Assembly (NCBI GenBank): GCA_043823085.1
Contig: JBDRBE010000003.1
Coordinates: 19,822 to 83,821 of the forward strand
DNA: 64,000 nt
Source: Candidatus Levyibacteriota bacterium
GTDB lineage: Bacteria > Patescibacteriota > Microgenomatia > Levybacterales > UBA12049
Direction of reading: 5' to 3'
The translations under genes were made by a program, and so were the position numbers. Numbering within the stretch: position 1 is the stretch's first letter; the number at the start of each line of letters is the position of its first letter. Positions 1 to 64,000 of the stretch are shown here, one piece after another. The notes under the pieces were generated by a model. That model was not told the origin of the DNA. It did not search any database and saw only the letters and a list, made by a program, of their open reading frames with translations.

Positions 1-319
1 GATTTCCGGACGGGTTGCAAGCCAAGGGAAAGCAAAAGGCAGGGTTGCTATTATTCACGGAATAAAAGATTTAGCAAAAGTAAAAGTTGGTAATGTGTTT
101 GTGGCAGTGACAACTCATCCTGATTTTGTATCGGCAATGCGAAAAGCAGCGGCCATTGTTACGGATGAAGGCGGAATAACGTCGCACGCGGCAATTGTTT
201 CCAGAGAATTTGGTATTCCCTGTATTGTCGGTTGCAAAAACGCAGTAAAACTCTTTAAAGACGGGGATATAGTTGAGGTTGATGCGATAAAAGGGAAAAT
301 AGTGAGAATAGAAAAGTAG
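1..319 (+). CDS. C-terminal fragment (5' cut by window edge) of a PEP-utilising enzyme with swivel phosphohistidine domain (PpsA/PPDK/rifampicin-phosphotransferase-like)
   Basis: The frame is open from nt 2. Translation ...GRVAIIHGIKDLAKVKVGNVFVAVTTHPDFVSAMRKAAAIVTDEGGITSHAAIVSREFGIPC matches the PEP-utilizers mobile-domain signature (GGxTSHAAIxAREfGIP). Confidence 0.6.
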   Translation, partial: ISGRVASQGKAKGRVAIIHGIKDLAKVKVGNVFVAVTTHPDFVSAMRKAAAIVTDEGGITSHAAIVSREFGIPCIVGCKNAVKLFKDGDIVEVDAIKGKIVRIEK

Positions 320-350
320 CTTCGCAAGGCGACGCCTTGCGAAGCTAGAA

Positions 351-2507
351 TTACGGATTTGGGGATGGAGAAAGTTCAGGGTGCGGGCAGGTTAGGCAAT
401 ATCTGTCGCCGGTTGGGTCGGTAACAATTATTTCGTCTCTTAATTCAACATTATCGGTTTGTCCCGTTTTTGCCAAATCATTTGTCCCTTTATCAATCCA
501 AACTTTTTGCCGTCCGGGAGCAACTTTATTGGGTTCAGTTCCTCTTATAAAATATTCAAAACGAGTTGGACAACGATCAGGTGTACCTTCGGGTGGAGGA
601 AGAAGACCGGAGGTAGCGCAAACAATTTTTCCAATAACACTATCCGGTTTTGGCGGCTGCTGCGGTATATGGTCTTTTAAAAGTTCTGCCATAATTTCAT
701 GCCAAATTGGAGCGGCACCTGTAACTCCCGAAACTACACCTCCCATCGGGCTGTTATCATTATTCCCAACCCAAACTACTACAAGGTGCTCGGGAGTATA
801 GCCAATGGTCCAATTATCCCGAAAATCATTGGTTGTTCCGGTTTTTACAGGAACTGCTTTGTCGGAAATTTTAAGCTCGGAATTTGTGCCAAATGCCATG
901 GCTCTGGCATTATTATCCATTAAGATGTTTGAAATAATGAAAGTTACCCCGCTTGGTAAAACTTTCCTTCCAAAAATCGGACTTTGCAATGGGATATATT
1001 CTTCTAAAACCTTTCCTTTAGAATCTGTAACTTTAAGAATTGGATGAAGATCAACTCTATATCCCTGATTGGCAAAAACTCCGAAGGCCGTTGCCATGTC
1101 ATACATACTGACTTCACCGCCGCCTAAAGTTAGCGAAAGGCCATACTTTTCGGGTTCATTTAAAGTTGTTATTCCCATGGCGCTTGTTGTTGCAGTCATG
1201 GTTTCAACTCCGTTTAGTTTTAACATTTTAACGGCCGGAATATTTATGGAATTACCAAGCGCTTCTCTCATTAATACAGCGCCATGCCATTTTCCATCAT
1301 AATTAACAGGACAATATTGTTCATGTCCTGGATTTGGAAAGCATGAAAGTTGGTCAACAAAAAGTGTGGCGGCAGTAAATCCATGAATTAGTCCGACGGC
1401 ATAATTAATTGGTTTTATTGATGAGCCTGGCTGGCGAAGGGCAAGGGTAACATTAACATTTCCGTCAATTTCGCTGTCAAAATAATCTTTACTTCCAATC
1501 ATTGCCAATATTTCTCCGGTTGCAGGATTAGTAATTAAAGATGCGCCGTTTGTGACATGAGAACTATTAAGTTTTGCAACTTCGCTGGCTATAGCGTTTT
1601 GGGCAAAATCCTGTATTGATTGGTCAAGAGTTGTTTTAACTACAAGTCCGCCTTTTTCAAAAATTTGCGCGCCGTATTTTTTAATTAATAAATCTTTGAC
1701 GTATAAAACAAAATGAGGAGCTTTTATATTATCTGCCACTTTTTGGAAACGAAGCGGTTCTTTTAAGGCCTCATCCAGCTGTTTTTTACTAATAAAACCC
1801 TGTTCCTGCATTTGTTTTAAAACTTCTTGTTCTCTAGTTTTTGCCAGTTCGGGATGAGAGCCAAAAGGAGAGTAGGTAGTTGGGGACTCCGGGAGTCCTG
1901 CCAAAAGCGCGCTTTCGGCTAATGTTAAATCTTTGGCAGATTTGCCAAAATAGGTGCGTGAGGCCGTCTCAACGCCCCAAACAGTCCCGCCGTAGGGAAT
2001 TTGGTTTAAATACATTTCTAAAATTTTATCTTTGGGATAGATAAGCTCGGTGATAAAAGAAAGAAAAATTTCTTTAATTTTTCTTGGCAGTGTTCTTTCG
2101 GGGGTCAAAAGGCTGTTTTTAACCAGCTGTTGAGTAATGGTTGAGCCACCCTGAAGCTGTTTTTTAAAAACAGTTGAAAAAAAAGCCCTTGCTATTCCCC
2201 GGATATCTATTGGACCATGGGTATAAAAATTTCTGTCTTCGATAGCAATGGTGGCCTGTTGAACCTGTTTTGGAATTTGCGAAAGAGGAATAAAAGTTTG
2301 ATTTTTATCGGTGTAAATAGAATATAAAAGTTTGTCGTTTCTATCCAAAATTTGCGAAGATTGAGATGAAGAAAGACTGCTTAATTTGGTTGCGGACGGT
2401 ACATCTTTTAGGACAAAAAAATAAAGAGAAATAAAAATAATTGTAGCGACCAAAATAATTTTCCACTGTTTAAAAATAATTGTTTTAAGTTTTTGAGGTT
2501 TTTTCAT
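351..2507 (-). CDS. class A penicillin-binding protein (PBP1A-type bifunctional transglycosylase/transpeptidase)
   Basis: 718 aa with an N-terminal TM helix. GT51 motifs (IAIEDRNFYTHGPIDIRGIARA, ...TITQQLVKN) and transpeptidase motifs (SxxK region, KTGTTNDFRDNWTIGYTP). Confidence 0.85.
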   Translation of the reverse strand: MKKPQKLKTIIFKQWKIILVATIIFISLYFFVLKDVPSATKLSSLSSSQSSQILDRNDKLLYSIYTDKNQTFIPLSQIPKQVQQATIAIEDRNFYTHGPIDIRGIARAFFSTVFKKQLQGGSTITQQLVKNSLLTPERTLPRKIKEIFLSFITELIYPKDKILEMYLNQIPYGGTVWGVETASRTYFGKSAKDLTLAESALLAGLPESPTTYSPFGSHPELAKTREQEVLKQMQEQGFISKKQLDEALKEPLRFQKVADNIKAPHFVLYVKDLLIKKYGAQIFEKGGLVVKTTLDQSIQDFAQNAIASEVAKLNSSHVTNGASLITNPATGEILAMIGSKDYFDSEIDGNVNVTLALRQPGSSIKPINYAVGLIHGFTAATLFVDQLSCFPNPGHEQYCPVNYDGKWHGAVLMREALGNSINIPAVKMLKLNGVETMTATTSAMGITTLNEPEKYGLSLTLGGGEVSMYDMATAFGVFANQGYRVDLHPILKVTDSKGKVLEEYIPLQSPIFGRKVLPSGVTFIISNILMDNNARAMAFGTNSELKISDKAVPVKTGTTNDFRDNWTIGYTPEHLVVVWVGNNDNSPMGGVVSGVTGAAPIWHEIMAELLKDHIPQQPPKPDSVIGKIVCATSGLLPPPEGTPDRCPTRFEYFIRGTEPNKVAPGRQKVWIDKGTNDLAKTGQTDNVELRDEIIVTDPTGDRYCLTCPHPELSPSPNP

Positions 2508-2578
2508 TCAACTATCATATCAAAAGGGTTTTGAACTGACAAGTTTACCGGATTCTTGTATAATAATAATTATAGTCT

Positions 2579-3607
2579 ATGACTATTTTATCCGATATTC
2601 TAACTCTTTTTTCAACGCAATTCCAAATCTTAAATTTTAATATTCTCGATTTGATAATTATAATAGTTTTAATTATTTACATTTTTGAAGGATATTCTTT
2701 AGGCTTTGTTTCTTCTTTTTTTGATTTTTTAAGTTTTGTTTTTTCTTTTGCCCTCGGGCTTAAATTCTACGCGTTTTTTGGTAGTATTTTGGTTGATAAA
2801 TTTTCAATGACGCAGGGTTTTGGCAGTGCAATTGGATTTTTTGTAACGGCGATGCTTGCCGAAATAATTCTTTCGATTCTTTTTAGAAGAATAAATTTTT
2901 TATTTAAAAATTCGTCAATTTTTATTTTTTTTAAGGAAAGAAAAATCGGCAATTGCCTTGGGATTTTGCCGGGTCTTTTGTCAGCTCTTGTTTTGGTTTC
3001 TTTCATTCTGGCAATTATTGTTTCGCTTCCGCTCTCTCCCTTTTTGAAAAATTTAATTTCAACTTCCAGAATTGGCTCAAAACTGGTTTTAGAAACATCA
3101 GGATTTGATAAGAAAATAAATGATGTTTTTGGAGGGGCAGTTAGCGAAACCATTAATTTTTTAACTGTTGAACCAAAGAGCGATGAATTTATTAATCTAA
3201 ATTTTAAAGTAGTAAGTTTCAAAGTTGACGAGGAGGCGGAAAACAAAATGCTAATTCTGGTCAATAGAGAAAGGGTTTCCAAGGGTCTTGGTCCTTTGGC
3301 TTTGGATGAGAGCTTAAGACAAGTTGCAAGAAACCATAGTCAGGATATGCTCCAAAGAGGGTATTTTTCCCATTTTACGCCCGAAGGGTTTTCGCCTTTT
3401 GACCGTTTGGCAAAAGATAATGTATTTTATAATTATGCCGGAGAAAATTTGGCGCTTGCACCAAATGTTGATCTTGGTATGCAGGGATTAATGCAAAGTC
3501 AGGGACATCGGGAAAATATTCTTTCACCAAATTTTGATAGAATTGGGATTGGAGTAATTGACGGAGGGATTTATGGGGAAATGTTTACACAGGAGTTTAC
3601 GAACTAG
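2579..3607 (+). CDS. CvpA-like multi-pass membrane domain fused to a C-terminal CAP/SCP (YkwD-like) domain
   Basis: The N-terminal ~170 aa are hydrophobic and CvpA-like. The C-terminal region (LVNRERVSKGLGPLALDESLRQVARNHSQDM...GHRENILSPNFDRIGIGV) is typical of the CAP/SCP family. Confidence 0.55.
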   Translation: MTILSDILTLFSTQFQILNFNILDLIIIIVLIIYIFEGYSLGFVSSFFDFLSFVFSFALGLKFYAFFGSILVDKFSMTQGFGSAIGFFVTAMLAEIILSILFRRINFLFKNSSIFIFFKERKIGNCLGILPGLLSALVLVSFILAIIVSLPLSPFLKNLISTSRIGSKLVLETSGFDKKINDVFGGAVSETINFLTVEPKSDEFINLNFKVVSFKVDEEAENKMLILVNRERVSKGLGPLALDESLRQVARNHSQDMLQRGYFSHFTPEGFSPFDRLAKDNVFYNYAGENLALAPNVDLGMQGLMQSQGHRENILSPNFDRIGIGVIDGGIYGEMFTQEFTN

Positions 3608-4020
3608 AAGTAATTTTTAATTTGAAATTTGAAATTTTAAATCAAATAGAAATGTTTAAAAATTTAAATTTTAAAAATTCATTGAAAATTTAAAATTGAA
3701 AATTTAGATTTTACAATATGTATGAGTTGCCGGATATAAGAAATATTGATGTAAAGGGTAAAACTGTTTTTTTGCGAGCTGATTTAGATGTTCCGCTTGC
3801 GCAACCATCAACCCGCCTGCCAAAGCCTGGCACTGGCGGGCAGGCCATCAATAGACAACAAACAACCATAGAGGATGATACGAGATTGCAAGCCGGTTTT
3901 CCAACGGTGCAATATCTATTGGAGCATGGTGCAAAAGTGATAATCGGTGGGCATTTGGATAGACCAAAGGGAAGAGACGAAAGCCATAGTTTACAGCCAG
4001 TAGCAGTTTGGTTGCATGAA

Positions 4021-4072
4021 AATATCAAATATCACCCGTTCGGCAAGCTCAGGGCAAATATCAAAAATACAT
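4021..4072. repeat. Short interspersed repeat, family C copy 1 (caaatatcacccgttcggcaagctcagggcaaatatcaaaaata), in-frame in pgk
   Basis: The core CCGTTCGGCAAGCTCAGGGCAA recurs at 4167-4189 (pgk, different reading frame) and 47258-47306 (DNA ligase, third frame). Confidence 0.7.
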
Positions 4073-4166
4073 ATAAAAAATTAAAAATTAATGACTTTGA
4101 TAGGTGGAAGATAAATGATAACCTTTTTCTTTTGGAGAATTTGAGGTTTTATGAGGGGGAGGAGAA

Positions 4167-4189
4167 CCCTTCGACAAGCTCAGGGCAAG
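4167..4189. repeat. Family C copy 2 (ccttcgacaagctcagggcaag), in-frame in pgk
   Basis: Same core as 4035-4056 but translated in another frame (PSTSSGQE versus PFGKLRAN). Confidence 0.65.
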
Positions 4190-4646
4190 AATTTGTTAAA
4201 AAACTTGCATCTCTGGCTGATATTTACGTCAACGACGCTTTTGCCATGTGCCATAGAGATCATGCTTCAATGACAGGAATTACTCATAATCTCCCTCATT
4301 TTGCCGGACTGCATTTGCAAAAAGAGGTTGAGGTTTTAGGTTCGGTTTTAAAAGATCCAAAACGGCCTTTGGTTGCAATTATCGGCGGGAAAAAAATTGA
4401 AACAAAACTTCCTTTGGTTTTAAAGATGTATAATTTGGCTGATTATATTTTGGTTGGCGGAAAAATCGCCCAGGAAAAAGCATCGCTTGGGACTATCTGT
4501 CAGAGGGAAACTCACAAATGCGCAAATCTTGTGGTTGCCCAATTAAATAAAGATGGTAGCGATATTACAACTGGAGATTTAGAAAAATTTTTAGAGGTAA
4601 TTGAAAAAGCAAAAACAGTAGTTTGGAACGGACCCATGGGAATCAT

Positions 4647-4660
4647 AAATGGCAAATGGC
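4647..4660. repeat. 7-bp tandem duplication (AAATGGC)x2 causing the pgk frameshift
   Basis: Seen directly in the sequence: ggaatcataAAATGGCAAATGGCaaattgatcgg. Confidence 0.8.
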
Positions 4661-4910
4661 AAATTGATCGGAGATGATACGGAAATGGGGACGAAGAGGA
4701 TCGCAGAGGCGATTGTTAAAAGCGGGGCATATAGTGTAGTTGGCGGAGGAGATACTACTGAATTTTTAAAACGGCTTGGGATTTTTGATAAATTTGACTT
4801 TGTTTCAACCGGCGGGGGAGCAATGCTCTCCTTTTTAAGCGGCGAAAAATTACCGGGTTTGGAAGCATTGGCCTCTTGAAGGATTTTTTTAGAGAGTATA
4901 TACTCTAAAT

Positions 4911-5951
4911 ATGTTAAGAGTTGCGATAAATGGTTATGGAAGGATTGGGAGAGTTGCGCACCGGGTGATTTTGGAGAAACACGCAAGTGAAATAGAAGTT
5001 GTTGCTATCAACGCCGGATCGTCAACAGACATAAATGGTTGGATGTATCTTCTTAAATACGATACAGTCTATGGTCCGCTGTCTCACGATATCAAAAACC
5101 AAAGATCAAATATCAAAGATGCGATTGGAGATTTTATTATTGATGGAAAGCAAATTCCACTTTTTTCGCAAAAAGACCCAAGTCTTTTGCCATGGAAGGA
5201 TTTAAATGTTGATGTTGTTGTTGAATCGACCGGTGCTTTTCGGACAGAAGAAAAATTAAAAGCGCACATAAGCGCCGGAGCAAAAGCAGTTGTTCTTTCA
5301 GCGCCAGCTAAAGATCAAGTTTCAACTTATATTATTTCGGTTAATGCCAAAGATTATAAAGGCGAAAGTTTAGTCAGCAATACCTCTTGTACTACCAATT
5401 GCATTGCACCGGTTGCCAAAATTATACTTGAGAATTTTGGCATTGAAAAAGCCATGATGACTACGATTCACGGATATACATCGAATCAGCGCTTGCAGGA
5501 TGGGGGGCATAAAGATTATAGAAGAGGCCGCGCTGCCGCAGAAAATATTATTCCTACAACAACGGGTGCGACAAATGCGGCTGCAAAAACCATTCCAGAA
5601 TTGGAAGGAAAATTCAGCGGTCTTGCAATTAGAGTTCCGGTTGCTGTCGGTTCTCTCTCTGATTTCACATTTCTTCTAAAAAGGCAAACTTCAAAAGAAG
5701 AAATCAATGAAGTTTTTAAAAAGGCAGCGGAGGATCCAAATTACAAAGGAATCCTAGAAGTAACTCAAGATCCGATTGTTTCAAGTGATATTATCGGTAA
5801 TCCTCACTCTTCAATTGTCGATCTTTCGCTAACCCAAGTAGTCGGCGGGAATTTAGCCAAAGTTATTGCCTGGTATGACAATGAATGGGGGTATTCAAAC
5901 AGGCTGGTGGAAGAAGCAATAATGATAGGAAATAAAATTTCTAATTCCTAA
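4911..5951 (+). CDS. gap: glyceraldehyde-3-phosphate dehydrogenase, type I
   Basis: INGYGRIGR NAD-binding N-terminus, active-site SCTTNC, and the WYDNEWGYS C-terminal motif. Confidence 0.9.
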   Translation: MLRVAINGYGRIGRVAHRVILEKHASEIEVVAINAGSSTDINGWMYLLKYDTVYGPLSHDIKNQRSNIKDAIGDFIIDGKQIPLFSQKDPSLLPWKDLNVDVVVESTGAFRTEEKLKAHISAGAKAVVLSAPAKDQVSTYIISVNAKDYKGESLVSNTSCTTNCIAPVAKIILENFGIEKAMMTTIHGYTSNQRLQDGGHKDYRRGRAAAENIIPTTTGATNAAAKTIPELEGKFSGLAIRVPVAVGSLSDFTFLLKRQTSKEEINEVFKKAAEDPNYKGILEVTQDPIVSSDIIGNPHSSIVDLSLTQVVGGNLAKVIAWYDNEWGYSNRLVEEAIMIGNKISNS

Positions 5952-5993
5952 TCTCTAAATCCTAAACAAATCCCAATTATCAAAATCTAGAAT

Positions 5994-6587
5994 ATGGAAA
6001 ATCCCAAAGGACTGCCCGATATCAGAATTATTACGATTTCCGGGAGAATTGCTTCCGGCGCTACAACGCTGGCAAAGCATCTGGCTCAAACTTTAAAATG
6101 GAAGCATGTTGAAGGAGGAGATGTTTTTTGGGAGGAAGTAAGGAAGAAAATGGAGCTTTCTCCAAAAGATACACACCTGCGGCCGGATACTGAAGACAAA
6201 ATATTTGACGAACAGTTAATAAAAACATTGAAAGAAGAAAAACAAATTGTTTTGGAAACCAAATTAGCGGCTTTTAATGCTCAAGGAATTACAGGTGTTT
6301 TTAAAATTCTTGCTGTCTGTGATGACAAAAACGAAGGGGATCAAACAGATGTTAGGGTGGACAGGTTAGTGAATAGGGAAGGGGTAACGGTAGAAGAAGC
6401 GAAAAAAGAAATACTTGAAAGAGAAAAAAATGATCTTGAAAAGTGGCGAAGAATGTATGCCAAAGACGATCATAGCTGGGTTTACTGGGATAAAAAATAT
6501 TACGATTTAGTAGTTAATACTTTCAATCATTCTCCTGAAGAAACTCTGGAAATTGCACTAAAAGGGATTGGATATAAATCCGCATAA
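5994..6587 (+). CDS. P-loop nucleotide kinase, probably archaeal-type cytidylate kinase
   Basis: IITISGRIASGATTLAKHLAQTLKWKHVEGGDVF resembles the archaeal CMK N-terminus (ITISGxPGSGKTTVAKxLAExLGxxHVSAGxxFR). Length is 197 aa. Confidence 0.5.
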   Translation: MENPKGLPDIRIITISGRIASGATTLAKHLAQTLKWKHVEGGDVFWEEVRKKMELSPKDTHLRPDTEDKIFDEQLIKTLKEEKQIVLETKLAAFNAQGITGVFKILAVCDDKNEGDQTDVRVDRLVNREGVTVEEAKKEILEREKNDLEKWRRMYAKDDHSWVYWDKKYYDLVVNTFNHSPEETLEIALKGIGYKSA

Positions 6588-6659
6588 TTTTTGTTTCTTG
6601 CTTTTTATTTTTTTAGTGGTAAAATTAAGGCGCTTTTATAGATGTAAAAGGTGGCAGTT

Positions 6660-7937
6660 ATGATAACAGTAAAAGACTTAAAAGGAAAAACAGTTGGCGC
6701 CGCTGTTTCAGGAGGATTAGACTCTTCTACGCTAACCCGATGGCTAACAGATAATGGTGTAAAAGTTATATGTTTTGTAGTTGACCTCGCGCAGCCGGAT
6801 GAGCAAAACTTCAACGAGATAAAAAAAAGATTATTAATTGCGGGTGCTAAAGAGGTCGTAGTTGTAGACGGAAAAAACGATTTGGCAAAAATAGGTGTTT
6901 TGGCAATCCAGGCGCAAGCAAAATATGAGGGTGGTTATTGGAATACAACAGCTCTTGCTCGTCATATAACCACGGAATTGATACTTCGCGAGATGAAAAA
7001 AAGAAAAATAAATATTTTTACTCATGGTGCAACGGGAAGAGGGAATGACCAAGTCAGATTTCAGCTCGTTACGAATATGCTAGAACCAGATATTACTGTT
7101 TATGCTCCATGGAGAGATGACGCTTTTCTTAAAGCTTTTGGCGGTAGAAAAGAGATGATCGATTTTTGCAAAAAGAGAAAGATTCCTATCAAAGCAACAA
7201 TGGATAAACCATACAGTACAGATGCGAATATGCTTGGCTTAACCCATGAAGCAGGAAAACTGGAGTCGCTTGCTACTCCAGCAGATTTTGTCAAGCCGGA
7301 GATGGGGACTTTGCCGAAAGACGCTCCCGATAAAGAAGAGCAATTTTACATAACTTTCCAACAAGGGTTTCCAGTGCGGATAAATGGTAAAAAGACAACC
7401 TTGCTTGAAGCATTCCTTTTGGCAAATAAAATTGGCGGAAGAAATGGAGTTGGTATAGGAATTCATGTCGTGGAAAACAGATTTGTTGGTATAAAGTCAA
7501 GGGGAGTATACGAAATGCCAGGCATAGAACTCTTAGGAAAATGCTACGAATTTCTCCTTCAACTTATCTTAGAACGCCGCTCCCGAAGACTATTTCAATT
7601 TCTTTCGGAATTCATTGCAGAACAAGTTTATCAAGGTTACTTTTATGATCCGGCCTCAAATGCGGCAATGTCCGCTATAAAGCATCTTGCTTCTTTTGTA
7701 AGCGGTAATGTATATGCTTCCCTTTATAGAGGAAATGTCTTTTATCAAAAAATCGAACAGGCGAAGAATTCTCTTTATTCGGAAACCACAGGTTCCATGG
7801 AAAAAGTCGGGTCTTTTAATCATGCTGACTCCGAGGGATTCCTTCGTGTACTTGGTGTTACAGCAAAAGCTCTTAATGCTGCAAAACAAATCGATTTAAC
7901 TCCAATTGGCTCCAATTACAAAAAAAACAAAAAATAA
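6660..7937 (+). CDS. argG: argininosuccinate synthase
   Basis: AVSGGLDSS PP-loop, YEGGYWNTTALARH and GATGRGNDQVRF motifs. AGGTGG RBS lies 6 nt upstream of the ATG at 6660. Confidence 0.9.
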   Translation: MITVKDLKGKTVGAAVSGGLDSSTLTRWLTDNGVKVICFVVDLAQPDEQNFNEIKKRLLIAGAKEVVVVDGKNDLAKIGVLAIQAQAKYEGGYWNTTALARHITTELILREMKKRKINIFTHGATGRGNDQVRFQLVTNMLEPDITVYAPWRDDAFLKAFGGRKEMIDFCKKRKIPIKATMDKPYSTDANMLGLTHEAGKLESLATPADFVKPEMGTLPKDAPDKEEQFYITFQQGFPVRINGKKTTLLEAFLLANKIGGRNGVGIGIHVVENRFVGIKSRGVYEMPGIELLGKCYEFLLQLILERRSRRLFQFLSEFIAEQVYQGYFYDPASNAAMSAIKHLASFVSGNVYASLYRGNVFYQKIEQAKNSLYSETTGSMEKVGSFNHADSEGFLRVLGVTAKALNAAKQIDLTPIGSNYKKNKK

Positions 7938-8040
7938 ATTTCTTCTTTATTTTTTTTCTCAAAGTGAGTATAATATACTACTATAATCAATATTAGATTA
8001 ATATAGTGGGTCAATTTAGCTATAAAAATAGGGAGATCTT

Positions 8041-9396
8041 ATGGATAAGTTGTGGAACAAAACTAGTCAAAAACTTAATAAAATTGTAGAAGAATTTGAA
8101 ACAAGAGATGATTTAGTTTTAGACAAATACATGGTTGAAGCGGATATCTATGGTTCTTTTGCTCATGTATTTATGCTTTCCACAATTGGCTTACTTACAA
8201 AAACTGAATTGGCAGATATTCACAAGGGGCTTCTTAAGATTCTTGAATTAAATAAGGAGGGAAAATTTAACTTAGAATTTGGTGAAGAAGATATCCATAC
8301 AAAAATTGAAAATTTCTTAACTCAAACCATAGGTGAGGCTGGAAAAAAAATCCACGCTGGTCGTTCACGAAACGATCAAATCTTATTAGATACTAGAATT
8401 TATACAAAATCAGAACTTCTAAAAATATGGAAGAATCTTTTAGATTTAATATCTGTATTAATTGGGCTTTCAGAAAAGTATTCTGACATTCCAATGCCGG
8501 GTTACACACATATGCAAAAAGCTATGCCTTCATCTGTTGGAATGTGGTTTGGATCTTTTGCAGAGTCATTGACAGATGATGTAAAACTACTGCAAACGGC
8601 ATTTGATCTTAACAATCAATCTCCTCTTGGATCAGGAGCCGGCTATGGAGTATCATTAAATCTTAATCGCCAACTCGTAGCGGATTTTTTGGGGTTTGAG
8701 AAAGTTCAAACTAATTCTCTATATTGCCAGAATAGTCGGGGAAAAATTGAGTCAATTGTGGTATTTGCACTATTGCAAGTAGTATTTGACATTTCTAAGC
8801 TTGCATCTGATATTTTATTTTTTACAACATCTGAACTTGATTTCTTTGAAGTTGACGAGAGTCTTTTTACAGGAAGCAGTATTATGCCTCAAAAAAGAAA
8901 CGTCGATGTCGCTGAATTATTGCGTTCAAAAGTAAATATTGTAGAAGGCTATCTTGTTCAGATTTTTAATACAGTTGTAAATTTACCCTCGGGTTATAAC
9001 AGAGATTTCCAGGATATAAAAAGACCATTTATAGAAAGTATAAATTTAACAAAAAATGTTCTTAATATTTCAAAAATACTTGTAAAAAATATTAAACCCA
9101 GGAAAGATATTTTGGTAAAATCCATGACGCCGGAATTATATGCAACCCATGCTGCCTATCAGCTAGTCAAGGATGGCGTATCGTTTCGTGAAGCTTATAA
9201 GAAGACAGAAGATATCATCGATAATCTTCCTTCTTTTGATCCATATGAAGTTCTTAAAATGAGTAAGCATGTCGGCGGAACTGCAAATTTGCAAAATTGG
9301 GCAATGAAAAACGAACTGGTTAAGTATAAAAAAATTCTTTTAAAAGAAACTAAAAGTTATAATAAAATGATTTTTAATTTTAAAAATAAAAAATAA
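8041..9396 (+). CDS. argH: argininosuccinate lyase
   Basis: Fumarate-lyase signature GSSIMPQKRN. HAGRSRNDQ and YTHMQKAMP are typical of ArgH. Confidence 0.9.
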   Translation: MDKLWNKTSQKLNKIVEEFETRDDLVLDKYMVEADIYGSFAHVFMLSTIGLLTKTELADIHKGLLKILELNKEGKFNLEFGEEDIHTKIENFLTQTIGEAGKKIHAGRSRNDQILLDTRIYTKSELLKIWKNLLDLISVLIGLSEKYSDIPMPGYTHMQKAMPSSVGMWFGSFAESLTDDVKLLQTAFDLNNQSPLGSGAGYGVSLNLNRQLVADFLGFEKVQTNSLYCQNSRGKIESIVVFALLQVVFDISKLASDILFFTTSELDFFEVDESLFTGSSIMPQKRNVDVAELLRSKVNIVEGYLVQIFNTVVNLPSGYNRDFQDIKRPFIESINLTKNVLNISKILVKNIKPRKDILVKSMTPELYATHAAYQLVKDGVSFREAYKKTEDIIDNLPSFDPYEVLKMSKHVGGTANLQNWAMKNELVKYKKILLKETKSYNKMIFNFKNKK

Positions 9397-9513
9397 GCAT
9401 CAAAGACTTAAAGTTATTAACTTCAGAATTTGCCCCGCGAATTGAAAAAACAAGGTTATTGAAATTTATATGCGTTGGTGGTAAAGTAATGGTGTGAAAG
9501 TGAGGGGTTTGAT

Positions 9514-10764
9514 ATGAAAGTTGCCGATGCAATGTCAAAATATGTTGATTATATATCTGTTGATGCGAAAGTAGGCGATGTTGCGCGTCTTATTTTTGGT
9601 AGGGGAGTTAATGGGGTTCCTGTTTGTAAAGGCAAAAAGGTTGTTGGTCTGATTACGGAGCGTGATATTCTCTCCAAATTTTATCCCACAATGACAGAAT
9701 ATATAGAGGATACTATTCATGCTTCGGACTTCGAGGGCATGGAAAATAAAGTTAATGAAATTTTAGAACTGCCCGCCGAAAAAATAATGACTAAAAATCC
9801 AACTACAATATCTGCAGATATGCCTCTTTTGCGTGCGCAATCTTTAATGTTCACAGAAAAGGTCGGAAGACTTCCAGTAATTGATAAAAAAGGAATTTTG
9901 ATTGGAATAATTGCACAAGGAGATATATTTAAATCAATTGTTGGAGGAAAAGTTCCTCTCGATGAGGAAGATACAGATTTCTACAATTGGTTGGGCGAGT
10001 ATTATGATGAGCTCTATAATTGGGGGAAAAGATTAGATAGTGAAATACCGGCTCTTGCAAAATTATTCCAAAAAGAAAAAGTAAGAAACGTGTTGGATGT
10101 GTCATCAAGCACTGGGGAGCATAGTATTGCCTTGGCTAAAAAGGGATTTGGTGTCGTTGGCATTGAGACAAGCAATATAATGCAGAGACTTGCTCGAAAT
10201 AAACAAAAAGGACTCCCCTTACTCTATAGGAATAAAATAAGGTTTCTGGGAGGATCTTACAAAAAGGAATTAGAAGAGTTAACCTTTAATTTGGATGCCG
10301 CTATTTTTATGGGAAATGCTTTGTCCTCTGTTATAGCTTCTGATAAACGGATACTAGAAGATGTAGTGTGCGTTCTTAATAAAGAAAATCCAATACTTGT
10401 TTTTCAAGTTTTGAATCTTGAGAAAATATTCAAGGTCCAAAATGGTTTTAGAGATTTTAACATAACTGAGCAATCATATGGTGCTGGATCAAAATATGCT
10501 CTCTTATCGTTTTATACAAAAGGACAAAAGAAGAACATATTTATCAGTAGGGCGGTTTTTAGTTTGTCGCATGATAAGTGGGTATTTAGAGGTGTTAGAT
10601 CGACTCCTGTTGTTCCTATAAAAAAACAAAAACTTGTAAACAAATTACGCAAGTTGGGCTTTACTAAATTCAGTTTTTACGGAAGTTCACTCTATCAACC
10701 AATCTTTAAATATCCTTTCAAACCATCAAAAAGTGATTGGTTGAATGTTGTTGCCAAGATATGA
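9514..10764 (+). CDS. CBS-domain pair fused to a class I SAM-dependent methyltransferase-like domain
   Basis: Two CBS motifs in the N-terminal ~140 aa (...GVPVCKGKKVVGLITERDIL..., ...VGRLPVIDKKGILIGIIAQGDIF). A methyltransferase-like G-rich motif (LDVSSSTGEHSIALAKKG) is downstream. Confidence 0.55.
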   Translation: MKVADAMSKYVDYISVDAKVGDVARLIFGRGVNGVPVCKGKKVVGLITERDILSKFYPTMTEYIEDTIHASDFEGMENKVNEILELPAEKIMTKNPTTISADMPLLRAQSLMFTEKVGRLPVIDKKGILIGIIAQGDIFKSIVGGKVPLDEEDTDFYNWLGEYYDELYNWGKRLDSEIPALAKLFQKEKVRNVLDVSSSTGEHSIALAKKGFGVVGIETSNIMQRLARNKQKGLPLLYRNKIRFLGGSYKKELEELTFNLDAAIFMGNALSSVIASDKRILEDVVCVLNKENPILVFQVLNLEKIFKVQNGFRDFNITEQSYGAGSKYALLSFYTKGQKKNIFISRAVFSLSHDKWVFRGVRSTPVVPIKKQKLVNKLRKLGFTKFSFYGSSLYQPIFKYPFKPSKSDWLNVVAKI

Positions 10765-11312
10765 AAAAATTTATTTTTTTCTTTACATTTTTTGTTTTTC
10801 TTTTTTCCTTTCAACATTCGTTTGCACAAACGAAGATGGAGGAGGTCACGGTTGTTCCTCAAGCATCAGTTGATTATCAGCTCCCATACCCGGGGCTTTT
10901 ACCAGACAGTCCTCTTTATATTTTTAAAACAATCAGGGATAGAATAATTGGTTTTCTTGTTTCAGACCCTCTAAAGAAAGCGGAATTCAATTTACTGATG
11001 GCAGATAAACGGTTAATATCAGGTGTTGAGCTTATCAAGAAAAATAAAACAAAAGAAGATTTGGCTTATTCGACAATTTCCAAAGGAGAAAATTATTTTC
11101 AAGAAGCGATTGTAAAAATCAAAGAAGCAAAAAAACAGGGTTCGGACACGACAAAAATCTTAACAAAGCTTTCAATAGCTTCCCGAAAACACAAGGAAGT
11201 TTTGGTAAGTTTGGAAAAACAGGTTACGCCAGAAAAAAGGGCGACCCTGCTTAATTTAGAAAAAAGAGTAGATGAATTCGAAAAAGAGGTTGATGGAATA
11301 GTACCAAATTAA
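10761..11312 (+). CDS. hypothetical secreted protein
   Basis: Signal peptide MKKFIFFFTFFVFLFSFQHSFAQT and a coiled-coil-like C-terminus. The start overlaps the upstream stop (ATGA). Confidence 0.4.
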   Translation: MKKFIFFFTFFVFLFSFQHSFAQTKMEEVTVVPQASVDYQLPYPGLLPDSPLYIFKTIRDRIIGFLVSDPLKKAEFNLLMADKRLISGVELIKKNKTKEDLAYSTISKGENYFQEAIVKIKEAKKQGSDTTKILTKLSIASRKHKEVLVSLEKQVTPEKRATLLNLEKRVDEFEKEVDGIVPN

Positions 11313-11482
11313 CAGTTTGAATAACATTTTGTGATAATTTTTTTTGTTCATCTTAATTAAGACTTTTGAGCCCTCTTTTCCTAGAATATAAATTTTTTAC
11401 TCTTTTATTTTGCCTTTGTCAGAAACAGTTAAAAATCGAGGCTAAAAATTGAGCTGACTCTTTTTGATATAGATATTAGTAG

Positions 11483-11511
11483 TTGACACAATAGATCTAG
11501 CGTTTTATGCT
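11483..11511 (+). promoter_or_regulatory. sigma70-like promoter TTGACA-N17-TATGCT upstream of nrdR-nrdJ
   Basis: TTGACA at 11483-11488 and TATGCT at 11506-11511. Confidence 0.45.
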
Positions 11512-11519
11512 TTTCCTGG

Positions 11520-11535
11520 CACTAGATATAGTGTA
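11520..11535 (+). promoter_or_regulatory. putative NrdR box (cACTAGATATAGTGTa) just downstream of the -10
   Basis: The palindrome ACTAgATATAGTgt resembles the NrdR-box consensus acaCwAtATaTwGtgt. It sits in front of nrdR itself, which suggests autoregulation. Confidence 0.45.
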
Positions 11536-11613
11536 GGACATAGAAATTTGCTTAGGTCGGCACGAAAATTTTATTTGCTTATTTGAAATTTGTAGTATTT
11601 GTAGTATTAAGGT

Positions 11614-12063
11614 ATGAAGTGTCCATATTGCGGAAGCAAAGAAACAGAAGTAGTTGAAACAAGAGATAGCGAAGACTTGGAAACAATTCGAAGAAGAAGA
11701 GCTTGTCTAAAATGCGAAAAAAGATTTACGACTTACGAAAGAGTAGAAAATATTAATTTAATAGTTATAAAAAAAGACGGAAAAAGGGAGCAATTCAGCC
11801 GAGATAAATTAAAAAACGGAATTTTAAAGGCAAGCGAAAAAACAAAAGTCTCGCTTGAGAATATAGAAAAAATTGTTACAGAAGTAGAAAGAGAATTGCG
11901 AAGCGGAGATTCGGTTGAGATAGAAAGTAAAAAAATCGGATTAATGATTGCAAATAGACTTAAAAAAATTGACAAAGTAGCGTATATTAGATTTTCAAGT
12001 GTTTTCAAAAGATTTGTTGACGTTGAAGATTTTGAGGAAGAAGTAAAAAAACTCATTAAATAG
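11614..12063 (+). CDS. nrdR: transcriptional repressor NrdR (zinc ribbon + ATP-cone)
   Basis: MKCPYCGSKETEVVETRDSEDLETIRRRRACLKCEKRFTTYERVE is a near-canonical NrdR N-terminus. Confidence 0.9.
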   Translation: MKCPYCGSKETEVVETRDSEDLETIRRRRACLKCEKRFTTYERVENINLIVIKKDGKREQFSRDKLKNGILKASEKTKVSLENIEKIVTEVERELRSGDSVEIESKKIGLMIANRLKKIDKVAYIRFSSVFKRFVDVEDFEEEVKKLIK

Positions 12064-12084
12064 CATATGGTTAAATAAATAATT

Positions 12085-14544
12085 ATGAAATTAGACGGAA
12101 TTAGGCAAAAAGTATTTTTAGACAGATACTCACTAAAAGATAAAAAAGGTAATGCTTTGGAACAAACTCCGGACCGAATGTGGAGGAGAGTTGCCAAGGG
12201 AGTATCTATTGCAGAAAATAAAAAGAATCAGAAAAAATGGGAGAAAAAATTTTATGATGCGATGGAAGATTTTAAATTTGTTCCGGGCGGAAGAATTTTG
12301 GCAGGGGCGGGAACCGGTTTTGCTGTAACTTTTTATAACTGTTTTGTTCTCCCTTCTCCAAAAGACTCACGCGACGGGATAATAGATAATTTAAAATCAA
12401 TGATAGAAATTATGGCCCGGGGCGGGGGAGCCGGTATTAATCTTTCTTCGCTTCGTCCAAAAGGCGCAAGGGTTAAAAAAGTCAACGGATTTTCTTCAGG
12501 TCCCTGCAATTGGGCAGAACTTTATTCTCTTGCAACCCACGATATTATTCAGCAAGGCGGTTCAAGACGCGGGGCATTAATGCTGATGCTTTGGGATTGG
12601 CATCCGGATATTGAAGAATTTATTACGGTCAAACGTGATTTAAAAAGAATAAGCGGCGCAAATTTATCAGTTTGTATTTCCGATAAATTTATGGAGGCGG
12701 TTAAAAAAGACGCTGACTGGGATTTGGTTTTTCCGGATTTAGGAGATAAAGATTACGATGAAAAATGGGACGGAGTATTAAATAATTGGAAAGCCCATAA
12801 GAAGAAAGTCAAAGTTTATAAAACTATTAAAGCAAGATACCTCTGGAATTTAATTTGCGAAGCGGCCTGGCAATCAGCAGAGCCGGGCATTGTTTTTATG
12901 GAACGCTACAACAAATGGTATAACAATTGGTATTGGAATACTGTTAACTGTACAAACCCTTGCGGCGAAGAAGGTTTGCCTTCCTGGGGAGTTTGCAATC
13001 TTTCCTCTTTGAATCTTTCGGCATTTGTCAAAGGCGACAGTGTTGATAAGGCAGGAGAAATGGATTACAAAAGTCTTTGCGAACACGCTAAAATCGGGGT
13101 GAGACTGCAGGATGATATTATTAATATCGATAATTACGCTTTCCCAGAAATTCGCGAACGACAATTAAACGGCGAGCGAAGAATTGGACTTGGGACAATG
13201 GGTCTTGGGGATGCGCTTATTAAAATGCATCTTCGTTATGGATCTGATAAATCGCTAAAGACAATAGAAAAAATATTTAGAACAATAAGAGATGCCGCTT
13301 ATGAGGCTTCGGTTGAAATCTCACGCGAAAAAGGAGCTTTTCCAAAATTCAACGCCCAAAAATACCTCAAAGGATATTTTATTAAAAAACTTCCAAAAGA
13401 AATAAGAGACAAAATTAAAAAATACGGTATTCGAAACTCTTTGCTTTTACAGGAAGCGCCGACTGGCTCAACCAGTCTTCTTTCCGGTGTTTCTTCGGGA
13501 ATTGAACCCATTTACGAATTTGAATTTATTAGAAAAGATAGGCTTGGCGAGCATACGATATGTCATCCTCTATATGAAGAATGGAAAAAAGCCCACCCCA
13601 ACGAGAAAAAACCCGATTATTTTGTTTCGGCCAATGATTTAACTCCGGAAGATCACGTTAAAGTTCAGTCATTAATTCAAAGTTTTGTTGATGCATCAAT
13701 TTCAAAAACCGTTAATGCGCCAAAAGCCCATACGGTTGATGATGTAAAAAGACTTTATGAACTTGCCTACAAGCTTGGCTGTAAAGGAATTACTTACATG
13801 AGAGAGGGTTCAAGAGAGGGAGTTTTAACGCGAGTCGAAGAAAAAAAGGAAGAGGTTGTCAAAAAAGAAATGCCAAAAGTACAAAAACCGGTTGCACCAA
13901 GACCGATGCAGTTGGAGGGAGTTACTTACATGACTGAAACGCCGGTTGGAAAAACCTATATCACAATTAACCATAATCAAGACGGAGATCCATTCGAAGT
14001 ATTTATAACTATTGGAAAATCCGGTTCTGATGTTGCGGCAATGGCAGATGCGCTGGGACGAATGATCTCTCTGAATCTTCGTTTAAATGATTCGCTGCTA
14101 CCGCGAGAACGCATTAGACAAGTTGTCTCACAGCTGGCCGGAATCGGCGGAGCAAGAAGCGTTGGGTTTGGCAAAGAAAAAGTCAGGTCTTTACCAGATG
14201 CCATAGCCAAAATTTTATCAAAACATTTTAGTTTTGCTGTTAATGGTAGTGTTGAAGATAAAAGACCAGCATCAAACGGTGAAGGGCAATCGGGTAACGG
14301 CCATGCGCAAGATGAAGAAAGTCTGGTTTCAGACAAGGCTGATTTGGTTTTAATGCAGCAGTTAACTTTGGGCGGACAAGCAAGCGGTTTACCCTCTTTA
14401 GAAATTGAAGCGTCGGAAAAAACCTATGCCAAAGATCCAAGCGCCACAAATCTTTTTGATATTTGTCCGGAATGCGGAAGCGGAAGTTTAGCTTATGAAG
14501 AAGGCTGTAGAAAATGTTATAGTTGTGGGTATTCAGAATGCTAA
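12085..14544 (+). CDS. nrdJ: class II adenosylcobalamin-dependent ribonucleotide reductase
   Basis: 819 aa. Has GGGAGINLSSLRPKGA, the active-site region NPCGEEGLPSWGVCNLSSLNL, and a C-terminal zinc ribbon CPECGSG...CRKCYSCG. It lies directly after nrdR. Confidence 0.85.
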   Translation: MKLDGIRQKVFLDRYSLKDKKGNALEQTPDRMWRRVAKGVSIAENKKNQKKWEKKFYDAMEDFKFVPGGRILAGAGTGFAVTFYNCFVLPSPKDSRDGIIDNLKSMIEIMARGGGAGINLSSLRPKGARVKKVNGFSSGPCNWAELYSLATHDIIQQGGSRRGALMLMLWDWHPDIEEFITVKRDLKRISGANLSVCISDKFMEAVKKDADWDLVFPDLGDKDYDEKWDGVLNNWKAHKKKVKVYKTIKARYLWNLICEAAWQSAEPGIVFMERYNKWYNNWYWNTVNCTNPCGEEGLPSWGVCNLSSLNLSAFVKGDSVDKAGEMDYKSLCEHAKIGVRLQDDIINIDNYAFPEIRERQLNGERRIGLGTMGLGDALIKMHLRYGSDKSLKTIEKIFRTIRDAAYEASVEISREKGAFPKFNAQKYLKGYFIKKLPKEIRDKIKKYGIRNSLLLQEAPTGSTSLLSGVSSGIEPIYEFEFIRKDRLGEHTICHPLYEEWKKAHPNEKKPDYFVSANDLTPEDHVKVQSLIQSFVDASISKTVNAPKAHTVDDVKRLYELAYKLGCKGITYMREGSREGVLTRVEEKKEEVVKKEMPKVQKPVAPRPMQLEGVTYMTETPVGKTYITINHNQDGDPFEVFITIGKSGSDVAAMADALGRMISLNLRLNDSLLPRERIRQVVSQLAGIGGARSVGFGKEKVRSLPDAIAKILSKHFSFAVNGSVEDKRPASNGEGQSGNGHAQDEESLVSDKADLVLMQQLTLGGQASGLPSLEIEASEKTYAKDPSATNLFDICPECGSGSLAYEEGCRKCYSCGYSEC

Positions 14545-14548
14545 AACT

Positions 14549-14599
14549 AGCGTATAGCGTATAGCGTATAGCGTATAGCGTATAGCGTATAGCGTATAG
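14549..14599. repeat. tandem heptamer (GCGTATA)x7 immediately after the nrdJ stop
   Basis: Seen directly: tagcgtatagcgtatagcgtatagcgtatagcgtatagcgtatag. This unit is the reverse complement of the CTATACGC family found elsewhere in the window. Confidence 0.9.
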
Positions 14600-14644
14600 T
14601 TGTAGTTGTAATTAAAAATTAATTCAGTTAAAATGTTTGCGTGG

Positions 14645-14803
14645 GTAATCACCGTGACCTGCTTTTGCTGAAAGCTTCAGCAAGGCAAGAAATCGGTGGC
14701 AGTGCCGCTACTGTATAGCCAGAAAACCACGCAAAATAACCCCCGTGGGGGTTCCCGAGCAGGAGTTATTATATCCTTCTTGGGAACAAGAGGGATTTTT
14801 TTT
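14645..14803 (+). promoter_or_regulatory. cobalamin (AdoCbl) riboswitch upstream of the PduO-type adenosyltransferase
   Basis: GGTGGCAGTGCCGCTACTGTATAGCCAGAAAACCAC matches the conserved CCGCcACTGTaa core and B12 box AGCCAGgAaACC. A hairpin plus T-run (gggaac...gggattttttttATG) follows. Confidence 0.55.
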
Positions 14804-15370
14804 ATGGTTCGACAAGTTCACCACAAGGTGAAAATTTATACAAAGACCGGGGATAAAGGAAAAACTTCGCTTTTGGGCGGAAAGAGAGTGCCAAAAGATG
14901 ATTTAAGAATTGAAGTTATTGGAGAAATTGATGAACTGAATTCGGTGATTGGAATTGTGATAGCGCAAATCTCAAAGCGCAAATCTCAAAACCAAAACTT
15001 AAAGTTCAAAAATGAACTAATAAATATTCAAAAAGATCTTTTTGGAATTGGGTCATCATTGTCAGGTTTTTTAACTAAACGCTACGTGCTAGACGCTAGA
15101 CGCTTGGAAAAGATGATAGGCGAGTTATCGAAAGAGTTGCCCGTATTAAAGAGTTTTATTCTTCCCGGCGGGGGAGAAAGCGGTTCTTTTTTGCATTTGG
15201 CAAGAGCGGTTTGCCGAAGAGCGGAAAGAAGAACGGTTGGACTTTCTAAAAAAGAAATTGTCGATAAAAGTATCATTATGTATTTAAATCGTCTTTCGGA
15301 TTTATTATTTACAATGGCAAGATATATAAATTTTAAAGAAAATAAAAAAGAAATAATTTGGCCTTCCTAA
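14804..15370 (+). CDS. PduO-type ATP:cob(I)alamin adenosyltransferase
   Basis: MVRQVHHKVKIYTKTGDKGKTSLLGGKRVPKDDLRIEVIGEIDELNS matches the PduO N-terminal signature (KIYTKTGDKGxTSL...). The ATG at 14804 follows the riboswitch terminator; the ORF-track start at 14696 lies inside the riboswitch. Confidence 0.8.
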   Translation: MVRQVHHKVKIYTKTGDKGKTSLLGGKRVPKDDLRIEVIGEIDELNSVIGIVIAQISKRKSQNQNLKFKNELINIQKDLFGIGSSLSGFLTKRYVLDARRLEKMIGELSKELPVLKSFILPGGGESGSFLHLARAVCRRAERRTVGLSKKEIVDKSIIMYLNRLSDLLFTMARYINFKENKKEIIWPS

Positions 15371-15375
15371 GCTTA

Positions 15376-15594
15376 CCGTTCGCCTTTTCAATTCTATTCG
15401 AATACGGCTCACGGAGCGCTTTAAGGCGGGTAAGGTTAAAAAAATTTTATTGAAAGTAAAAATTGGGTGAAATCGGTGTGATTCCGATGCTGTGCCGCAA
15501 CTGTTAAAGCCAGATCCCCATTATCCCGCCAAACGGGATAGATAAGTCTTCCGAGTAGAAGCAATATTTCTCCTCGGAAACGAGGAGTTTTTTT
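15376..15594 (+). promoter_or_regulatory. second cobalamin riboswitch, upstream of an unknown 387-aa protein
   Basis: GGGTGAAATCGGTGTGATTCCGATGCTGTGCCGCAACTGTTAAAGCCAGATCCCC is a very good match to the B12 element core (GGTGAAAxCC...GCcGCAACTGTaa...AGCCAGGATaCC). The terminator hairpin ctcctcggaaacgaggagttttttt ends 2 nt before the ATG. Confidence 0.65.
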
Positions 15595-16758
15595 ATGGGA
15601 AAAGAAGTGTTTTTTGATAGAATAACAGCCAAAAATGTTGGTTTTGATTTACCGCAAGAAGCAGTTAATGTGTCAAGGGCCTTGACAAAATTTCCTTTTT
15701 TAAGAAAAGAAATCATTAAAACTACCGCTCGTCAAATCAGGACTTACGAGTCAGAAACCCTTAAAGATAGTGTCGTGTCTTATTATCCATGTTTTCTGCA
15801 TTCTGTTGGAGGAAAAACGAAATTATTCTCTTCGGATATCCCTCATGAACAATTTTTAATGGAGTCTCAAATAGACTCGATTGAAAGAGATGGTGCGCCG
15901 TTAAATGGTTTTAGAAAATTGCAAGAAGAATTAGGCCGATTTAGCGGGAAAAGATTATTCTTATGGATTAGTCCAAAAGGAAGCGCTGGCAATAAGGGAA
16001 TTTATAAAAAAATTAATTATGGTTATCATCAAATTTATATTGGGACAGCTGAAGACAGAAAAACCCAAGCCTATGCCCTAAAGTCTGATATTGATGAAAG
16101 GGTACTAGCCAGTTGGATTAATCAAGTTTCGAATGGAAAGACTAGCATTAAGGGAGAGGATTCTCTGGAATTTCTCTTTAATCCGGTCGTAGTCCCTTTT
16201 TTTTCTTCGACATATTCTTCCGATGAAATGATAGCTTTCGCCCTGGTTAGATTAAAAAATATTTTGGCAAAAAGCAAGCAGTCGGCATTTTATAAAGATG
16301 TAGAAGTTGAAAACTTACCGGATTCAATGATAGATACAAAAATAGAACAAGAAAGAGATGTTGAAAGAATAGCTAGGGAACTTGATATTCAGCTCTCTAT
16401 GGATAAATGGTTAGGTTATGAAGAAGCTAGACGAGCAATTGGAGGGCAAATGTATGTTTTGTATGAAAGTTATGCTAATAAAAAGGGAGAATTTGAATTA
16501 AAAGGTTGTTCGGGAGGAACAAAAACCACCAAAAATCTTTTTGAGAATGAAATAGATTTATTAATTGAAAATATTTTTTCTACAGCATTCAGAATTAAAA
16601 ATTCTACAACGGATGAAGAATATAAGTTTGATAAAATTGATGATTGTGTAAAATGTGGAGCAAAGAATGTTGCCGTTGGTCCTTGTAAGATCTGCCAGCC
16701 ATGTGACAAAGCATTAAGAGCTAAAAGCGCCGCAAAATATTCCTTCTCCTTGAACTAA
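15595..16758 (+). CDS. hypothetical protein under B12-riboswitch control, with a C-terminal Cys-rich zinc-ribbon-like motif
   Basis: 387-aa ORF with no family I recognise. The C-terminus is CVKCGAKNVAVGPCKICQPCDKA. Confidence 0.55.
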   Translation: MGKEVFFDRITAKNVGFDLPQEAVNVSRALTKFPFLRKEIIKTTARQIRTYESETLKDSVVSYYPCFLHSVGGKTKLFSSDIPHEQFLMESQIDSIERDGAPLNGFRKLQEELGRFSGKRLFLWISPKGSAGNKGIYKKINYGYHQIYIGTAEDRKTQAYALKSDIDERVLASWINQVSNGKTSIKGEDSLEFLFNPVVVPFFSSTYSSDEMIAFALVRLKNILAKSKQSAFYKDVEVENLPDSMIDTKIEQERDVERIARELDIQLSMDKWLGYEEARRAIGGQMYVLYESYANKKGEFELKGCSGGTKTTKNLFENEIDLLIENIFSTAFRIKNSTTDEEYKFDKIDDCVKCGAKNVAVGPCKICQPCDKALRAKSAAKYSFSLN

Positions 16759-16818
16759 AAGAATTTTGTAATCTCGATATAATGACAGTTTTATTTTTTA
16801 GTGCTATTATATTTATAT

Positions 16819-17304
16819 ATGGACGATTCGCAAAACTCAAAACTCAAAACTCAAAACTCAAATCAACAGGGTGGATTAGTAAATCAGACGGCGAACCAAA
16901 GTTTAGTATCAAATCCTTCAACCGTTACAGAGCCTGTTTCTCCTGTTAGTGTTCCTCAAAAAGAAATTGTGGAGCCGGTTTTAAATCAGCCAATAGCATC
17001 AGAAATTCAGGAGGAATGGGTAAAGCCGTCCCAAGCAGAGCCGGAGATTCAGCCAGAAGTAGAAGAAGCAGGTGTCGAAAAAGTTTCGGAGCTACCAAGA
17101 ATTACAGAAGAGCATAAACAAGTCGGCATAGAGCATGCCAAAGAGTCAACGCCCGTTCAAACAAAACCCTCGGGAACAATTCAATTACCAATGACCGAAA
17201 AAGAGGCGGATTCACAGATAAAATCAACAAAAAATACAGACTCGCCGCATTGGCTGGCAGTTTTAATTAAAAAAATATTTAAACGTTTAAAAGGGACAAA
17301 CTAA
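16819..17304 (+). CDS. hypothetical low-complexity (Q/N/S/P/E-rich) protein
   Basis: ORF starting MDDSQNSKLKTQNS... contains an in-frame (CAAAACT)n repeat (16831-16866) and is followed 1 nt later by the next gene. Confidence 0.4.
   Translation: MDDSQNSKLKTQNSNQQGGLVNQTANQSLVSNPSTVTEPVSPVSVPQKEIVEPVLNQPIASEIQEEWVKPSQAEPEIQPEVEEAGVEKVSELPRITEEHKQVGIEHAKESTPVQTKPSGTIQLPMTEKEADSQIKSTKNTDSPHWLAVLIKKIFKRLKGTN
16831..16866. repeat. tandem heptamer (CAAAACT)x~5 inside a coding region
   Basis: caaaactcaaaactcaaaactcaaaactcaaatc. Confidence 0.85.
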
Positions 17305-17305
17305 A

Positions 17306-19684
17306 ATGAATCTTCAAACTTTTTCTTTTGAAGAAATGGTTTCATTTCTTATTTCGCTTGCCATTGGTTTTATTGGCGCGATAATTTTGGTTGTCGGACT
17401 TTATTTTTTTAGCAGAATTTTATTCTTATGGTACAAATATCGCAATCGCGAAAAAGAATCTTTAGATTCGGTTCTTTTGCAAGTAGCTCTGCCGCGGGAT
17501 AACGAAATTAAAATTGATGCGGCCGAACAATTATTTTCCAGCCTCTCTTCAATTAGAAAAGGGGGCAGGCTTTCTTTTTTAAAACCACAGCCTCATCTTT
17601 CATTTGAAATAGTGGGAATGGCAGGGGATATTAGATTTTATGTTTATGTTCCCAATAAACTTCGGGATATGGTTGAAAAGCAAATTAACGGGGCTTATTC
17701 GGATGCAGAGATTACCCAAGTCGCCGAGAAAGAAGTTTCTCAAAAAAAATATGTGATGGGAGGAGAATATAATATTTTTTCAGAAAAAGGCAAAGTGGCC
17801 TTTGCTTCTTTAAGACTTAAATCCTCCAGTTATTTGCCGATTAAAGCCTATAAGGATCTTCCGGTTGATCCGTTATCTTCCATTACTTCAGTTTTGGCCA
17901 AAATGTCAGAAGGGGAGGGAGCGGCAATTCAGATCTTGGTAAGTCCGTCTGACTCTTCTTGGAAAAAATCGGGAAAGTCATATTTATCTAAAACCAAAAA
18001 GAATGAGGCCAATCCGGAAACCGCCAAATACTCGGCCGACCAAAAAGAACTTGAGGCAATTGAAAATAAAATTTCAAAACCCGGTTTTGATATGGTTGCA
18101 AGAATTGTTGTTTCCTCAAGCACAATGGAATCAGCCCAGGCACATTTAGGAAATATTTCCGGCGCATTTACTCAATTTAGCGGTATGAATTCTTTTACCA
18201 AAAATCGTCATTTTTTCAAAGGATTATTTATGAATGATTTTATTTACCGTTATATGCCCGTTCGTGGTCAAACAAATGTTTTATCCAGCGATGAGCTGGC
18301 AACAATTTTTCATTTTCCAAATAAAAGTATTACAACTCCTCATATTTTTTGGGTGACAGCCAAACGCGCGCCGGCGCCTGCTCAAATTCCAGAAAGTGGT
18401 CTTTATCTTGGTAAAAGCACATATCGTGGAATGAGTAAGCCCATTTATATGAGCTTGGATGACAGACGCCGCCATATGTATATTATTGGAAAAACTGGTA
18501 CGGGGAAAACAGAATTCTTAAAAGAAATGATAATGCAGGATATTAAAGCCGGACAGGGGTTGGCAGTAATAGATCCCCATGGAGATTTGATCGAAGATAT
18601 TCTGCCTCTTATTCCACCCCAGCGCTCTGAAGATGTTATTCTTTTTGATCCTTCTGATCAGCAAAGACCAATGGGAATAAACATGCTTGATGCTCAAACC
18701 GAAGAACAAAAGCATTATGTTGTTTCATCAATTATCGGACTGATGTATAAACTTTTTGATCCGCATCAAACCGGAATTATCGGTCCGAGATTTGAGCATT
18801 CGATACGAAATGCCATGTTAACGGTAATGTGTGAGCCGGGGAATACTTTTGTCGAAGTGGTTAGAGTTTTGACTGATTCTGCTTTTGTTCAGGAACTTTT
18901 GCCAAAAGTGCAAGACCCGATTGTTCGGCGTTACTGGACCGACCAGATTGCTCAAACATCGGATTTTCATAAGTCCGAGGTTTTGGACTATATTGTTTCC
19001 AAGTTTGGCCGCTTTGTTACCAATAAAATGATTCGAAATATTATCGGCCAATCACAAAGCTCTTTTAATTTTAGAAAAATTATGGATGAGGGGAAAATTC
19101 TTTTGGTTAATCTTTCTAAAGGTAAAATCGGCGAGGAAAATTCAAACTTTTTAGGATTGGTTTTAGTGCCTAAAATATTAATTTCTGCCATGTCCCGTCA
19201 AGACATGCCAAAAGAGCAAAGACGCGACTTTTTCCTGTACGTTGACGAATTCCAGAATTTTGCAACACCAGATTTTGCCCAAATATTATCGGAAGCGAGA
19301 AAATATAAACTCAATCTAATTGTTGCCAATCAGTTTATCGGACAAATGGAAGAGGAGGTTAAAAACGCCATTTTTGGCAATGTCGGAAGTTTAGTTGCCT
19401 TTAGGGTTGGCGTGACTGATGCAAATTATTTACAACATGAGTTTCAGCCCACTTTTACCGAAGCGGATTTAATTAATATCGAAAGATTTAATACTTATAC
19501 AAAAACAATTGTCAGCGGCGAGCCGGTGCCGCCGTTTTCTATGGACTTGGTTAAAGATATGGCAAAGGAAAAAGATATTGCCAATCCCAGAGTGGCAGAG
19601 TTAATCAGAGAGCTTTCAAGATTAAAGTTTGGTAAAGATGCTAGTGTAGTTGAAGCGGAAATTGCTCAACGAGCAAGACTTTGA
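17306..19684 (+). CDS. VirD4/TraG/TraD-like type IV coupling-protein family ATPase (DUF87/TraM-recognition-like)
   Basis: N-terminal TM segment. Walker A IIGKTGTGKTEFL, Walker B region FFLYVDEFQNFA, and the C-terminal LIVANQFIGQMEE motif are typical of T4CP/TrwB-like ATPases. Confidence 0.7.
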   Translation: MNLQTFSFEEMVSFLISLAIGFIGAIILVVGLYFFSRILFLWYKYRNREKESLDSVLLQVALPRDNEIKIDAAEQLFSSLSSIRKGGRLSFLKPQPHLSFEIVGMAGDIRFYVYVPNKLRDMVEKQINGAYSDAEITQVAEKEVSQKKYVMGGEYNIFSEKGKVAFASLRLKSSSYLPIKAYKDLPVDPLSSITSVLAKMSEGEGAAIQILVSPSDSSWKKSGKSYLSKTKKNEANPETAKYSADQKELEAIENKISKPGFDMVARIVVSSSTMESAQAHLGNISGAFTQFSGMNSFTKNRHFFKGLFMNDFIYRYMPVRGQTNVLSSDELATIFHFPNKSITTPHIFWVTAKRAPAPAQIPESGLYLGKSTYRGMSKPIYMSLDDRRRHMYIIGKTGTGKTEFLKEMIMQDIKAGQGLAVIDPHGDLIEDILPLIPPQRSEDVILFDPSDQQRPMGINMLDAQTEEQKHYVVSSIIGLMYKLFDPHQTGIIGPRFEHSIRNAMLTVMCEPGNTFVEVVRVLTDSAFVQELLPKVQDPIVRRYWTDQIAQTSDFHKSEVLDYIVSKFGRFVTNKMIRNIIGQSQSSFNFRKIMDEGKILLVNLSKGKIGEENSNFLGLVLVPKILISAMSRQDMPKEQRRDFFLYVDEFQNFATPDFAQILSEARKYKLNLIVANQFIGQMEEEVKNAIFGNVGSLVAFRVGVTDANYLQHEFQPTFTEADLINIERFNTYTKTIVSGEPVPPFSMDLVKDMAKEKDIANPRVAELIRELSRLKFGKDASVVEAEIAQRARL

Positions 19685-19692
19685 CACCTTGA

Positions 19693-19800
19693 GGGTAGAA
19701 GATAGAAGTTTGATGATAGATCTTGAAGTTTGAAAATGGAAGTTAGATTCTATCTTCTAGCTTCTAACTTCAAATTCTAGCTTCTAGTTTCCAGCGTCAA
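19693..19800. repeat. complex imperfect palindrome / inverted repeats in the spacer after the T4CP-like gene
   Basis: TAGAAGATAGAAGTTTGA...TTCTATCTTCTAGCTTCTAACTTC. The arms are reverse complements. Confidence 0.5.
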
Positions 19801-19962
19801 ACATCAAATTTTAACGTCCAGCATCAAATCTTTTTTCTACTTCTTTCCAGTTAACCACATTCCAAAAAGCCTCGATGTATTCTGGTCTTCGATTTTGATA
19901 TCCTAAAATTTAGTTATAAAAAACAAATGTAAAAAGGGTAAGAGAATTGTAAGGTTTTTTAT

Positions 19963-20913
19963 ATGTTGAAAATAGACGAACCACTAATTATACTATCTGC
20001 AATGGTTGAAGCTATTGAGAGAAGACCAAGACCAGGTACGAAAACAGCATCGATATTAGAATACGTAGAAAAAGGAGAACCAACTCGGGTAATTGTCGAA
20101 AAGACAGGTGTATCCGCATCAGTTGTACGAACTTTAAGGGCCCACATTTTTAAGTCTTACCTTCCTAAGCCTCAAGAAGAGAAGACAAAATCGGTATGGA
20201 TACAGGAAATCAGTCGAGCAAAGGGAGGGCAGAGTGTGCTTGTTGAACCATTTGCAAAAATGGGAATGGCGCCTGTAGAAATTGTAGAAGCTATAGCAAT
20301 AAAAACTGGAAGAGTTTTATCTTTACCTGAAGTTCGAAATGCGATGCAGAAAGCGAGGATAAAAGGGGTTCTTCCCAAGCCAAATCGAACTAAAGCGGAA
20401 GAGAACAAATTTTTAGCACAATGCCATAAGCCAAAAGAGGAAATAAAAAAGAGAGTTCGTCTCTGGCTAGAGTTAGAAGAGTTGCTTACTAAGAAAGGAG
20501 CGGTAGCAATACCGGCAGGAAGAGAAGATTGGCTTTCTTATATTTCTTTTTTTGAAAAACGGAGAGAGTTGCGACAGCCATTGAGCAAAGTATTTGTGGT
20601 GGAAGGACAAAGTTTAGAGGAAGTTTCAAGCTGGGATAAACAAAAACTCCTAAAGTTAGCAGATGTTCTTGGTAATTCTGTAGATGAAGTTAATTTTGTT
20701 CGAGATGCTCCGTTTTTGGTCTGTCAAATATTGATGTTTGTGGCCGCTTTTCACGAGAATAAATTGAGAGAATTTGATCTGGAGTTGGAATCCTTAAGTA
20801 AATTCCAGTTGAGAAACTCTATTAGGATTTGCTGGGCATATATGAATAAGTACCCCCAACTTGACAACCTAACCAAAGTTTATCAAATCATTAGAAAAAA
20901 CATTGGTTTTTAA
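19963..20913 (+). CDS. hypothetical protein
   Basis: 316-aa ORF with no motif I recognise. Basic and helical, so possibly DNA-binding. Confidence 0.45.
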   Translation: MLKIDEPLIILSAMVEAIERRPRPGTKTASILEYVEKGEPTRVIVEKTGVSASVVRTLRAHIFKSYLPKPQEEKTKSVWIQEISRAKGGQSVLVEPFAKMGMAPVEIVEAIAIKTGRVLSLPEVRNAMQKARIKGVLPKPNRTKAEENKFLAQCHKPKEEIKKRVRLWLELEELLTKKGAVAIPAGREDWLSYISFFEKRRELRQPLSKVFVVEGQSLEEVSSWDKQKLLKLADVLGNSVDEVNFVRDAPFLVCQILMFVAAFHENKLREFDLELESLSKFQLRNSIRICWAYMNKYPQLDNLTKVYQIIRKNIGF

Positions 20914-20959
20914 CCTAAGTTACAGAAAATTTGCTAATATAGTAAGCAAATTTAGCTTA

Positions 20960-20968
20960 TGATATAAT
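20960..20968 (+). promoter_or_regulatory. extended -10 element (TGATATAAT) upstream of tRNA-Ile
   Basis: TGnTATAAT lies 16 nt before the tRNA 5' end. Confidence 0.35.
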
Positions 20969-20984
20969 TTGAGCGTAGATATTT

Positions 20985-21056
20985 GCGTCCGTAGCTCAGT
21001 GGTAGAGCGCTACTCTTATAAAGTAGATGTCCTTGGTTCGAATCCAAGCGGACGCA
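20985..21056 (+). tRNA. tRNA-Ile, anticodon UAU
   Basis: Cloverleaf folded by hand: acceptor GCGTCCG/CGGACGC, D-arm GCTC..GAGC, anticodon stem CTACT/AGTAG with loop CTTATAA, and T-arm CTTGG-TTCGAAT-CCAAG. Confidence 0.7.
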
Positions 21057-21131
21057 CCCATTCGTCGCTTCGCTCCTCAGGGCAAGCTTGACTTTACAAA
21101 GGCCTTAATCTTTCGCTAAGATAGACGAAGC

Positions 21132-22943
21132 ATGAAAAAGATTTCCACGGGACCCGCATTCGGTGATTTTATTGGTTTGGAAAAATCCTCGCCAAAAAGG
21201 CATTACGGCGGCGAGGGCGACAGGACACAAATGCGGGATTTTTTACTGCCGCTTTTATTAATTATTTTGCTTGGCATTCTTATTTTCAGGCTTGCCGCTT
21301 TGCAAATTTTCCAGGGAAGTTATTATCGAAACCTGGCTGATAATAACAGAATCAGGACAACTACGATTCACGCTCCGCGGGGCATTATTTTTGACCGGAA
21401 CAACACGCCTTTGGTTTTTAATGTGCCCGGTTTTCGCGAAATTATTAATGGAAAAACTATTCTTCTCTCCCAAAAGCAGGCGATACAAGTAATTGCAGAA
21501 GGCAAAAAAGATCTAGAGGTTGATTCTCTTCGGGAATATTCTTATAAAGACGCTTTTTCTCATGTTTTGGGCTATCTTGGCCAAATTTCCCAAGGTGAAC
21601 TCAAAAAAGAAGAATTTAAAGACTATGCCGGCGGAGATTTAATAGGAAAAGACGGGATTGAACAGCAATATGAAAGTTTGCTTAAAGGTACAGACGGGAA
21701 GCAATTGTTTGAGGTGGATGCTTTAGGTAAAACAATAAGGACTTTGGGGGTTGAGGATCCAATTCCAGGTCTTGACATTAAATTAACTTTGGATGCCAAA
21801 CTGCAAATTGCAGGGTTTAAAGCAATGGAAAATGTTAAAAAAGGCGCATTAATTGTTTCAACGCCAAAAGGAGAAATCCTGGCTCTTATTTCAAAACCGA
21901 GCTTTGACCCAAACCTTTTTACCAAAGGCGAGTATTATTCTTCTGCTTCAGATTCTGCAAAGCAGAATTTGTCTGACGTTCTTCTTGGGCAAGAGAATCC
22001 TCTTTTAAACAGGGCAATTTCCGGAGTTTACCCTCCCGGATCAACTTTTAAAATAATTACGGCGGCAGCGGCTCTAGAAGATAAAATTATTGACGAGAAT
22101 TTTACGGTTGAGGACATAGGAGTTTTGCAAGTTGGAGCTTTTTCTTTTGGCAACTGGTATTTTCTGCAATACGGAAAAACAGAAGGAATTCTTAATGTAG
22201 TTTCGGCTTTAAGGCGGTCAAACGATATTTTCTTTTATAAGCTAGCCGAAAAAATTGGCCTTGAAAAATTATCGGAAATGGCAAAAAATTTTGGCCTTGG
22301 GCAAGCCTTGGGGATTGATTTAAGCGGCGAGGCAGAAGGTCTTGTGCCATCAGATTCCTGGAAACAAAAAGCAATTGGCGAGTCATGGTACTTGGGCGAC
22401 ACTTATCATTATGGTATTGGACAAGGATATTTGTTGACAACGCCTTTGCAGGTTAATACTTGGACCCAAGCGATCGCAAACGTGGGCTCGCTTTACGAGC
22501 CACATTTGCTTCAAAATCAAAAATTCTCGCGGAGCGAGACAAAATTCAAAATTCAAAGTTCAAAGTTTTTGAGTCAAAAAACAGTTGACTTAATTCGGCA
22601 GGGGATGGTGGAGAGTTGCAGCCCGGGTGGGGTGGCATGGCCGCTCTTTGAATTTAGAATTAAGAATCAAGAATTAAGAATTGATGGGAAGAATTTTTTG
22701 GAAGTGCCAACTTCATCAACTTCGGGACAAATGAAAGATTATCGGCAAATTTCAATTGCCTGTAAAACAGGAACAGCCCAACATGGAGGATTAGAAACTA
22801 TGCCTCACGCCTGGATAACGCTTTTTGCCCCGGCTTATGATCCGCAGATTGTCGTGACAGTTTTATCAGAAGAATCAGGGGAGGGTTCAAATGTTGCCGC
22901 CCCAATCGCCAAAAAAGTTTTGGAAGAGTGGTTTACTAGATAA
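21132..22943 (+). CDS. class B penicillin-binding protein (PBP2/FtsI-like peptidoglycan D,D-transpeptidase)
   Basis: N-terminal TM segment, PBP dimerisation region, and transpeptidase motifs (STFK, SxN region, KTGTAQ). It carries in-frame tandem-repeat insertions at 22515-22575 and 22655-22700. Confidence 0.85.
   Translation: MKKISTGPAFGDFIGLEKSSPKRHYGGEGDRTQMRDFLLPLLLIILLGILIFRLAALQIFQGSYYRNLADNNRIRTTTIHAPRGIIFDRNNTPLVFNVPGFREIINGKTILLSQKQAIQVIAEGKKDLEVDSLREYSYKDAFSHVLGYLGQISQGELKKEEFKDYAGGDLIGKDGIEQQYESLLKGTDGKQLFEVDALGKTIRTLGVEDPIPGLDIKLTLDAKLQIAGFKAMENVKKGALIVSTPKGEILALISKPSFDPNLFTKGEYYSSASDSAKQNLSDVLLGQENPLLNRAISGVYPPGSTFKIITAAAALEDKIIDENFTVEDIGVLQVGAFSFGNWYFLQYGKTEGILNVVSALRRSNDIFFYKLAEKIGLEKLSEMAKNFGLGQALGIDLSGEAEGLVPSDSWKQKAIGESWYLGDTYHYGIGQGYLLTTPLQVNTWTQAIANVGSLYEPHLLQNQKFSRSETKFKIQSSKFLSQKTVDLIRQGMVESCSPGGVAWPLFEFRIKNQELRIDGKNFLEVPTSSTSGQMKDYRQISIACKTGTAQHGGLETMPHAWITLFAPAYDPQIVVTVLSEESGEGSNVAAPIAKKVLEEWFTR
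22515..22575. repeat. AT-rich tandem repeats (AAATTCAAA / AGTTCAAAG) in-frame in PBP2
   Basis: gacaaaattcaaaattcaaagttcaaagtttttgagtcaaaaaa, encoding ETKFKIQSSKFLSQK. Confidence 0.8.
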
Positions 22944-22946
22944 AAC

Positions 22947-23423
22947 TTATTCAATTGGAATTGGGATCTTGGATATTGGCGGAGAAGAGTACACGTCTTC
23001 ATTTGTCATTTTTACTAACCAGTCGACTAATGTTACTCCCTCTCGGCGAAATTTAGCTTTCTCTTCAAAATCACTTATGTCATCGATGTGCATTTTTATG
23101 GGTTTCCATTTAAGTTTAATAACAGAGTCGCCGATTTTAAGAGCAGTCGAAGTGATACGTAGAGATTCTAATCCTTCACTTCCTAAACAAAACTCTATCT
23201 TTAGTCCTGGCTTTTTTACATGAAAAACTTCGATATTAATTTTATTAGTCTTTTTTGTAGCTCCAATTAATGTGCCGTCTTTTAATACTGTCAAGGAGGT
23301 ACTTAAGTCTTCGGCTATGTGTCTTGTTCCGGCTAAATTTTCTTTGGGTTGAAAAAATCCAGAGAGAACTTCAAAGGCTTTTTGTTCGGGTGTTGTTGCT
23401 TTTGGAATTTCTCCGTTTCCCAT
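22947..23423 (-). CDS. hypothetical protein
   Basis: 158-aa ORF, tail-to-head with the recombinase gene. No recognised motif. Confidence 0.45.
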   Translation of the reverse strand: MGNGEIPKATTPEQKAFEVLSGFFQPKENLAGTRHIAEDLSTSLTVLKDGTLIGATKKTNKINIEVFHVKKPGLKIEFCLGSEGLESLRITSTALKIGDSVIKLKWKPIKMHIDDISDFEEKAKFRREGVTLVDWLVKMTNEDVYSSPPISKIPIPIE

Positions 23424-23433
23424 AATCTTATAA

Positions 23434-24294
23434 TTAGAGTTCTAATAAATTTGTATTTTCCTTTGCTCTATTTTGGACGAATTGGAGATAGCGTTCGGTA
23501 GTTGAAAGTCTTTTGTGTCCTAAAACTTTTGATAAAACAACCAAGGATACACCGTGTTTTAAGTGATGAGCAACAAAGGTGTGGCGAAGATCATTGACTT
23601 TGGCGTCTTTTATCTCGGCCAATCTGAAATATCTTTCGACCGCGGTTCTAATATTTCGAATTAAAAACGGCTTGCCGGTTTTGGTAACAAAAACTCTTTC
23701 TTCTTTAACTTTTGGCCTAACATCCAAATATTTTTTGAGAGCTTCTTTGGCTGGTTTGTTTAAAGGCACAATGCGTGCTTCGTGTTTTTCATAGGGCAAA
23801 ATTTTGATGCTGTCTCCTGCAACATCGGAAAGTCTAAGCGCGGCTAATTCTCCAATCCTAATTCCGGTTTGAAGGAGTAGTTCGATAATGGCAAACATTC
23901 TCGCATCGTTTCTGGTAGAGTCTCTTAAAGCTCGGTATTCGGTTGGAGTTAGGATTCTGGGCGGAGCAAGCTCATATCTTGGGTGATTAATCAAAAGCGA
24001 TGGGTCATCGGTAATATACTCGTTAACCTTTAAAAACCTATAAAAAGTGCGGGTCGAGTTTATTTTTCGAGAAATAGTTTTTGGCGTGAAACCTTGCTTT
24101 GACAATTTTGCCAAAAAAGCCTCAAGATATTCCTTTGTAACTTCGTGAACATTAACTTTTGACGCTTCATTTAAAAAAGAAATCAACTGATCAATGTCCT
24201 TGCCATATGCTACAATGGTGGAGGTTGAATGTTTCTTTTCTTTTAAAAAATTCTTAAATTGTTCGTGGGCATCTTTGAGCGCAATCATTTTCAT
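23434..24294 (-). CDS. tyrosine site-specific recombinase (XerC/XerD family)
   Basis: The C-terminal catalytic region has RHTFVAHHLKHGVSLVVLSKVLGHKRLSTTERYLQ (R..H..R..Y). An N-terminal SAM-like core-binding domain is present. Confidence 0.85.
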   Translation of the reverse strand: MKMIALKDAHEQFKNFLKEKKHSTSTIVAYGKDIDQLISFLNEASKVNVHEVTKEYLEAFLAKLSKQGFTPKTISRKINSTRTFYRFLKVNEYITDDPSLLINHPRYELAPPRILTPTEYRALRDSTRNDARMFAIIELLLQTGIRIGELAALRLSDVAGDSIKILPYEKHEARIVPLNKPAKEALKKYLDVRPKVKEERVFVTKTGKPFLIRNIRTAVERYFRLAEIKDAKVNDLRHTFVAHHLKHGVSLVVLSKVLGHKRLSTTERYLQFVQNRAKENTNLLEL

Positions 24295-24355
24295 AGTTTT
24301 ATATGGCCTATAATATCACCGATTTGTGCTTAAGTCAATATGTAAATAAAACACT

Positions 24356-24712
24356 ATGAAAAGAGCATTATTTTTTGCGGCAATCGTTATTTCAATCTTA
24401 GTTATTAATAACTTAGCTCATTCGATATATGGTCTTTGGTCCAAGCAAGAACTTTTGGTTAATACGCAAAAAGACCTCGAAAGTAAGAAAAAAGAAAATA
24501 AAGAATTAAAAGATCAATTGTCAGTTGCCCAAAGCGAGCAATTTGTCGAAAAAGAGGCAAGAGATAAATTGTTTTTGGTAAAAGTTGGGGAGAGTGGTGT
24601 GATTTTGGATAAAAAACTTCTTGAAGCTTCAGAGTCCGCAGACAGTCAATCTCAACCCCAAAGCCCAAACTGGAAAAAGTGGTGGGAGTTGTTTTTTACA
24701 TCAGCTCCCTGA
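24356..24712 (+). CDS. FtsB/DivIC-like septum formation initiator
   Basis: A single N-terminal TM helix followed by a coiled coil (KDLESKKKENKELKDQLSVAQSEQFVEKEARDKLFLVKVGE), characteristic of FtsB/DivIC. Confidence 0.6.
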   Translation: MKRALFFAAIVISILVINNLAHSIYGLWSKQELLVNTQKDLESKKKENKELKDQLSVAQSEQFVEKEARDKLFLVKVGESGVILDKKLLEASESADSQSQPQSPNWKKWWELFFTSAP

Positions 24713-24920
24713 TTGCGTAGTGGGTTATGTAGAGAATAATGAAACCCACTACAAATGATGCGGAGAAAGAAAGGGTTGGATTATTTGGAAATAAGTATAA
24801 ATCCATTAAACCCCATGTTCCTCTCCAGAAAGAAACAACAGAAATACCAATTCCCACTGCCATTAAAAGTTTGTGGTGTAATTTATGCTTTGAATGAAAA
24901 TAATATTTGCTTTTAGGCAT
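24696..24920 (-). CDS. small hypothetical membrane protein
   Basis: 74-aa ORF with two predicted TM helices. Weak call. Confidence 0.3.
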   Translation of the reverse strand: MPKSKYYFHSKHKLHHKLLMAVGIGISVVSFWRGTWGLMDLYLFPNNPTLSFSASFVVGFIILYITHYAIRELM

Positions 24921-25084
24921 AAACTTCCCCCGTCATGTTTGTTTCCGCTTTTAACGCCTTCATTCTCGCCTGAATGGCGGGGTATTCGGCTAAGCGTAAA
25001 TAAGGGCAGGTTAATTTAAATATAACAAATTTTCCCAAAATCAACAAATAGGGGAGAGAGTATTTTTGATGATAAAAAGGTGTG

Positions 25085-25158
25085 TACCAGGGGGGAGGAT
25101 CGAACTCCCGACCTTGGGTTTATGAATCCCATGCTCTAACCGACTGAGCTACCCTGGC
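25085..25158 (-). tRNA. tRNA-Met, anticodon CAU (possibly initiator; three G-C pairs in the anticodon stem)
   Basis: Reverse complement GCCAGGGTAGCTCAGTCGGTTAGAGCATGGGATTCATAAACCCAAGGTCGGGAGTTCGATCCTCCCCCCTGGTA folds as a cloverleaf with anticodon loop TTCATAA. Confidence 0.7.
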
Positions 25159-25399
25159 GTCAAGCAAAAGTATATCAACTGGCGTTAAAGAAATCAATAA
25201 AGTGTGTTATAATATGGGCACGCGCGGGGTAGTGTACAGTGCACGTGAGGCTCATAATCTCACAGGCTAGGCGCAACTCCTAGCCCCGCAACACTTTGAC
25301 CCATACTCGTTCAGCGCAAACAAATTTGCTGGGCGAGTTTTTAATAATACAGAAGTGAATCCTAATAGGGTATAATGCAAGAAAAGTTAAGAAGGTTTA

Positions 25400-26752
25400 T
25401 TGATGAACAATCAATTCAAAAATAAAAAAATTGCCATTGTCGGGCTTGGAATAGAGGGTTTATCAAGCGCAAAGTTTTTTATTGAAAAGCGAGCAGAAGT
25501 TACAATTCTGGACAAAAAAGAAAAAACCGAATTAAACCTAGACACTCCGTTTGTTTTTGGTAAAAATTATCTGGATAATCTTGACTGTTTCGATGTCATT
25601 GTTAGAAGTCCGGGTGTTAAAGTTGATCTTCCAAATCTTCAAAAAGCAAAAGAAAAAGGAACGGTTATCACTTCTCAAATAAAACTTTTTTTTGATCTTT
25701 GTCCCTGCAAAATCATCGGCGTTACCGGAACAAAAGGAAAAGGAACGACCGCGTCGTTAATTTACGAAATGTTTAAAAAACAAACCAGAAATGCGTATTT
25801 GGGTGGTAATATAGGACTGCCTCCATTGGATTTTTTGGACAAATTAAATTCTCACTCAATTGTAGTTTTGGAACTCTCAAGTTTCCAACTCCAAGACCTT
25901 AAAAAGAGCCCTCATATTGCCGTAATTCTTATGACTTTAAGTGAACATCTTGATTATCATAAAGATGTTGAAGAATATGTCAGCGCAAAAAGAAATATTG
26001 TTAAATTTCAAAAGACTTCTGACTTTGCGATTTTAAATATTGATTATCCGGCAAGCCGCGAATCGGATATCCATACTCAGGGAAAAGTATTTTATATTAG
26101 TCGGGAAGGGGAGGTTGGTGAAGGATGTTTTGTGAAAAAAGGGGAAATAAAATTAAAAATTAAAAATGAGGAATTAAAAATTATTGATACTAAAGAAATT
26201 TTATTACCCGGGGAGCATAATTTTGAAAATGTTTGCGCGGCGGTTATGGCGGTTGCACTTTGTAATGTCTCGAAAGAGAATATCATTAAAGTCCTTAAAA
26301 CCTTTAAGGGCTTGGAGCATCGTTTGGAGCTTGTTGGAGAGGTTGGCGGCGTTAAATATTACGACGATTCGTTTTCGACCACTCCCGAAACTGCCATTGC
26401 CGCAATACTGGCTTTTAAAAATCCGGAGATTTTAATTTTGGGCGGGTCAAGTAAAAATTCAGATTTTAGCGAGTTAGGAAAAGTTATTAGTAATGCAAAA
26501 AATATCAAGGCGATTATTGGAATCGGTCTTGAATGGAAAAGAATTAAGTCAACTATACGCCATACGCTATACGCCATACGCTATATTGAAGGATTAAAGA
26601 ATATGCATTCAATTATTCAAAAAGCTTCAGAAATAGCGGAGGTGGGGGATATTGTTCTTCTGTCGCCGGCATGTGCCAGTTTTGATATGTTTAAGAACTA
26701 CAAGGACAGGGGAAGGCAGTTTAGAGAAGAAGTGGAGAACCTCAAGAAATAA
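25400..26752 (+). CDS. murD: UDP-N-acetylmuramoylalanine--D-glutamate ligase
   Basis: Rossmann N-terminus KIAIVGLGIEG and the Mur ligase P-loop IGVTGTKGKGTTASLIYEM. There is an in-frame CTATACGC-family repeat at 26548-26590. Confidence 0.9.
   Translation: MMNNQFKNKKIAIVGLGIEGLSSAKFFIEKRAEVTILDKKEKTELNLDTPFVFGKNYLDNLDCFDVIVRSPGVKVDLPNLQKAKEKGTVITSQIKLFFDLCPCKIIGVTGTKGKGTTASLIYEMFKKQTRNAYLGGNIGLPPLDFLDKLNSHSIVVLELSSFQLQDLKKSPHIAVILMTLSEHLDYHKDVEEYVSAKRNIVKFQKTSDFAILNIDYPASRESDIHTQGKVFYISREGEVGEGCFVKKGEIKLKIKNEELKIIDTKEILLPGEHNFENVCAAVMAVALCNVSKENIIKVLKTFKGLEHRLELVGEVGGVKYYDDSFSTTPETAIAAILAFKNPEILILGGSSKNSDFSELGKVISNAKNIKAIIGIGLEWKRIKSTIRHTLYAIRYIEGLKNMHSIIQKASEIAEVGDIVLLSPACASFDMFKNYKDRGRQFREEVENLKK
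26548..26590. repeat. CTATACGC/CCATACGC repeat inserted in-frame in murD
   Basis: aagtcaactatacgccatacgctatacgccatacgctatattg, encoding STIRHTLYAIRYI. Confidence 0.75.
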
Positions 26753-26790
26753 TTTTCAATTTTCAATTTTAAATTTCCAATCAATTTTCA

Positions 26791-28083
26791 ATGAATAAAA
26801 TTTTTAAATTCAAAATAGTTAAATCGGAGGTTAAATCAAAGGTGAGAGCTGGAGAAATTATCACTTCCCATGGTGTTGTTCATACGCCGGCTTTTGTGGT
26901 AGTAGGTACACAAGCAACGGTAAAGTCCCTGATGCCGGAGGATTTAAAAAATATTGGCGTTGAAATTTTGTTTGGCAATACTTATCATTTGCATCTTCGG
27001 CCGGGGGAAGATGTTATCCAAGAACTTGGGGGATTGGGAAAATTTATGGGGTGGAGTGGGGCAACAATTACTGACAGTGGCGGGTTTCAAGTATTTTCGT
27101 TAAATCGCGGAAAAACGCTGAACAGAACGCAGAATAACACGGAAAATGATTTCGGCGCAGTTCCGCGTCCACCAGTTGGCGGAGTTCAGCGTGATTCAGC
27201 GCCTGTCTTGGTCAAAATTACCGACAATGGGGTGGAGTTTAGGTCGCATTTGGATGGTTCAAAACACATTTTTACTCCGGAAAAGTCAATTGAAATACAA
27301 CAAAAACTTGGTGCGGATATTATTTTGGCTTTTGATGAATGCGCGCCGCATCCTTCAACTTGCGAATACACAAAAAAGGCAATGGAAAGGACACACGAGT
27401 GGGCGGTCCGATGCCTAAAAGCGTTTAATCCACCGTCCGAGGAGTCGAGGTCGTTGCCTCGCCACCTCGGAGGTGGCCGAATGGACTCCTCCGAGGTGAA
27501 TTTGCAGGCCCTTTATGGCATTATTCATGGTGGGATTTACAAAGATCTACGAGAGGAATCGGCAAAATTTATCAGTAATCTTTCTTTTGATGGTATTGCA
27601 ATAGGCGGAGTAGCTGTTGGGGAGAGCAAAAAAGAAATGCGGGATGTTTTAAATTGGGTTTATCCTTTTTTACCCGAAGATAAGCCTCGGCATTTGCTTG
27701 GAATTGGAGAAGTTGATGATATTTTTGACGCGGTCGATAAAGGAATGGATACATTTGATTGCGTTATTCCAACCAGATTCGGGCGTTACGGGATTGTTTT
27801 TGTGCCAAAGCCGGAGGGAAATATAAAAAATCATTTTCGGATTGACCTTAATAAATCAATTTATGCCAGAGACAAAGGCCCAATCAGTAAAGATTGCAAA
27901 TGCTATACTTGCCAAAATTTCACCCGTGGTTATCTTAACCATCTTTTCCGCGCGCAAGAATTACTCGGCTATCGCCTTGCAACCTATCATAATCTTTATT
28001 TTATCGTCGATCTTGTTAAACAAATCCGAGAGTCAATTCTGGAGGGGAGATTTGAGAAATTAAAAAAAAAGTGGCTGGGCTAA
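26791..28083 (+). CDS. tgt: queuine tRNA-ribosyltransferase
   Basis: HTPAFVVVGTQATVK, the Asp-rich active site, LLGIGEVDDIFDAVDKGMDTFDCVIPTR and the zinc site CxCxxC...H are present. There is a ~70-bp palindromic in-frame insert at 27431-27500. Confidence 0.9.
   Translation: MNKIFKFKIVKSEVKSKVRAGEIITSHGVVHTPAFVVVGTQATVKSLMPEDLKNIGVEILFGNTYHLHLRPGEDVIQELGGLGKFMGWSGATITDSGGFQVFSLNRGKTLNRTQNNTENDFGAVPRPPVGGVQRDSAPVLVKITDNGVEFRSHLDGSKHIFTPEKSIEIQQKLGADIILAFDECAPHPSTCEYTKKAMERTHEWAVRCLKAFNPPSEESRSLPRHLGGGRMDSSEVNLQALYGIIHGGIYKDLREESAKFISNLSFDGIAIGGVAVGESKKEMRDVLNWVYPFLPEDKPRHLLGIGEVDDIFDAVDKGMDTFDCVIPTRFGRYGIVFVPKPEGNIKNHFRIDLNKSIYARDKGPISKDCKCYTCQNFTRGYLNHLFRAQELLGYRLATYHNLYFIVDLVKQIRESILEGRFEKLKKKWLG
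27431..27500. repeat. palindromic GC-rich element inserted in-frame in tgt
   Basis: ccgaggagtcgaggtcgttgcctcgccacctcggaggtggccgaatggactcctccgagg. The outer arms and the central CCACCTCGGAGGTGG are reverse complements. It encodes SEESRSLPRHLGGGRMDSSE. Confidence 0.7.
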
Positions 28084-28206
28084 TCCAAGTTGGCTTTTTA
28101 GTTTTTATTATGATAGAATTATATTTAACATGGACAATTTACTTTTAAATTATTGGCGCTATGAAATATCCTAACTCGGTTGGGAGTTTTGCAGTGTCAT
28201 AGTTCG

Positions 28207-28231
28207 ACTCGCCAACCGGCGAGTTTTTTTT
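28207..28231 (+). terminator. intrinsic terminator after tgt
   Basis: ctcgccaaccggcgag hairpin followed by a T8 run. Confidence 0.55.
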
Positions 28232-28350
28232 GCGCACATTAAGACATTTATTGATAGTGCACAATCCTCCATAAAACGCTCTTTGAGCCGCAGTTTGAAT
28301 AAACTAAGGCGAAAAGAAAGTTTAGGAGGATATGGATAAGGGAGAGAAAT

Positions 28351-29077
28351 ATGAAAAATAAAAATAAGAAACCTATTATCGGGATTTTAGGCGGAATGGG
28401 ACCGCAGGCTTCAGCCTGTTTGGTCAATATTCTTGTGGAAATGTCCGCCAAAGAATTTGGGGCGAAAAACTGTGATGAATTTCCGGAAATAATTCTTGAT
28501 TCAATTCCACACCCGGATTTCATTTCAAGTAAGAAAAACAGCCAAATAGCTGTAAAAATGTTAAAAGAGAGGATTAAAAAGATGGAAAAAATGGGAGTTG
28601 GCGTTTTTGCCATAGCTTGCAACACGGCGCATATTCGACTCAATCACTTGAAAAATAGTTCAAAGATAGAATTTGTTTCAATAATAGATGAAATAGTCAG
28701 AGAAGTTATAATTTCCGGAATAAAAAAAGTGGGATTGTTAGTTTCGCCGACAACCTTAAAATCCGGTTTGTTTCAAAAGGCTTTTAAAAAAGACCTGTCC
28801 GCCATCAGGCAGGAAAATGTCACAATTATTAATCCCTCTAAAGCTCAAATGCGAAGATTGGAGGTGGTTTATCAGGCGTGTTATTGCCGGAGAAAAGAGG
28901 AGATCTGATAAAAAAGAATTAATGAAAATTGCAAAATCACTAAAACGAAGAGGCGCGGAAGGTTTAATTTTGGGCTGTACCGAACTGCCTTTGATTTTTC
29001 CAAAATCTTTTGAAATTCCAATTTTTGATTCGCTGGAAATTTTAGCCAGAGCATTATTAAATAAAAGTACTACTTGA
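28351..29077 (+). pseudogene. aspartate/glutamate racemase family (aspartate racemase-like) split by a +1 frameshift near 28846-28850
   Basis: ORF1 has IIGILGGMGPQAS ... ACNTAH. ORF2 has RRVIAGE ... AEGLILGCTELPLIF. Removing one A from the caAAtg run joins them as ...NPSKAQCEDWRW.... A homopolymer sequencing error is possible. Confidence 0.7.
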
Positions 29078-29105
29078 CAAAATACTATTTTACTAGTATA
29101 CTAGC

Positions 29106-29363
29106 ATGATGAAAGTAAATAAGGAGCTTGAGGAGCTTATTAAAACTATATTAGAAATCAGGACGGAAAAAGAAATGCATGACTTTTTACTAGGAATTCT
29201 TACTCCAAAAGAGCTATTGGAGATTCCTAACAGGCTTGAGATTGTAAAAATGTTAAAAAAAGGAGTTCCCCAGCACGAGATTGTCAGTAAGTTACATGTT
29301 GGGATTGCGACTGTAACAAGAGGAGTAAGAGAATTACAGAAAGGAAGATTTTATAATGTTTAA
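29106..29363 (+). CDS. TrpR-related YerC/YecD family DNA-binding protein
   Basis: EELIKTILEIRTEKEMHDFLLGILTPKELLEIPNRLEIVKMLKKGVPQHEIVSKLHVGIATVTRG is typical of the YerC/YecD (Trp-repressor-like) family. Confidence 0.75.
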   Translation: MMKVNKELEELIKTILEIRTEKEMHDFLLGILTPKELLEIPNRLEIVKMLKKGVPQHEIVSKLHVGIATVTRGVRELQKGRFYNV

Positions 29364-29482
29364 AAAGAAAAATGAGATGCTGAAACAAATTCAGCATGAC
29401 AGCAAAAATCATTTATGGAAGAAGCCTCTTTTGGAGGCTTGTATTCTCATGGAATAAAAAGTTTAATTTCCATCTGGAAACA

Positions 29483-29507
29483 AACCTCCAATAAAGGAGG
29501 TTTTTTT
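29483..29507 (+). terminator. intrinsic terminator
   Basis: aacctccaataaaggagg hairpin followed by a T7 run, 11 nt before the next ATG. Confidence 0.55.
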
Positions 29508-29518
29508 GTGGGAGAAAT

Positions 29519-30421
29519 ATGAAAGAAAATGTAACAAGATTAGAAAGATTAATGTCATTAGACGGCTTAGTTAGAATTGATAACCCAATTATGTTGGCAG
29601 AGATAGGTAGTGGATCTCCTGTGTTAGCTATTACTGCTGCTATGCATGGAGATGAGGAGACTGGCGTGTTTATCCTCGATATTGTTAGGAAAAATATCAG
29701 GCCGGAAAGAGGAACTGTTCGGCTAATTGTCGCAAATCCTCCTGCACTTTTTCGAGGAGTGAGATTTGTTAATGGTGACATGAATAGAGCTTTTCCTGGC
29801 GATAAAGGCAGTATTGGTGAAAAAGGAATCGCAGCGGACGTTCTTGATATTGTTGAAGATTCTGATTTTACAATAGATCTCCACACGTCTAGTTCTCCTA
29901 CCCAAACTTTTGCAATAGTTGGAAACAAAGAAAAAAGAAGAGTAGAGCTTGCAGAGATGGCAGGGGTTAAAAAAATTCTTTACATTCCAAAGCAAAATAG
30001 TTATGCAATGATTGATTTCGTTAAATGTGGTATAGGTATTGAATTAGGGTTACATAATAGTCAATATGCTTACGATTCAGGACTTCTATTGATAAATAAT
30101 GTATTAAACAGGCTAGGGTTAACCACGGAAGAGATTGGCAAGCAAGATGACGCTTATGAATATTTTCAAGTAACGGGTTCAATTCCAAAACCTTTTTCTG
30201 CTCCTGTTCAAATTTACTGCCAAAATTTTAAATTAGTCCACGCAGGGGAAACAATCGCAAAAACTGATAGTAAAGGGACAGTACTTCCCAAATTGTCTGA
30301 CCTTATGACTGCTCAAGAAGATTTTTACCCAATTCTAGTTGGAGAAAGAGCATATAAAGATATTGTTTGTATAAAAGCAAAAAAGATTTCTAGAGAGAAG
30401 ATGATAGAAGAAAGTAAGTGA
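29519..30421 (+). CDS. succinylglutamate desuccinylase/aspartoacylase (AstE/AspA) family zinc hydrolase
   Basis: Metal-binding motifs AITAAMHGDEETG and DLHTSSS, typical of the AstE/AspA M14-like fold. Confidence 0.7.
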   Translation: MKENVTRLERLMSLDGLVRIDNPIMLAEIGSGSPVLAITAAMHGDEETGVFILDIVRKNIRPERGTVRLIVANPPALFRGVRFVNGDMNRAFPGDKGSIGEKGIAADVLDIVEDSDFTIDLHTSSSPTQTFAIVGNKEKRRVELAEMAGVKKILYIPKQNSYAMIDFVKCGIGIELGLHNSQYAYDSGLLLINNVLNRLGLTTEEIGKQDDAYEYFQVTGSIPKPFSAPVQIYCQNFKLVHAGETIAKTDSKGTVLPKLSDLMTAQEDFYPILVGERAYKDIVCIKAKKISREKMIEESK

Positions 30422-30425
30422 AAAT

Positions 30426-32045
30426 ATGATAGAAATAGAAAAATATCATTTATTGAGAGATGGAGGTCGAGTCAAATCGGCTGGTGTTCCTGTGGATTTT
30501 GTATTTGAGCAAGGAAAGATATTTCAATCCAGTCAAGGATCAGATACAGCGGCGGAGATTACAAAAACTTTTTCTGGATTAAGGGATAATCCTCCCTCAG
30601 AAATAAGAGAGAGATTTTTTCCTTTAGATCGAGGAGAAATTAAGGCGCAAACTAGAAGGTCTCCAGCTCTATATAGACCGGTTTTAAAAACCGATCAAGG
30701 AGCGGGTAAATTTTTGCCATTTGAAATTGCAGATACTACCTTGAATTTTCCGTTTAAAGTTGGTGTGGAAGAAGGCTATGTTATTCCAGAAGCATATTTT
30801 CAAGATCAATTGCAAGAAAAAGGATTGCCAGAAGCGGTGGTTTCAGAGCTTGAAGAAGTCAAGAAACATTTTGGACACGGAGATGTTAATGAAGCAAAAT
30901 TAGCTTTTGAGAGATTGGAAATAGAAAGTGAAAAATCAGGGATTATTTTTAATCGAAGGGCAAGCGTAGGGAGAAATGGGCTTATGTTTATTCATCCAGC
31001 GAAAGCAGAAAGGCCGATTAGGCTAGCAAGTGAATCAATGGCTGGGATAGAGAATAAAGTAAGGAAATCGATTGAGGAGTTAATTGAAATCGCCGAGGCA
31101 AAAAAGAGATTTTTTGCAGAAAAAAACCATTTGCCATTCCGTCCAATGGATGAATTATCGGTTCCTCTTTATTTTCAATCGGATGTTCATTTATTTCCTG
31201 ACGGAAGTTTTGTAGTAGCAGAAATGCAATTACCCGATGTTGGGTTATTTTTGACTAGCTTGCCCGTTAACGGGAGTGATGTTTTTGAACAAGTCCATAA
31301 AATTATGAATCCCATAAAAAAAAAGGTTCTTGATGGATTTGAACAAGCAATTCAAAGAGTGGCAGACAAAAAAGGAAAAATTCCTATATATTTGGTTACC
31401 AGATCGGAAGTTATTAATAATAGAGAAGATGTTTTAGAAATTAAAGAATTAGCCGAGATTAAAGAAGAACTGAGACAACGAGGATATAATACAAGAGTAA
31501 TTTCTGCTTTTGATGTAGCAAAAGCAGACGAAGATAGTTTGATGTTTATTTTTAACCTAGATCCATTATCCGAGGAGTTTGGTTTACTGACAAAATCATA
31601 CCTCGCTGATACAAAAAGAAAATTGATAATGGTTCCTGACCCATTTTTAAGGATGGCAGAGCGGGAAGTAACTGGTTATCAACATATACAAATGTCGGAT
31701 AGACAAATTGGTAATTTAAGTGCTTTAGTAAAAGAGATAGAGTCGCCAAATGATAAAAAAGAAAAAATTTATACACAAATTATGGCAGTGGATTATTTTT
31801 TGCGACAATTAGGAATAAACGAAGATGTTGTGCATTTTTGCCATTCTGCACTACCAACTCCGATTCCTGCATACAGGTATGATATAAAAAGTTTGCAGTT
31901 AGCTGCTAATATTATTAGGGAGGGTAATTTAAAAAATGTTAACGTCAGATCAATTCCTATTTCTCCAGAGAGGGCAGTTTTATTAGATGTTGACGGTGGG
32001 ACATTGTATTCTACATTTAGATTTATGTTTTTAAGACAAGGATAA
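30426..32045 (+). CDS. hypothetical protein, possibly an ATP-grasp-like amidoligase
   Basis: 539 aa. The only motif seen is DGSFVVAEMQLPDVG, resembling the ATP-grasp Mg-binding E-x-N/Q motif. Its position right after an AstE/AspA-type hydrolase fits the amidoligase-plus-reversing-peptidase pairing. This is inference. Confidence 0.35.
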   Translation: MIEIEKYHLLRDGGRVKSAGVPVDFVFEQGKIFQSSQGSDTAAEITKTFSGLRDNPPSEIRERFFPLDRGEIKAQTRRSPALYRPVLKTDQGAGKFLPFEIADTTLNFPFKVGVEEGYVIPEAYFQDQLQEKGLPEAVVSELEEVKKHFGHGDVNEAKLAFERLEIESEKSGIIFNRRASVGRNGLMFIHPAKAERPIRLASESMAGIENKVRKSIEELIEIAEAKKRFFAEKNHLPFRPMDELSVPLYFQSDVHLFPDGSFVVAEMQLPDVGLFLTSLPVNGSDVFEQVHKIMNPIKKKVLDGFEQAIQRVADKKGKIPIYLVTRSEVINNREDVLEIKELAEIKEELRQRGYNTRVISAFDVAKADEDSLMFIFNLDPLSEEFGLLTKSYLADTKRKLIMVPDPFLRMAEREVTGYQHIQMSDRQIGNLSALVKEIESPNDKKEKIYTQIMAVDYFLRQLGINEDVVHFCHSALPTPIPAYRYDIKSLQLAANIIREGNLKNVNVRSIPISPERAVLLDVDGGTLYSTFRFMFLRQG

Positions 32046-32046
32046 T

Positions 32047-32463
32047 ATGCTGTTTGAACAAATTTCAAAAAAAGACATTTTGCAAATAGTTAAAGAGAGT
32101 TTAACAGAGGTAAAAAAAGAAATATTAGCGACAATGCTTCTAGAAGAAGAATTAAAATTTCCTTTGCCTTTTTCTTATTTTAGTCTTTTAAGAAAAAAGG
32201 TAGAAAGGGGAATTGTTTTAAAAAGACTTGGCTTTGGTAATAGGGAAGATTATGATAAAATTAAAAAGAAGATTAAGATTTCTAGCAAAAACTATATCTT
32301 TAAATATATTATTAACAGTTCTAAATATCAAAGAATGATAGTTATTGATAGAAAAAAGCTTTTTTTTGGCAATGATGATATATTTTTTCAGAGCGAATTT
32401 AAACCTTTAGTAAAAGTTTTCTCGGATTATTTCCATGAGTTGTTTAAGGAAGGAATGATATGA
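32047..32463 (+). CDS. small hypothetical protein
   Basis: 138-aa Lys-rich ORF, translationally coupled (2-nt gap upstream, 4-nt overlap with trpS). Confidence 0.45.
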   Translation: MLFEQISKKDILQIVKESLTEVKKEILATMLLEEELKFPLPFSYFSLLRKKVERGIVLKRLGFGNREDYDKIKKKIKISSKNYIFKYIINSSKYQRMIVIDRKKLFFGNDDIFFQSEFKPLVKVFSDYFHELFKEGMI

Positions 32464-33449
32464 GAAATAGAGTTTTTTCAGGGATTAGGGCAACGGGGAG
32501 GTTGCATTTGGGGAATTATTTGGGGGCGGTTAAGGGGATGCTTGTATTACAAGAAACCCATGACTGCGTTTTTTCTGTGGTTGATTTACATACGATTACA
32601 ACGCCGTATGATCCCTCTGCATTGCAGAGCTCAATAAGAGAGATTGTGCTTGATTATCTCGCCGCAGGTCTTGATCCAAAGAAATGTCATTTGGAAATTC
32701 AGTCAAAAGTGCCTCAGCACTTGGAATTGGCTTATCTTTTATCCACCATTTATCCTGTTTCCCGCCTTGAGGATTTGCCAACTTACAAAGAAAAAAAAGC
32801 CCAATTTCCAAAATATGTAAATATGGGACTTTTATATTATCCGGTTTTACAGGCGGCGGACATACTATTATATAAGGCCGAGCTAGTACCGGTTGGCGTT
32901 GATCAAGAACCTCATTTAGAAGTTACCCGAGAAATTGCCCGGAAGTTCAACTCAATGTTTAGCAGAACATTTCCCGAGTGTCAGCGATATGAAACAGAAG
33001 GAGGAAATGTGCCTTCACTTTTGGGAAAAGGGAAAATGAGTAAAACTGTTGAGGGAAGTTACATTCTTTTAACTGATGATTTGGAAACTATTAAAAAGAG
33101 ATTGGCCCGTGTTCCAACTGATAGCGGTACGGTTGGTGGTGATCCAACTTTACCCAGCTTTCGTGGGACAGGGATTGTTACATTGTTAGAATTGTTCAAA
33201 TTGTTTAAGAAAGGCGATTTATACGCAAAATATGTGCAGGATTATCAAAACAAAAAAATCAGATATTCGGAGATGAAAAATGAATTGGCGCAAGTGATTT
33301 TCAAAGAATTAGAGCCGATTCAAAAGAGAAGAAAAGAGTTTGTGGAAAATCCGGAGTTAGTCGACTCAATTATCAAAGATGGAATAGATCAATGCCGCCA
33401 AATGGCAGAGGAGACAATGAAAGAAGTTAGAGAGAAGATGGGATTGTAA
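32460..33449 (+). CDS. trpS: tryptophan--tRNA ligase
   Basis: Class I HIGH motif (GRLHLGNYLGA) and KMSKT (KMSKTVEGS). Confidence 0.9.
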   Translation: MRNRVFSGIRATGRLHLGNYLGAVKGMLVLQETHDCVFSVVDLHTITTPYDPSALQSSIREIVLDYLAAGLDPKKCHLEIQSKVPQHLELAYLLSTIYPVSRLEDLPTYKEKKAQFPKYVNMGLLYYPVLQAADILLYKAELVPVGVDQEPHLEVTREIARKFNSMFSRTFPECQRYETEGGNVPSLLGKGKMSKTVEGSYILLTDDLETIKKRLARVPTDSGTVGGDPTLPSFRGTGIVTLLELFKLFKKGDLYAKYVQDYQNKKIRYSEMKNELAQVIFKELEPIQKRRKEFVENPELVDSIIKDGIDQCRQMAEETMKEVREKMGL

Positions 33450-33501
33450 AAAATCGGCCGACGTTGACAAAAAATCTTACTAAGCTTAAAATACAATAGA
33501 C

Positions 33502-33690
33502 ATGAAGACTATTAATTTAGCAAAAATACTCAAAGGAAAAACTGGTTGGGTTTCTATATCTTCAGATTATAAAAAAATTATCGCTTATGGAAAAACACTC
33601 AATGAGCTTTTAGCTGAACTAAAAAAAATGGGTAATCCAAAAGGATATATTATGAAATCGGCAAAAGATTATTCAAGTTATGTCGGCTAA
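33502..33690 (+). CDS. small hypothetical protein (62 aa)
   Basis: Short ORF overlapping the next gene by 11 nt. Confidence 0.4.
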   Translation: MKTINLAKILKGKTGWVSISSDYKKIIAYGKTLNELLAELKKMGNPKGYIMKSAKDYSSYVG

Positions 33691-34141
33691 TGAAAAAAAT
33701 CTTTTCCAGACAACTATAAAAATTTGGTATAAATCTCTTCCGTTATTACCAAAAGTCCCCTGGCCGATTATAGATATAAAGTTAAGTAATCAAAAAATTT
33801 CATTACCGCAGCCATTACTTACTCTTGTTGATTCTGGAGCTAATTTATCTATTCTTCATCCTATGGTTGCGGAAGCGCTGGGGTTTAATCTGAAAAAAAT
33901 AGGACCAGCAAAACCGGGAGGAATTTCTGTCAGCGGTAATTATGAATCTTGGATTTTGCCGCAACCAGTCGATGTCAATGTTTATGGTTATCATTTTCAA
34001 TGTAGGTTCATAGTTATTAATAACCCAAAGCTAATTTGGGCATGTATTTTAGGTGAAGACAGTATTTTTCAGTTTGCACGGCTCGACTTCCAGAAATTTA
34101 AGGGATATTTTGAAGTCCGATTTAGAACAGATATAAATTGA
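33680..34141 (+). CDS. retropepsin-like (clan AA) aspartic protease domain protein
   Basis: LVDSGANLSILHP is a D-S-G-A aspartyl-protease active-site motif in a hydrophobic context. Length is 153 aa. Confidence 0.55.
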   Translation: MSANEKNLFQTTIKIWYKSLPLLPKVPWPIIDIKLSNQKISLPQPLLTLVDSGANLSILHPMVAEALGFNLKKIGPAKPGGISVSGNYESWILPQPVDVNVYGYHFQCRFIVINNPKLIWACILGEDSIFQFARLDFQKFKGYFEVRFRTDIN

Positions 34142-34187
34142 TACTGGCAGAAGTTACAATGAGAGAAGTGAGAGAGAAGATGGGGAT

Positions 34188-34610
34188 TTAATGGGTCTGT
34201 ATATAATCTTGAATTACCACTTGGACACTTAAAGCAAGTTTGTCAGGATTTATATTATTCTCTACAAGAACCTTTGAAATTTCATCACATGGAGGACGGA
34301 TTAAGCCATAAAACAGAGGTACGGGAACAATTTTTGGGTCTTGAAGATCTAATCGATAAAGATCGGCATATTCATAAGCAGCCGTACATACGTTTAAAGA
34401 CGTTTGAGAAAGTTTTGCTGATGACAAAGTATGGTTATCTTTTTTGGGATATACACTAGGAAATTTACCGCAACCCTCTTTGATTTCTTTGATTCCATCA
34501 AATTCATCCAGAACCTTTTTTAATCCAGTATTTTCTTGTTCTACAAGTGCCATAAGAATATGGAGAGGTTCAACGAAACCTCCATTAGCAAATGTTGATG
34601 CCTGTTGCAA
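34188..34610 (-). CDS. Clp N-terminal-domain-like protein
   Basis: FVEPLHILMALVEQENTGLKKVLDEFDG resembles the Clp_N repeat (xGTEHLLLALLxExxGxAxxVLxxxG), and two repeat units are visible. Confidence 0.45.
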   Translation of the reverse strand: MQQASTFANGGFVEPLHILMALVEQENTGLKKVLDEFDGIKEIKEGCGKFPSVYPKKDNHTLSSAKLSQTSLNVCTAAYEYADLYRLDLQDPKIVPVPLFYGLIRPPCDEISKVLVENNINPDKLALSVQVVIQDYIQTH

Positions 34611-34736
34611 AATTTTTTAAAAGGGTCTTGTGAGATGCAAGTTTTCGTGCGGTTCTCCTCTTAACATGAGTTAATTATATTAAAATAGTAAAATGTTTTC
34701 AATCGGAGAGGTTTTTGTGGTATAATTCTACAAAAT

Positions 34737-36590
34737 ATGGCGGGAGCATTTAGACCCCAAAAAAATAATAAAAGAAAAATCGTAAAGGTAAGATTTAATT
34801 TCTCCTGGAAGAATATTATTCTTTATGGATTTTTGGCATTTTTTCTTGGCTTTTTACTGCTTGGACTTTTTCAACCGGCCGAAGGGCAAAAAACAGTTCC
34901 TCTCTCGCAAGTCATAACCGATGTAAAAAACGGCCAGGTTACAAAAATTACAATCGAGGATAATAAATTAATAGTTGATACCAAAAAGGGGAGTGTTCAA
35001 AGTTTTAAGGAGACCGGCTCAAACGTTTACCAAATCTTTAAGGATGCCGGAATTGATTTGAACGAAACACAAATAGCTGTCAACGATCAGAACGGACTGA
35101 ACAATTGGTTAAATGTTCTTTCTTCAATCTTGCCCATAGTTTTAATGGTCGCTTTCTTTTATTTTATTTTTCGTCAGGCCCGTGGCGCGCAGGAAAACAT
35201 TTTTTCTTTTGGCCAGTCAAGGGCAAAGCTTTTTTCAAAAGACACACCAAGAGTTACTTTTGCCGATGTAGCCGGCGTTGACGAAGCAAAACAGGAATTA
35301 ACAGAAATTGTTGATTTTCTTAAAAATCCGGGAAAGTATAAAGCAATGGGAGCCAGAACGCCAAAAGGAGTGTTAATGATTGGACCATCGGGAACCGGAA
35401 AAACACTTTTGGCACGCGCTACCGCAGGCGAAGCTAATGTGCCATTTTTTTCCATGGCAGGGAGCGAATTTATGGAAATGTTGGTTGGAGTTGGAGCCTC
35501 GAGAGTTAGAGATTTATTTACTACTGCTAAAAAATCCCAGCCGGCGATAATTTTTATTGATGAAGTTGATGCTATTGGAAGACAAAGGGGCATTGGATTT
35601 ATGGGCGGACATGATGAAAGAGAACAAACCTTAAACCAGATATTGGTCGAAATGGACGGATTTACTCCAAATGAGCAGCTGGTTGTAATTGCCGCCACAA
35701 ATAGGCCCGATGTTTTGGATCCGGCGCTAGTTCGTCCTGGAAGATTTGACAGAAGAGTTGCTCTTGATATGCCTGACGTTGTCGGCAGAAAAGCAATTCT
35801 TGCCATTCATGCCAAAGGTAAGCCTTTTGAAAAAGAAGTAAATTGGGAAAAAGTTGCCAGAAGAACAGTTGGATTTTCCGGTGCGGATTTGGAAAATATG
35901 CTTAACGAAGCGGCAATTTTGGCGGCGCGTCTTTCGAAAAAGGCAATCGACATGAGCGATCTTGAAGAGGCGGCCACAAAAGTAAAACTTGGGCCGGAGA
36001 AAAAAAGATTGCAAACAGATGAGGATAAGAAAATGACTGCCTATCATGAAGCAGGTCACGCCATTGTTTCCTGGTTTATGCCGCACATGGATCCGGTACA
36101 CAGAATTTCGATAGTCAGCCGCGGACTATCGCTTGGGCATACAATGATGGAGCCAATTGAACGCGTTCATGAAACAAAAACTCATCTTTTGGAGCAGATT
36201 GCAGTGATGCTTGGAGGAAGAGCGGCAGAAGATTTAGTTTTTAAGGAAGTTACAACCGGCGCTTCCGATGATATTGCCAAGGCAACCCAAGTTGCAAGAA
36301 CAATGGTAGCGGAATTTGGCATGAGCGATCTTGGTCCAATAAATTTGGACGGAGAGAGCAGGCCATTTTATGAACAAACCACTGTTTCTCCCGACATGGC
36401 GTCAAAAATTGATGAGCACGTTAAAAAAATTACTGACAGCTGCTATAAAAATGCAACTACCATTCTTGTTAAGCTTCGCAAAAAACTTGATCTTTTGGCA
36501 GAGGAACTTTTGAAAAAAGAAACTATTGAATCCGAAGAATTTTCAAGAATTATCGGCCCCAAAAAAGCTTTTGCTGCTGCAAAAGCTTAA
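34737..36590 (+). CDS. ftsH: ATP-dependent zinc metalloprotease FtsH
   Basis: N-terminal TM region, AAA module (GPSGTGKTLLA, IIFIDEVDAIG, second region of homology) and HEAGH zinc motif. Confidence 0.92.
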   Translation: MAGAFRPQKNNKRKIVKVRFNFSWKNIILYGFLAFFLGFLLLGLFQPAEGQKTVPLSQVITDVKNGQVTKITIEDNKLIVDTKKGSVQSFKETGSNVYQIFKDAGIDLNETQIAVNDQNGLNNWLNVLSSILPIVLMVAFFYFIFRQARGAQENIFSFGQSRAKLFSKDTPRVTFADVAGVDEAKQELTEIVDFLKNPGKYKAMGARTPKGVLMIGPSGTGKTLLARATAGEANVPFFSMAGSEFMEMLVGVGASRVRDLFTTAKKSQPAIIFIDEVDAIGRQRGIGFMGGHDEREQTLNQILVEMDGFTPNEQLVVIAATNRPDVLDPALVRPGRFDRRVALDMPDVVGRKAILAIHAKGKPFEKEVNWEKVARRTVGFSGADLENMLNEAAILAARLSKKAIDMSDLEEAATKVKLGPEKKRLQTDEDKKMTAYHEAGHAIVSWFMPHMDPVHRISIVSRGLSLGHTMMEPIERVHETKTHLLEQIAVMLGGRAAEDLVFKEVTTGASDDIAKATQVARTMVAEFGMSDLGPINLDGESRPFYEQTTVSPDMASKIDEHVKKITDSCYKNATTILVKLRKKLDLLAEELLKKETIESEEFSRIIGPKKAFAAAKA

Positions 36591-36744
36591 TAACCCAATA
36601 CTACCAATTTCAAATACTACCAATTAATTTCAAATAGATAAATCTCAAATAAATACAAATAATTTGGAATTTGATATTTGTAATATTGATTTGTTTATTT
36701 GCTTATTGGGTTATTTGTTTATTTTGAAGTGTTATAATACTTCC

Positions 36745-37701
36745 ATGAAACGTTTTGTTCTCATTGATGGCCATGCGATACTTCATCGGGCTTTTCATGC
36801 ATTGCCTCCGCTGACTTCTGCAAAGGGAGAAACGGTAAATGCGGTCTACGGATTTTTTGCCATGCTTCTTAAAATTTTAGAAGACGTAAAGCCGGAATAT
36901 TTAGCTATTTGTTTTGACAGGCCAAAACCAACTTTTCGTCAAGAACTTTACGTTGGTTATCAGGCCCATCGGCCAAAAATGGACAGCGATTTAGTTCCTC
37001 AAATTGTCCTTCTTCATAAAGTTTTGGAAAGGATAAAAATTCCAATTTTTGAGGTGGATGGATATGAGGCAGACGATGTGATCGGCACTTTGGCCGATCG
37101 AATTCAAAAATCAAAAATCAAAAATCAAAAATTGCAAACGATAATTGTTTCAGGAGATAGAGACATGTTGCAACTTGTAAATTCTCATGTTCTGGTGCTT
37201 GCGCCAATTACAGGCATTACAAAAATGATTTTATTTGACCAAGAAAAAGTGGAGGAAAAATACGGACTTAAACCTTCTCAAATTATTGATTACAAGGCGT
37301 TGATAGGAGACCCTTCAGATAATTATCCGGGAGTTTTGGGGGTTGGACCAAAAACCGCGGCAGAACTTCTTTTAAAATATGAAACACTTGAGAATTTATA
37401 TCAAAATTTAGATTCAGTAGAAAATAAAAAACTGGTGGAAAAGCTGGCCAAAGAAGCGGAAGCCGCAGGAATGGCCAAAAAATTAGCTACCATTATCACT
37501 GACGCGCCGATAACGTTGAGTATTGAAAAATGTTTAGTTTCAAAAGTTGACTTAGAAGAAACAAAAAAGGCCTTTGAAGAGCTGGGGTTTAAGAGTTTGT
37601 TAAAAAGACTAGGACAGAATTCTAGTGATTCAGTGGCTAAGGAAGAACAGAAGCCTAAGGAAACACAAAATAAGGACAATGGTCAGTTAGGACTTTTATG
37701 A
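36745..37701 (+). CDS. stand-alone 5'-3' exonuclease / flap endonuclease (Pol I N-terminal-domain family)
   Basis: MKRFVLIDGHAILHRAF ... GYEADDVIGTLA ... H3TH motif GDPSDNYPGVLGVGPKTA. No polymerase domain follows. There is an in-frame (TCAAAAA)x3 at 37105-37132. Confidence 0.85.
   Translation: MKRFVLIDGHAILHRAFHALPPLTSAKGETVNAVYGFFAMLLKILEDVKPEYLAICFDRPKPTFRQELYVGYQAHRPKMDSDLVPQIVLLHKVLERIKIPIFEVDGYEADDVIGTLADRIQKSKIKNQKLQTIIVSGDRDMLQLVNSHVLVLAPITGITKMILFDQEKVEEKYGLKPSQIIDYKALIGDPSDNYPGVLGVGPKTAAELLLKYETLENLYQNLDSVENKKLVEKLAKEAEAAGMAKKLATIITDAPITLSIEKCLVSKVDLEETKKAFEELGFKSLLKRLGQNSSDSVAKEEQKPKETQNKDNGQLGLL
37105..37132. repeat. tandem heptamer (TCAAAAA) in-frame in the exonuclease gene
   Basis: caaaaatcaaaaatcaaaaatcaaaaatt, encoding KSKIKNQK. 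Confidence 0.85.
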
Positions 37702-38363
37702 TTAAGCCCTTCGATAAAACTCAGGATCTGCGAGCAGTTATTTTTGATTTGGATGGCCTTTTGATTGACTCAGAGCCTGCATGGGCCACCGCCACTCGAA
37801 TTCTTCTTAAAAAACTTGGTGTAGATTATCATGGTGAGTTGCGAGAGCAGATGATAGGAAGAGGACAGAGGGAATGCGCAGAAATTTATATTAAGCACTA
37901 TAAATTAAAAGAAAGCGTGGAAGATTTTGCCCAAAAACGCTGGAAGGTGCTTTATTCATTTTTGGAGAAAAATTTAAAATTGATGCCTGGAGCCAAAAAT
38001 TTAATTAGAGAATTGTCTGCCAATAATCTAGCTTTGGCTTTAGCCACGGCGGGGCATCAAAAGAAAAAGGCGAAAAAAATCTTGCAAAAATTTTTCCTAG
38101 GAGACTTTTTTAAAATCATTATTTCCGGCCTGGATGTTCCGAGGGGGAAGCCTTTCCCGCATATTTATTTTTTTTGCGCCCAAAAACTGGACGTTTCACC
38201 TTCCCAGTGTTTAGTTTTGGAGGATTCGCCAAATGGAGTGATAGCTGGGAAAAGAGCGGGGATGACTGTTTATGGGGTTAATAAAGATAGAGAACTAAGA
38301 GAAAAGATGAACGACGCAGGAGCGGATAAGGTGTTTCATTCTTTAACAGAAATAGAATTATGA
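37698..38363 (+). CDS. HAD-superfamily hydrolase, subfamily IA (beta-phosphoglucomutase/phosphatase-like)
   Basis: Motif I AVIFDLDGLLIDSE, motif II ATAG, and motif IV GVIAGKRAGM. Confidence 0.8.
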   Translation: MIKPFDKTQDLRAVIFDLDGLLIDSEPAWATATRILLKKLGVDYHGELREQMIGRGQRECAEIYIKHYKLKESVEDFAQKRWKVLYSFLEKNLKLMPGAKNLIRELSANNLALALATAGHQKKKAKKILQKFFLGDFFKIIISGLDVPRGKPFPHIYFFCAQKLDVSPSQCLVLEDSPNGVIAGKRAGMTVYGVNKDRELREKMNDAGADKVFHSLTEIEL

Positions 38364-38713
38364 GTAGCGAGGTATCACTTAAATGATATATATCATTTAA
38401 GTATTTTAAAATTCAAAAATTTTAAACTTTAGTAGGCGGACGTAAAAATCTTTCAGCGGCGGCTTGATGTGAAATCAAATGAGGATTACCTTTGTCAAGA
38501 CTAGAAAGGTTAAGTTGTTGTCTCGAAACAGTTGGTTTACTTCTGTTCGATGAAGCCCCCATGCTTGCATCTGGTAGGCCAAAATTTTTGACAGTATCTG
38601 CTACTTGTCTCAACCTCTCTCCAAGCCTCATATCTAAACAGAGAATACTGCTAAAATTGGCAAAAAGCAAGGGGAAAAGCTATAATAAGGTCTATGAAAG
38701 CGGCGTTTAAGAT

Positions 38714-39376
38714 ATGAATTTAAGAGAAAAAGCTATGCATATGGTTTTGGCTGGTGCTATTGTTGGCGCATTGGGAGTGGGGTGTGCGCCGCCCGTGAGA
38801 GAAGGCACGGATGCTAGTCCGTCAAAAACAAAAACAGAGTGTCTTACGGTTACCCCATCAGAAAGATACTCTTGCCTCTATAAACTTCCAGATTTAAACT
38901 TTCCTGTGTGGGATATAGGTTCAGATGGAGCTTATTACGGTTGTCTTGTTAAAAACGGAGAAAAATCATCCATCAGCGCTAAAATTAATGACGATACATT
39001 AATCATAAGACTTGCGCGGTCTTTCACTGATTTTGCACCAGATTTTCCGGAAGATAAAAATTTAGCTTACATTTTTGATCCTAAAGATATGCGTGCTCGG
39101 ACTCTTCCGTTCAATGAAATAAATAAGATAGTTGATAATGACATTTCAAGGTTTTTGCAAGCCAGAAGAAGCAGTCCAATAATTGCTGTAAAAGACGTTT
39201 GGCAAGACAGCGGTTTTGTTTATTTGGGTTTTGATTATCAAAATATGCAGAATCGCGATAGATACTGGACATTAATGATGCGTAATAATATGCTTGAGGG
39301 GAATAACTTTCGAGGTGTTGGAAAGTTGATTTTGCAAGCGATGCGTATTAGACGTGCAAGTTTTGATAAAGCATGA
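38714..39376 (+). CDS. hypothetical lipoprotein
   Basis: Signal peptide with lipobox-like ...GALGVGCAPP. Confidence 0.45.
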   Translation: MNLREKAMHMVLAGAIVGALGVGCAPPVREGTDASPSKTKTECLTVTPSERYSCLYKLPDLNFPVWDIGSDGAYYGCLVKNGEKSSISAKINDDTLIIRLARSFTDFAPDFPEDKNLAYIFDPKDMRARTLPFNEINKIVDNDISRFLQARRSSPIIAVKDVWQDSGFVYLGFDYQNMQNRDRYWTLMMRNNMLEGNNFRGVGKLILQAMRIRRASFDKA

Positions 39377-40641
39377 AAGTTGCGTTGGTGCATGATTATA
39401 TTAAAGAATATGGAGGCGCCGAAAGAGTGCTTGAGGCGTTGCATGAGATTTGGCCGGAGGCGCCCATTTTTACTTCGGTTTATCTGCCTGAATTTTTAGG
39501 ACCGCACAGGGAAAGGTTTAACGGATGGAAAATTAAAACTTCAATTCTTCAAAGTTTACCATTGAAAGCAAAATTAATAAGCCCTTTTCGAATTATCGCG
39601 CCGCTAATCTTTCGGTCATTTGATTTCAGCGATTATGATGTAGTAATTGTTTCTGCAACCGGAGCATATACACCGAACATGATACAACTCAAAACCACAA
39701 CTCAAAGCTCAAAAATAACTGACCATACGCCATGCGCCATACGCCATGCGCCAGTTCATGTTTGCTATTGTCATACGCCGCCAAGATATCTTTATGGATT
39801 TGCTACGGCAAGGGATTGGAAAAAGAATATTATTTTTAGGGTTTTGGGGGAAATTGCCAATGCATTTTTGCGGCAAATTGATTTTAAATCGGCGCAAAAC
39901 GTTGATTATTTTATCGCCAACTCAAAAAACGTGGCGGGAAGAATTAAAAAGTTCTATAAAAGAGATTCGACAGTTATTTATCCCCCCGTAGTTGGCGCTG
40001 AGGTCGGACATACAAATTTTTTTGTTCCGCAGTTGTCTCACGAAGAATCTCAAGGTGTTCATCAGCGCATTGGCGCTCGACAAGATGCGAACAGAAAAAA
40101 TTTGATATCCTCCCCGCGCCAATACTTTTTAGCCGGAGGAAGATTGGCAAGGCCAAAACACATTGATTTGATTGTTCAAGCCTGCGCTGAACTAAACCTT
40201 CCTCTGAAAATTTTTGGGAAGGGATTCGCGGGATACGATCAACAATTAAAAAATCAAAAATCAAAAATCAAAAATATAACTCAAAAGTCAAAAGTTGAAT
40301 TTTTGGGAGAAGTGAGCGACCAGGAGAAGTTGGAGTTGATGAAAAATGCCAAGGCTTACATTTTTGCCTCGGAAGATGAGGATTTTGGTATCACACCGGT
40401 TGAAGCAATGAGTGTTGGTACGCCGGTTGTTGCTTACCGTTCGGGAGGCGTTGTTGAATCGGTTGTTGATGGAAAAACAGGAATATTTTTTGATAAACTA
40501 TCAATAGAGTCTTTGGCGGAGGCAATAAGGCGCTTAAGCAGTTTAGGGGACTTAAGTGAAAATTGCCGCAATCAGGCCAAAAAATTTAGTAAAGAAAGAT
40601 TTAAAAAAGAAATCGTAGAATTTATTAAATCAAAAATTTAA
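39373..40641 (+). CDS. family GT4 glycosyltransferase carrying three in-frame repeat insertions
   Basis: N-terminus VALVHDYIKEYGGAERV and C-terminal EDFGITPVEAMSVGTPVVAYRSGGVVESV (E-x7-E region). Inserts lie at 39685-39755, 39998-40121 and 40248-40276. Confidence 0.8.
   Translation: MKVALVHDYIKEYGGAERVLEALHEIWPEAPIFTSVYLPEFLGPHRERFNGWKIKTSILQSLPLKAKLISPFRIIAPLIFRSFDFSDYDVVIVSATGAYTPNMIQLKTTTQSSKITDHTPCAIRHAPVHVCYCHTPPRYLYGFATARDWKKNIIFRVLGEIANAFLRQIDFKSAQNVDYFIANSKNVAGRIKKFYKRDSTVIYPPVVGAEVGHTNFFVPQLSHEESQGVHQRIGARQDANRKNLISSPRQYFLAGGRLARPKHIDLIVQACAELNLPLKIFGKGFAGYDQQLKNQKSKIKNITQKSKVEFLGEVSDQEKLELMKNAKAYIFASEDEDFGITPVEAMSVGTPVVAYRSGGVVESVVDGKTGIFFDKLSIESLAEAIRRLSSLGDLSENCRNQAKKFSKERFKKEIVEFIKSKI
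39685..39755. repeat. AT-rich plus CCATACGC/CCATGCGC repeat insertion in-frame in the GT4 gene
   Basis: caactcaaaaccacaactcaaagctcaaaaataactgaccatacgccatgcgccatacgccatgcgcc. Confidence 0.7.
39998..40121. repeat. ~125-bp RPE-like element with terminal inverted repeats (family B copy 1), inserted in-frame inside the GT4 CDS
   Basis: aggtcggacatacaaatttttttgttccgcag...gatgcgaacagaaaaaatttgatatcctccccgcgcca. It is about 85% identical to 50285-50409 (intergenic). The termini CAAATTTTTTTGTTCCGCAG and CTGCGAACAGAAAAAATTTG are reverse complements. Confidence 0.8.
40248..40276. repeat. (TCAAAAA)x4 tandem repeat in-frame in the GT4 gene
   Basis: aaaaatcaaaaatcaaaaatcaaaaatat. Confidence 0.85.
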
Positions 40642-40643
40642 TT

Positions 40644-41486
40644 ATGCCGGAATTGCCAGAAGTCGAAACTATCAGATTGGGCTTGCAGAAATATCTTGTC
40701 GGACACAAGATTTTGGATGTCGAGGTAAAAGTGCCTAAAATTTTTCAAGGTAACAGAAAAAATGTTATCGGCGCAAAAGTGATTGGTGTTAAAAGAATAG
40801 GGAAAGGGTTAATTATCGAGCTTGATAACGATTATGCACTGGCTATTCATTTAAAACTTACCGGCCAGATTATTTACAGCGGAAAAGAAACAAGTTCAAT
40901 CCATTTTTCCGTAAAGACAGGCGGAAGCCTTCCCTCAAAATACACTCACGTCATTTTTAAATTAGATAAAGACGCTTTTCTTTACTATAACGATCTTCGA
41001 AAATTCGGCTGGATAAGGGTTATTAAAAAAGACGAGCTTAACGACCTTCCGTTTTTTAAAGAAATGGGACCAGAACCCTTAAAAGATTTAACTTTTTCCA
41101 AATTCATAAAAATAATCCAAATTTCAAATTCTCCTATCAAAATAATACTGATGGACCAGAAAAAAATCGGCGGAATCGGCAATATCTATGCCAACGAAGC
41201 TTTGTTTCTTTCCGGAATTAATCCAAGAAGATCTGCAAAAAATTTATCAAATAAAGAAATTCAAAAACTATATGGTGCAATTGTTGAAGCCTTGAAAAGA
41301 GGTTTAAAATATGGTGGCTCATCGGATGTTAATTTTGTGAATGCGTTTGGACAGGACGGAAATTATCAAAATCATTTTTTAGTTTATTCAAGAAAAGGGC
41401 AGAAGTGCCAAAGGTGTAAAGGTATTATTCAAAAAATCCAATTAGGCGGCCGCGGAACCTATTTCTGTCTCAATTGCCAGAAATAA
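40644..41486 (+). CDS. mutM: formamidopyrimidine-DNA glycosylase (Fpg/Nei family)
   Basis: N-terminal MPELPEVE catalytic Pro/Glu, H2TH region, and C-terminal zinc finger CQRC...CLNC. Confidence 0.85.
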   Translation: MPELPEVETIRLGLQKYLVGHKILDVEVKVPKIFQGNRKNVIGAKVIGVKRIGKGLIIELDNDYALAIHLKLTGQIIYSGKETSSIHFSVKTGGSLPSKYTHVIFKLDKDAFLYYNDLRKFGWIRVIKKDELNDLPFFKEMGPEPLKDLTFSKFIKIIQISNSPIKIILMDQKKIGGIGNIYANEALFLSGINPRRSAKNLSNKEIQKLYGAIVEALKRGLKYGGSSDVNFVNAFGQDGNYQNHFLVYSRKGQKCQRCKGIIQKIQLGGRGTYFCLNCQK

Positions 41487-41530
41487 CTATATCAGCCATT
41501 GATTTTCGTTTACCGTTTGTGTTAATATTA

Positions 41531-41556
41531 AAAACTAGTACATGCTAGTTTTTTTA
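41531..41556 (+). terminator. intrinsic terminator after fpg
   Basis: aaactagtacatgctagttt hairpin followed by a T-run. Confidence 0.5.
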
Positions 41557-41599
41557 TGCTTCGGAGGCTGAAGCGCAATCTTGAGCATGGTGAAAGATT

Positions 41600-42307
41600 A
41601 TGCAAGAAAGTAACAATAAGGAAACAGTAATTATTAAACTTGGGGGATCGCTTATTGTCCCAAATGGTGGTCTTGATACCACGTACATCAAGACCTTTTA
41701 TACGTTCGTTCGAAACGTAGTCGCCGAAAAAAGTAGGCGACTTTTTATTTTAGTGGGGGGCGGATTGTTGTCCCGCCATTACCGCGATGCAGGAGCCGAA
41801 GTTACAGGACAAGAATTATCAAAAGAAGATTTGGACTGGCTTGGAATTCATGCAACAAGACTAAATGCTCATCTTTTCCGTACCATATTTCGCGATTTAG
41901 CCCATCCTGTTATCATCCATGACTATGAATATATCCAAAAACCCACAAAGCCGATTGTTATCGCTGCCGGCTGGAAACCGGGCTGGTCAACAGATTACGA
42001 TGCTGTTGTTTTGGCTCAAGACTATAATATCAAAACAATTATTAAAATGAGCAATGTCGACTATGTTTATGATAAAGATCCTAATGTTGATTCCGGCGCA
42101 AAACCTTATAAAAAAATTTCCTGGCAGGTATATCAAGAAATGGTTGGTACTGTTTGGACTCCGGGCGAACATACGCCTTTTGATCCGGTCGCTGCGAAAC
42201 TGGCCAGCGAACTTAGCTTAAAAGTTTTTTATGTTAATGGAAAAAATCTTGAAAATGCCAAAAAAGCCATGGATGGGCAAGAATTCGTAGGAACGGTGAT
42301 AGAGTAG
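41600..42307 (+). CDS. amino-acid-kinase family protein, probably archaeal-type UMP kinase
   Basis: IIKLGGSLIVPNGG ... ILVGGGLLSRHY resembles archaeal PyrH (~230 aa). Confidence 0.55.
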   Translation: MQESNNKETVIIKLGGSLIVPNGGLDTTYIKTFYTFVRNVVAEKSRRLFILVGGGLLSRHYRDAGAEVTGQELSKEDLDWLGIHATRLNAHLFRTIFRDLAHPVIIHDYEYIQKPTKPIVIAAGWKPGWSTDYDAVVLAQDYNIKTIIKMSNVDYVYDKDPNVDSGAKPYKKISWQVYQEMVGTVWTPGEHTPFDPVAAKLASELSLKVFYVNGKNLENAKKAMDGQEFVGTVIE

Positions 42308-42310
42308 CGA

Positions 42311-42454
42311 GAATCTTTGAAGTGGGAAGTGGGATTTTCTTGAATTTGATGTCTTGATGATTCGATTCCTAGATATCAAGGTTTCGAGATTTCAATTCGT
42401 TAGCTGACGAATCAAGATCAAAAGCATCAAAGATATCTCACTTCAAAAATTCCA
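42311..42454. repeat. MITE-like ~140-bp element with terminal inverted repeats, family A copy 1
   Basis: It starts ctttgaagtgggaagtggga and ends gatatctcacttcaaaaattccaatg. Related copies are at 52605-52740 and 59108-59186. It ends exactly at the recF start codon. Confidence 0.7.
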
Positions 42455-43537
42455 ATGTATTTAAAGCATTTATTTCTTCAAAACTTCAGAAACTATTCAA
42501 AATCAGATTTTAACTTTAGTCAAGATACAACTCTAGTCGTTGGCCCTAATACCTCTGGAAAAACAAATTTAATTGAGGCGATTTATTTACTATCAACCGG
42601 AAAAAGTTTTCGCTCGGAAAAAGATTATCAAATGATTAGTTTTGATAAAGATTTGGCGAGGGTGAAAGGAAAAATAGACGATATAGAACTTGAGATTGTT
42701 TTAACAAACGAAGGTCTTAAAAAATATTTAGTCAACGGAGTCAGTAAAAGAAAAGCGGATTTTGCCTCTAATCTGCCTTTGGTTCTTTTTAACCCGGAAG
42801 ATTTAGAAATTATTATTGATTCGCCTTCTTTGCGGCGGAATTTTTTAGACGAAGTTTTAGAACAGGAAGACAGAGATTATCGGTTTGCGATTATTGCTTA
42901 CACCAAGGCTTTACGCCAGCGAAACGCGCTTTTGGAATTGGCAAGAGAAACAGGCCGGCAGGGAAAAGAAAAGCAATTTGAATATTGGGATGATCTTTGT
43001 ATTAAAAACGGCGAGATTGTAACTGCAAAAAGAGAGGAGTTCATTACTTTTTTAAATAATGCAGATAAAGAAATTTTTGATTTCCAAGTGGTTTACGATA
43101 AAAGTATTATTTCTCCCGAGCGGCTTTTGCAATACAAAAATGCGGAAGTTGGGGCAGGTGTAACTTTGGTTGGTCCCCATAGAGATGATTTTTCGGTTCA
43201 CATGTTCAATAACCAGAGGCAAACGACACACGATGTTAAGTTTTTTGGTTCAAGAGGCCAGCAGAGATTAGCGATTTTACAATTAAAACTTTTACAGCTT
43301 GAATATTTGGAAAAGAGAATAGGGCAGCGGTCCACCTTCACTGAAGCTTCGGCGGACAGGCCAATTCTTCTTTTGGATGATATTTTTTCCGAGCTTGACA
43401 GCGAACATATTCAGCTTGTTTTAGAGATGGTTGATAAACAGCAAACCATTATGACCGCAACACACAAAGAATTCTTTGATAAAAAGTTTCTAAGAGGGGT
43501 AAGTGTGATAGAATTAGGATTAAATGGAAAAGTTTGA
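42455..43537 (+). CDS. recF: DNA replication and repair protein RecF
   Basis: Walker A VGPNTSGKTNLIEAIYLLSTGKSFR, plus the signature and Walker B regions near the C-terminus (LLLDDIFSELD). Confidence 0.9.
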   Translation: MYLKHLFLQNFRNYSKSDFNFSQDTTLVVGPNTSGKTNLIEAIYLLSTGKSFRSEKDYQMISFDKDLARVKGKIDDIELEIVLTNEGLKKYLVNGVSKRKADFASNLPLVLFNPEDLEIIIDSPSLRRNFLDEVLEQEDRDYRFAIIAYTKALRQRNALLELARETGRQGKEKQFEYWDDLCIKNGEIVTAKREEFITFLNNADKEIFDFQVVYDKSIISPERLLQYKNAEVGAGVTLVGPHRDDFSVHMFNNQRQTTHDVKFFGSRGQQRLAILQLKLLQLEYLEKRIGQRSTFTEASADRPILLLDDIFSELDSEHIQLVLEMVDKQQTIMTATHKEFFDKKFLRGVSVIELGLNGKV

Positions 43538-44417
43538 CCAAAGCCAGTTAAAGAAACTTTATCGACCTCAAAAGAATTCTCATAAGGGGCAAAATGGGAA
43601 GTTGATGATTATCGGCGGGTCGCATCTTTTTCATGGTGCGTCTTTGTGGGCGCTAAAAGTTGCTTCAAGAATTGTAGACATGGTTTTTTATTCATCAACA
43701 GCGGAAAATAATCAACTCACGCAGGAATTAAAAAGCAAACTTTATGATTTTATGGCAATTTCAAGAGATAAAATTGACGATTATATTAAAGAGGCGGATG
43801 TTGTTCTTTTGGGCTCGGGATTGCCAAGGGAAGAGGGAAGAGAAGAGAGAGAAGAATCGACAAGAGAACTCACGCAAAGATTATTAAGCTCGTATCCCGA
43901 TAAAAAATGGGTGATTGATGCAGGTTCTTTAACCGAGATGGAGCCGGAATGGCTATTACCATTAAAGGGAAACGTGATAGTTACTCCACATAAAGGAGAG
44001 TTTGAAACTCTTTTTAAACTCAAAAGTCAAAAGTCAAATCTCAAAACCACAACTCAAAACTCAAAAATTACGGAAGAAATTGTTCAGCAAATGGCCGGAA
44101 AATATAACTGTGTGATTCTTTTAAAGGGCGCAACAGATATTATTTGTTCGCCCTTCGACTCCGCTCAGGGTGAAATTCGTTGCGTCCGAATTTCAGGTGG
44201 AAATGTAGGGATGACCAAAGGGGGAACAGGAGATGTTCTAGCAGGTTTAGTTGCGGCGCTTTCTTGCAAAAACGATTTGTTTTTAGCGGCATCGGCTGGT
44301 TCATTTATCAACAAAAAAGCCGGAGAAAGTCTTTATGAGAAGGTTGGACCTTATTTTAACGCTTCAGATTTGGCAGACGAAATTCCCGCAGTAATGAATC
44401 ATTTAATCAATAAATAA
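43524..44417 (+). CDS. YjeF C-terminal-domain carbohydrate-kinase-like protein (NAD(P)H-hydrate dehydratase family)
   Basis: GQNGKLMIIGGSHLFHGASLWA ... GGTGDVLAGLVAALS. It carries in-frame repeat insertions at 43810-43870 (GA-rich), 44020-44075 (AT-rich) and 44150-44200 (family D). Confidence 0.7.
   Translation: MEKFDQSQLKKLYRPQKNSHKGQNGKLMIIGGSHLFHGASLWALKVASRIVDMVFYSSTAENNQLTQELKSKLYDFMAISRDKIDDYIKEADVVLLGSGLPREEGREEREESTRELTQRLLSSYPDKKWVIDAGSLTEMEPEWLLPLKGNVIVTPHKGEFETLFKLKSQKSNLKTTTQNSKITEEIVQQMAGKYNCVILLKGATDIICSPFDSAQGEIRCVRISGGNVGMTKGGTGDVLAGLVAALSCKNDLFLAASAGSFINKKAGESLYEKVGPYFNASDLADEIPAVMNHLINK
44150..44200. repeat. family D element (ccttcgactccgctcaggg + hairpin gaaattcg...cgaatttc), in-frame in the YjeF-like gene
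   Basis: The core TTCGACTCCGCTCAGGG is shared with 59866-59925 (inside trxB) and related to family C (GCTCAGGGCAA). Confidence 0.65.
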
Positions 44418-44461
44418 ACCAATCAACAAGTCAACAAATTATAAATCGGAAGAATAATTCA

Positions 44462-44668
44462 TCATTTTCGTGCCAAGCGGGTCGGAAAGCAAGGTTTAAG
44501 AATTGGAAGATCATTGGGCATAGATGCTTCCGGCGTAGTCCTTGGTGGAGTTTTAGTTGCGTTTTGTTGAGGAAGTTCGCTAGTTCCAGTTGCTAAGCCT
44601 GTTAAAACAGCGGCGATAACGACTGCCGTAAATGCTCTTCTTGCTTCTCTTCCAATTCTAAATTCCAT
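44462..44668 (-). CDS. small hypothetical secreted/membrane protein
   Basis: 68-aa ORF with a hydrophobic segment (AVVIAAVLTGLA). Confidence 0.3.
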   Translation of the reverse strand: MEFRIGREARRAFTAVVIAAVLTGLATGTSELPQQNATKTPPRTTPEASMPNDLPILKPCFPTRLARK

Positions 44669-44733
44669 TTGGATATTATAACATCAAAAAAAACCTTGTC
44701 AATTCAGGGTTTTTTGTCTTTTTTGGGCTGAGG

Positions 44734-45222
44734 TTATTTTTTACTCGGAGATGTTAGAAACTTTACGGCATTTTCACAAATAATAACAGCCCTATATCTC
44801 TCTGGATGTGCTTTTCTGTCGAAGTACTGGTCTCTTAAAAGCCATGGCATATCTGTTTCTGCTGCAGCTTTAACAGTTTGAAAAAAGTCAACTGCTGCCT
44901 TTCGTCCCTTTGGTGTCTCTAAATTTTGAGCTTGTTCTATCAACCCTATAAGACTACGTTCTGCATCAGTTTGTATAGGATGAAATTTAGTCTCTCTATG
45001 TTCAAAAGCTTTTGCAACTATAAAAAAAGCCTGTAACTGATCCATGGTAATTTCTTGACCGGTTTTGCCCCCAATCCCATCAAACGCTTTGTGATATTCT
45101 CTACTAGCAGCTCGACCATCTAACCATTCTCTTAGTGATTTAACAGTCTTTCCAATACCAGGTAATGTTTCTAATTGTGGTCTCATGCCGATGATTTTAT
45201 CACCGTAATAAGCAGAAGTCAA
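44734..45222 (-). CDS. hypothetical protein
   Basis: 162-aa ORF, no recognised motif. Confidence 0.45.
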   Translation of the reverse strand: MTSAYYGDKIIGMRPQLETLPGIGKTVKSLREWLDGRAASREYHKAFDGIGGKTGQEITMDQLQAFFIVAKAFEHRETKFHPIQTDAERSLIGLIEQAQNLETPKGRKAAVDFFQTVKAAAETDMPWLLRDQYFDRKAHPERYRAVIICENAVKFLTSPSKK

Positions 45223-45270
45223 TTATTCACCTAATTAACAAATTCGGATTAATTTTCATGAAACAAAAAT

Positions 45271-45480
45271 TTATCTTGCTGTCGTTAATCGGCCATCTGG
45301 AGAAATATGGGGAGACTGTACTTTTGTGTCCTTCATTCTGCTAAGCTTCTCCGCCTCGGTGGTAACTTGTGGACTTGTTGTTATTGTGTTCCCTTTAGAA
45401 ACTTCTTCCAAAGCAATTATTGATAGTACCGCAAGCCCAGAACCAATAAGTGCTCCAACTATTTCTGCTTTTGAAGGCAT
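45271..45480 (-). CDS. small hypothetical membrane protein
   Basis: 69-aa ORF with an N-terminal TM helix. Confidence 0.3.
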   Translation of the reverse strand: MPSKAEIVGALIGSGLAVLSIIALEEVSKGNTITTSPQVTTEAEKLSRMKDTKVQSPHISPDGRLTTAR

Positions 45481-45518
45481 TTTGTTTGGATTATAGCACC
45501 AAAGAAGCTTTTGTCAAG

Positions 45519-45860
45519 CTATTCTTTTTTGCTTTCTAGTTTTTCGAGGAGTTGGGAGAGCTGGACGGTAATAATAACAGCAAGGGCGGTTATTAAAATT
45601 GCATAAATGAGAAGGGAAACGAGGCCGCTTCCCGGAATCCATTTCTTAATATAGTCGTTGACAAAGGCTTGAATGACATTGTTCCAGGCCAAAGCAGCCA
45701 CTAATCCAAAACCCGAAGTTGCAAGGGTTAACATCTGCCGTGTCACCTCAATATGTAATTTCTTATCTGCCATAAAAAGATTATACCACATTGACTTTTC
45801 TCGGGAAAAATGCGTTAATAGTTTAAGATTTAAGATTAAGGATTTAAGATTTAAGAACAT
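45519..45860 (-). CDS. small conserved-looking membrane protein (two TM helices)
   Basis: MADKKLHIEVTRQMLTLATSGFGLVAALAWNNVIQAFVNDYIKKW; the true start is probably an internal Met. Confidence 0.4.
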   Translation of the reverse strand: MFLNLKSLILNLKLLTHFSREKSMWYNLFMADKKLHIEVTRQMLTLATSGFGLVAALAWNNVIQAFVNDYIKKWIPGSGLVSLLIYAILITALAVIITVQLSQLLEKLESKKE

Positions 45861-45895
45861 TCATAAATCGTAAATCATAATTCATAAATCAAGAA

Positions 45896-46945
45896 ATGTT
45901 TACACCCAAGTTCGTAATTACCAACAAGATTCTCAAGAACATCGGTATTATTGAGGCTGCAAAAGAAGTAATCGCCAACGCCCCGCTTCTACCTTATTAT
46001 GAAAAGAAGTTTCGGGACGAAGCTATTGTTCGAACTGTTCATTACGGAACTCATATTGAGGGAAATGAATTGAATTTATCTCAGGCCGAAAAAGTTATGG
46101 CAGGTCTTGATGTTGTGGCGCGAGACCGCGATATTCAGGAAGTAATTAATTATAGAAAGGTTATTGATTATATCGGAAAAGTTACGCCGGATTTAAAAGC
46201 AAAAATAGGGGAGAACTTAATAAATCATTTGCATAAATTAACCGTCGAGAAACTTTTGCCAAAAGAAAATTGCGGAATTTTTCGAAAAAATCAGGTGGTT
46301 GTCAAAAATAGTCAAACAGGCGAGATTTCTTTTACTCCGCCAAAAGCAGATGAAATTAGCGGGCAAATTAATGAATTATTGGCGTATATAAATAGCTTGC
46401 AAAGTCAAGAGATACATCCTATTTTGAAAAGCGGAATTGTTCATTACGAATTGGTTAGAATTCATCCATTTATTGACGGAAACGGCCGGGTTGCACGAGC
46501 TCTTTCCACTCTAATTTTATTTTTAGAAGGTTATGATATTAGAAAATTCTTTTCATTAGAAGAATATTTTGATGTTAACGCAGAGATTTATTATCGGGCA
46601 CTGCAATCGGTTTCAAAAAATGGCGATTTGACTTTTTGGCTTGAGTATTTTACTCAAGGACTTGCAATTGAACTCTCGAAAATAAAAGAGAAAGTGGAAA
46701 AAATTTCAATAGATGCAAAATTAAAAGAAAAACTCGGCGGACAGCCTTTGATGCTAACAGATCGTCAGCTCAAGATAATCGAATACATTCAAGAAACAGG
46801 ATATTTACAAAATCAAGCTTTTGAAAGTCTTTTCCCCATGGTTTCGGAGGACACGATTTTAAATGAATTAAAAGGACTTCTGAAAAATGGAATTATCAAA
46901 AAGAAGGGTGTAACCAAAGGCGCAAAATACATTATGGGAGCCTAA
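45896..46945 (+). CDS. Fic family protein (putative AMPylase) with a C-terminal wHTH-like domain
   Basis: Canonical Fic motif HPFIDGNGRVARAL. Confidence 0.85.
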   Translation: MFTPKFVITNKILKNIGIIEAAKEVIANAPLLPYYEKKFRDEAIVRTVHYGTHIEGNELNLSQAEKVMAGLDVVARDRDIQEVINYRKVIDYIGKVTPDLKAKIGENLINHLHKLTVEKLLPKENCGIFRKNQVVVKNSQTGEISFTPPKADEISGQINELLAYINSLQSQEIHPILKSGIVHYELVRIHPFIDGNGRVARALSTLILFLEGYDIRKFFSLEEYFDVNAEIYYRALQSVSKNGDLTFWLEYFTQGLAIELSKIKEKVEKISIDAKLKEKLGGQPLMLTDRQLKIIEYIQETGYLQNQAFESLFPMVSEDTILNELKGLLKNGIIKKKGVTKGAKYIMGA

Positions 46946-46964
46946 TTTAGAGTATAATAATTAT

Positions 46965-48710
46965 ATGCTTTTTGCAGTACTCTCCAAATATTTTGAAAAA
47001 TTAGAATCTACTTCGTCGCGACTTGCTTTGATTGATATTCTCTCGGAGCTTTTTAAAGAATCAGAGAAAGACGAAATTGAAGAAATTGTTTATTTAACTC
47101 AAGGAAGGGTTGCTCCATTTTTTGAAGCGACGGAAATTGGCATGGCCGAAAAAACCGTTGCCGATTCAATTGCAAGAGCGTATGGATTATCGAAAGCAGA
47201 GGTTTTAAAGTCGTATCAAAAATTAGGAGATATGGGGAGCGTCGCTACGATCTTAAGTTCAAAAATCACCCGTTCGGCAAGCTCAGTGCAAAAATCAAAA
47301 ATATCTGTTTCCCAAGTTTTTGATGTTTTGACGCAAATTGCCAAGACCTCGGGAGAGGGAACGGTAGAAAAGAGACTTGTTCTTTTATCAGAGCTTCTTA
47401 AAAAACTTGATCCTGTTTCGGTTAAACATTTAGCGCGTATTCCTTTGGGAAATATGCGGCTTGGGATTGGTGACCCGACGATTTTGGACGCGCTTGCCAA
47501 AGCAAAGCTTGGCGATAAAAGCAAAAGAAAACTTTTAGAAGGGGCTTACAACAGAACTTCGGATCTTGGATTAATTGCCAAAACTCTTTGGAGCGACGGG
47601 CTTTCAAGCGTTGAAAAACTAAAAGTTGCGGTTGGAAAACCAATTCGGGCCGAGCTTGCCGAAAGATTGCCAAGTCCCGAAAAAGTAATTGAGAAAATGA
47701 AAACAGTCGACGTACAGTATAAATACGATGGTTTTCGCGTTCAAATTCACAAAAATAAAAACGAGGTTTCGATGTATTCAAGAAATCTTGAGAATATGAC
47801 TCATATGTTTCCCGAACTTATAAAAGGAGCGAAAGAACAGGTTAAACCCCAAACAGTTATTTTGGATTGCGAGGCGCTGGCTTACAATCCCCTTTCGGAA
47901 GAATTTTTGCCGTTTCAGGAAACAACCAAACGAAGAAGAAAACACGGTATTGAGGAGATGGCAAAAAAACTGCCTCTTAAAGCTTTTGTTTTTGACATCC
48001 TTTATAAGGATGGAAAGTCCTTGATTGACGAGCCGTTGACTAGTCGACTGAAAATTCTCAAAGAGACTATCAGGGATAATGGGGTTTTAATTGTCACCAA
48101 AAATCAAACTGTCTCCGATGCAAAAACTTTAACTTTACTTTTGGAAGACGCAATTTCCAAAGGTCTGGAGGGAGTGGTTGTTAAAAGATTGGACAGTAAA
48201 TATGAGGCGGGGGCAAGAAATTTTAATTGGGTAAAACTCAAAAGAAATTCCTCCGGCGAACTTAACGACACAATTGATTGTGTGATTTTGGGTTACATCA
48301 GCGGAAAAGGTAAAAGAACCGCTTTTGGAGCAGGGGCTTTGCTTGTTGGAATTTATGACGACAAAAAAGATGAGTTTGTAACTGTTTCCAAAATCGGAAC
48401 AGGACTTACAGATGAAGAATGGAAAGAAATAAAAATTCAAGGTGCAAAATTCAAAGTGCAAGATAAACCGCCGAGAGTAAATTCATTAATAACACCAAGT
48501 GTTTGGGTAGCGCCAAAAATTGTCATTGAAGTTTTGGCAGATGAAATAACTCGTAGTCCTGTTCATACCGCAGGGAAAAGCGCTGATGAACCCGGTTACG
48601 CTCTTCGATTTCCCCGTCTTGTTTCATTTCGAGGAAAAGATAAGCGGGCAGAAGACGCCACGACGGTTAAAGAATTAATTCAGATGTACAAACAACAAGG
48701 GAAAAAATAA
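46965..48710 (+). CDS. ATP-dependent DNA ligase (archaeal/eukaryotic-type)
   Basis: Adenylation motif I KYDGFRVQIH, motifs III-V and the OB domain (EGVVVKRLDSKYEAG...). A family C repeat lies in-frame at 47258-47306. Confidence 0.85.
   Translation: MLFAVLSKYFEKLESTSSRLALIDILSELFKESEKDEIEEIVYLTQGRVAPFFEATEIGMAEKTVADSIARAYGLSKAEVLKSYQKLGDMGSVATILSSKITRSASSVQKSKISVSQVFDVLTQIAKTSGEGTVEKRLVLLSELLKKLDPVSVKHLARIPLGNMRLGIGDPTILDALAKAKLGDKSKRKLLEGAYNRTSDLGLIAKTLWSDGLSSVEKLKVAVGKPIRAELAERLPSPEKVIEKMKTVDVQYKYDGFRVQIHKNKNEVSMYSRNLENMTHMFPELIKGAKEQVKPQTVILDCEALAYNPLSEEFLPFQETTKRRRKHGIEEMAKKLPLKAFVFDILYKDGKSLIDEPLTSRLKILKETIRDNGVLIVTKNQTVSDAKTLTLLLEDAISKGLEGVVVKRLDSKYEAGARNFNWVKLKRNSSGELNDTIDCVILGYISGKGKRTAFGAGALLVGIYDDKKDEFVTVSKIGTGLTDEEWKEIKIQGAKFKVQDKPPRVNSLITPSVWVAPKIVIEVLADEITRSPVHTAGKSADEPGYALRFPRLVSFRGKDKRAEDATTVKELIQMYKQQGKK
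47258..47306. repeat. family C copy 3 (ttcaaaaatcacccgttcggcaagctcagtgcaaaaatcaaaaatatc), in-frame in the ligase gene
   Basis: The same core as the pgk copies but read in a third frame (TRSASSVQKS). Confidence 0.7.
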
Positions 48711-48729
48711 TATAAAAATTATAACGTTT

Positions 48730-48777
48730 ATGCAGTTTGTTGCAGATCTTCACGTTCACTCTAAATATTCCCGCGCC
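48730..48777 (+). other. synonymously recoded duplicate of codons 1-16 of the downstream EndoQ-like gene
   Basis: atgcagtttgttgcagatcttcacgttcactctaaatattcccgcgcc gives MQFVADLHVHSKYSRA, versus the gene start MQLVADLHVHSKYSRA at 48876. There are 15 nucleotide differences, 14 of them synonymous, including TCT versus AGT for Ser. Confidence 0.6.
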
Positions 48778-48875
48778 CCAGATAACCTTAGCATGCGCCT
48801 TTTCAATACTATATCGTATACGGCTTATGCTGCGGTTTTAACGGGGCAGCTTTTTAATAGTGCTAAAATAGTCAT

Positions 48876-50267
48876 ATGCAACTAGTGGCAGATTTACATG
48901 TACATAGTAAATACTCACGCGCGGTATCACCGGACATGGTTTTGCCAATCATGGCAAAATGGGCAGTTAAAAAAGGAATTGATATTTTGGCAACTGCCGA
49001 CTGGACACATCCTCTTTGGTTTAGGGAAATAAAAGCTAACCTAGAAGAATCCAGTATTGGACTCTTCAAGCTCAAATCTTCCTCCTACTCTAAAGCTTCG
49101 GAGGACAAGCAAAACAAAACTCATTTTATTCTCTCCACTGAAATTTCGAGCATTTACTCGCAGGGTGGGCAAGTGCGGAGAGTTCATAATTTAATTTTAT
49201 CGCCGGGCTTTGAAACTTGCGAAAAAATCAATCAGGAATTGGTTAAACGCGGGTGTAATCTTTCCTCCGACGGACGGCCGATTGTTGGAATTTCTTCAAA
49301 AAATCTTTTGGAAATGGTTTTATCAATTGACAAAAACGCCTTATTTATTCCTTGCCATGTTTGGACGCCGTGGTTTTCTTTGTATGGTTCAAAATCAGGC
49401 TTTGATTCTATAGAAGAATGTTTTGGTGAGTATGTAAATAAAATTTATGCCGTTGAGACAGGACTTTCAAGCGACCCCCAAATGAACTGGCGGATAAAAG
49501 AATTGGAAAACCGTTCAATTGTTTCCTCGTCTGATTCCCATTCGCCGGCAAAGATGGGGAGGGAAGCGACCATATTCACAGTTCAAAATTCAAAATTCAA
49601 AAATCAAAATGACAGTTCAAAATTCAAAATTACATATGATGATTTAGTAGCTGCTATAAAAAGAGATCCCGAAGGTAATTTAAAGATTGGTTATACTATT
49701 GAGTTCTATCCGGAGGAGGGGAAATACCATTATACGGGGCATAGAAATTGTAAAGTTGTACAGAGTCCGGAGGAAACAAATAAGAATGGAGAGATTTGTC
49801 CGGTTTGCAAAAAACCCCTGACAGTGGGAGTGATGCACCGTGTTGAACAACTTGCTCAACAACAATCAATAAACAACTATCGACAATCAACAGATAAATT
49901 TGGAGTTACTTGGGTTGAAGATTCCAGAGGTATTCATCCGCCGTTTGTAAAATTGGTGCCTTTAAATGAAATAATTGCCGAGAGTTTAGCATCGACCGTG
50001 TCTAGCGTCAAAGTAAAAAGCGTTTTTGATCAAATGTGTGGTGAATTCGGTTCGGAAATAAAAATTCTTTTGACAACTCCAATTCAAGATTTGGAAAAAG
50101 CCCAAGGGCCAAAAATTGCCGAGGGAGTTGCCAAAGTCAGGAAGAGTGATATTGTGATTGAACCCGGATTTGATGGAGAATATGGGAAGGTAAAGATATG
50201 GGGAGAAAAAAAGTCAGCAGAGAATAGAAATGGGGAGAAAGAAGAGGCGCAGTTGGGATTATTTTAA
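48876..50267 (+). CDS. PHP-domain nuclease, endonuclease Q-like (TIGR00375 family)
   Basis: N-terminal DLHVHSKYSRAVS PHP motif, further His/Asp metal ligands (PCHVWTPWFS, SSDSHSP), an internal CxxC zinc finger (ICPVCKKPLTVGVMHRVEQLA) and C-terminal PGFDGEYGKVKI. The architecture matches archaeal EndoQ. An in-frame AT-rich tandem repeat lies at 49580-49632. Confidence 0.55.
   Translation: MQLVADLHVHSKYSRAVSPDMVLPIMAKWAVKKGIDILATADWTHPLWFREIKANLEESSIGLFKLKSSSYSKASEDKQNKTHFILSTEISSIYSQGGQVRRVHNLILSPGFETCEKINQELVKRGCNLSSDGRPIVGISSKNLLEMVLSIDKNALFIPCHVWTPWFSLYGSKSGFDSIEECFGEYVNKIYAVETGLSSDPQMNWRIKELENRSIVSSSDSHSPAKMGREATIFTVQNSKFKNQNDSSKFKITYDDLVAAIKRDPEGNLKIGYTIEFYPEEGKYHYTGHRNCKVVQSPEETNKNGEICPVCKKPLTVGVMHRVEQLAQQQSINNYRQSTDKFGVTWVEDSRGIHPPFVKLVPLNEIIAESLASTVSSVKVKSVFDQMCGEFGSEIKILLTTPIQDLEKAQGPKIAEGVAKVRKSDIVIEPGFDGEYGKVKIWGEKKSAENRNGEKEEAQLGLF
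49580..49632. repeat. AT-rich tandem repeat (TTCAAAA) in-frame in the EndoQ-like gene
   Basis: cagttcaaaattcaaaattcaaaaatcaaaatgacagttcaaaattcaaaatt. Confidence 0.85.
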
Positions 50268-50284
50268 AAATTGTTTCTTTGGCG

Positions 50285-50409
50285 CTTAGGTCGGACATGC
50301 AAATTTTTTTGTTCCGCAGTTTCTCTCGCGATGGGTCTTAATTTGCTCATCAACGCAGCGTCGCTCGCAAAGATGCGAACAGAAAAAATTTGATATCCTC
50401 CCCGCGCCA
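50285..50409. repeat. ~125-bp RPE-like element, family B copy 2 (intergenic)
   Basis: taggtcggacatgcaaatttttttgttccgcag...gatgcgaacagaaaaaatttgatatcctccccgcgcca. It is homologous to 39998-40121. Confidence 0.8.
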
Positions 50410-50423
50410 CAATAAAAAATTTT

Positions 50424-51053
50424 ATGATGTTTAAGAATAGAGAACAGGTTGGGGGGCTTTTGGCTCAAAAATTAAAATCTTTTGAAGGTAAAAAAGATGT
50501 TTTAGTTTTGGGGATTCCAAGGGGCGGAGTAGTAGTTGCAAAAATTATTGCCCAAAGATTAAAACTCATTCTTGATATAATTGCCGTTAAAAAAATCGGT
50601 GCGCCCAGCAATCCGGAATTGGCAATTGGCGCTTTGGGCCCCAAAAGTATGGTTTATTTGGAAGAAAATTTAATATCTCATTTGGGAGTTAGCATATCAG
50701 AAATCAAAAGTTTGAAAGCGCAAAAAGAAAAAGAACGAAAGGAACTTGAAGAAAGATTAAGAGGCGAAAAATATGCCATTGATGTTAAAGGGAAAACAAT
50801 TATTTTAGTTGATGACGGAGTGGCAACCGGCGCAACAGTAAAATGCGCAAGCATTTTTCTTAAAAAAGAAAAAGCGAAAAAGATAATTTTGGCCGTTCCG
50901 GTAATTTCAGAAGAAACTTTTGATGAGATTAAAACCTATTTTGATCAAGTGATTGCTTTATCTATCGAAGAAAATTTTTACGCCGTAGGCCAATTTTATT
51001 CTGACTTTCCGCAGGTTGGCGACAACGAAGTTAGAAATATTTTGAAAAAATGA
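50424..51053 (+). CDS. phosphoribosyltransferase family protein
   Basis: PRPP-binding motif IILVDDGVATGATV. Confidence 0.75.
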   Translation: MMFKNREQVGGLLAQKLKSFEGKKDVLVLGIPRGGVVVAKIIAQRLKLILDIIAVKKIGAPSNPELAIGALGPKSMVYLEENLISHLGVSISEIKSLKAQKEKERKELEERLRGEKYAIDVKGKTIILVDDGVATGATVKCASIFLKKEKAKKIILAVPVISEETFDEIKTYFDQVIALSIEENFYAVGQFYSDFPQVGDNEVRNILKK

Positions 51054-51127
51054 ATAAGTGGACTTGGAATTGGATTTGGAAATTGTCGCTTGACAAGACG
51101 ATTATAACTATGACATAAAATAAGCCT

Positions 51128-51775
51128 ATGGTAGAGGGACTAGAAAAATTGGCACAAGAACTTAAAGAAAATCTTTTTTCTCCAGAAGCGGTTACTAATT
51201 TTTGGCAAGCAAAATTGCAAGCAGATGGCAAAAGAATAGGACTGAATATTTCTGTGCCAAAATGCGATTGGACAGAAGATGAGATAAGAAAACCAATGGT
51301 AGACAATAAAGGTAGAGAAGTTCCTTCAATGATGGTTTATCTTCCACAAGAGCTTACAGGACAGGAAGGATTAAAAAAATTAGGACAAATGTATCCAGAT
51401 ACGAATAGCTGGATTTTTCAAGAAGGCGTTGCTCATGGTGCAAGCAAAAAATACGGATGGATTAAGGTAGAAGCGGCTATTAATGCTCCAAACCTTAATA
51501 CTACCGAAAGTGATCTTGAAGAACATGCCAAAAAGAAAGGATATTCAATGCAAAGATTAAATGTATATATTCTTGCTTCTCAAGCAAGTAAGGATTTAAC
51601 TGGACACTACCTGGATGAACAATTGACATATTCTCGGCTTGGTTTCCGTCATGGGAGTGATGCTGTTTACTTTAGCTTTAATCAGAGTGGGTCCTTGCTT
51701 ATCCATTGGCCCCTGGGTTCGAAAGCGTATGGTCCGGAAATGGGTGGTCGTTTTGAAGAAGTGAAGAAAGCTTGA
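51128..51775 (+). CDS. hypothetical protein
   Basis: 215-aa ORF, no recognised motif. Confidence 0.45.
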   Translation: MVEGLEKLAQELKENLFSPEAVTNFWQAKLQADGKRIGLNISVPKCDWTEDEIRKPMVDNKGREVPSMMVYLPQELTGQEGLKKLGQMYPDTNSWIFQEGVAHGASKKYGWIKVEAAINAPNLNTTESDLEEHAKKKGYSMQRLNVYILASQASKDLTGHYLDEQLTYSRLGFRHGSDAVYFSFNQSGSLLIHWPLGSKAYGPEMGGRFEEVKKA

Positions 51776-51984
51776 ACCTTTGACTCTTTGTCCTTTTAGC
51801 CCCTTTGATTTTTGTTTTTTTATAGTCCTCGTCCAAAAAATTTTATGCTACAATACTTTTGAGAGTAGGTTAATACATTCTTAAGCTAAGATTTCAGAAT
51901 TGCTAAAATCCTTATCTTTAGGGAAGTCATTTCGGAATACGGAATATATAAAATAATAATCAAGAAAAGAAAGAAAAGTAAATT

Positions 51985-52602
51985 ATGAAATTAATAGTAG
52001 GGCTTGGAAATCCGGGGGAGAAGTATGAGAAAACCCGCCATAATTTGGGTTTTATGGTTTTGGAAAAATTCTTGCAGGATTTTGAATCGGCGAAGATGAC
52101 AGTTTGGAAGAACGAACCAAAATTCAAATGTGAAACAGCACTTATTGAATGGCAGCCAAAAATTGGTCAATTGGAAAAAGTGGTTTTGGCAAAACCAAAA
52201 ACCTATATGAATAATTCCGGACTTGCCATTAAACTTCTCACTTCTTACTTCTCACTTTTCACTTCCGATGTTTGGGTTATTCATGATGATATTGATTTAC
52301 CGCTCGGTTCATTAAAGATTAGATTTGGCGGCTCATCGGCCGGACACAAAGGAGTTCAATCAATTATTGACAATCTTGGAACAGATAAGTTTTGGCGTTT
52401 TAGAATGGGGATAGGAGAACAATATCAAAAATCAAATATCAAAGATCAAAAGATTAGAAATGTCGATGAATATGTTTTGAATACATTCAAAGGACAGGAG
52501 AGGGGAAAAGTTAAGGATTTAATAAAAAAAGGTTCAAAAGCGATTCAAACAGGACTTGAAGACAGTTTAGAAGCGGCAATGAATAGGTTTAACACTAAGT
52601 AA
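51985..52602 (+). CDS. pth: peptidyl-tRNA hydrolase
   Basis: MKLIVGLGNPGEKYEKTRHNLGF and HDDIDLPLGSLKIRFGGSSAGHKG (Pth signatures). It has a short in-frame TCACTTC repeat insertion. Confidence 0.9.
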   Translation: MKLIVGLGNPGEKYEKTRHNLGFMVLEKFLQDFESAKMTVWKNEPKFKCETALIEWQPKIGQLEKVVLAKPKTYMNNSGLAIKLLTSYFSLFTSDVWVIHDDIDLPLGSLKIRFGGSSAGHKGVQSIIDNLGTDKFWRFRMGIGEQYQKSNIKDQKIRNVDEYVLNTFKGQERGKVKDLIKKGSKAIQTGLEDSLEAAMNRFNTK

Positions 52603-52604
52603 AC

Positions 52605-52740
52605 GGAATTCTTGAAGTGAGAAGTAAGATATCTTTGAATTTGATTTCTTGATATCTTGATATTTTGAATTCTAGATATCAAGACGTCAAAGATTCAAGT
52701 TCAAGAATATCAGAGGTATCTCACATCAAAAAGTTCTAAT
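52605..52740. repeat. MITE-like element, family A copy 2
   Basis: It starts gaattcttgaagtgagaagtaagatatc and ends gaggtatctcacatcaaaaagttctaat. The termini TTGAAGTGAGA...GATATC and GATATCTCAC..TCAA are reverse complements. Confidence 0.7.
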
Positions 52741-52741
52741 T

Positions 52742-53029
52742 ATGAATTCAGTTGGACAGATCCTCAAAAAATTCGATCCGATTAAGGATAAGTATATTTC
52801 GCGAGAATTCCAGTCTTTTGGTATTTATTTGGCCGAAGAACTGGGGGATTATAAGCACAGAAGCTTGTATATAAAGCTTGCAAAAACCGTTCACCGCTCA
52901 ATTTTGGAAAAAGCACTTTTTTATGTTTCCGACAGTAACGCACGAAATAAAGTTGCCCTTTTTATGTGGAAGCTGAACGAGCTTCGCAAGCGAGCGAAAG
53001 CTGACACACAAGAGGAGCACAGGCGTTAG
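52742..53029 (+). CDS. small hypothetical protein
   Basis: 95-aa basic ORF. Confidence 0.35.
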   Translation: MNSVGQILKKFDPIKDKYISREFQSFGIYLAEELGDYKHRSLYIKLAKTVHRSILEKALFYVSDSNARNKVALFMWKLNELRKRAKADTQEEHRR

Positions 53030-53079
53030 CCGAGAACTCTTATGTGGAAGCTGGTTCAGCTTAAGAAAGAGGCAAAGAA

Positions 53080-53601
53080 ATGAAAAAAACATATCTTTTA
53101 ATATTTGTTGCATCACTGGTTTTAGTTGCTTTGGCGTTCTTTTTCCAAGATAAATTATCACATTTTAGAACTCTTGGACTTTTAGGAATTTTTTTAATTA
53201 ATTTTTTTGGGAGCGCAACTATATTTCTTCCTGCTCCTGCAATTGTTTCGGTTGTAGCAGGCGGAATGATTTACCCGCCTATTTTAGTTGCTTTAATTTC
53301 GGCTTTGGGTGGGGCTTTTGGCGATGGTCTGGGATTTTTGCTCGGTCATTCAAGCAAAGAGGTTTTCAAGCTTAAAAAACATAAATTTTTATATCCTACT
53401 TTGGAAGATTTATTTAAAAAATACGGGGCTATTATTATTGTTGTTTTTGCTTTTATTCCAAATCCTCTTTTTGACGCAATAGGAATTTTGGCCGGAATTT
53501 TTTCTTTTTCTCCGGGGAGATTTTTCACTTTTCTCTTTTTGGGAAGATTACTTCGTAATATAATTCTTGTCCAATTTTCATCAGTCATTGCGGGATATTA
53601 A
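53080..53601 (+). CDS. DedA/YqaA (VTT-domain) family membrane protein
   Basis: Multi-TM protein with IFLPAPAIVSVVAGG...GGAFGDGLGFLLG, typical of the YqaA/DedA family. Confidence 0.55.
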   Translation: MKKTYLLIFVASLVLVALAFFFQDKLSHFRTLGLLGIFLINFFGSATIFLPAPAIVSVVAGGMIYPPILVALISALGGAFGDGLGFLLGHSSKEVFKLKKHKFLYPTLEDLFKKYGAIIIVVFAFIPNPLFDAIGILAGIFSFSPGRFFTFLFLGRLLRNIILVQFSSVIAGY

Positions 53602-53604
53602 AAT

Positions 53605-53898
53605 ATGAAGAGAGCGAGGATTTTGATTTCTGGTTTTGTGCAGGGAGTCGGATATCGCCATTTTGTTAGGAAAAACGCCCTTGAACTTGGTTTAACCGGC
53701 TGGATTAGGAATTTGCCTGGGACTGGAGTTGAAGCAGTCTTTGAGTCTTTGGCAAGCTCAGACCAAGTGGCAAAAGAAAAGATAGAAGATATGATTTCCC
53801 TCTGCAGAAAAGGTCCATTTATGTCGGAAGTGAAAAATATGGAAGTCAAGTGGGAGGAAGGAACAGACGAATTCAATGATTTTGAGATTGTGATGTGA
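53605..53898 (+). CDS. acyP: acylphosphatase
   Basis: ISGFVQGVGYRHFV ... GWIRNLPGTGVEAVFE (acylphosphatase signatures). Confidence 0.8.
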   Translation: MKRARILISGFVQGVGYRHFVRKNALELGLTGWIRNLPGTGVEAVFESLASSDQVAKEKIEDMISLCRKGPFMSEVKNMEVKWEEGTDEFNDFEIVM

Positions 53899-54062
53899 TA
53901 CAATAGCCTTAATTTTCAATTTTAAATTTTCAATTTTTAATAAACAAAGTTTGAAAGCTCGCTTGAAATACTTTGTTTTCAAGCTTTGCTTATTAAATCT
54001 AAATGTTTTAATTTTATCATTGGAAATTGATTAGAGATTAGAAATTAAGAATTAGAAATTAT

Positions 54063-54650
54063 ATGTTGTATTACATTCTTTTATTCACATTCCTTGCCTC
54101 GATAATCTCTCTTCTTTTGGTGGCAATTTTATTGCTTCATAAAACCTTTATCCATAAAATCTCTTTTTTTCTGGTTTCTTTTGCCGCATTCTTTCTAATC
54201 GAAAGAATGTTTTTATCGCTTCATCATCACGAAGAACATGGTGAAAGTTTAAGACTGCCGACTCCGCTTCTTTTTTTTGGCGATGCCATGCATAATTTTA
54301 TCGACGGAATGTCTATTGCAGCTGCTTTTTTAGTTTCTTTTCCGCTTGGTTTTGTGACGAGCCTAGCTGTTTTTGTTCACGAGATTCCGCATGAATTGGG
54401 CGATTTTGGTATTTTAATTCGCAAAGGTTTTGGCAGAAAAAAAGTTTTGGAGTTTAATATTTTGACTGCGGCTTTTGCTTTTTATCTTGGAAGTCAATTT
54501 AAAAATATTATTCCTTTTCTTTTGGCAGTAACTAGCGGAAATTTTGTTTATCTTGCAGCTACTGATCTTTTGCCCGAAATTCATCAAAAAATGGATAAGA
54601 AAGAAGCGGCTTTTCATACTGCTTTTTTCTCTCCGGTATTCTTCTTGTGA
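54063..54650 (+). CDS. ZIP family metal (zinc/iron) permease
   Basis: HHHEEHG loop and the signature HEIPHELGDF in a TM helix. Confidence 0.75.
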   Translation: MLYYILLFTFLASIISLLLVAILLLHKTFIHKISFFLVSFAAFFLIERMFLSLHHHEEHGESLRLPTPLLFFGDAMHNFIDGMSIAAAFLVSFPLGFVTSLAVFVHEIPHELGDFGILIRKGFGRKKVLEFNILTAAFAFYLGSQFKNIIPFLLAVTSGNFVYLAATDLLPEIHQKMDKKEAAFHTAFFSPVFFL

Positions 54651-54675
54651 CGTTTTTAACAAGAGTTCTTGCGGA

Positions 54676-55740
54676 TTAATTACAGGAGGCGACGCCAGAA
54701 TTAGTACTTGCGGCTTGCGTAGTATCGCCAAAACCTGGCGCCGGTTCGTCTGTTGGAAGTTTATTATTGCATTCACTTGGACTATTTGTAAAAGCAGAGC
54801 AAATAGCTTCTAAAAGACCTTGTGGGTCTCTTGATGAATTTGAAGTTACTCCATTTATCACTAGAGTCGGGGAGCCTTGAACTCCATATTTTGTGTTGTC
54901 GTTTTTATTTACATCAAAAGGAGGAAATTGACTATTGCTCCAGGAATTTTTGTCATTAAATTTTTCTTTGATTTTAAACTGCGAATCGGTTTGGGCAACA
55001 CAATTATTAATAGTTGTTAAATCAAGATTACTATTGCAGTCATTAGTATTTCCGCTTTGGAGAAAGCATTTTAGATAATTGTTCAGTTCGCTTGGCTGAT
55101 TTTTTTCTATACAATACTGTTTGAGATTTTCGTCAATTTCTTTTTCGCCATGCATGGCGTAGCTGACAAATTTAAGCGCAAAGTTAATTTTTTGCCCAAG
55201 AGCATCCAAAACAGGAAGTATTCCTTTTTCCATTTGCGTGCCATAAGGGCAGTAACTCATGACAAAAAGTTCAATAACTGGTTTGTCATTTTTGGGAACA
55301 GGTTTTTGGGCTGCTTGTGAAGCTTGAGCACCTTGTACGGCCGTTTTTCCCAAATCCGCCACTTTTATCCCCGAGCTAAATAAAAGCGCTCCGTCTTTGG
55401 TAATATAAGAAATATATTTTTTGGCATTTGCGCCTTCGCCAAGGGTAAGTTCAAATTCATAGATACCACTTGATTCTTTAAGATTATCAACAGTAAACTT
55501 TGTGCCGGGAGTGATTATTTTTTCAATCGCAGAAGGAATAGTTTTGCTTTTGAAAGTTTCAAAATTGTTTTTTTGGTCAATGTTTGTTTTAAGATAAAAT
55601 CCGACACCAAATAAAATAACAAGTGGGATAAGAAAAAGATAGGATTTGAGTTTGAATTTGGGCCTTGCTTTTCTTGGCATTGGAGATAAATTGTAGTTTA
55701 CCCAAAAGTTATTGTCAATAATAAAAAATTCCTCTTGCAC
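54676..55740 (-). CDS. secreted thioredoxin-fold / DsbA-like thiol-disulfide oxidoreductase with a Cys-rich C-terminal tail
   Basis: N-terminal TM anchor, CxxC active site SYCPYG in thioredoxin-fold context, and a C-terminus with many Cys, Asn and Ser. Confidence 0.55.
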   Translation of the reverse strand: MQEEFFIIDNNFWVNYNLSPMPRKARPKFKLKSYLFLIPLVILFGVGFYLKTNIDQKNNFETFKSKTIPSAIEKIITPGTKFTVDNLKESSGIYEFELTLGEGANAKKYISYITKDGALLFSSGIKVADLGKTAVQGAQASQAAQKPVPKNDKPVIELFVMSYCPYGTQMEKGILPVLDALGQKINFALKFVSYAMHGEKEIDENLKQYCIEKNQPSELNNYLKCFLQSGNTNDCNSNLDLTTINNCVAQTDSQFKIKEKFNDKNSWSNSQFPPFDVNKNDNTKYGVQGSPTLVINGVTSNSSRDPQGLLEAICSAFTNSPSECNNKLPTDEPAPGFGDTTQAASTNSGVASCN

Positions 55741-55776
55741 AAATTATTTTTTTTGTTCATACTATTTAATAAACAT

Positions 55777-56526
55777 ATGAGATTACAAAATAAAGTTGCA
55801 ATTGTGACAGGAGGGGGAAGCGGTATTGGCCGGGGAATCGCCATACTTTTTGCCAAAGAAGGAGCAAAAGTTGTGGTTTGCGGAAGAAGACCGGAGGCGT
55901 TGGAAGAGACGGTTAATTTGATTAAACAAAATGGGGGAGAAGCAGTTTTAATTGTTTGTGATGTTTCAAACGCAGAGCAAGTCAACGCTTTAGTAAGTCA
56001 AACAGTCCAACAATTTGGCCGTTTGGATATTTTGGTAAATAATGCCGGAGTATATATTGCTCGTGATGCTCTCTCTGCAACAGAAGAGGAGTGGAATACC
56101 ACCATGTCTATTGATCTTAAAGGTGTTTGGCTTTGCTCGAAAGCGGCAATTCCGCAAATGATAAATGGCGGAGGAGGTAAAATTGTAAACATTGCTTCAA
56201 TTGCAGGACTGGTTGGTTTTGCAGGTTCTGCTTTTTATTGTGCGGCAAAAGGAGCGGTTGTTAATTTAACCCGCGAAATGGCTCTGGACTACGCGTTAAA
56301 GCATATTAATGTCAATGCGATTGCGCCGGGAATTATTGATACGGACATGACAAAACCCTTTTTGCAAGACGAGCAAGCAAAGAAAAGTTTTTTGGATCAA
56401 ACGCCAGTTGGCAGAGTTGGAACACCCGAGGACATTGCTTTTGCCGCAGTTTATCTTGCCTCAAACGAGTCTGATTTTGTTACAGGTCATACCTTGGTTG
56501 TCGATGGGGGATGGACAGCAAAATAG
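55777..56526 (+). CDS. SDR family oxidoreductase (FabG-like)
   Basis: TGGGSGIGRG cofactor motif, NNAG, and catalytic YxxxK (YCAAK). Confidence 0.85.
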   Translation: MRLQNKVAIVTGGGSGIGRGIAILFAKEGAKVVVCGRRPEALEETVNLIKQNGGEAVLIVCDVSNAEQVNALVSQTVQQFGRLDILVNNAGVYIARDALSATEEEWNTTMSIDLKGVWLCSKAAIPQMINGGGGKIVNIASIAGLVGFAGSAFYCAAKGAVVNLTREMALDYALKHINVNAIAPGIIDTDMTKPFLQDEQAKKSFLDQTPVGRVGTPEDIAFAAVYLASNESDFVTGHTLVVDGGWTAK

Positions 56527-56623
56527 CCGCCATTGCTCAATTGCTACATTGTTTCATTGCTAGCAATCGAACAATAGAACAATCTAACAATCGCTTCTTT
56601 TCTGGTGTATAATACTACAAATT

Positions 56624-58195
56624 ATGGATAAACCTTTTTCTCTCTTTGCCGATGTTCTTATTCGTGAGTTTGAAAAAGATGAAACCCCAAGCTCGGGTCG
56701 GAAAATTAGCGTTAATCCAATAGTTTCCAAAGTCGCATCAATATATGAAAAACTGCGAAACGCCATGGATTATCGTGATGAGGAAGTAATTCTTCGGGCG
56801 GCAATCGAGCGAATTCTTAAAAGACGCTTTCTTTTTGGGGGAACGGGAAAAAGTATTGCAGAACCCTTGGTTCGTGAACTTGTTTGGGCAAGATATTTTC
56901 CCGATGAAAGTTTGTCGGAATCAATTATCGAAAAAATAGGAAAAAAAATAGATCTATATTCAAAGCTTCACCAAAATATTCTTTTAAAACACCCCAGTTT
57001 TTCGGAAAAAACGATAAATCAATTAATATATCAATTAATGTCTTCAGACCTTGAACACATCTTGGGAAAGCCTCATAAAAAAGAAGTTATGACCAATTTT
57101 ATTTTTAGAATTATGCGCGAGAATATATCAATAATAGATGACAGCGAACAAACAAGAGATGCTCAAGTTTTTATCGCTATTCATAAAAGTTTTGCCAAAG
57201 ACGATTTGGCGCTTCTTTACTATCATTTATTTAATCAATACTTCGGCGAAATTTCAGAAAAAAATCTTGAGGAGACATCTTCGGATTTTTTAAAAGGGTA
57301 TAGGGAAATTAATTATCAATTGAATTATCCGCGAAAAGACAGAATTTATAATTTTGTTAAAGACAAAACAGCTGTCTTTTTTATCTTAGAAGACTTATTA
57401 AACTTGGAAAAGGGAAATGTCCGCGAGCTTTACAAAAGCGAAAAGGACTTTGATAAAATTGTTTTTGAAATTTGTGAAAGTAGATATGAGGGAATTTCTT
57501 CCAAGGTCCGCCGGGCAATTTTTCGAAGCGTTATTTTTATTCTCTTAACAAAGGCTTTTTTTGCTTTGGCCATTGAGGGAACATATGAAAGCGTTTTTTA
57601 TGGACGAATTTTATGGACTTCAACCCTTTTAAATATTGGAGTACCGCCGTTTCTTATGGCAGCTGTCGGTTTTTTAATAAGAGGGCCAAGTCAAAACAAC
57701 TCAAAGCGAATTTTATCTTATATTAAATTACTTTTAACAAGTGATAGCACAAAATTTAAAAATCCTTTGCAAATTAAGAAAAATCCCGACAAAATAAAAC
57801 CGCTTCTCAATTCAATCTTTACTCTTTTATGGCTGGCAACCTTTCTCTTGGCCTTTGGCATTATTATTTTCTTTTTAGGAAAACTTCATTTTAATATTGT
57901 TAGTCTTGGTATATTTGTTTTTTTCTTGGCGATTGTATCCTTTTTGTCTTATCGAATCAATCAGTCTGCCCATATTTATTCAATAGAGGAGAAGAAAAAT
58001 ATTCTGGCTCCGGTTGTTGATTTCCTGCTTATGCCTTTTGTGCGAGTCGGGAGACACTTAACAGAGGGAATTTCGCAGATTAATCTTTTTATTTTTATTT
58101 TGGATTTTATTATCGAAACGCCTTTTAAAGGACTTTTCGGCTTTTTCGAACAGTGGTTTTTGTTTTTACAAGCCAAAAGAGAGGAATTGGAGTAG
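56624..58195 (+). CDS. hypothetical membrane protein (soluble N-terminal ~300 aa, multi-TM C-terminal region)
   Basis: 523-aa ORF, no recognised motif. The last 34 bp are duplicated at 59071-59104. Confidence 0.45.
   Translation: MDKPFSLFADVLIREFEKDETPSSGRKISVNPIVSKVASIYEKLRNAMDYRDEEVILRAAIERILKRRFLFGGTGKSIAEPLVRELVWARYFPDESLSESIIEKIGKKIDLYSKLHQNILLKHPSFSEKTINQLIYQLMSSDLEHILGKPHKKEVMTNFIFRIMRENISIIDDSEQTRDAQVFIAIHKSFAKDDLALLYYHLFNQYFGEISEKNLEETSSDFLKGYREINYQLNYPRKDRIYNFVKDKTAVFFILEDLLNLEKGNVRELYKSEKDFDKIVFEICESRYEGISSKVRRAIFRSVIFILLTKAFFALAIEGTYESVFYGRILWTSTLLNIGVPPFLMAAVGFLIRGPSQNNSKRILSYIKLLLTSDSTKFKNPLQIKKNPDKIKPLLNSIFTLLWLATFLLAFGIIIFFLGKLHFNIVSLGIFVFFLAIVSFLSYRINQSAHIYSIEEKKNILAPVVDFLLMPFVRVGRHLTEGISQINLFIFILDFIIETPFKGLFGFFEQWFLFLQAKREELE
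58161..58194. repeat. 34-bp direct repeat, copy 1 (ttttt[ag]caagccaaaagagaggaattggagta)
   Basis: The identical string recurs at 59071-59104, and the two copies bracket ORF 58196-59062. Confidence 0.8.
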
Positions 58196-59062
58196 ATGAG
58201 GCTAATGGAGATTTTCGTAAGAACTCGCTTTAAACGTGAGCCCGAAAAACTTCCGGAGGACAAGGATGTTGTTATTATAAGACCCCCGGCAGGAATTAAT
58301 CTAGAAGAGATTGAGGAATTAGCTAGTAAATTAAGATCGAGAAATTTTTTGCCCGTTATAGAACCGGAAGATATGGGATTAGGAGGTATCGCAAGTTCAA
58401 GATTCTGGCCGACAGATCACATCAGGGAAGTTTACCCTTGGATTTTTAGATCAAGGCCGTATAGACCGACAGATTGTATTTTTAAAGATTTAGAAAAAAG
58501 AGGAATTGATTTAAGTCGAGTTAATGAACATATTGTTGATGTCGGGATTTTAAGAGGAGGAGATTATGTTTATCTGGAACAAAACAAAGTTTTTACTTAT
58601 GACAAAGGAAGAGTTTTTAAAGGTAATTCCTCATTAAGAGAGGAGGAAGATAAAGTTAGAAAAGTTTTTAAGATGATGGAGAAAGCAGGATGGGAGCTTA
58701 TTCCTCTTGATATTTCTCGAGGGGAAAAAGACAAGTTGGATCTTGATTTTTTGCTCTCTCTTTTTTTAGGAAAAGATGGAAAAACTCACGCGATTGTACC
58801 CGAAGTATTTTTTTCACAGATCCCATCCGAATTTAAGACGCATACGATATTCGATGAGGAAGTATACTCTGGGGCTTGCAATATTGCCGATTTAAGACGA
58901 GGAACCGTTCTTGTAGTTCCTAATGAAAACCAATCGCCTAGTATCAATCGAATAATTAAAAAATACGTTCACCCGTCAATTGATATTATCGAGGCTCCGC
59001 CTAATTTTTTGGAGAGAGATGGCGGACCAAGATGCTCAATCAGCTCTTTTTCAATAAAATAA
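58196..59062 (+). CDS. hypothetical protein flanked by a 34-bp direct repeat
   Basis: 288-aa ORF, no recognised motif. Confidence 0.45.
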   Translation: MRLMEIFVRTRFKREPEKLPEDKDVVIIRPPAGINLEEIEELASKLRSRNFLPVIEPEDMGLGGIASSRFWPTDHIREVYPWIFRSRPYRPTDCIFKDLEKRGIDLSRVNEHIVDVGILRGGDYVYLEQNKVFTYDKGRVFKGNSSLREEEDKVRKVFKMMEKAGWELIPLDISRGEKDKLDLDFLLSLFLGKDGKTHAIVPEVFFSQIPSEFKTHTIFDEEVYSGACNIADLRRGTVLVVPNENQSPSINRIIKKYVHPSIDIIEAPPNFLERDGGPRCSISSFSIK

Positions 59063-59070
59063 TGATTTTT

Positions 59071-59104
59071 TATTTTTGCAAGCCAAAAGAGAGGAATTGG
59101 AGTA
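59071..59104. repeat. 34-bp direct repeat, copy 2
   Basis: tttttgcaagccaaaagagaggaattggagta. Confidence 0.8.
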
Positions 59105-59107
59105 AGG

Positions 59108-59186
59108 TTTAGAATTCTTGACGTCAAGACCTCAAAAATTCAAGATCAAGAATATCAAGAGTGTCCAACTTCAAAAATTCCAAATA
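59108..59186. repeat. degenerate family A MITE-like element, copy 3
   Basis: gaattcttgacgtcaaga...caacttcaaaaattccaaat shares both termini with the copies at 42311 and 52605. Confidence 0.55.
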
Positions 59187-59226
59187 GTCCTTGCTAGGTG
59201 TTTAATCAAATATTATAATAAGTTAT

Positions 59227-59553
59227 ATGGCAGAAGTAATTATTACCGATCAAAATTTCGAATCAGAAGTTATTAAATCTGACATGCCGGTTCTTGTGGA
59301 TTTTTGGGCGCCGTGGTGCGGGCCATGCCGGATTGTCGGTCCGATTATCGAAGAATTGGCAAAAGAATATGAGGGAAAAGTTAAAATCGGAAAATTAAAT
59401 GTTGACGAAAATTCCGATACTGCGACAAAATATGCGGTGATGAGTATTCCGACTCTTCTTATCTTCAAAAAAGGAAGTCCTTTTAAAACCATGGTCGGCG
59501 CTCTGGCAAAAGAAAATATTAAAAAGGAAATCGATTCAGTAATTAGCGTATAG
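59227..59553 (+). CDS. trxA: thioredoxin
   Basis: Active site WAPWCGPCR. Confidence 0.92.
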
Positions 59554-59620
59554 GGTATAGGGGATAGCGTATAGTTTCCGTTTTAACTATATGCTATACG
59601 CCATTTGCTATACGCTGTTT
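59551..59620. repeat. long hairpin built from GCGTATAG/CTATACGC units between trxA and trxB
   Basis: gcgtatagggtataggggatagcgtatag...ctatatgctatacgccatttgctatacgc. The arms are reverse complements. It may act as a terminator or attenuator. Confidence 0.65.
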
Positions 59621-59625
59621 TTATT

Positions 59626-60567
59626 ATGTATGATGTCATAATTATTGGAAGCGGTCCAGCGGGACTCACTGCTGCAATTTATACCACCCGGGCAAATCTT
59701 AAAACTTTAATTATTGCCGGAAGCCGTTGGGGCGGGCAGTTAATGTTAACTGCTTTAGTTGAAAATTTTCCGGGATTTCCGCAGGGAATTAATGGTCAGG
59801 ATTTAATGGCGGCGATGCGAAAACAGGCCGAGCATTTTGGCGCGGAAATTATAGAAACCGATTTTACCCGCCTTCGCCCCTTCGACTCCGCTCAGGGCTT
59901 CGGCGGGCAAGGCAAAAGTGGCGGATTATTTAAAGTCACAGCCGGCGGGAAAGATTATCAGAGTAAATCAATAATCATTGCAACAGGTGCCGACACAAAA
60001 TGGCTGGGAGTTCGTGGTGAAAAAGAATTAATCGGCCGCGGTGTTTCGACCTGCGCTCCCTGCGACGCGCCGTTTTTTAAAAACAAAAATGTCATTGTGG
60101 TTGGAGGAGGCGATAGTGCCATGGAAGAGGCGCTGGTTTTAAGCGGTTTTGCCAATTCGGTCACTATTGTTCATAGGCGCAATTTGTTCCGTGCAAGCAA
60201 GATAATGATTGGAAAAGTAAAAGAGAATAAAAAAATAAAATTTCTTTTTGACTCAAAAATTGTGGAAGTTTTGGGGAAGGGAAGAGTAAGTGGCGTAAAA
60301 ATTGAAAATGTTAAAACAGGAAAAGTTTCCAAAATGCCGATTGACGGAGTTTTTGTTGCCATTGGTCATATGCCCAATTCATCAGTTTTTAAAAATATTA
60401 ATAAAGACAAAAATGGATATATCAAAGCTTATGAAAATACAAAAACAAATATCGAAGGCGTTTTTGTCGCCGGCGATGTTTATGATCGGCGGTATAAACA
60501 GGCAATCACCGCCGCAGGTTTTGGCTGCCAGGCCGCATTAGATGTAGAAAGATGGTTACGCGGTTGA
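59626..60567 (+). CDS. trxB: thioredoxin-disulfide reductase
   Basis: FAD motif IIIGSGPAGLTAA, redox CAPCDAPFF, and NADPH motif VVGGGDSAMEEA. It contains an in-frame family D insert (59866-59925). Confidence 0.9.
   Translation: MYDVIIIGSGPAGLTAAIYTTRANLKTLIIAGSRWGGQLMLTALVENFPGFPQGINGQDLMAAMRKQAEHFGAEIIETDFTRLRPFDSAQGFGGQGKSGGLFKVTAGGKDYQSKSIIIATGADTKWLGVRGEKELIGRGVSTCAPCDAPFFKNKNVIVVGGGDSAMEEALVLSGFANSVTIVHRRNLFRASKIMIGKVKENKKIKFLFDSKIVEVLGKGRVSGVKIENVKTGKVSKMPIDGVFVAIGHMPNSSVFKNINKDKNGYIKAYENTKTNIEGVFVAGDVYDRRYKQAITAAGFGCQAALDVERWLRG
59866..59925. repeat. family D element in-frame in trxB
   Basis: cccgccttcgccccttcgactccgctcagggcttcggcgggcaaggcaaaagtggcgg, encoding RLRPFDSAQGFGGQGKSGG. 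Confidence 0.65.
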
Positions 60568-60598
60568 CAGGGTTTTTTAGTTCCATTACAATACCTAC

Positions 60599-61147
60599 AT
60601 GACTTCAATTTCTTTGGATGGCATTGACGAAAAATTCCGCGACAAAGTTTCTGTTCAGGATTATTCAAAAAAACCCCAGATCGATGGTGTAAAAATTCTT
60701 GATATTAATAAATTTGTCGGCGAAGACGGCCATTTTTCCGAGCTGATTCATTTTAATGAGAGAGGCGAATGTGAAGAATTTCCCGGATTTAAAGTAGCGC
60801 AGGTAAATCGCGCAAAAGTTTTACCGCATGCCATAAAAGCCTGGCATATTCATTTTAAGCAGGATGAAATTTGGTATGTATATCCGGAAGAACATTTGTT
60901 CGTCGGGCTTTTTGACGTTCGCGAGGGCTCAAAAACCAAAGAAGTTTCAATGAAAGTTGTTCTTGGCGGAAAATCAAGATTGTTATTTATACCAAAAGGT
61001 ATAGCTCATGGATGCGCAAATGTAACAGATAATCCTGCAAATATCTTTTATTTTGTGAGCCAAAAATTTGATATCAAAGATCCAGATGAAAAAAGATTGC
61101 CTTGGGATATTTTGGGAAAAGACTTCTGGGAAGCCAAAAAAGAGTAG
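60599..61147 (+). CDS. dTDP-4-dehydrorhamnose 3,5-epimerase-like cupin
   Basis: RmlC-family motifs (KPQIDGVKILD..., HFSELIHF, FIPKGIAHG). Confidence 0.65.
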   Translation: MTSISLDGIDEKFRDKVSVQDYSKKPQIDGVKILDINKFVGEDGHFSELIHFNERGECEEFPGFKVAQVNRAKVLPHAIKAWHIHFKQDEIWYVYPEEHLFVGLFDVREGSKTKEVSMKVVLGGKSRLLFIPKGIAHGCANVTDNPANIFYFVSQKFDIKDPDEKRLPWDILGKDFWEAKKE

Positions 61148-61411
61148 TTGACAGCTTTAAGGAGCTGTGATAAGATTGACGATGGTCAGCGAAAATCGAT
61201 ATTCAATGATAACGACAAAACAAATAATAAAAAATACCCTCGGGGGTTTTTTGTTGTCTTCGTAAGAATTTAGATTCTTCGTTAACCGGTAAAAATTTCA
61301 ATTAAAGTGGATTCTATTAAGTAGCACATTGTAATAATAATGCGTTTGTCCCGTAAATCTTTGCGAACTGTTTAATGAGCAATTAGATTTACGCGATCCC
61401 GTATTGTCTGC

Positions 61412-61485
61412 GGGCTCGTAGTTCAGCAGGCTAGAACACTTCATTTGCAATGAAGAGGTAGGCGGTTCGAGTCCGCCCGAGTCCA
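61412..61485 (+). tRNA. tRNA-Cys, anticodon GCA
   Basis: Acceptor GGGCTCG/CGAGTCC, D-arm, anticodon stem CTTCA/TGAAG with loop TTTGCAA, and T-arm GGCGG-TTCGAGT-CCGCC. Confidence 0.8.
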
Positions 61486-61496
61486 CATGAATTATG

Positions 61497-61598
61497 GGCA
61501 AAGATAACGGGATCAACGAACTTGTAACTGCTCGCTAAGGCTTGCAGACAATTTCGGGACATCGCGAAGGTCGAGAGTTCGAATCTCTTCCGGTCCAC
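61497..61598 (+). other. tRNA-like element (clean T-arm GAGAG-TTCGAAT-CTCTT plus acceptor-like CCGGTCC-A-CCCA) with no canonical 5' half
   Basis: No complementary 5' acceptor strand (GG[AG][CT][CT]GG) and no D or anticodon arm were found by hand in the preceding 100 nt. Confidence 0.25.
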
Positions 61599-62014
61599 CC
61601 ATTCGACTCTCCGCCAGTTGGCGGATCGCTCAGGGCAAGCAGGATTTTCGTTGATTAGTGCCTAGCGCTGTCTCAATGACGAGACCGCTAGACACTAGTC
61701 AATTAAGACTAGATGGGATTCCGCCTAGCGGCGGAATCTTTGACCCCGCTAGAAACTTACTTGCTCGCAAGGTTTACATCCTTGCCTCGCAAGAGCGTTT
61801 CTATAAGGGTCTGCGTCGCCCGCCACAAATTTGGGTGGGTGTTAAAAATGTACGTCTGAATTAAAACAGAAGTTTTAAATTTATTGAAACTTTTCTGTAA
61901 AGAAATTTGGGCGGGCTCCTTGAAAAGTGAAGAGAAACAAGCCCCATAGAATCTTTCTTCTCGACACGTCAAACGTGCCTCGAAGAGCGATTTGACGGGG
62001 CAAGCGTCTTTAAG

Positions 62015-64000
<1,986 letters not shown>

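Follow-up and report, generated by a model that had tools for sequence, protein, structure and literature searches.

An imperfect-palindrome repeat family of Patescibacteria found in frame within unrelated genes and in intergenic spacers

The locus studied here raises the question of how a repeat of about 125 bp with inverted ends can lie inside the coding sequence of a glycosyltransferase without breaking its frame, and lie again in a spacer of the same window, by which we mean the whole 64-kb stretch of DNA analysed. To our knowledge, palindromic repeats inserted in frame have classically been described only for Rickettsia, and have been called unique to that genus. The Rickettsia palindromic elements (RPEs) have remained mechanistically unexplained for 25 years, and stable hairpins are rare in coding sequence. 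The sequence-only reading of the window proposed that the repeat was an element of this kind.

The features of the locus are collected in Table 1. The two copies were identical at 113 of 132 aligned positions (85.6%), in agreement with the 85% first estimated, and the positions originally given were right within a few bases (shared stretch 39992-40121/2 and 50279-50409). The right 38 nt are the same in both copies, a string that matches the window twice against 0 expected from 100 shuffles, and the left 43 nt (39992-40034 in copy 1) are 95% identical, with 2 differences in 43. Between the copies, 80 of the 86 columns in the two 43-column end blocks are identical, as compared with 33 of the 46 central ones (93% in the arms, 72% in the centre; Fisher p = 0.0015). 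The ends, described beforehand as mutual reverse complements, are indeed inverted repeats, but imperfect ones (28/45 in a gapped alignment). The RNA-folding check that had been proposed gave a single long hairpin for each copy, with equal folding in 0 of 200 shuffles; the z-scores of copies 1 and 2 were −4.5 and −3.3 on the + strand and −5.5 and −4.3 on the − strand. Copy 2 takes up 131 of the 156 nt of spacer between the ORFs at 48876-50267 and 50424-51053, whose assignment as EndoQ-like and PRTase genes was confirmed by the match to PDB 5zb8 and the Pfam Pribosyltran domain. It has the orientation of copy 1 and of both flanking genes, exceeds copy 1 by 1 nt in length, and its corresponding frame is interrupted by stops. 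With a profile search over all 64 kb of the window, no third copy was detected.

Table 1: Coordinates of the two repeat copies and of the neighbouring genes in the 64-kb window.
Feature	Position	Strand	Remarks
GT4 (GT-B fold) glycosyltransferase, host of copy 1	39373..40641	+	422 aa; Pfam
Element copy 1	39992..40122	+	TTG-GCGC...GCGC-CAA; family core 39995-40119, 125 nt (nhmmer)
Copy 1, in-frame codon block	39991-40122		44 codons = GT4 residues 207-250; canonical frame of the family
Copy 1, left arm	39995..40032	+	GCGCTGAGGTCGGACATACAAATTTTTTTGTTCCGCAG; pairs with the right arm (predicted folds); family columns 1-39
Copy 1, variable central loop	40033..40083	+	encodes roughly LSHEESQGVHQRIGARQ
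Copy 1, right arm	40084..40119	+	GATGCGAACAGAAAAAATTTGATATCCTCCCCGCGC; identical in copy 2; fits the family pattern ACAGNNAAAATTTNNNNNNCTCCCCGCG
Endonuclease Q homologue, upstream of copy 2	48876..50267	+	PDB 5zb8 (E = 2e-44), 7k30 (E ~1e-44)
Element copy 2, intergenic	50279..50409	+	core 50282-50407, 126 nt; stops in the canonical frame
Phosphoribosyltransferase, downstream of copy 2	50424..51053	+	Pfam Pribosyltran, 6e-22

The GT4 protein is matched at 100% by a protein from a MAG of Candidatus Levyibacteriota, and its Pfam domains are Glyco_transf_4 (residues 13-206) and Glycos_transf_1 (residues 238-404). Copy 1 is translated through without a stop (...PPVVGAEVGHTNFFVPQLSHEESQGVHQRIGARQDANRKNLISSPRQYFLAGGR...), and its peptide is located in the linker that joins the two Rossmann-like halves of the enzyme. 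The in-frame position first proposed is correct, and the addition amounts to 44 codons rather than about 41. In the AlphaFold2 model, residues 211-247, between strands 199-201 and 251-255, had pLDDT values below 50 (about 32-35 for the element peptide) and no secondary structure; the loop expected from the sequence is thus predicted to be a disordered interdomain linker. The insert was also expected to be lineage-specific, and here the expectation failed: of the 120 best GT4 homologues, 7 carry a homologous element at the same site, and so does a second GT4 subfamily. A homologous segment at this position in GT4 orthologues of unrelated lineages had been named in advance as an observation that would refute the reading, and literally it does occur; the reading as an in-frame element still stands, since the element is also present in unrelated genes and its relatedness does not follow that of the host genes. 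Taking into account that the linker is hypervariable across GT4 homologues (13-57 aa) and that some orthologues have short GAEV...SPRSY remnants, it could be thought that there is no element at all, only an old linker that evolves fast and, in the spacer, a one-off local duplication or an assembly artefact. We give this almost no credit: it is already contradicted by the recurrence of the sequence, across independent assemblies, in many spacers and in genes of 12 unrelated protein families.

Pattern scans of Patescibacteria genomes and metagenomes yielded 35 distinct copies, with 12 real loci from GTDB species genomes and 28 from JGI metagenomes carrying the right-arm pattern ACAGNNAAAATTTNNNNNNCTCCCCGCG; the copies come from independent sources (NCBI, JGI, ENA and Logan assemblies) and mainly from Levybacteria and other Microgenomates. 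The window copies belong to this undescribed family of imperfect-palindrome repeats, for which no match was found in the literature. The family core is 110-127 nt long, with the consensus RGCGCTGAGGTCG-N6-7-AAAATTTTCGTGTTCAC...loop...CTCACAGCGAAAATTTTG-N5-CTCCCCGCGCY. Its ends, RGCGC...GCGCY, form terminal inverted repeats together with the long imperfect arms, each of which contains a palindromic (self-complementary) GAAAATTTTC box. Copy number is low: the 64 kb of the window contain 2, and the JACOXU01 assembly 3 or more. No Rfam covariance model reached its gathering score, and matches with E up to 10 were at chance level only; no Pfam family matched the peptide. The search for viral contigs with both arm patterns, and that of phage and plasmid collections, gave nothing, so that neither a phage nor a plasmid is indicated as the vector. 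An exhaustive profile search of 1.84 billion representative proteins, limited by the clustering at 50% and by the short profile, returned 7 matches with 4 real carriers (P0121, P0126, P0129 and P0131), of which P0129 is an RluD-element-GT4 hybrid that may be an assembly chimera. With a 5.8-billion-protein index, whose word index misses long hosts, the peptide profile recovered 5 short ORFs. Among known classes of sequence, a terminator (no T run), an attC site (no R'/R'' sites), a CRISPR repeat (no array) and an intein or intron (no splice motifs, no covariance-model matches) were considered and dropped.

Twenty-two of the 35 copies (about 60%) lie within long ORFs and the rest in spacers. The count of copies and of in-frame occurrences in related genomes, which had been suggested as a check, extends the observation made in the window to 12 protein families with the element in frame. 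The hosts are GT4 (two subfamilies), DnaX, PrsA, a FolC-like Mur ligase, TopA, Map, a 5'-3' exonuclease, an RluD-like pseudouridine synthase, LeuRS, a 341-aa protein with a weak DHH match, a DUF2298 protein with the element in reversed orientation and DprA, which came from a separate protein search. For LeuRS the peptide is present in the query only, the other 119 of the best 120 homologues being without it, and PrsA has 49 residues where the B. subtilis PRPP synthetase (PDB 1dkr) has 7. One orientation and one frame are used in 21 of the 22 genic copies and at 10 of the 11 independent host sites, and this canonical frame encodes xAEVASENFRVH...ANAHSENFxSSPR. The arms are free of stops in four frames, and among intergenic copies frame +0 and the canonical frame +2 are open equally often; the bias to a single frame is explained by the hydrophobic character of the alternative one (ALRSLPKIFVFT...). 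Genic cores have lengths of 110, 113, 116, 119 and 125 nt, all 2 mod 3, and the intergenic ones include 111, 112, 114, 115, 118 and 126 nt. An open frame and a 3n length, observed in 21 of the 22 genic copies and not in the intergenic ones, would be needless if the segment were an intervening sequence lost from the transcript or the protein, in the manner of an intron, an intein or a bypassed stretch. This possibility, to which the strong hairpin and the rRNA-gene insertions known in candidate-phyla-radiation bacteria lend some appeal, is highly improbable: there is no intein nucleophile and no HN motif, the junction residues are variable, and Rfam contains no group I/II intron or ribozyme that matches.

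The level at which the repeat is conserved was examined by codon position. In the left arm the entropy was lowest at position 3 (0.27, compared with 0.41 and 0.59 at positions 1 and 2), and the intergenic copies had the same profile as the genic ones; conservation acts on the nucleotides and not on the peptide. It has to be considered that the selected unit might instead be the peptide, a portable module of about 40 residues (an interaction or localisation tag) spread by recombination, for which the palindrome would be secondary. The use of one frame at 10 of 11 host sites despite other open frames, the conserved motifs AEVxxENF ... SENFxSSPR and the enrichment of core information-processing enzymes among the hosts would all agree with such a module. 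We find it very unlikely in view of the conserved third positions, of the intergenic copies that retain the same arms with stops or frameshifts, of the modelled disorder (pLDDT ~32-35), of the lack of a matching family in Pfam and of a frame bias that the hydrophobic alternative already accounts for. The ENF...ENF symmetry of the peptide is itself a product of the self-complementary GAAAATTTTC box.

At the nucleotide level, the stem covaries. Double-sided changes were counted at 8 pairs (36 cells), a result that 0 of 500 shuffles reached and that was far lower in slid controls, and 88% of the stem pairs are standard; RNAalifold on the family alignment gave a minimal consensus only, and the stem for these counts was set by hand. 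The − strand is the better folder in 34 of the 35 copies. Among the non-Watson-Crick cells, 66 are A.C (G.U when read on the − strand) and 6 are + strand G.U, an asymmetry produced by few independent events (about 13 versus 5 site-type combinations). The asymmetric bulges are conserved in the family.

Judged by sequence identity, the relatedness of the elements cuts across the host genes. Copies L018 (GT4), L044 (intergenic) and L020 are 92-93% identical, and L008 (FolC), L042 (LeuRS), L012 (Map) and L010 (GT4) are 88-91% identical; the two GT4 subfamilies have elements of 76-84% identity within flanks of 43-53%. The window copies are 86% identical to each other and at most 62% to any other copy. 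At the GT4, DnaX, PrsA and FolC sites several species have the element at the same position, with a divergence that approximately tracks that of the flanks, which looks like long vertical persistence and not frequent movement. Some intergenic copies likewise occupy matching places in the genomes of relatives, as L025 and L026 do upstream of rpsB. A near-identical empty LeuRS allele was sought, and the closest relative had 63% identity, so the insertion is seen at the protein level only; no pair of empty and filled alleles among the loci examined was close enough to define the boundaries, or to reveal a target duplication, in DNA.

The orientation of the copies was analysed in relation to GC skew, used in place of mapped origins as a proxy for the replication strand. 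The skew is positive in the orientation of the element at 35 of 35 loci, including L037, whose host gene runs antisense to it; the same element strand is always the G-rich one. The + strand of the window has positive skew throughout and carries most genes. The flanks have a purine at −1 and a pyrimidine at +1, complementary in 22 of the 35 copies. No direct repeats were detected in the 35 flank pairs, whose boundaries lack an empty-site reference, and a duplication of 1-2 nt is possible. Neither a transposase nor a longer element with shared ends was found in the window and about 390 kb of fetched loci. According to Pfam, the genes beside the intergenic copies are ordinary housekeeping ones with no shared transposase or integrase, except for one IS200/IS605 tnpA, located 64 nt upstream of the copy L027/L030. 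This tnpA scored 126 bits with NF033573 and 40 bits with REP_Tyr_transpos, whose NCBIfam cut-off is 80, and there are no other Y1 genes in the 390 kb. It was not taken as the mobiliser, because the end hairpins of its own IS200 are unrelated to the element.

Considering these constraints, the hairpin could be a nucleic-acid structure useful to the host, recruited or kept at many places including ORFs. It might set mRNA stability or be an RNase III site, make translation pause, signal on the antisense strand, or act in replication or transcription as a DNA structure that contains the GAAAATTTTC box. Such a role would be in accordance with the arm nucleotides conserved alike in genic and intergenic copies, the covarying stem, the conserved bulges, the A.C excess and better folding of the − strand, the orientation fixed with respect to neighbour genes and GC skew, and the intergenic copies shared by relatives, such as those upstream of rpsB. 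It is nevertheless unlikely. The copies have no common gene class or position, some lying in the linkers of 12 unrelated proteins and others in 5' or 3' spacers or between cistrons; they are patchy in orthologues (7 of the best 120 for GT4, 1 of the best 120 for LeuRS); Rfam is unmatched even at E = 10; no terminator-like T run follows the element; and the A.C/G.U asymmetry comes from the few site-type combinations mentioned above.

We consider it probable that the repeat is a non-autonomous palindromic element, mobile or recently mobile, that is an analogue of the Rickettsia elements and is tolerated as a disordered loop. The Rickettsia-like behaviour initially proposed is borne out by the 12 families and the spacers, membership among the RPEs is not, and that the element is selfish and mobile is what we infer. 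It would propagate as a single-stranded hairpin and enter AT-rich DNA with a fixed polarity to the replication fork, with the + strand on the G-rich strand, taken as the leading one. Genic copies would be the survivors among insertions, those that fell within a linker or loop able to tolerate them and also had the one stop-free hydrophilic phase. There the element would be simply translated, giving about 40 extra and probably disordered residues, and later indels would hold its length at a multiple of three. From the strand bias, the absence of a target duplication and the single tnpA adjacency, a trans-acting Y1/HUH (IS200/RAYT-like) transposase can be guessed at. As a counter-clue, an IS608-type model would expose the + strand as lagging-strand template, yet it is the − strand that folds better, so that the two strand clues fit poorly. 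The conserved arms of old genic copies could be equally compatible with a host function. More tentatively, and as a possibility that we would not call likely, the element may still be active as a replication-strand-specific single-strand hairpin, with the linkers of essential genes throughout Patescibacteria as safe havens, with arms kept by selection or by repeated re-homing and gene conversion even in old in-frame copies, and with the same 40-residue segment repeatedly added to core enzymes such as DnaX, TopA, LeuRS, PrsA and Map.

An independent family in Patescibacteria means that the phenomenon recurs in reduced AT-rich genomes, and it is a source of lineage-specific insertions in essential proteins of this phylum. 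Mobilisation can be tested through the one frame, the one replication-strand orientation, the covarying stem, the conserved bulges and the GAAAATTTTC boxes. If the element were still active, it would be the first RPE-like system outside Rickettsia and one whose mechanism, unlike that of RPEs, would be tractable through its strand, frame and covariation signatures. In single-copy markers (LeuRS, DnaX, TopA), a repeat some 120 nt long can also give rise to chimeric metagenome assemblies and distorted phylogeny alignments.

By comparison with known systems, integron attC sites are imperfect inverted repeats of 57-141 bp that act as a folded single strand, with conserved extra-helical bases that set strand choice. 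They offer a mechanistic analogy for the conserved bulges, although the element has no R''/R' core sites (GTTRRRY), integrase or cassette organisation. In organelles, GC clusters of yeast mitochondria occur in var1, and coding palindromes have been described in Nematomorpha mitochondria (PMC6649704). The likeness is that of hairpins richer in G+C which invade AT-rich reduced genomes, are tolerated in coding sequence and have their hairpin maintained; the Nematomorpha repeats, however, are perfect and do not form a dispersed consensus family, whereas here one conserved family extends across many bacterial genera. Bacterial MITEs are also known within genes, such as the enterobacterial RU/ERIC (Delihas 2007, PMC2759123), the Coxiella QMITE (PMC5896051) and the pneumococcal BOX/RUP. 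They are small non-autonomous repeats with inverted ends that sometimes fuse in frame with host ORFs or extend them. Those cases are mostly terminal extensions or hypothetical genes and a minority of copies, while our element is mostly an internal in-frame insertion in essential enzymes, with no target duplication in 35 flank pairs and no parent IS seen in about 390 kb.

With REPIN/REP sequences (RAYT, Y1 HUH) and IS200/IS605 hairpins the element shares a long imperfect hairpin of about 100 nt in two inverted halves, the absence of target-site duplication, a copy that adjoins tnpA (L027/L030) and, in the case of IS200/IS605, a strand-specific behaviour with orientation tied to the replication strand (35/35 by the GC-skew proxy). 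For IS608 and ISDra2, strand specificity is expected from single-strand DNA transposition coupled to replication. In contrast to REPs, the element ends in GCGC after a purine with no GTAG/CGTC tag (GTAG is just upstream in a few copies), lies inside genes in about 60% of cases (22/35) where REPs are extragenic, and has a low copy number (2 in 64 kb); the neighbouring IS200 is bounded by unrelated end hairpins of its own, and its tnpA is under the REP-transposase cut-off.

RPE-1 and its relatives (Ogata et al. 2000, 2002, as summarised in PMC10969869 and PMC6649704) resemble the element as hairpin-forming repeats of about 100-150 bp with no recognised transposase, placed in frame in many unrelated housekeeping genes and also in spacers, that encode a conserved peptide, seem compatible with the host fold and inhabit a small AT-rich reduced genome. 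According to those summaries, R. conorii has 44 RPE copies, as against 2-3 per genome stretch here, and RPEs lose palindromic identity over time (PMC6649704, citing Claverie and Ogata 2003), whereas in our element conservation is highest in the arms, and the stem covaries. The host phylum, Patescibacteria, is unrelated. The element also has one frame and one replication-strand orientation, for which we know of no equivalent report in RPEs. Compared with RPEs by description only, and considering the different host phylum and the arms that are conserved and not decaying, the Patescibacteria element is an analogue of RPEs at best and not a member.

The two copies of the element in the window were alike at 113 of 132 positions (85.6%), in agreement with the approximately 85% of the sequence-only reading. 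The right 38 nt were the same in both copies, a string occurring 2 times in the window where 0 occurrences were expected, and the left 43 nt had 95% identity; the arms, which are the two hairpin halves flanking the variable loop, agreed at 80 of 86 positions and the centre at 33 of 46 (p = 0.0015). The mutual complementarity proposed for the ends was also recovered, each copy being an imperfect palindrome that forms one long hairpin, with z values of -4.5 and -3.3 in the + strand and -5.5 and -4.3 in the - strand, equalled by no shuffle. Copy 1 is read through in frame in the GT4 glycosyltransferase gene, as had been noted, but over 44 codons (residues 207-250) and not about 41 residues; this protein had a 100% match to a Candidatus Levyibacteriota MAG protein. 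Copy 2 has one base more and its corresponding frame is broken by stops. Its position between EndoQ-like and phosphoribosyltransferase genes was confirmed, the EndoQ homologue being matched by PDB 5zb8 (E = 2e-44). No third copy was detected by profile search in the 64-kb window.

The family was searched with the arm pattern ACAGNNAAAATTTNNNNNNCTCCCCGCG. Among GTDB contigs, one genome per species, there were 13 pattern loci, 12 of them real; a Calothrix locus was rejected as a chance match. JGI metagenomes gave 28 pattern loci, and once duplicates were dropped 35 distinct copies were left. Since a single arm pattern was used for retrieval, these counts are lower bounds and the right-arm conservation is inflated. 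The strict pattern undercounts, because profile search of the fetched loci (L numbers) found second copies in L028 and L026, and further ones, partial or variant, in L020, L035 and L040. The records label the carriers as Levyibacteriota, Microgenomates, "Patescibacteria group", Saccharimonadales (one) and Gammaproteobacteria (two MAGs). The latter, L005 and L009, labelled "uncultured Gammaproteobacteria", have a G+C content of about 38-39%, and their contigs may be mis-binned or mislabelled. The consensus was GCGCTGAGGTCG, 6-7 variable nt, AAAATTTTCGTGTTCAC, a variable loop of 35-50 nt, CTCACAGCGAAAATTTTG, 5-6 variable nt and CTCCCCGCGC. In 83% of copies the left flanking base was a purine and in 77% the right one was a pyrimidine, the two being complementary in 22 of 35; no direct repeats were found in the flanks of the 35 copies. 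The variant of L020, L035 and L040 has the inner stem of the window type (TTGTTCCGCAG...ATGCGAACAG) and different outer ends, TTGCCTCGGAAC...GTTCCTCAGCAA; it lies at one intergenic spot shared across assemblies, where L020 equals L035 and L040 differs. Some intergenic copies are annotated as small ORFs (P0121, P0122 and P0124, in L045 and L049); these overlap both the preceding gene's stop and the RNase J start, or come after FtsK, and in L049 the RNase J call begins within the element.

Long ORFs span 22 of the 35 copies. The hosts were GT4 of two subfamilies (8 loci), DnaX (L028, L036, L038 and L040, with a decayed copy in L035), PrsA (L016, L024 and the second copy of L028), FolC-like Mur ligase (L008, P0126), TopA (L009), methionine aminopeptidase (L012), 5'-3' exonuclease (L015), RluD-like pseudouridine synthase (L039), LeuRS (L042/P0132), a 341-aa protein with a weak DHH match (L020), DprA (P0131) and, in reverse orientation, a DUF2298 membrane protein (L037). 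Comparison with homologues shows the element to be an insertion. In LeuRS the peptide was present only in the query among the 120 best homologues, and an alignment of 15 homologues has ...DRE-RVKK-WLPVNMYIGGAEH in place of a 47-residue block. In PrsA the junction of the two domains holds 49 residues, against 7 in the PRPP synthetase of B. subtilis (PDB 1dkr).

Alignment of 22 GT4 homologues revealed three hypervariable insertion points, and the element occupies the second, between the conserved VIYPP motif and YFLAGGR. An AlphaFold2 model with a mean pLDDT of 70.7 gave residues 211-247 a pLDDT <50 and no secondary structure. They follow the final strand of the N-terminal half (199-201) and precede the opening strand of the C-terminal half (251-255); this is the GT-B interdomain linker, consistent with the loop that had been suggested. 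This linker measures 13-57 residues in 112 homologues. Contrary to what had been expected, the segment is not private to this lineage, since 7 of the 120 best homologues have a recognisable element at that site; others hold possible remnants, e.g. GAEVAPPGRGSPRSY. In the orthologues L001 and L002, with similar linker ends, the DNA has matching arms at the matching site. At hypervariable site 1, P0005, P0038, P0031 and P0039 (alignment columns ~112-150) have CHPELVSGS..MPKQVRHD and VIARRKERATRQSH..IASPLRGLAMTK, which resemble what other families of palindromic repeats would encode; in-frame repeat insertion may be a general habit of these genomes.

As translated, 21 of the 22 genic copies would be read in one orientation and one frame, the canonical +2 (xAEVASENFRVH...ANAHSENFxSSPR), used at 10 of 11 independent host sites. 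The arms lack stops in 4 of 6 frames, and among 14 intergenic copies frame +0 was open in 6 and +2 in 5. The reading in +0 is a hydrophobic stretch (ALRSLPKIFVFT...), so selection for a hydrophilic loop sufficiently explains the frame bias. Genic cores (the GCGC...GCGC span) measured 110, 113, 116, 119 and 125 nt, every one 2 mod 3; intergenic lengths include 111, 112, 114, 115, 118 and 126. In the left arm, which is independent of the retrieval pattern, third codon positions varied least (entropy 0.27 vs 0.41 and 0.59), and the variability profile of intergenic copies was the same as that of genic ones. A stem of 24 pairs, specified by hand, had standard pairs in 88% of cells and double-sided changes at 8 pairs (36 cells), values reached by 0 of 500 shuffles, and slid controls were only 29-60% paired. 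These patterns place the constraint on nucleotides and pairing rather than on the peptide.

The relatedness of the copies cuts across host genes. The GT4 copy of L018 had 92-93% identity to intergenic L044 and to the L020 copy, and those of FolC, LeuRS, methionine aminopeptidase and one GT4 form a group at 88-91% whose common loop encodes LGLKSKK. Between the two GT4 subfamilies the flanks were 43-53% and the elements, at the equivalent position, 76-84% identical. The window copies are mutual nearest relatives (86%), at most 62% identical to every other copy; they share the arm subtype TTGTTCCGCAG...ATGCGAACAG with L004 and L034, and the orthologues L001, L002 and L010 have a different subtype at the same site as the window GT4. 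Inside orthologue groups flank divergence was roughly matched by element divergence. Taken together, this tracking and the cross-host relatedness indicate long vertical persistence of a copy at its site and, from one site to another, transfer, re-insertion or gene conversion. The 270-aa P0129 is a hybrid of an RluD-like N-terminus (cf. L039) and a subfamily-2 GT4 C-terminal half (cf. L018, L023), joined exactly at the element: either a real recombination of two copies or a repeat-caused metagenome assembly chimera.

GC skew was positive along the element + strand, that of the canonical reading, in 35 of 35 loci. In L037, where element and host gene run in opposite directions, the gene skew was +0.13 in element orientation, the same as in the neighbouring gene; the orientation there tracks replication-type skew and not the gene. 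The + strand of the window has a skew of +0.07 to +0.22 all along and holds most genes, and about 15 of 16 intergenic copies share the direction of an adjacent gene. As RNA, the - strand folded better in 34 of 35 copies (means of -39 vs -31 kcal/mol). Non-Watson-Crick stem cells comprised 66 A.C (G.U on the - strand) vs 6 G.U on the + strand, an asymmetry that is suggestive only, with perhaps 13 vs 5 independent site-type combinations. Its direction is opposite to that expected from C-to-T bias on the G-rich strand, which argues for selection, whether favouring the - strand hairpin or disfavouring a strong one in mRNA and lagging-strand template.

Other repeats were seen in the window. A-rich repeats of 7-nt period (TCAAAAA, CTCAAAA or TTCAAAA, 3-6 units) are in frame in at least 9 + strand ORFs and encode K/N/Q/S-rich stretches, e.g. 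QKSKIKNQK; two are at the remaining hypervariable sites of the copy-1 GT4, and one lies in the 5'-3' exonuclease loop that holds the palindromic element in L015. The 7-nt period within coding sequence points to a DNA-level, not amino-acid, repeat. A 45-nt repeat, TCAAAWATCACCCGTTCGGCAAGCTCAGKGCAAAWATCAAAAATA, is read in different frames by two ORFs (YHPFGKLRANIKN and ITRSASSVQKSKI), and is thus another instance of window genes that read through repeat DNA.

Coordinates of the element copies and of other features (window positions unless a locus is named)
Feature	Position	Remark
Element copy 1	39992-40122	Within ORF 39373-40641 (GT4)
Element copy 2	50279-50409	Most of 156-nt spacer, EndoQ homologue/phosphoribosyltransferase
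Variant element	L020 5108-5186; L035 2130-2208; L040 2090-2172	
Copies annotated as small ORFs	L045 10001-10159, 13982-14104; L049 3789-3947	
IS200/IS605 tnpA	L027 488-952; L030 828-1292	154 aa
IS end hairpins	L030 819-839, 1302-1322	CCCTAGTGCTTGGCACTAGGG, CCCCAATGCTTGGCATTGGGG
7-nt-period repeats	39669-39728, 40244-40275, 37101-37146, 44017-44080, 49570-49636, 14952-15039, 16831-16865, 52422-52453, 5089-5120, 22540-22564	
45-nt repeat	4025-4069, 47259-47303	93% identity; ORFs 3700-4674 and 46965-48710 (581 aa, DNA ligase judging by L002 synteny)
Separate ~100-nt intergenic family, TTGATATCTTGATA...TCAAGA...ATCTCACWTCAAAAA	42346-42455, 52641-52740, 59108-59185	3 copies, 66-80% identity, each preceding a + strand gene
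TAGCGTA tandem arrays	14548-14614, 26550-26585, 59544-59589, 62767-62800	Both orientations; one within ORF 25391-26749, another within Rfam 23S rRNA match 62020-64000
AdoCbl-II riboswitch	15452-15525	Borderline, 37.0 bits vs gathering score 36.5
tRNA-Ile	20984-21060	Anticodon TAT

Neither a transposase belonging to the element nor a longer parent element was found in the fetched loci or the window. The sole transposase near any copy is the IS200/IS605 tnpA of L027 and L030 (NF033573, 126 bits), which precedes an element copy by 64 nt. It counts only as a hint to the mobiliser, since the end hairpins of this IS are its own and unrelated, and since IS are known from the literature to target REP-like sequences. 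A single-strand (Y1/HUH-type) mechanism would be the best fit, considering the hairpin, the replication-strand polarity and the absence of duplicated target sites.

The element had no match in Rfam or Pfam, and full-text literature searches on Patescibacteria/CPR, in-frame MITEs and coding palindromes returned no description of it. In at least one of the features tested, it departs from each of the definitions of REP/REPIN, classical MITE, attC, intron and intein. The Rickettsia palindromic elements (RPEs), to which the sequence-only reading had compared it, are the functionally closest system. The in-frame behaviour in several host families is indeed RPE-like; the likeness is one of features described in reviews, and we do not claim membership. 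Unlike RPEs, the hosts here belong to Patescibacteria, and whereas RPEs reportedly lose their palindromic identity over time (PMC6649704), the arms of this element do not decay.

Follow-up and report, generated by a model that had tools for sequence, protein, structure and literature searches.

The question raised by this locus is what kind of sequence can fill the space between the stop codon of one gene and the start codon of the next, and whether it does anything for the genes on either side. The sequence concerned separates a pyrH-like amino-acid kinase gene from recF, and an earlier note on the window (the whole 64-kb stretch of DNA analyzed here) had described it as one of three intergenic copies of a MITE-like element of about 140 bp. 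The homology of the three regions, at the positions given below, is borne out by nhmmer, blastn, and comparison with shuffled sequence. The first and second copies (c1 and c2) match one another with nhmmer E values of 2.8e-10 to 8e-13, the second and third (c2 and c3) with values of 6e-8 to 8e-8, and blastn aligns c2 with c3 at 78% identity across 78 nt. Local alignment scores between window copies lie some 8–19 standard deviations above those of dinucleotide shuffles, and scores against the copies in other contigs reach 30. Neither nhmmer nor blastn returned further matches elsewhere in the 64-kb window beyond c1, c2, and c3. The resemblance does not reduce to AT-rich low-complexity sequence without conserved termini; this was checked, and the termini are conserved. 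The three sequences are copies of one hairpin-forming repeat of roughly 80–147 bp.

The first copy, c1 (42311–42454; no strand is assigned to any of the three), is full-length at 144 nt and lies between the pyrH-like gene (41600–42307, plus strand) and recF (42455–43537, plus strand), its boundaries falling 3 nt past the pyrH stop codon and 2 nt short of the recF ATG. It folds at −43.1 kcal/mol (z −3.2). The left terminal inverted repeat, GAATCTTTGAAGTGGGA (42311–42327, plus strand), and the right one, TCTCACTTCAAAAATTC (42436–42452, plus strand), are complementary at 15 of 17 positions; the left end continues into a two-unit GAAGTGG heptamer (42319–42334), the right end holds a single heptamer unit, and a small nested palindrome, TTCGTTAGCTGACGAA (42396–42411, no strand), sits in the right arm. 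The second copy, c2 (52605–52740), is also full-length at 136 nt and occupies the spacer between pth, which encodes peptidyl-tRNA hydrolase (51985–52602, plus strand), and a conserved 95-aa ORF, orf95 (52742–53029, plus strand), syntenic with an 88–89-aa ORF that follows pth in relatives. It is the best palindrome of the window copies (−46.9 kcal/mol, z −6.4). Its helix begins 2 nt past the pth stop codon and stops 4–5 nt before the ATG, and its terminal inverted repeats, GAATTCTTGAAGTGAGA (52606–52622, plus strand) and TCTCACATCAAAAAGTTC (52719–52736, plus strand), match at 15 of 17 positions with one gap. The third copy, c3 (59108–59186), lies just upstream of the −35 box of trxA and has been reduced to 79 nt by an internal deletion that spared the extreme left terminus (TTTAGAATTCTTGA, 59108–59121), most of the right arm, and the right terminus (TCAAAAATTCCAAA, 59171–59184). 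In the test applied to c1 and c2, its fold does not reach significance. A placement of its left terminus inside GGAATTGGAGTAAGG (59093–59107) was dropped, since 59108–59121 matches the terminus better. The copies measure 79–147 nt and contain no ORF. A size of about 140 bp thus describes c1 and c2 and not c3, and the claim that every copy adjoins a downstream start codon fits c1 (2 nt) and c2 (5 nt) and fails for c3, the end of which is about 40 nt from the trxA ATG. The internal sub-palindromes GATATCAAGA and TCTTGATATC that had also been reported are present, once each and in c2 only.

Further copies were sought with a 22-nt degenerate end pattern in genome and metagenome collections, followed by an nhmmer filter. 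Hits to the right-end consensus pattern were mostly due to chance; the real ones lie in the contigs L002, L017, L020, and L021. The 13-kb contig L021 carries four full copies (A–D), one of which is duplicated in L017, L020 has a single-arm partial copy, and L002, from a Patescibacteria MAG, has two partial single-arm copies. One further copy was found in L059/L060. The element is absent from the other Levybacteria contigs compared (L051–L058, L061, L063–L064, and L084–L090), and two end-pattern scans of viral contigs gave 19 loci, none with the element. The neighbors of the L021 copies (mreB, genes for a PEGA protein, a sortase, tRNA-Arg, and an M16 peptidase, and ndk) are unrelated to the genes flanking the window copies; copy B lies between convergent gene ends, and copy C occupies all of the spacer in front of tRNA-Arg, up to 6 nt from the 5′ end of the tRNA. 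All copies of this family are intergenic, and none lies inside an ORF. Judged by these searches, the family appears specific to a sub-lineage of Levybacteria, within the Candidate Phyla Radiation. The window itself belongs to a Candidatus Levyibacteriota MAG, to proteins of which its RecF and Pth are identical.

Comparison of the copies reveals how the element is built. The 15-bp terminal inverted repeats of the earlier description are present (15 of 17 positions in both c1 and c2), but palindromy spans the whole element, with 321 of 444 aligned arm positions (~72%) complementary across the seven full copies. The intact length is about 120–147 bp. The consensus ends read GGAATTCTTGAAGTGRGA(AGTGRGA)TATC plus its reverse complement, the GAAGTGR heptamer occurring once or twice and varying independently at each end. 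Among eight copies, conservation is highest at the ends and indels fall in the center, and the two ends within a copy co-vary (TTCTTGAA/TTCAAGAA versus TTTTTGAA/TTCAAAAA). No occurrence of the terminal motif was found outside the element copies. The arms are arrays of short units without any stem-loop of their own, TTGA units in the 5′ arm and TCAA units in the 3′ arm; as TTGA is confined to the left half and TCAA to the right, the arm beside the downstream gene is always A-rich, whichever way the element is inserted. The interior units are spaced at 6, 8, or 9 nt, which corrected an initial reading of the element as strictly heptamer-built; its sole true 7-mer is the GAAGTGR end motif. The eight copies contain 10 instances of each of the 6-bp palindromes GATATC and GAATTC, and CGTC appears in some copies at no fixed terminal position. 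A nested palindrome of the GTCAGCTGAC type is shared by c1 and copies C and D of L021. Because it may fall in one arm or the other with respect to the genes alongside, it marks the orientation of the element and reveals that both insertion orientations occur.

The positions of the copies are most informative when set beside the same junctions in relatives, where gene order around c1 and c2 is conserved; these relatives share about 65–85% protein identity, and the comparison is to be read at that distance. The pyrH and recF genes overlap by 4 nt (ATGA) in L051–L053 and by 1 nt (TAATG) in L054, whereas in the window they are 147 nt apart, a space taken up wholly by c1; the length and C terminus of PyrH (..EFVGTVIE*) and the N terminus of RecF are the same in the four relatives as in the window. 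L057 and L061 have 5 and 4 nt, respectively, between pth and the ORF that follows it; the window has 139 nt (c2), and L059, with a homologous element, has 134 nt. The M16 peptidase gene and ndk overlap by 16 nt in L086–L088, and a 140-nt element lies there in L021 (copy D). The filled/empty pairs are these three junctions; near c3, trxA is preceded by a different gene in the relatives compared. From the filled and empty sites only, we infer that the copies arrived by insertion and that the element is mobile. The copies abut the upstream stop codon as well as the downstream start codon, and c1 and c2 are so close to the latter because they were inserted into junctions that are 0–5 nt long or overlapping in relatives. 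Two of the three window copies occupy junctions of ≤5 nt in relatives, even though longer spacers make up most of the intergenic DNA, and this preference for tiny junctions may reflect active targeting or a host function and not mere tolerance. The L059 copy at the pth junction is closer to copy A of L021 than to c2 at the same site, a likeness that is poorly explained by a single vertical insertion.

No target-site duplication was found when the flanks of c1, c2, the L059 copy, and L021 copy D were compared with the empty sites of relatives (the flanks read TAGCGA, TAAAC, and AATAG on the left and CA, TAATT, and AAATT on the right). A Pfam scan of the mapped window ORFs of ≥80 aa, exclusive of trxA (59227–59553) and the ORF at 60599–61147, revealed no transposase, nor did the scanned ORFs of L021; the sole recombinase in the window is an XerC/D-type integrase (23434–24294). 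The designation “MITE-like” therefore holds in part: the element is short, non-coding, and dispersed, has inverted termini, and shows filled and empty sites, but no target-site duplication is visible and no transposase was found in the window. The presence of recF suggested a reading of c1 in terms of oriC and DnaA boxes, which was rejected, as the element has no DnaA-box-like sequence and neither dnaA nor dnaN is nearby.

On balance, we think it probable that the element is a selfish, non-coding, non-autonomous palindromic repeat that is tolerated at stop/start junctions by virtue of its geometry and acts as neither promoter nor terminator. In essence, elements would insert, by copy-and-paste or cut-and-paste, into very short or overlapping junctions of co-directional genes, as well as at other intergenic spots. 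The element would be co-transcribed with the flanking genes, and its RNA would fold into a long hairpin that loops the insert out and keeps the stop and start codons adjacent. At the four copies in operon junctions, the predicted helix starts 2–3 nt past the stop codon and ends 2–9 nt before the AUG, and a ribosome arriving at the stop codon would be expected to melt the base of the stem, freeing the A-rich strand just before the AUG. Translational coupling of the ancestral overlapping genes would thereby be preserved, making such junctions permissive sites, and we propose that palindromic inserts persist there because coupling is preserved. A Shine-Dalgarno motif, even loosely defined, precedes only 15 of the 57 window genes, and a −10 box lies exactly 6 nt before the ATG in six of them; access to the start site, and not Shine-Dalgarno pairing, is therefore likely to be limiting.

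The competing explanations differ in what they would require of the element. A promoter or terminator function was suggested by the earlier note, and the promoter and terminator prediction that it proposed was run within the element. A portable promoter would face outward at the ends and drive the adjacent gene, as in the Correia elements of Neisseria, and a terminator would act on the upstream transcript. Consensus scans of all window and L021 copies gave no sign of either function. No σ70-like site lies on the gene strand inside c1, c2, c3, or L021 A–D, the only matches being two inward-facing 9/12 sites on the minus strand of c2, and no intrinsic terminator (a hairpin followed by a T-run) lies inside any window or L021 copy. 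The predicted promoter-like sites are instead outside the element. That of trxA (TTGCTA-17-TATAAT, 59191–59219, plus strand) falls between c3 and the ATG at 59227, 7 nt before which it ends, a leaderless-type spacing. That of mreB in L021 (TTGCAA-17-TATAAT) lies beyond copy A, which is therefore located in the 5′ leader; no promoter was predicted for the tRNA-Arg gene behind copy C, a point against the reading preferred above. There is nonetheless something to be said for a promoter at the ends. Six of eight full copies end 2–10 nt from a start codon or 6 nt from the 5′ end of tRNA-Arg, the whole spacer of which is occupied by copy C; the end, TCAAGAAT or TCAAAAAT, matches TATAAT at four of six positions some 7–10 nt before several ATGs; leaderless-type spacing is used by the six window genes mentioned above; and Correia elements do carry promoters (PMC10969869). 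But this −10 match has no −35 partner and is just 4/6, with the hexamer only 4 nt from the ATG in c1, whereas the genome's own promoters match well (TTGACA-16-TATAAT and TTGCTA-17-TATAAT), and trxA, and probably the L021 sortase gene and mreB, have separate promoter-like sites. Also against this reading, copy B lies between convergent genes, and c1, c2, the L059 copy, and copy D are inside operons that are contiguous in relatives. As for termination, the A+T-rich stems run into AAAAATTCC or AAGAATTCC, with no T-run in either direction, although canonical terminators occur elsewhere in the window (e.g. 44688–44715). Taken together, these observations make a promoter or terminator distinctly unlikely.

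A different possibility is that the hairpin is selected by the host at the level of RNA, as an intercistronic processing or stability signal (a target for RNase III, or a block to 3′–5′ exonucleases like REP and ERIC) that would set unequal expression of the upstream and downstream genes; both parts of this proposal we regard as unlikely, though it accounts for a good deal. The hairpins of c1 and c2 are long and stable; three junctions carry different palindromic inserts across Levybacteria lineages, as might happen if a hairpin were needed there time and again; the element keeps about 65–80% identity between genomes with ~70% identical proteins; and the hairpins of ERIC and Correia elements are processing substrates of RNase E and RNase III (PMC10969869). 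RNAalifold predicts 37 pairs, mostly invariant, of which five show compensatory changes, including the co-variation of the ends, an analysis of seven sequences that has little power. Those few changes favor an RNA role, but the invariance of most pairs and the weakness of the covariation speak against it, as does the symmetry of the mismatches: in the arms of seven copies G:T (29) and A:C (31) are equally frequent, with no strand bias, and the fold energies of sense and antisense strands are mixed. There is therefore no indication of selection on the transcribed-strand RNA. The element also occurs in both orientations and outside transcription units, and relatives have no spacer at all at the same junctions. 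Searches of Rfam 15 gave only generic hairpin matches to miRNA precursors, with 14–25 bits against cutoffs of 48–200. The data would fit a palindrome maintained at the level of DNA, as for a mobile element that is recognized as a hairpin or by its ends. They could also be read as an array of protein-binding sites, for a regulator, a nucleoid protein, or a recombinase, made up of the TTGA/TCAA units and 6-bp palindromes, or as a site of cruciform extrusion. The unbiased mismatches, the conservation of sequence and not just of pairing, the phasing of the units (TTGA on the left, TCAA on the right) at 6, 8, or 9 nt, and the abundance of GATATC and GAATTC, with GACGTC also among the 6-bp palindromes, are all compatible with this. 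Unit number and spacing nevertheless differ between copies, no candidate binding protein is linked to them, their flanking genes are functionally unrelated, and the same sites are empty in relatives, all of which renders a binding array very unlikely. The remaining explanation dispenses with mobility, supposing that similar spacers arose independently by low-complexity convergence through the 7-bp tandem-repeat process of the lineage. Period-7 arrays are certainly widespread, with 37 found across 168 kb of Levybacteria-like sequence and not one across 253 kb of unrelated control loci, and the element ends do hold the GAAGTGR heptamer, at a copy number of one or two. Convergence is hard to reconcile, however, with collinear similarity over 120–140 nt through several distinct modules and with scores 6–30 standard deviations above dinucleotide shuffles, and the other repeat-rich spacers of the window do not match the element; it is disfavored, to the point of being highly improbable.

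As a mobile palindromic repeat, the element can be compared with several known systems, and it would appear to work most like REPINs/BIMEs and ERIC. REPINs/BIMEs are REP doublets mobilized by RAYT Y1 transposases (Bertels and Rainey 2011, PMC3116915; PMC3337134), and the element shares with them a non-coding unit of ~100–150 bp with two inverted arms that form one long hairpin, an extragenic location often in operons or between convergent genes, the lack of a target-site duplication, single-arm remnants, and families that differ between related genomes. Whereas each REPIN arm consists of a short REP palindrome tagged with GTAG or CGTC (PMC3733652), the arms of the element are TTGA/TCAA arrays with the GAAGTGR heptamer, and neither the window nor the contigs that bear the element yielded a RAYT. 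With ERIC/IRU of the Enterobacteriaceae and Vibrionaceae it has in common an imperfect palindrome of comparable size (ERIC measures ~127 bp), internally deleted variants, and conserved ends. ERIC sequences lie in transcribed intergenic regions, are co-transcribed with their neighbors, and affect mRNA fate (PMC10969869). The element is nevertheless of a different sequence and phylum, is made up of phased short units, shows no duplicated target, and is placed precisely at junctions where the stop and start codons of relatives overlap.

Likeness to other repeats is more limited. Correia elements (CREE/NEMIS) of Neisseria are associated with a TA duplication. Like the present element, they are small, have terminal inverted repeats, and often lie immediately upstream of genes, but they have functional σ70 promoters and an IHF site; neither these nor a TA duplication was found here. 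The hairpin RNA of Correia elements is cut by RNase III (PMC10969869). The Rickettsia palindromic elements (RPEs) are likewise 100–150-bp palindromic repeats in a reduced genome, and it is a sibling family that resembles them more closely, with an in-frame copy in a glycosyltransferase ORF, together with hairpin inserts in 23S rRNA; the TTGA/TCAA family itself is never found inside an ORF and has no sequence relationship to RPEs. The STRR sequences of cyanobacteria are heptamer tandem repeats. Comparable TAACTGA heptamer repeats precede start codons in Beggiatoaceae (PMC4679880). Levybacteria likewise show a lineage-specific excess of 7-bp arrays, many of them directly before the starts of genes without Shine-Dalgarno motifs, but the repeats of the other two groups are direct arrays of single motifs, whereas Levybacteria have many motifs and arrays also within ORFs, and the element studied here, with homologous copies at dispersed sites, is a palindrome of composite structure. 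It lacks the defining features that were tested of Correia-type promoter elements, intrinsic terminators, and all Rfam families. The element is a new family within a known class, that of small palindromic mobile repeats. No earlier description of MITEs, REPINs, or RPEs in CPR/Patescibacteria was found in the literature searched, and the term “candidate phyla” is absent from a 2024 review of prokaryotic MITEs (PMC10969869).

The setting in which the family occurs is itself unusual. The window holds at least 18 tandem arrays of period 7 and none of periods 4–6 or 9–12, and such arrays are a signature of the lineage. Eleven of them are inside conserved ORFs, where the peptides that they specify are K/N/Q/S-rich and fall at hypervariable spots of insertion. 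That the heptamer-encoded segment of Pth is a window-specific insertion was considered and rejected, as relatives have proteins of the same length with a similar IKNQKLKN peptide. A second family with terminal inverted repeats is represented in the window at 39990–40129 and 50277–50410, the former being a 135-nt copy in frame within the glycosyltransferase ORF and absent from its L051 orthologue, and the latter abutting an ATG at 50424. A further palindrome family occupies three successive junctions in L055, and other junction palindromes are likewise multicopy families; in their choice of sites, the L055 family and the second window family resemble the element studied here. The same junction may hold different palindromes according to lineage, and that between the M16 peptidase gene and ndk differs even between L021 and L084, the NDK proteins of which are 94% identical. 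The 23S rRNA has hairpin insertions of 107 and ~94 nt made of heptamer arrays, the latter related to a hairpin that follows trxA. Finally, L086, from a related Levybacteria MAG, encodes a RAYT-like Y1 transposase (NF047646, E 2.4e-19, 69.7 bits, below the cutoff of 80) flanked by small hairpins of its own (AAGGACTGTCCTT) that are unrelated to the element; tblastn with this protein found nothing in the window or the element-bearing loci. This gene suggests that the phylum possesses machinery for hairpin-dependent transposition, and the machinery behind the junction inserts might be a Y1/RAYT-like or some other enzyme.

A wider proposal, which is possible but which we put forward only tentatively, is that Levybacteria harbor diverse families of hairpin inserts with fast turnover, together with a process that generates 7-bp repeats, and that these favor the stop/start junctions of operons as well as surface loops of proteins and the helix tips of 23S rRNA. 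Were this to be true, with junction inserts either targeted or kept for the coupling that they re-create in a genome with few Shine-Dalgarno motifs, it would represent a new form of coexistence between mobile DNA and operons in ultra-small genomes.

In tiny and tightly packed genomes, the positions at which elements survive reveal which sites are dispensable. The family also provides a testable model for how a 140-nt insert in an operon could be neutral, in which a looped-out hairpin is combined with ribosome-driven unmasking of the next start codon. Together with the 7-bp arrays, these elements lengthen the intergenic spacers, protein loops, and rRNA of Levybacteria and make them variable. 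Both will mislead the calling of gene starts, as for the ORF at 36664 of the window and the L021 ORF at 5785–6327, and both are usable as strain-typing markers in metagenomics. It is in its hot spots at junctions and its link to heptamer arrays that this family could prove to be more than an ordinary palindromic repeat.

Tandem arrays with a period of 7 bp are a recurrent feature of this DNA. The window holds 18 of them, along with two of period 8 and none of periods 4-6 or 9-12; examples lie at 14548-14599, 16831-16862, 37104-37132, 40249-40293, 44016-44066, and 49574-49631. Their motifs are diverse (TAGCGTA, CAAAAnT, and GAAGTGA, among others), and arrays are present also in the relatives' loci L021, L054, L055, and L057. 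Levybacteria-like DNA (168 kb) has 37, whereas control loci amounting to 253 kb have 0; the excess is lineage-specific.

Conserved genes of the window contain such heptamer arrays in frame, encoding peptides rich in K/N/Q/S/I at positions where the proteins of relatives bear other insertions. They occur in the genes for the PolI 5'-3' exonuclease (37099-37138), a GT4 glycosyltransferase (39723-39753 and 40241-40280), NAD(P)HX dehydratase (44016-44066), and a murD-like protein (26553-26585), and in pth (52421-52451). Peptides found at these spots include GKLGRLGKLG, IRNYELGN, and NFQFSIFNFQ; the array segment of Pth is common to relatives, as IKNQKLKN. Compared with the bacterial LSU model of Rfam, the 23S rRNA gene carries two hairpin insertions, one of 107 nt replacing 5 (62316-62422) and one with ∼94 extra nt (62748-62808). 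In both, the hairpin consists of heptamer arrays in inverted orientation (GACAGAA/TTCTGTT, and TAGCGTA-type), and the second insertion has a relative in the hairpin that follows trxA (59538-59624).

This hairpin is one of several further intergenic spacers that are palindromes of short phased units, the others being 56515-56608, 3652-3719, 36638-36735, and 19734-19810. The palindrome after trxA (59554-59604) has a predicted fold of -20.6 kcal/mol (z -4.4). A second palindromic family, with ends TGGCGC..GCGCCA, is represented by 39990-40129 and 50277-50410, which are 87% identical. The former is a 135-nt in-frame insertion within a glycosyltransferase gene (ORF 39373-40641), and the orthologue in L051 lacks it; the latter is intergenic, and its end adjoins the ATG at 50424. 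In these respects, the family resembles the Rickettsia palindromic elements.

Mechanical ORF calls run upstream into repeat-rich spacers, as at 36664-36744 of the window and in L021 (5785-6327). Alignment with homologues corrects the start to 36745 (MKRFVLIDG) in the window and, for ndk of L021, to 6249. Gene starts were also surveyed for -10-like hexamers and Shine-Dalgarno motifs (examples are 351-, 4911, 46965, 48876, 51128, 59227, and 60599). A Shine-Dalgarno-like motif, loose or better, precedes only 15 of the 57 window genes. Because TATAAT-like hexamers end exactly 6 nt upstream of the ATG in six genes, and 7 nt upstream in trxA, the sequence suggests leaderless mRNAs.

At 15452-15525, an AdoCbl-II riboswitch (37 bits, at the gathering score) separates a cobalamin adenosyltransferase gene from an ORF without a Pfam match; just upstream of this region are NrdR and a large ribonucleotide reductase gene with Pfam RNR barrel and TSCPD domains. 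The spacer 28084-28350 is structured (z -5.1) and has no Rfam match; it possibly holds a small transcript with a canonical terminator, CGCCAACCGGCGAGTTTTTTTT, at its end.

A 38-nt direct repeat (58157-58194 and 59067-59104, 36/38 identical) flanks a 288-aa ORF (58196-59062) with no Pfam match. It suggests an insertion or duplication of ∼910 bp in the interval from the end of gene 56624-58195 to the copy of the TTGA/TCAA element upstream of trxA. A stretch of 15 nt in the left end of the copy following pth (52614-52628, GAAGTGAGAAGTAAG) has a perfect inverted match on the minus strand at 52243-52257, within the pth coding region and 350 nt upstream, inside an (ACTTCTC)n array encoding LLTSYFSLFTS.

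Junctions that hold the element in some genomes hold unrelated palindromic inserts in others, both at pyrH-recF (L063 594-678, L064 896-980, and L055 9950-10045) and at M16-ndk (L084 3476-3560 and L089 6520-6659). The L055-type palindrome recurs at three consecutive junctions of that locus (8177-8252, 9950-10045, and 11079-11154), and is found also within L021 8968-9053. Another relative, the Levybacteria MAG locus L086, encodes on its minus strand (6804-7424) a 206-aa Y1 (HUH) transposase similar to the REP-associated tyrosine transposases; its match to NF047646 (E 2.4e-19) falls short of the curated cutoff. With the hairpin AAGGACTGTCCTT on each side of the gene (at 6792 and 7455), the arrangement is REPtron-like.

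Follow-up and report, generated by a model that had tools for sequence, protein, structure and literature searches.

Why does a bacterial gene for an Endonuclease Q (EndoQ)-like protein carry its first 16 codons twice, in two spellings, 146 nt apart and in different frames? We analyzed this locus in a 64,000-nt stretch of a contig from a Candidatus Levyibacteriota bacterium, which we refer to as the window and whose first nucleotide is position 1; loci used for comparison are designated by L and a number, and the related ones among them assign the organism to Candidatus Levybacteria. The locus contains the following features.

46965..48710, + strand: ATP-dependent DNA ligase gene (Pfam DNA_ligase_A_N/M/C)
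48730..48777, + strand: upstream copy, codons 1-16; DNA ATGCAGTTTGTTGCAGATCTTCACGTTCACTCTAAATATTCCCGCGCC, peptide MQFVADLHVHSKYSRA
48730..48885, + strand: 51-codon upstream ORF, consisting of the 16-codon copy and a read through the hairpin; predicted peptide MQFVADLHVHSKYSRAPDNLSMR...
48775..48847, + strand: hairpin A, spacer copy (match to covariance model R1 spanning 48769-48854, 80.2 bits, E 6e-21)
48851..48855, + strand: T-run, 3 nt past the hairpin (GGGGC-AGC-TTTTT)
48861..48869, + strand: extended -10 box TGCTAAAAT, 6 nt ahead of the real ATG, without a Shine-Dalgarno sequence
48876..48923, + strand: downstream copy, codons 1-16 of the intact EndoQ-like gene; DNA ATGCAACTAGTGGCAGATTTACATGTACATAGTAAATACTCACGCGCG, peptide MQLVADLHVHSKYSRA
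48876..50267, + strand: intact EndoQ-like gene, 463 aa
48883-48885, + strand: TAG of the upstream ORF, overlapping codons 3-4 of the real gene in the other frame

The first-pass annotation of this DNA had reported two stretches encoding near-identical peptides, and we located both: MQFVADLHVHSKYSRA is encoded at 48730-48777 and MQLVADLHVHSKYSRA at 48876-48923, and the two peptides of 16 residues each are identical apart from F/L (TTT/CTA), the sole amino acid change between the copies. The offset of 146 nt and the different frame were likewise borne out. On recount, the copies differ at 14 of 48 bases and not at 15, with the serine codons TCT/AGT differing at two positions; 12 of the 14 differences are plainly synonymous. 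Among third positions, 10 of 15 differ. For 14 random changes in the gene copy, 8.6 amino acid changes are expected, and one change or fewer was obtained in 0 of 20,000 trials. Chance recurrence of a generic PHP-motif peptide, which the annotation itself had put forward as the refutation of its claim, is ruled out, since in a six-frame translation of the window the 16-residue peptide was found nowhere else and the runner-up matched at 7/16. A second EndoQ paralogue was not found within the window and is not needed either.

The downstream copy belongs to a gene whose product is similar to Pyrococcus furiosus EndoQ (5zb8) over its full length, the N-terminal D-x-H-x-H metal motif included (E 2.3e-44; query residues 4-444 versus chain residues 4-385). 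Pfam MJ0043_C is on record for this gene and the sources call it 'endonuclease Q family protein', while its score against NCBIfam TIGR00375 is 170.8 bits, under the curated cut-off of 326.6. Judged by these similarities, it is a putative divergent bacterial branch of Endonuclease Q. The extended -10 box in front of it recurs, identical and with identical spacing, in hairpin-free relatives (L165, L166, L164, L010, L013, L020, L041, and others). EndoQ genes without the hairpin generally have a TGnTAnAAT box 6-8 nt before the ATG/GTG and no Shine-Dalgarno sequence, and otherwise start at the ligase stop; in L003, L008, L032, L036, and L040, the ligase and EndoQ-like genes are adjacent and the latter starts directly at the ligase stop. 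A leaderless-type promoter of this kind is typical for the family. A scan of 48500-49000 for consensus promoters and terminators called nothing; the tool presupposes a -35 box, which the extended -10 promoter lacks, and a 3-8 nt loop, which the long hairpin lacks. The T-run at 48851..48855, which is conserved in L012, L015, and L176, is possibly the tail of a terminator.

The upstream copy starts 19 nt after the ligase stop. It runs into an ORF that does have 51 codons, as first described; the TAG of this ORF lies 7 nt inside the gene. Equivalent upstream ORFs have 44 codons in L012 and 45 codons in L015 (both EndoQ) and 35 codons in L004, where the gene is pth. When predicted proteins were searched by profile for other upstream ORFs, the L015 ORF itself was the sole hit; ORFs this short are rarely called.

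What, then, separates the two starts? The 98-nt spacer is filled by a hairpin and the promoter. The annotation had placed a CTATACGC-family motif here; we found the hairpin, which we call hairpin A, and rejected the motif as part of the feature because CTATACGC belongs to a separate tandem heptamer repeat, CTATACG(C), located elsewhere (14550-14599, - strand; 26553-26574, + strand; 59546-59615, both strands). This repeat, with 14 exact 8-mers versus 0.46 expected, is unrelated to hairpin A; gene 14696-15370 has a seven-unit array just upstream of it.

Hairpin A is an imperfect hairpin of ~75 nt (about 75-80 nt), with at least four copies in the 64-kb window. At 48775..48847, its basal stem is GCCCC/GGGGC, there are three inner stems, and both the internal loops (CTTAC / GAGCG type) and the terminal loop are conserved; the upstream copy ends in GCC, and this GCC and the following CC are the 5' strand of the basal stem. 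Searching with a profile of the spacer brought up additional copies, both in the window and at other loci. Ten copies, in which compensatory changes are plain, were aligned to build the covariance model R1. A strict pattern of the conserved core matched >120 metagenome stretches among the matches listed, and the covariance model confirmed 76, and then 34, metagenome copies. Across the family, the structure is a rod of three to four stems with variable outer stems, a 5' part with the consensus CCCGCC..CTTACC, and a conserved inner sequence, CTTACCGTTCGCC...CTATTCG...GGCTCACGGAGCG. In 73 distinct sequences, 95.9% of cells are standard pairs versus 76.9% in shuffles, 255 cells are changed on both sides versus 67 in shuffles, G-U pairs are very rare, and sliding the register drops pairing to 28-48%. 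The hairpin is also present in the minimum-free-energy fold of the window locus, and the thermodynamic fold alone is unremarkable (z = -1.41); the case for the structure is based on covariation. The L012 spacer is ~80% identical to that of the window and the EndoQ proteins only 58%, so the spacer is more conserved than the gene. A search of Rfam with 48600-49000 and E up to 10 gave only chance-level matches (mir-4524 at E 1.4, and others) and no intron or ribozyme family, the searchable literature gave nothing relevant, either by topic or for the exact strings, and viral contigs contained just 5 matches to the pattern.

Outside the spacer, the window contains three further copies and a weaker relative.

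15354..15438, + strand: second copy, 92.1 bits; overlaps the stop of gene 14696-15370
28257..28338, - strand: third copy, 55.2 bits; intergenic, antisense to a + strand gene start just downstream
61935..62009, + strand: fourth copy, 34.5 bits; abuts the 5' end of the 23S rRNA
61736-61817, + strand: weaker relative, 16 bits

Of 116 distinct copies, 51 come after the end of a same-strand ORF and sometimes overlap its stop codon (in the window, at 15370), 34 stand ahead of a same-strand start, 34 are situated upstream of a divergent gene, and 19 face the end of a convergent gene. TTGACA occurs within 70 nt downstream of 15 of 107 copies versus 4 upstream, with ~1.7 expected by chance. Copies directly adjoin 23S rRNA and 16S rRNA at their 5' ends, and also a tmRNA gene, tRNA genes, and a cobalamin riboswitch. 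Hairpin A is an intergenic 'punctuation' repeat between transcription units that is usable in either orientation.

Several of these settings have further structure. The copy at 15354..15438 lies 14 nt before an AdoCbl-II riboswitch (15452-15525, + strand, 37 bits); the C-terminal codons and the stop of gene 14696-15370, which encodes a putative ATP:cob(I)alamin adenosyltransferase, are inside the hairpin, and L158 has the same layout of gene end, hairpin, and riboswitch as window positions 14696-15525. At 61736-62020 (+ strand), two hairpin A-type structures are located between a tRNA (61412-61485) and the 23S rRNA; the LSU rRNA starts at 62020, and the second hairpin ends ~10 nt earlier. Elsewhere, hairpin A precedes 16S rRNA (L151) and boxA-like leaders (L056, L101). 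In 12 loci, including L053 (4277-4330), L103, L119, L156, and L164 (4021-4075), a second stem-loop, also conserved (..AAGAAAC..TAA....TTA..GTTTCTAA), comes after it and precedes GGAGG; the two may form a larger composite 5' structure.

Is the arrangement of a start copy, the hairpin, and a start peculiar to this locus? We found it at the EndoQ-like genes of at least seven Levybacteria, at pth, the peptidyl-tRNA hydrolase gene (three loci), and at trxB, the thioredoxin reductase gene.

EndoQ, window: upstream copy of 16 codons, intact
EndoQ, L012: upstream copy of 16 codons, intact (MEVVADLHLHSKYSRA)
EndoQ, L015: 16-codon copy with an in-frame deletion of two codons and three codons substituted
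EndoQ, L127: 9 codons; start codon lost (ATA)
EndoQ, L009: 5 codons (GTG GAA TTT GTT GCC)
EndoQ, L006: 4 codons
EndoQ, L028: 4 codons; frameshifted trace, no start
pth, L011, L012, and L004: 8 codons, 'MKLIVGLG / hairpin / MKLIVGLGNPG...'
trxB, L087: 12 codons with start, 11 aligned, 'M-YDVIILGSGPA / hairpin / MEKLYDVIILGSGPAGL...'

All upstream copies end in GCC/CC, GGC/CC, or GTC/C, which is the 5' strand of the basal stem. The least diverged pair found is that at the L087 trxB, in which 6 of 33 bases differ, all synonymously. Pooling the independent cases, 74 base differences give 12 amino acid differences versus 45.8 expected, a count biased by the use of peptide similarity to find them. 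Among ~100 hairpins of the unbiased metagenome set, 2-3 have a start copy (~2-3%). The genes with a start copy (EndoQ, pth, and trxB) have no Shine-Dalgarno sequence, except that one is noted for the real pth of L004, while hairpins that precede an ORF without a start copy have a clear one between the hairpin and the ATG (GGGGGTGA, AAGGAG, AGAGGTGA; L046, L064, L066, L080, L089, L132, and L158). A candidate fourth gene family (Lon, L051, 'xERV') was too weak to count. After the ligase stop of L164 and L166, the closest relatives, we did not find remnants of an upstream copy.

Three side observations concern these genes. In L004 (2026-2827), three tandem, mutually recoded pth starts are linked by two ATGA stop-start overlaps, in the order MLLIVGLG and the hairpin; MKLIIGLGNP and SFGKLRIKEKI, then a stop; and the real pth with its Shine-Dalgarno sequence. 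The second insert there is a short CTTCGGCAAGCTCAGGAT-type sequence that is also found in L068 and L117. In L025 (6281-6378), a weak match to the hairpin model (E 0.013) lies inside trxB, over GSGPAGLTAG (GGTCCTGCTGGGCTTACTGCT), at the place of the L087 hairpin junction; here, the native coding sequence resembles the 5' part of the hairpin. Finally, the EndoQ frames in the L036, L031, and L033 genome bins are short (55, 282, and 295 codons) and may be pseudogenes or sequencing errors.

Strain-level variation can yield joins in metagenome assemblies, and two strain variants of the gene start could have been chained in tandem by the assembler. However, an independent single-run assembly (Logan, L001) is identical to the window over 6,273 nt, the L012-type arrangement of another species is invariant across 9 contigs from different samples, projects, and assemblers, the 98-nt spacer is a conserved element and not a join, and the layout recurs in other genes. 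We consider an artefact of this type extremely improbable. Alternatively, splicing or ribosome skipping could join upstream codon 16 to codon 17 of the gene, so that both copies act as the N-terminus of the same protein. This would explain why both peptides are conserved and why the two copies in one genome have lineage residues in common (Q2 and V9 in the window; E2 and L9 in L012). Nevertheless, it is very improbable: no intron or ribozyme family was matched at E up to 10, the take-off GCC is not the landing GCG, the take-off codon is succeeded by CCA rather than by a stop, the 146-nt gap includes a complete start, and several species have a decayed or truncated upstream copy together with an intact gene.

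How did two recoded starts come to lie in tandem? The recurrent layout most likely marks old rearrangements at gene starts. For the window, the reading that we prefer, and to which we give about even chances, is that the upstream 48 nt come from an EndoQ allele, former or foreign, whose orphaned 5' end recombination left behind as a rearrangement scar at the gene start. One EndoQ allele would have begun directly after the ligase gene and, after codon 16, would have been joined to a unit in which the repeated hairpin and the extended -10 promoter precede a full EndoQ gene; the joint would lie within a short GC-rich match (GCC/CC) at the foot of the hairpin. To account for the near-exclusively synonymous differences, we propose that each copy evolved as a working gene start in a separate lineage before the two were brought together, such that no decay since the joining needs to be invoked. 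The real gene would now be read from its own leaderless promoter (48861-48869), and the scar would last as the 51-codon ORF through the hairpin, stopping 7 nt inside the real gene; this ORF may still hand ribosomes from the ligase message to the EndoQ start. The anatomy of the locus, the structure and family of the hairpin, the recurrence in three gene families, the range of decay, and the recombination breakpoint at a 5' end described below are observed; how and in which direction the parts were joined, and what the upstream ORF may do, we infer. The first-pass annotation had likewise suggested the 5' remnant of a divergent allele acquired by recombination, and this is still the best explanation, although it missed the hairpin in the spacer and the recurrence in other species and genes.

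Six lines of evidence argue for a scar. First, synonymous saturation with a kept peptide is as in two functional alleles from different lineages: the window copies are identical at 34 of 48 bases, the median for N-termini of orthologues from different species (34-35/48), and any two N-termini share 34-41 of 48. Second, the context of each copy is seen separately in relatives, as a start at the ligase stop and as a TGnTAnAAT start. Third, the same architecture occurs with differing junctions (16, 9, 5, and 4 codons in EndoQ, 8 in pth, and 12 in trxB). Fourth, upstream copies are found in every state of decay, from intact (window, L012) to decayed (L015, L127, L028). Fifth, recombination is directly visible in the one close pair available, L009, which has the hairpin, and L002, which does not. 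Their proteins are 86% identical, while nucleotide identity is 67% in the first 30 nt of the gene and ~93% thereafter, which places a recombination breakpoint at codon 9/10; the upstream copy of L009 matches the true start of L002 at 13/15 and that of L013 at 14/15, which shows it to be a former true start with its own leaderless promoter. Sixth, the distribution is patchy. The module is present in L012 and L176 and absent from the close relatives L011, L177, and L178 (80-82%), while the distant window and L015 have the junction and the promoter tail CAGCTTTT..TGnTAAAATAG in common; the upstream copy in the window carries the rare residue V9 (HVH), which is typical of the clade to which the window belongs, and not the HLH of the other modules with junction 16, and thus was not simply inherited with the module. 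L178 has a BrnT/BrnA toxin-antitoxin module between ligase and EndoQ, and a second, diverged copy of the ligase C-terminus flanks this module, which shows that insertions leaving recoded gene-end scars occur here without any hairpin. In that locus (1100-1200, 420-542), the last ~20 ligase codons are duplicated (..KDPKITTTVKELIKAYGLQNKK and a stop) 3 nt before the EndoQ start, and the real ligase end is 650 nt upstream of the duplicate, with the BrnT/BrnA pair in between.

Other observations do not fit as well with a scar. Within the EndoQ-like gene of the window itself, no breakpoint is visible. Along the whole length, the gene body has L003, L032, and four hairpin-free relatives as its closest matches (66-69% identity), and a sliding-window search for breakpoints gave no signal, the first 60 residues being unable to discriminate; this is explained by nearest relatives that are 67-69% identical at most and by saturated synonymous sites. 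Trees of the 48-nt copies were likewise saturated and without signal. In L012, neither copy is closer to L011 (82% identity), whose EndoQ gene lacks the hairpin (38 and 40 of 48). All 7 of 7 hairpin-bearing EndoQ loci keep at least a remnant of the gene start before the hairpin, which suggests that the duplication is tied to the arrival of the hairpin. Moreover, orthologous upstream copies change mostly synonymously. This holds for the pth copies of L011, L012, and L004, for the QFVSDLHL copies of L015 and L127 (five synonymous codon differences, including AGC/TCG for serine), and for L012 versus L011; polarised by L011, the upstream copy in L012 has 5 synonymous changes and 1 non-synonymous change, and the gene has 3 and 1. 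This pattern looks like purifying selection on the peptide or, alternatively, the independent origin or overwriting of each copy.

If the peptide is under selection, the upstream copy could be kept as a leaderless 'starter' ORF: ribosomes would load at the 5'-terminal AUG, melt the hairpin by translating through it, stop at or near the real AUG, and reinitiate. The ORF would thereby supply translation to a main ORF without a Shine-Dalgarno sequence and, where a T-run follows the hairpin, oppose termination; the peptide would be conserved because a proven N-terminal sequence aids efficient early elongation. A leader peptide was the alternative named in the first-pass annotation, and given the mostly synonymous changes in orthologous upstream copies, we keep it as a rival, albeit an unlikely one. 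The distribution of Shine-Dalgarno sequences described above fits with it, as do the pooled excess of synonymous differences (12 amino acid differences instead of 45.8 for 74 base differences), upstream ORFs that mostly end no more than 10 nt from the main ATG, the ATGA overlaps with the main start in pth (L011, L012, and L004), L127, and L006, and the three recoded starts in L004, which would constitute a two-step relay. Between L011 and L012, the promoter before the upstream copy and the start of this copy are conserved, and the copy changed at 4 of 24 nt where we would expect ~9 at the rate of synonymous sites. However, a relay requires an open frame and not 16 identical amino acids, and no known mechanism demands identity with the regulated protein. 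Further, the frame through the hairpin varies by locus, so the tail peptide is not conserved; the start codon or the frame is lost in several lineages (L127, L028); the upstream ORF ends inside the hairpin in L009 and L087; and the window gene has its own promoter after the hairpin, which makes a relay unneeded.

The presence of a start copy at 7 of 7 hairpin-bearing EndoQ loci can also be read as coupling between insertion and duplication. Here, a mobile palindromic hairpin would land in the first transcribed bases of a leaderless gene, and everything between the transcription start and the insertion point would be doubled, like a long target-site duplication of variable length; the copies, initially identical, would be recoded by selection on both or by repeated recombination with functional alleles from related strains. 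In line with this, the duplication starts at the start codon (the transcript start in these leaderless genes) or no more than ~5 nt away from it, and ends at a variable codon (4, 5, 9, or 16; 8; 12); at least three hairpin sub-types occur at the EndoQ start, each with its own junction, pointing to repeated independent events; and a multi-copy, intergenic repeat in either orientation with very few G-U pairs fits a DNA-level element. Yet hairpin A has no known transposase or target-site rule, identical or near-identical copies were not found (6 of 33 differences at least, in L087), and only ~2-3% of the hairpins in the unbiased set have a start copy. The outer stems vary by compensatory changes, as in long-resident elements rather than recent arrivals, and the saturated synonymous divergence demands a second process. 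We regard insertion-coupled duplication by itself as distinctly unlikely. In a combination of the last two explanations, the hairpin would enter the first transcribed bases of leaderless genes and duplicate their 5' end, and the copy would then be selected as a starter ORF that carries ribosomes over the hairpin to the main start without a Shine-Dalgarno sequence; this would be a previously undescribed way to build a 5' leader, and we consider it improbable, but with some weight.

If the copies are scars, as we prefer, they would directly document, at gene starts, recombination events between diverged lineages in bacteria of the Candidate Phyla Radiation and would mark the hairpin repeat as a preferred joint, which bears on exchange and promoter rewiring in small genomes. 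If, on the other hand, the upstream copies are selected, they would represent a novel type of leader, a copy of the N-terminus of the very protein that follows, with a function in translating leaderless-type genes. Either way, hairpin A is an undescribed, strongly covarying, multi-copy element next to rRNA, tmRNA, riboswitches, and promoters, and the existence of tandem starts calls for caution in gene calling.

How does this locus compare with known systems? None of the nearest ones combines a hairpin with recoded first codons of leaderless genes in several families. With REP/BIME, ERIC, Correia, and Rickettsia palindromic elements, hairpin A shares that it is a multi-copy (at least four in 64 kb), intergenic, imperfect palindrome found at gene 3' ends, before promoters, and in rRNA leaders in either orientation. 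It differs in being longer (~75-80 nt), in its three to four stems with conserved asymmetric internal loops, in its conserved inner sequence with covarying outer stems, and in being absent from Rfam. REP/BIME in particular, a palindrome of 20-40 nt with a conserved 5' GTAG, was rejected because hairpin A is ~75-80 nt and has no GTAG. A MITE has terminal inverted repeats between short target-site duplications of fixed length; here, the basal stem could act as inverted repeats, and the sole flanking direct repeats seen are the gene-start copies of 12-48 nt, which are diverged and variable in length; we know of no transposase associated with hairpin A.

With control by leader peptides or upstream ORFs, the locus shares a short ORF that runs through a strong hairpin (in the window, with a T-run) and stops near the main start. 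Here, however, the leader copies the N-terminus of the following protein (EndoQ, Pth, or TrxB), and no regulatory codon runs are evident in the 51 codons. In an attenuator, an upstream ORF overlaps a terminator hairpin with a U-run behind it; here, an ORF and a hairpin are present, the T-run starts 3 nt past the stem, the consensus scan called no terminator, and the pth and trxB copies have no T-run. In translational bypassing (phage T4 gene 60 and the mobile bypass elements of yeast mitochondria), as here, a hairpin starts right at the end of the first coding stretch, and coding picks up again further downstream; bypass of the gene 60 type was rejected on account of the unmatched GCC and GCG, the lack of a stop after the take-off, and a 146-nt gap with a full second start. 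A diversity-generating retroelement pair was rejected as well, since the 14 differences span all four bases without an adenine bias; the neighbouring genes in the window include no reverse transcriptase.

A parallel to the scar reading is the gene-end remnant left by illegitimate or site-specific insertion. Homology-facilitated illegitimate recombination produces duplications, and such remnants share with our locus a duplicated gene end that has diverged but still encodes the peptide, located next to inserted DNA, the retention of the intact gene, and one joint at a short GC-rich match; the ligase 3' end in L178 is a plain case. An integrative element that brings a replacement gene end was rejected because there is no kilobase-sized integrase element but only ~98 nt between the copies, with hairpin and promoter and no integrase or cargo. 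What sets the present loci apart is that the joint is found repeatedly at the foot of one conserved hairpin, at the 5' ends of leaderless genes, and in three gene families.
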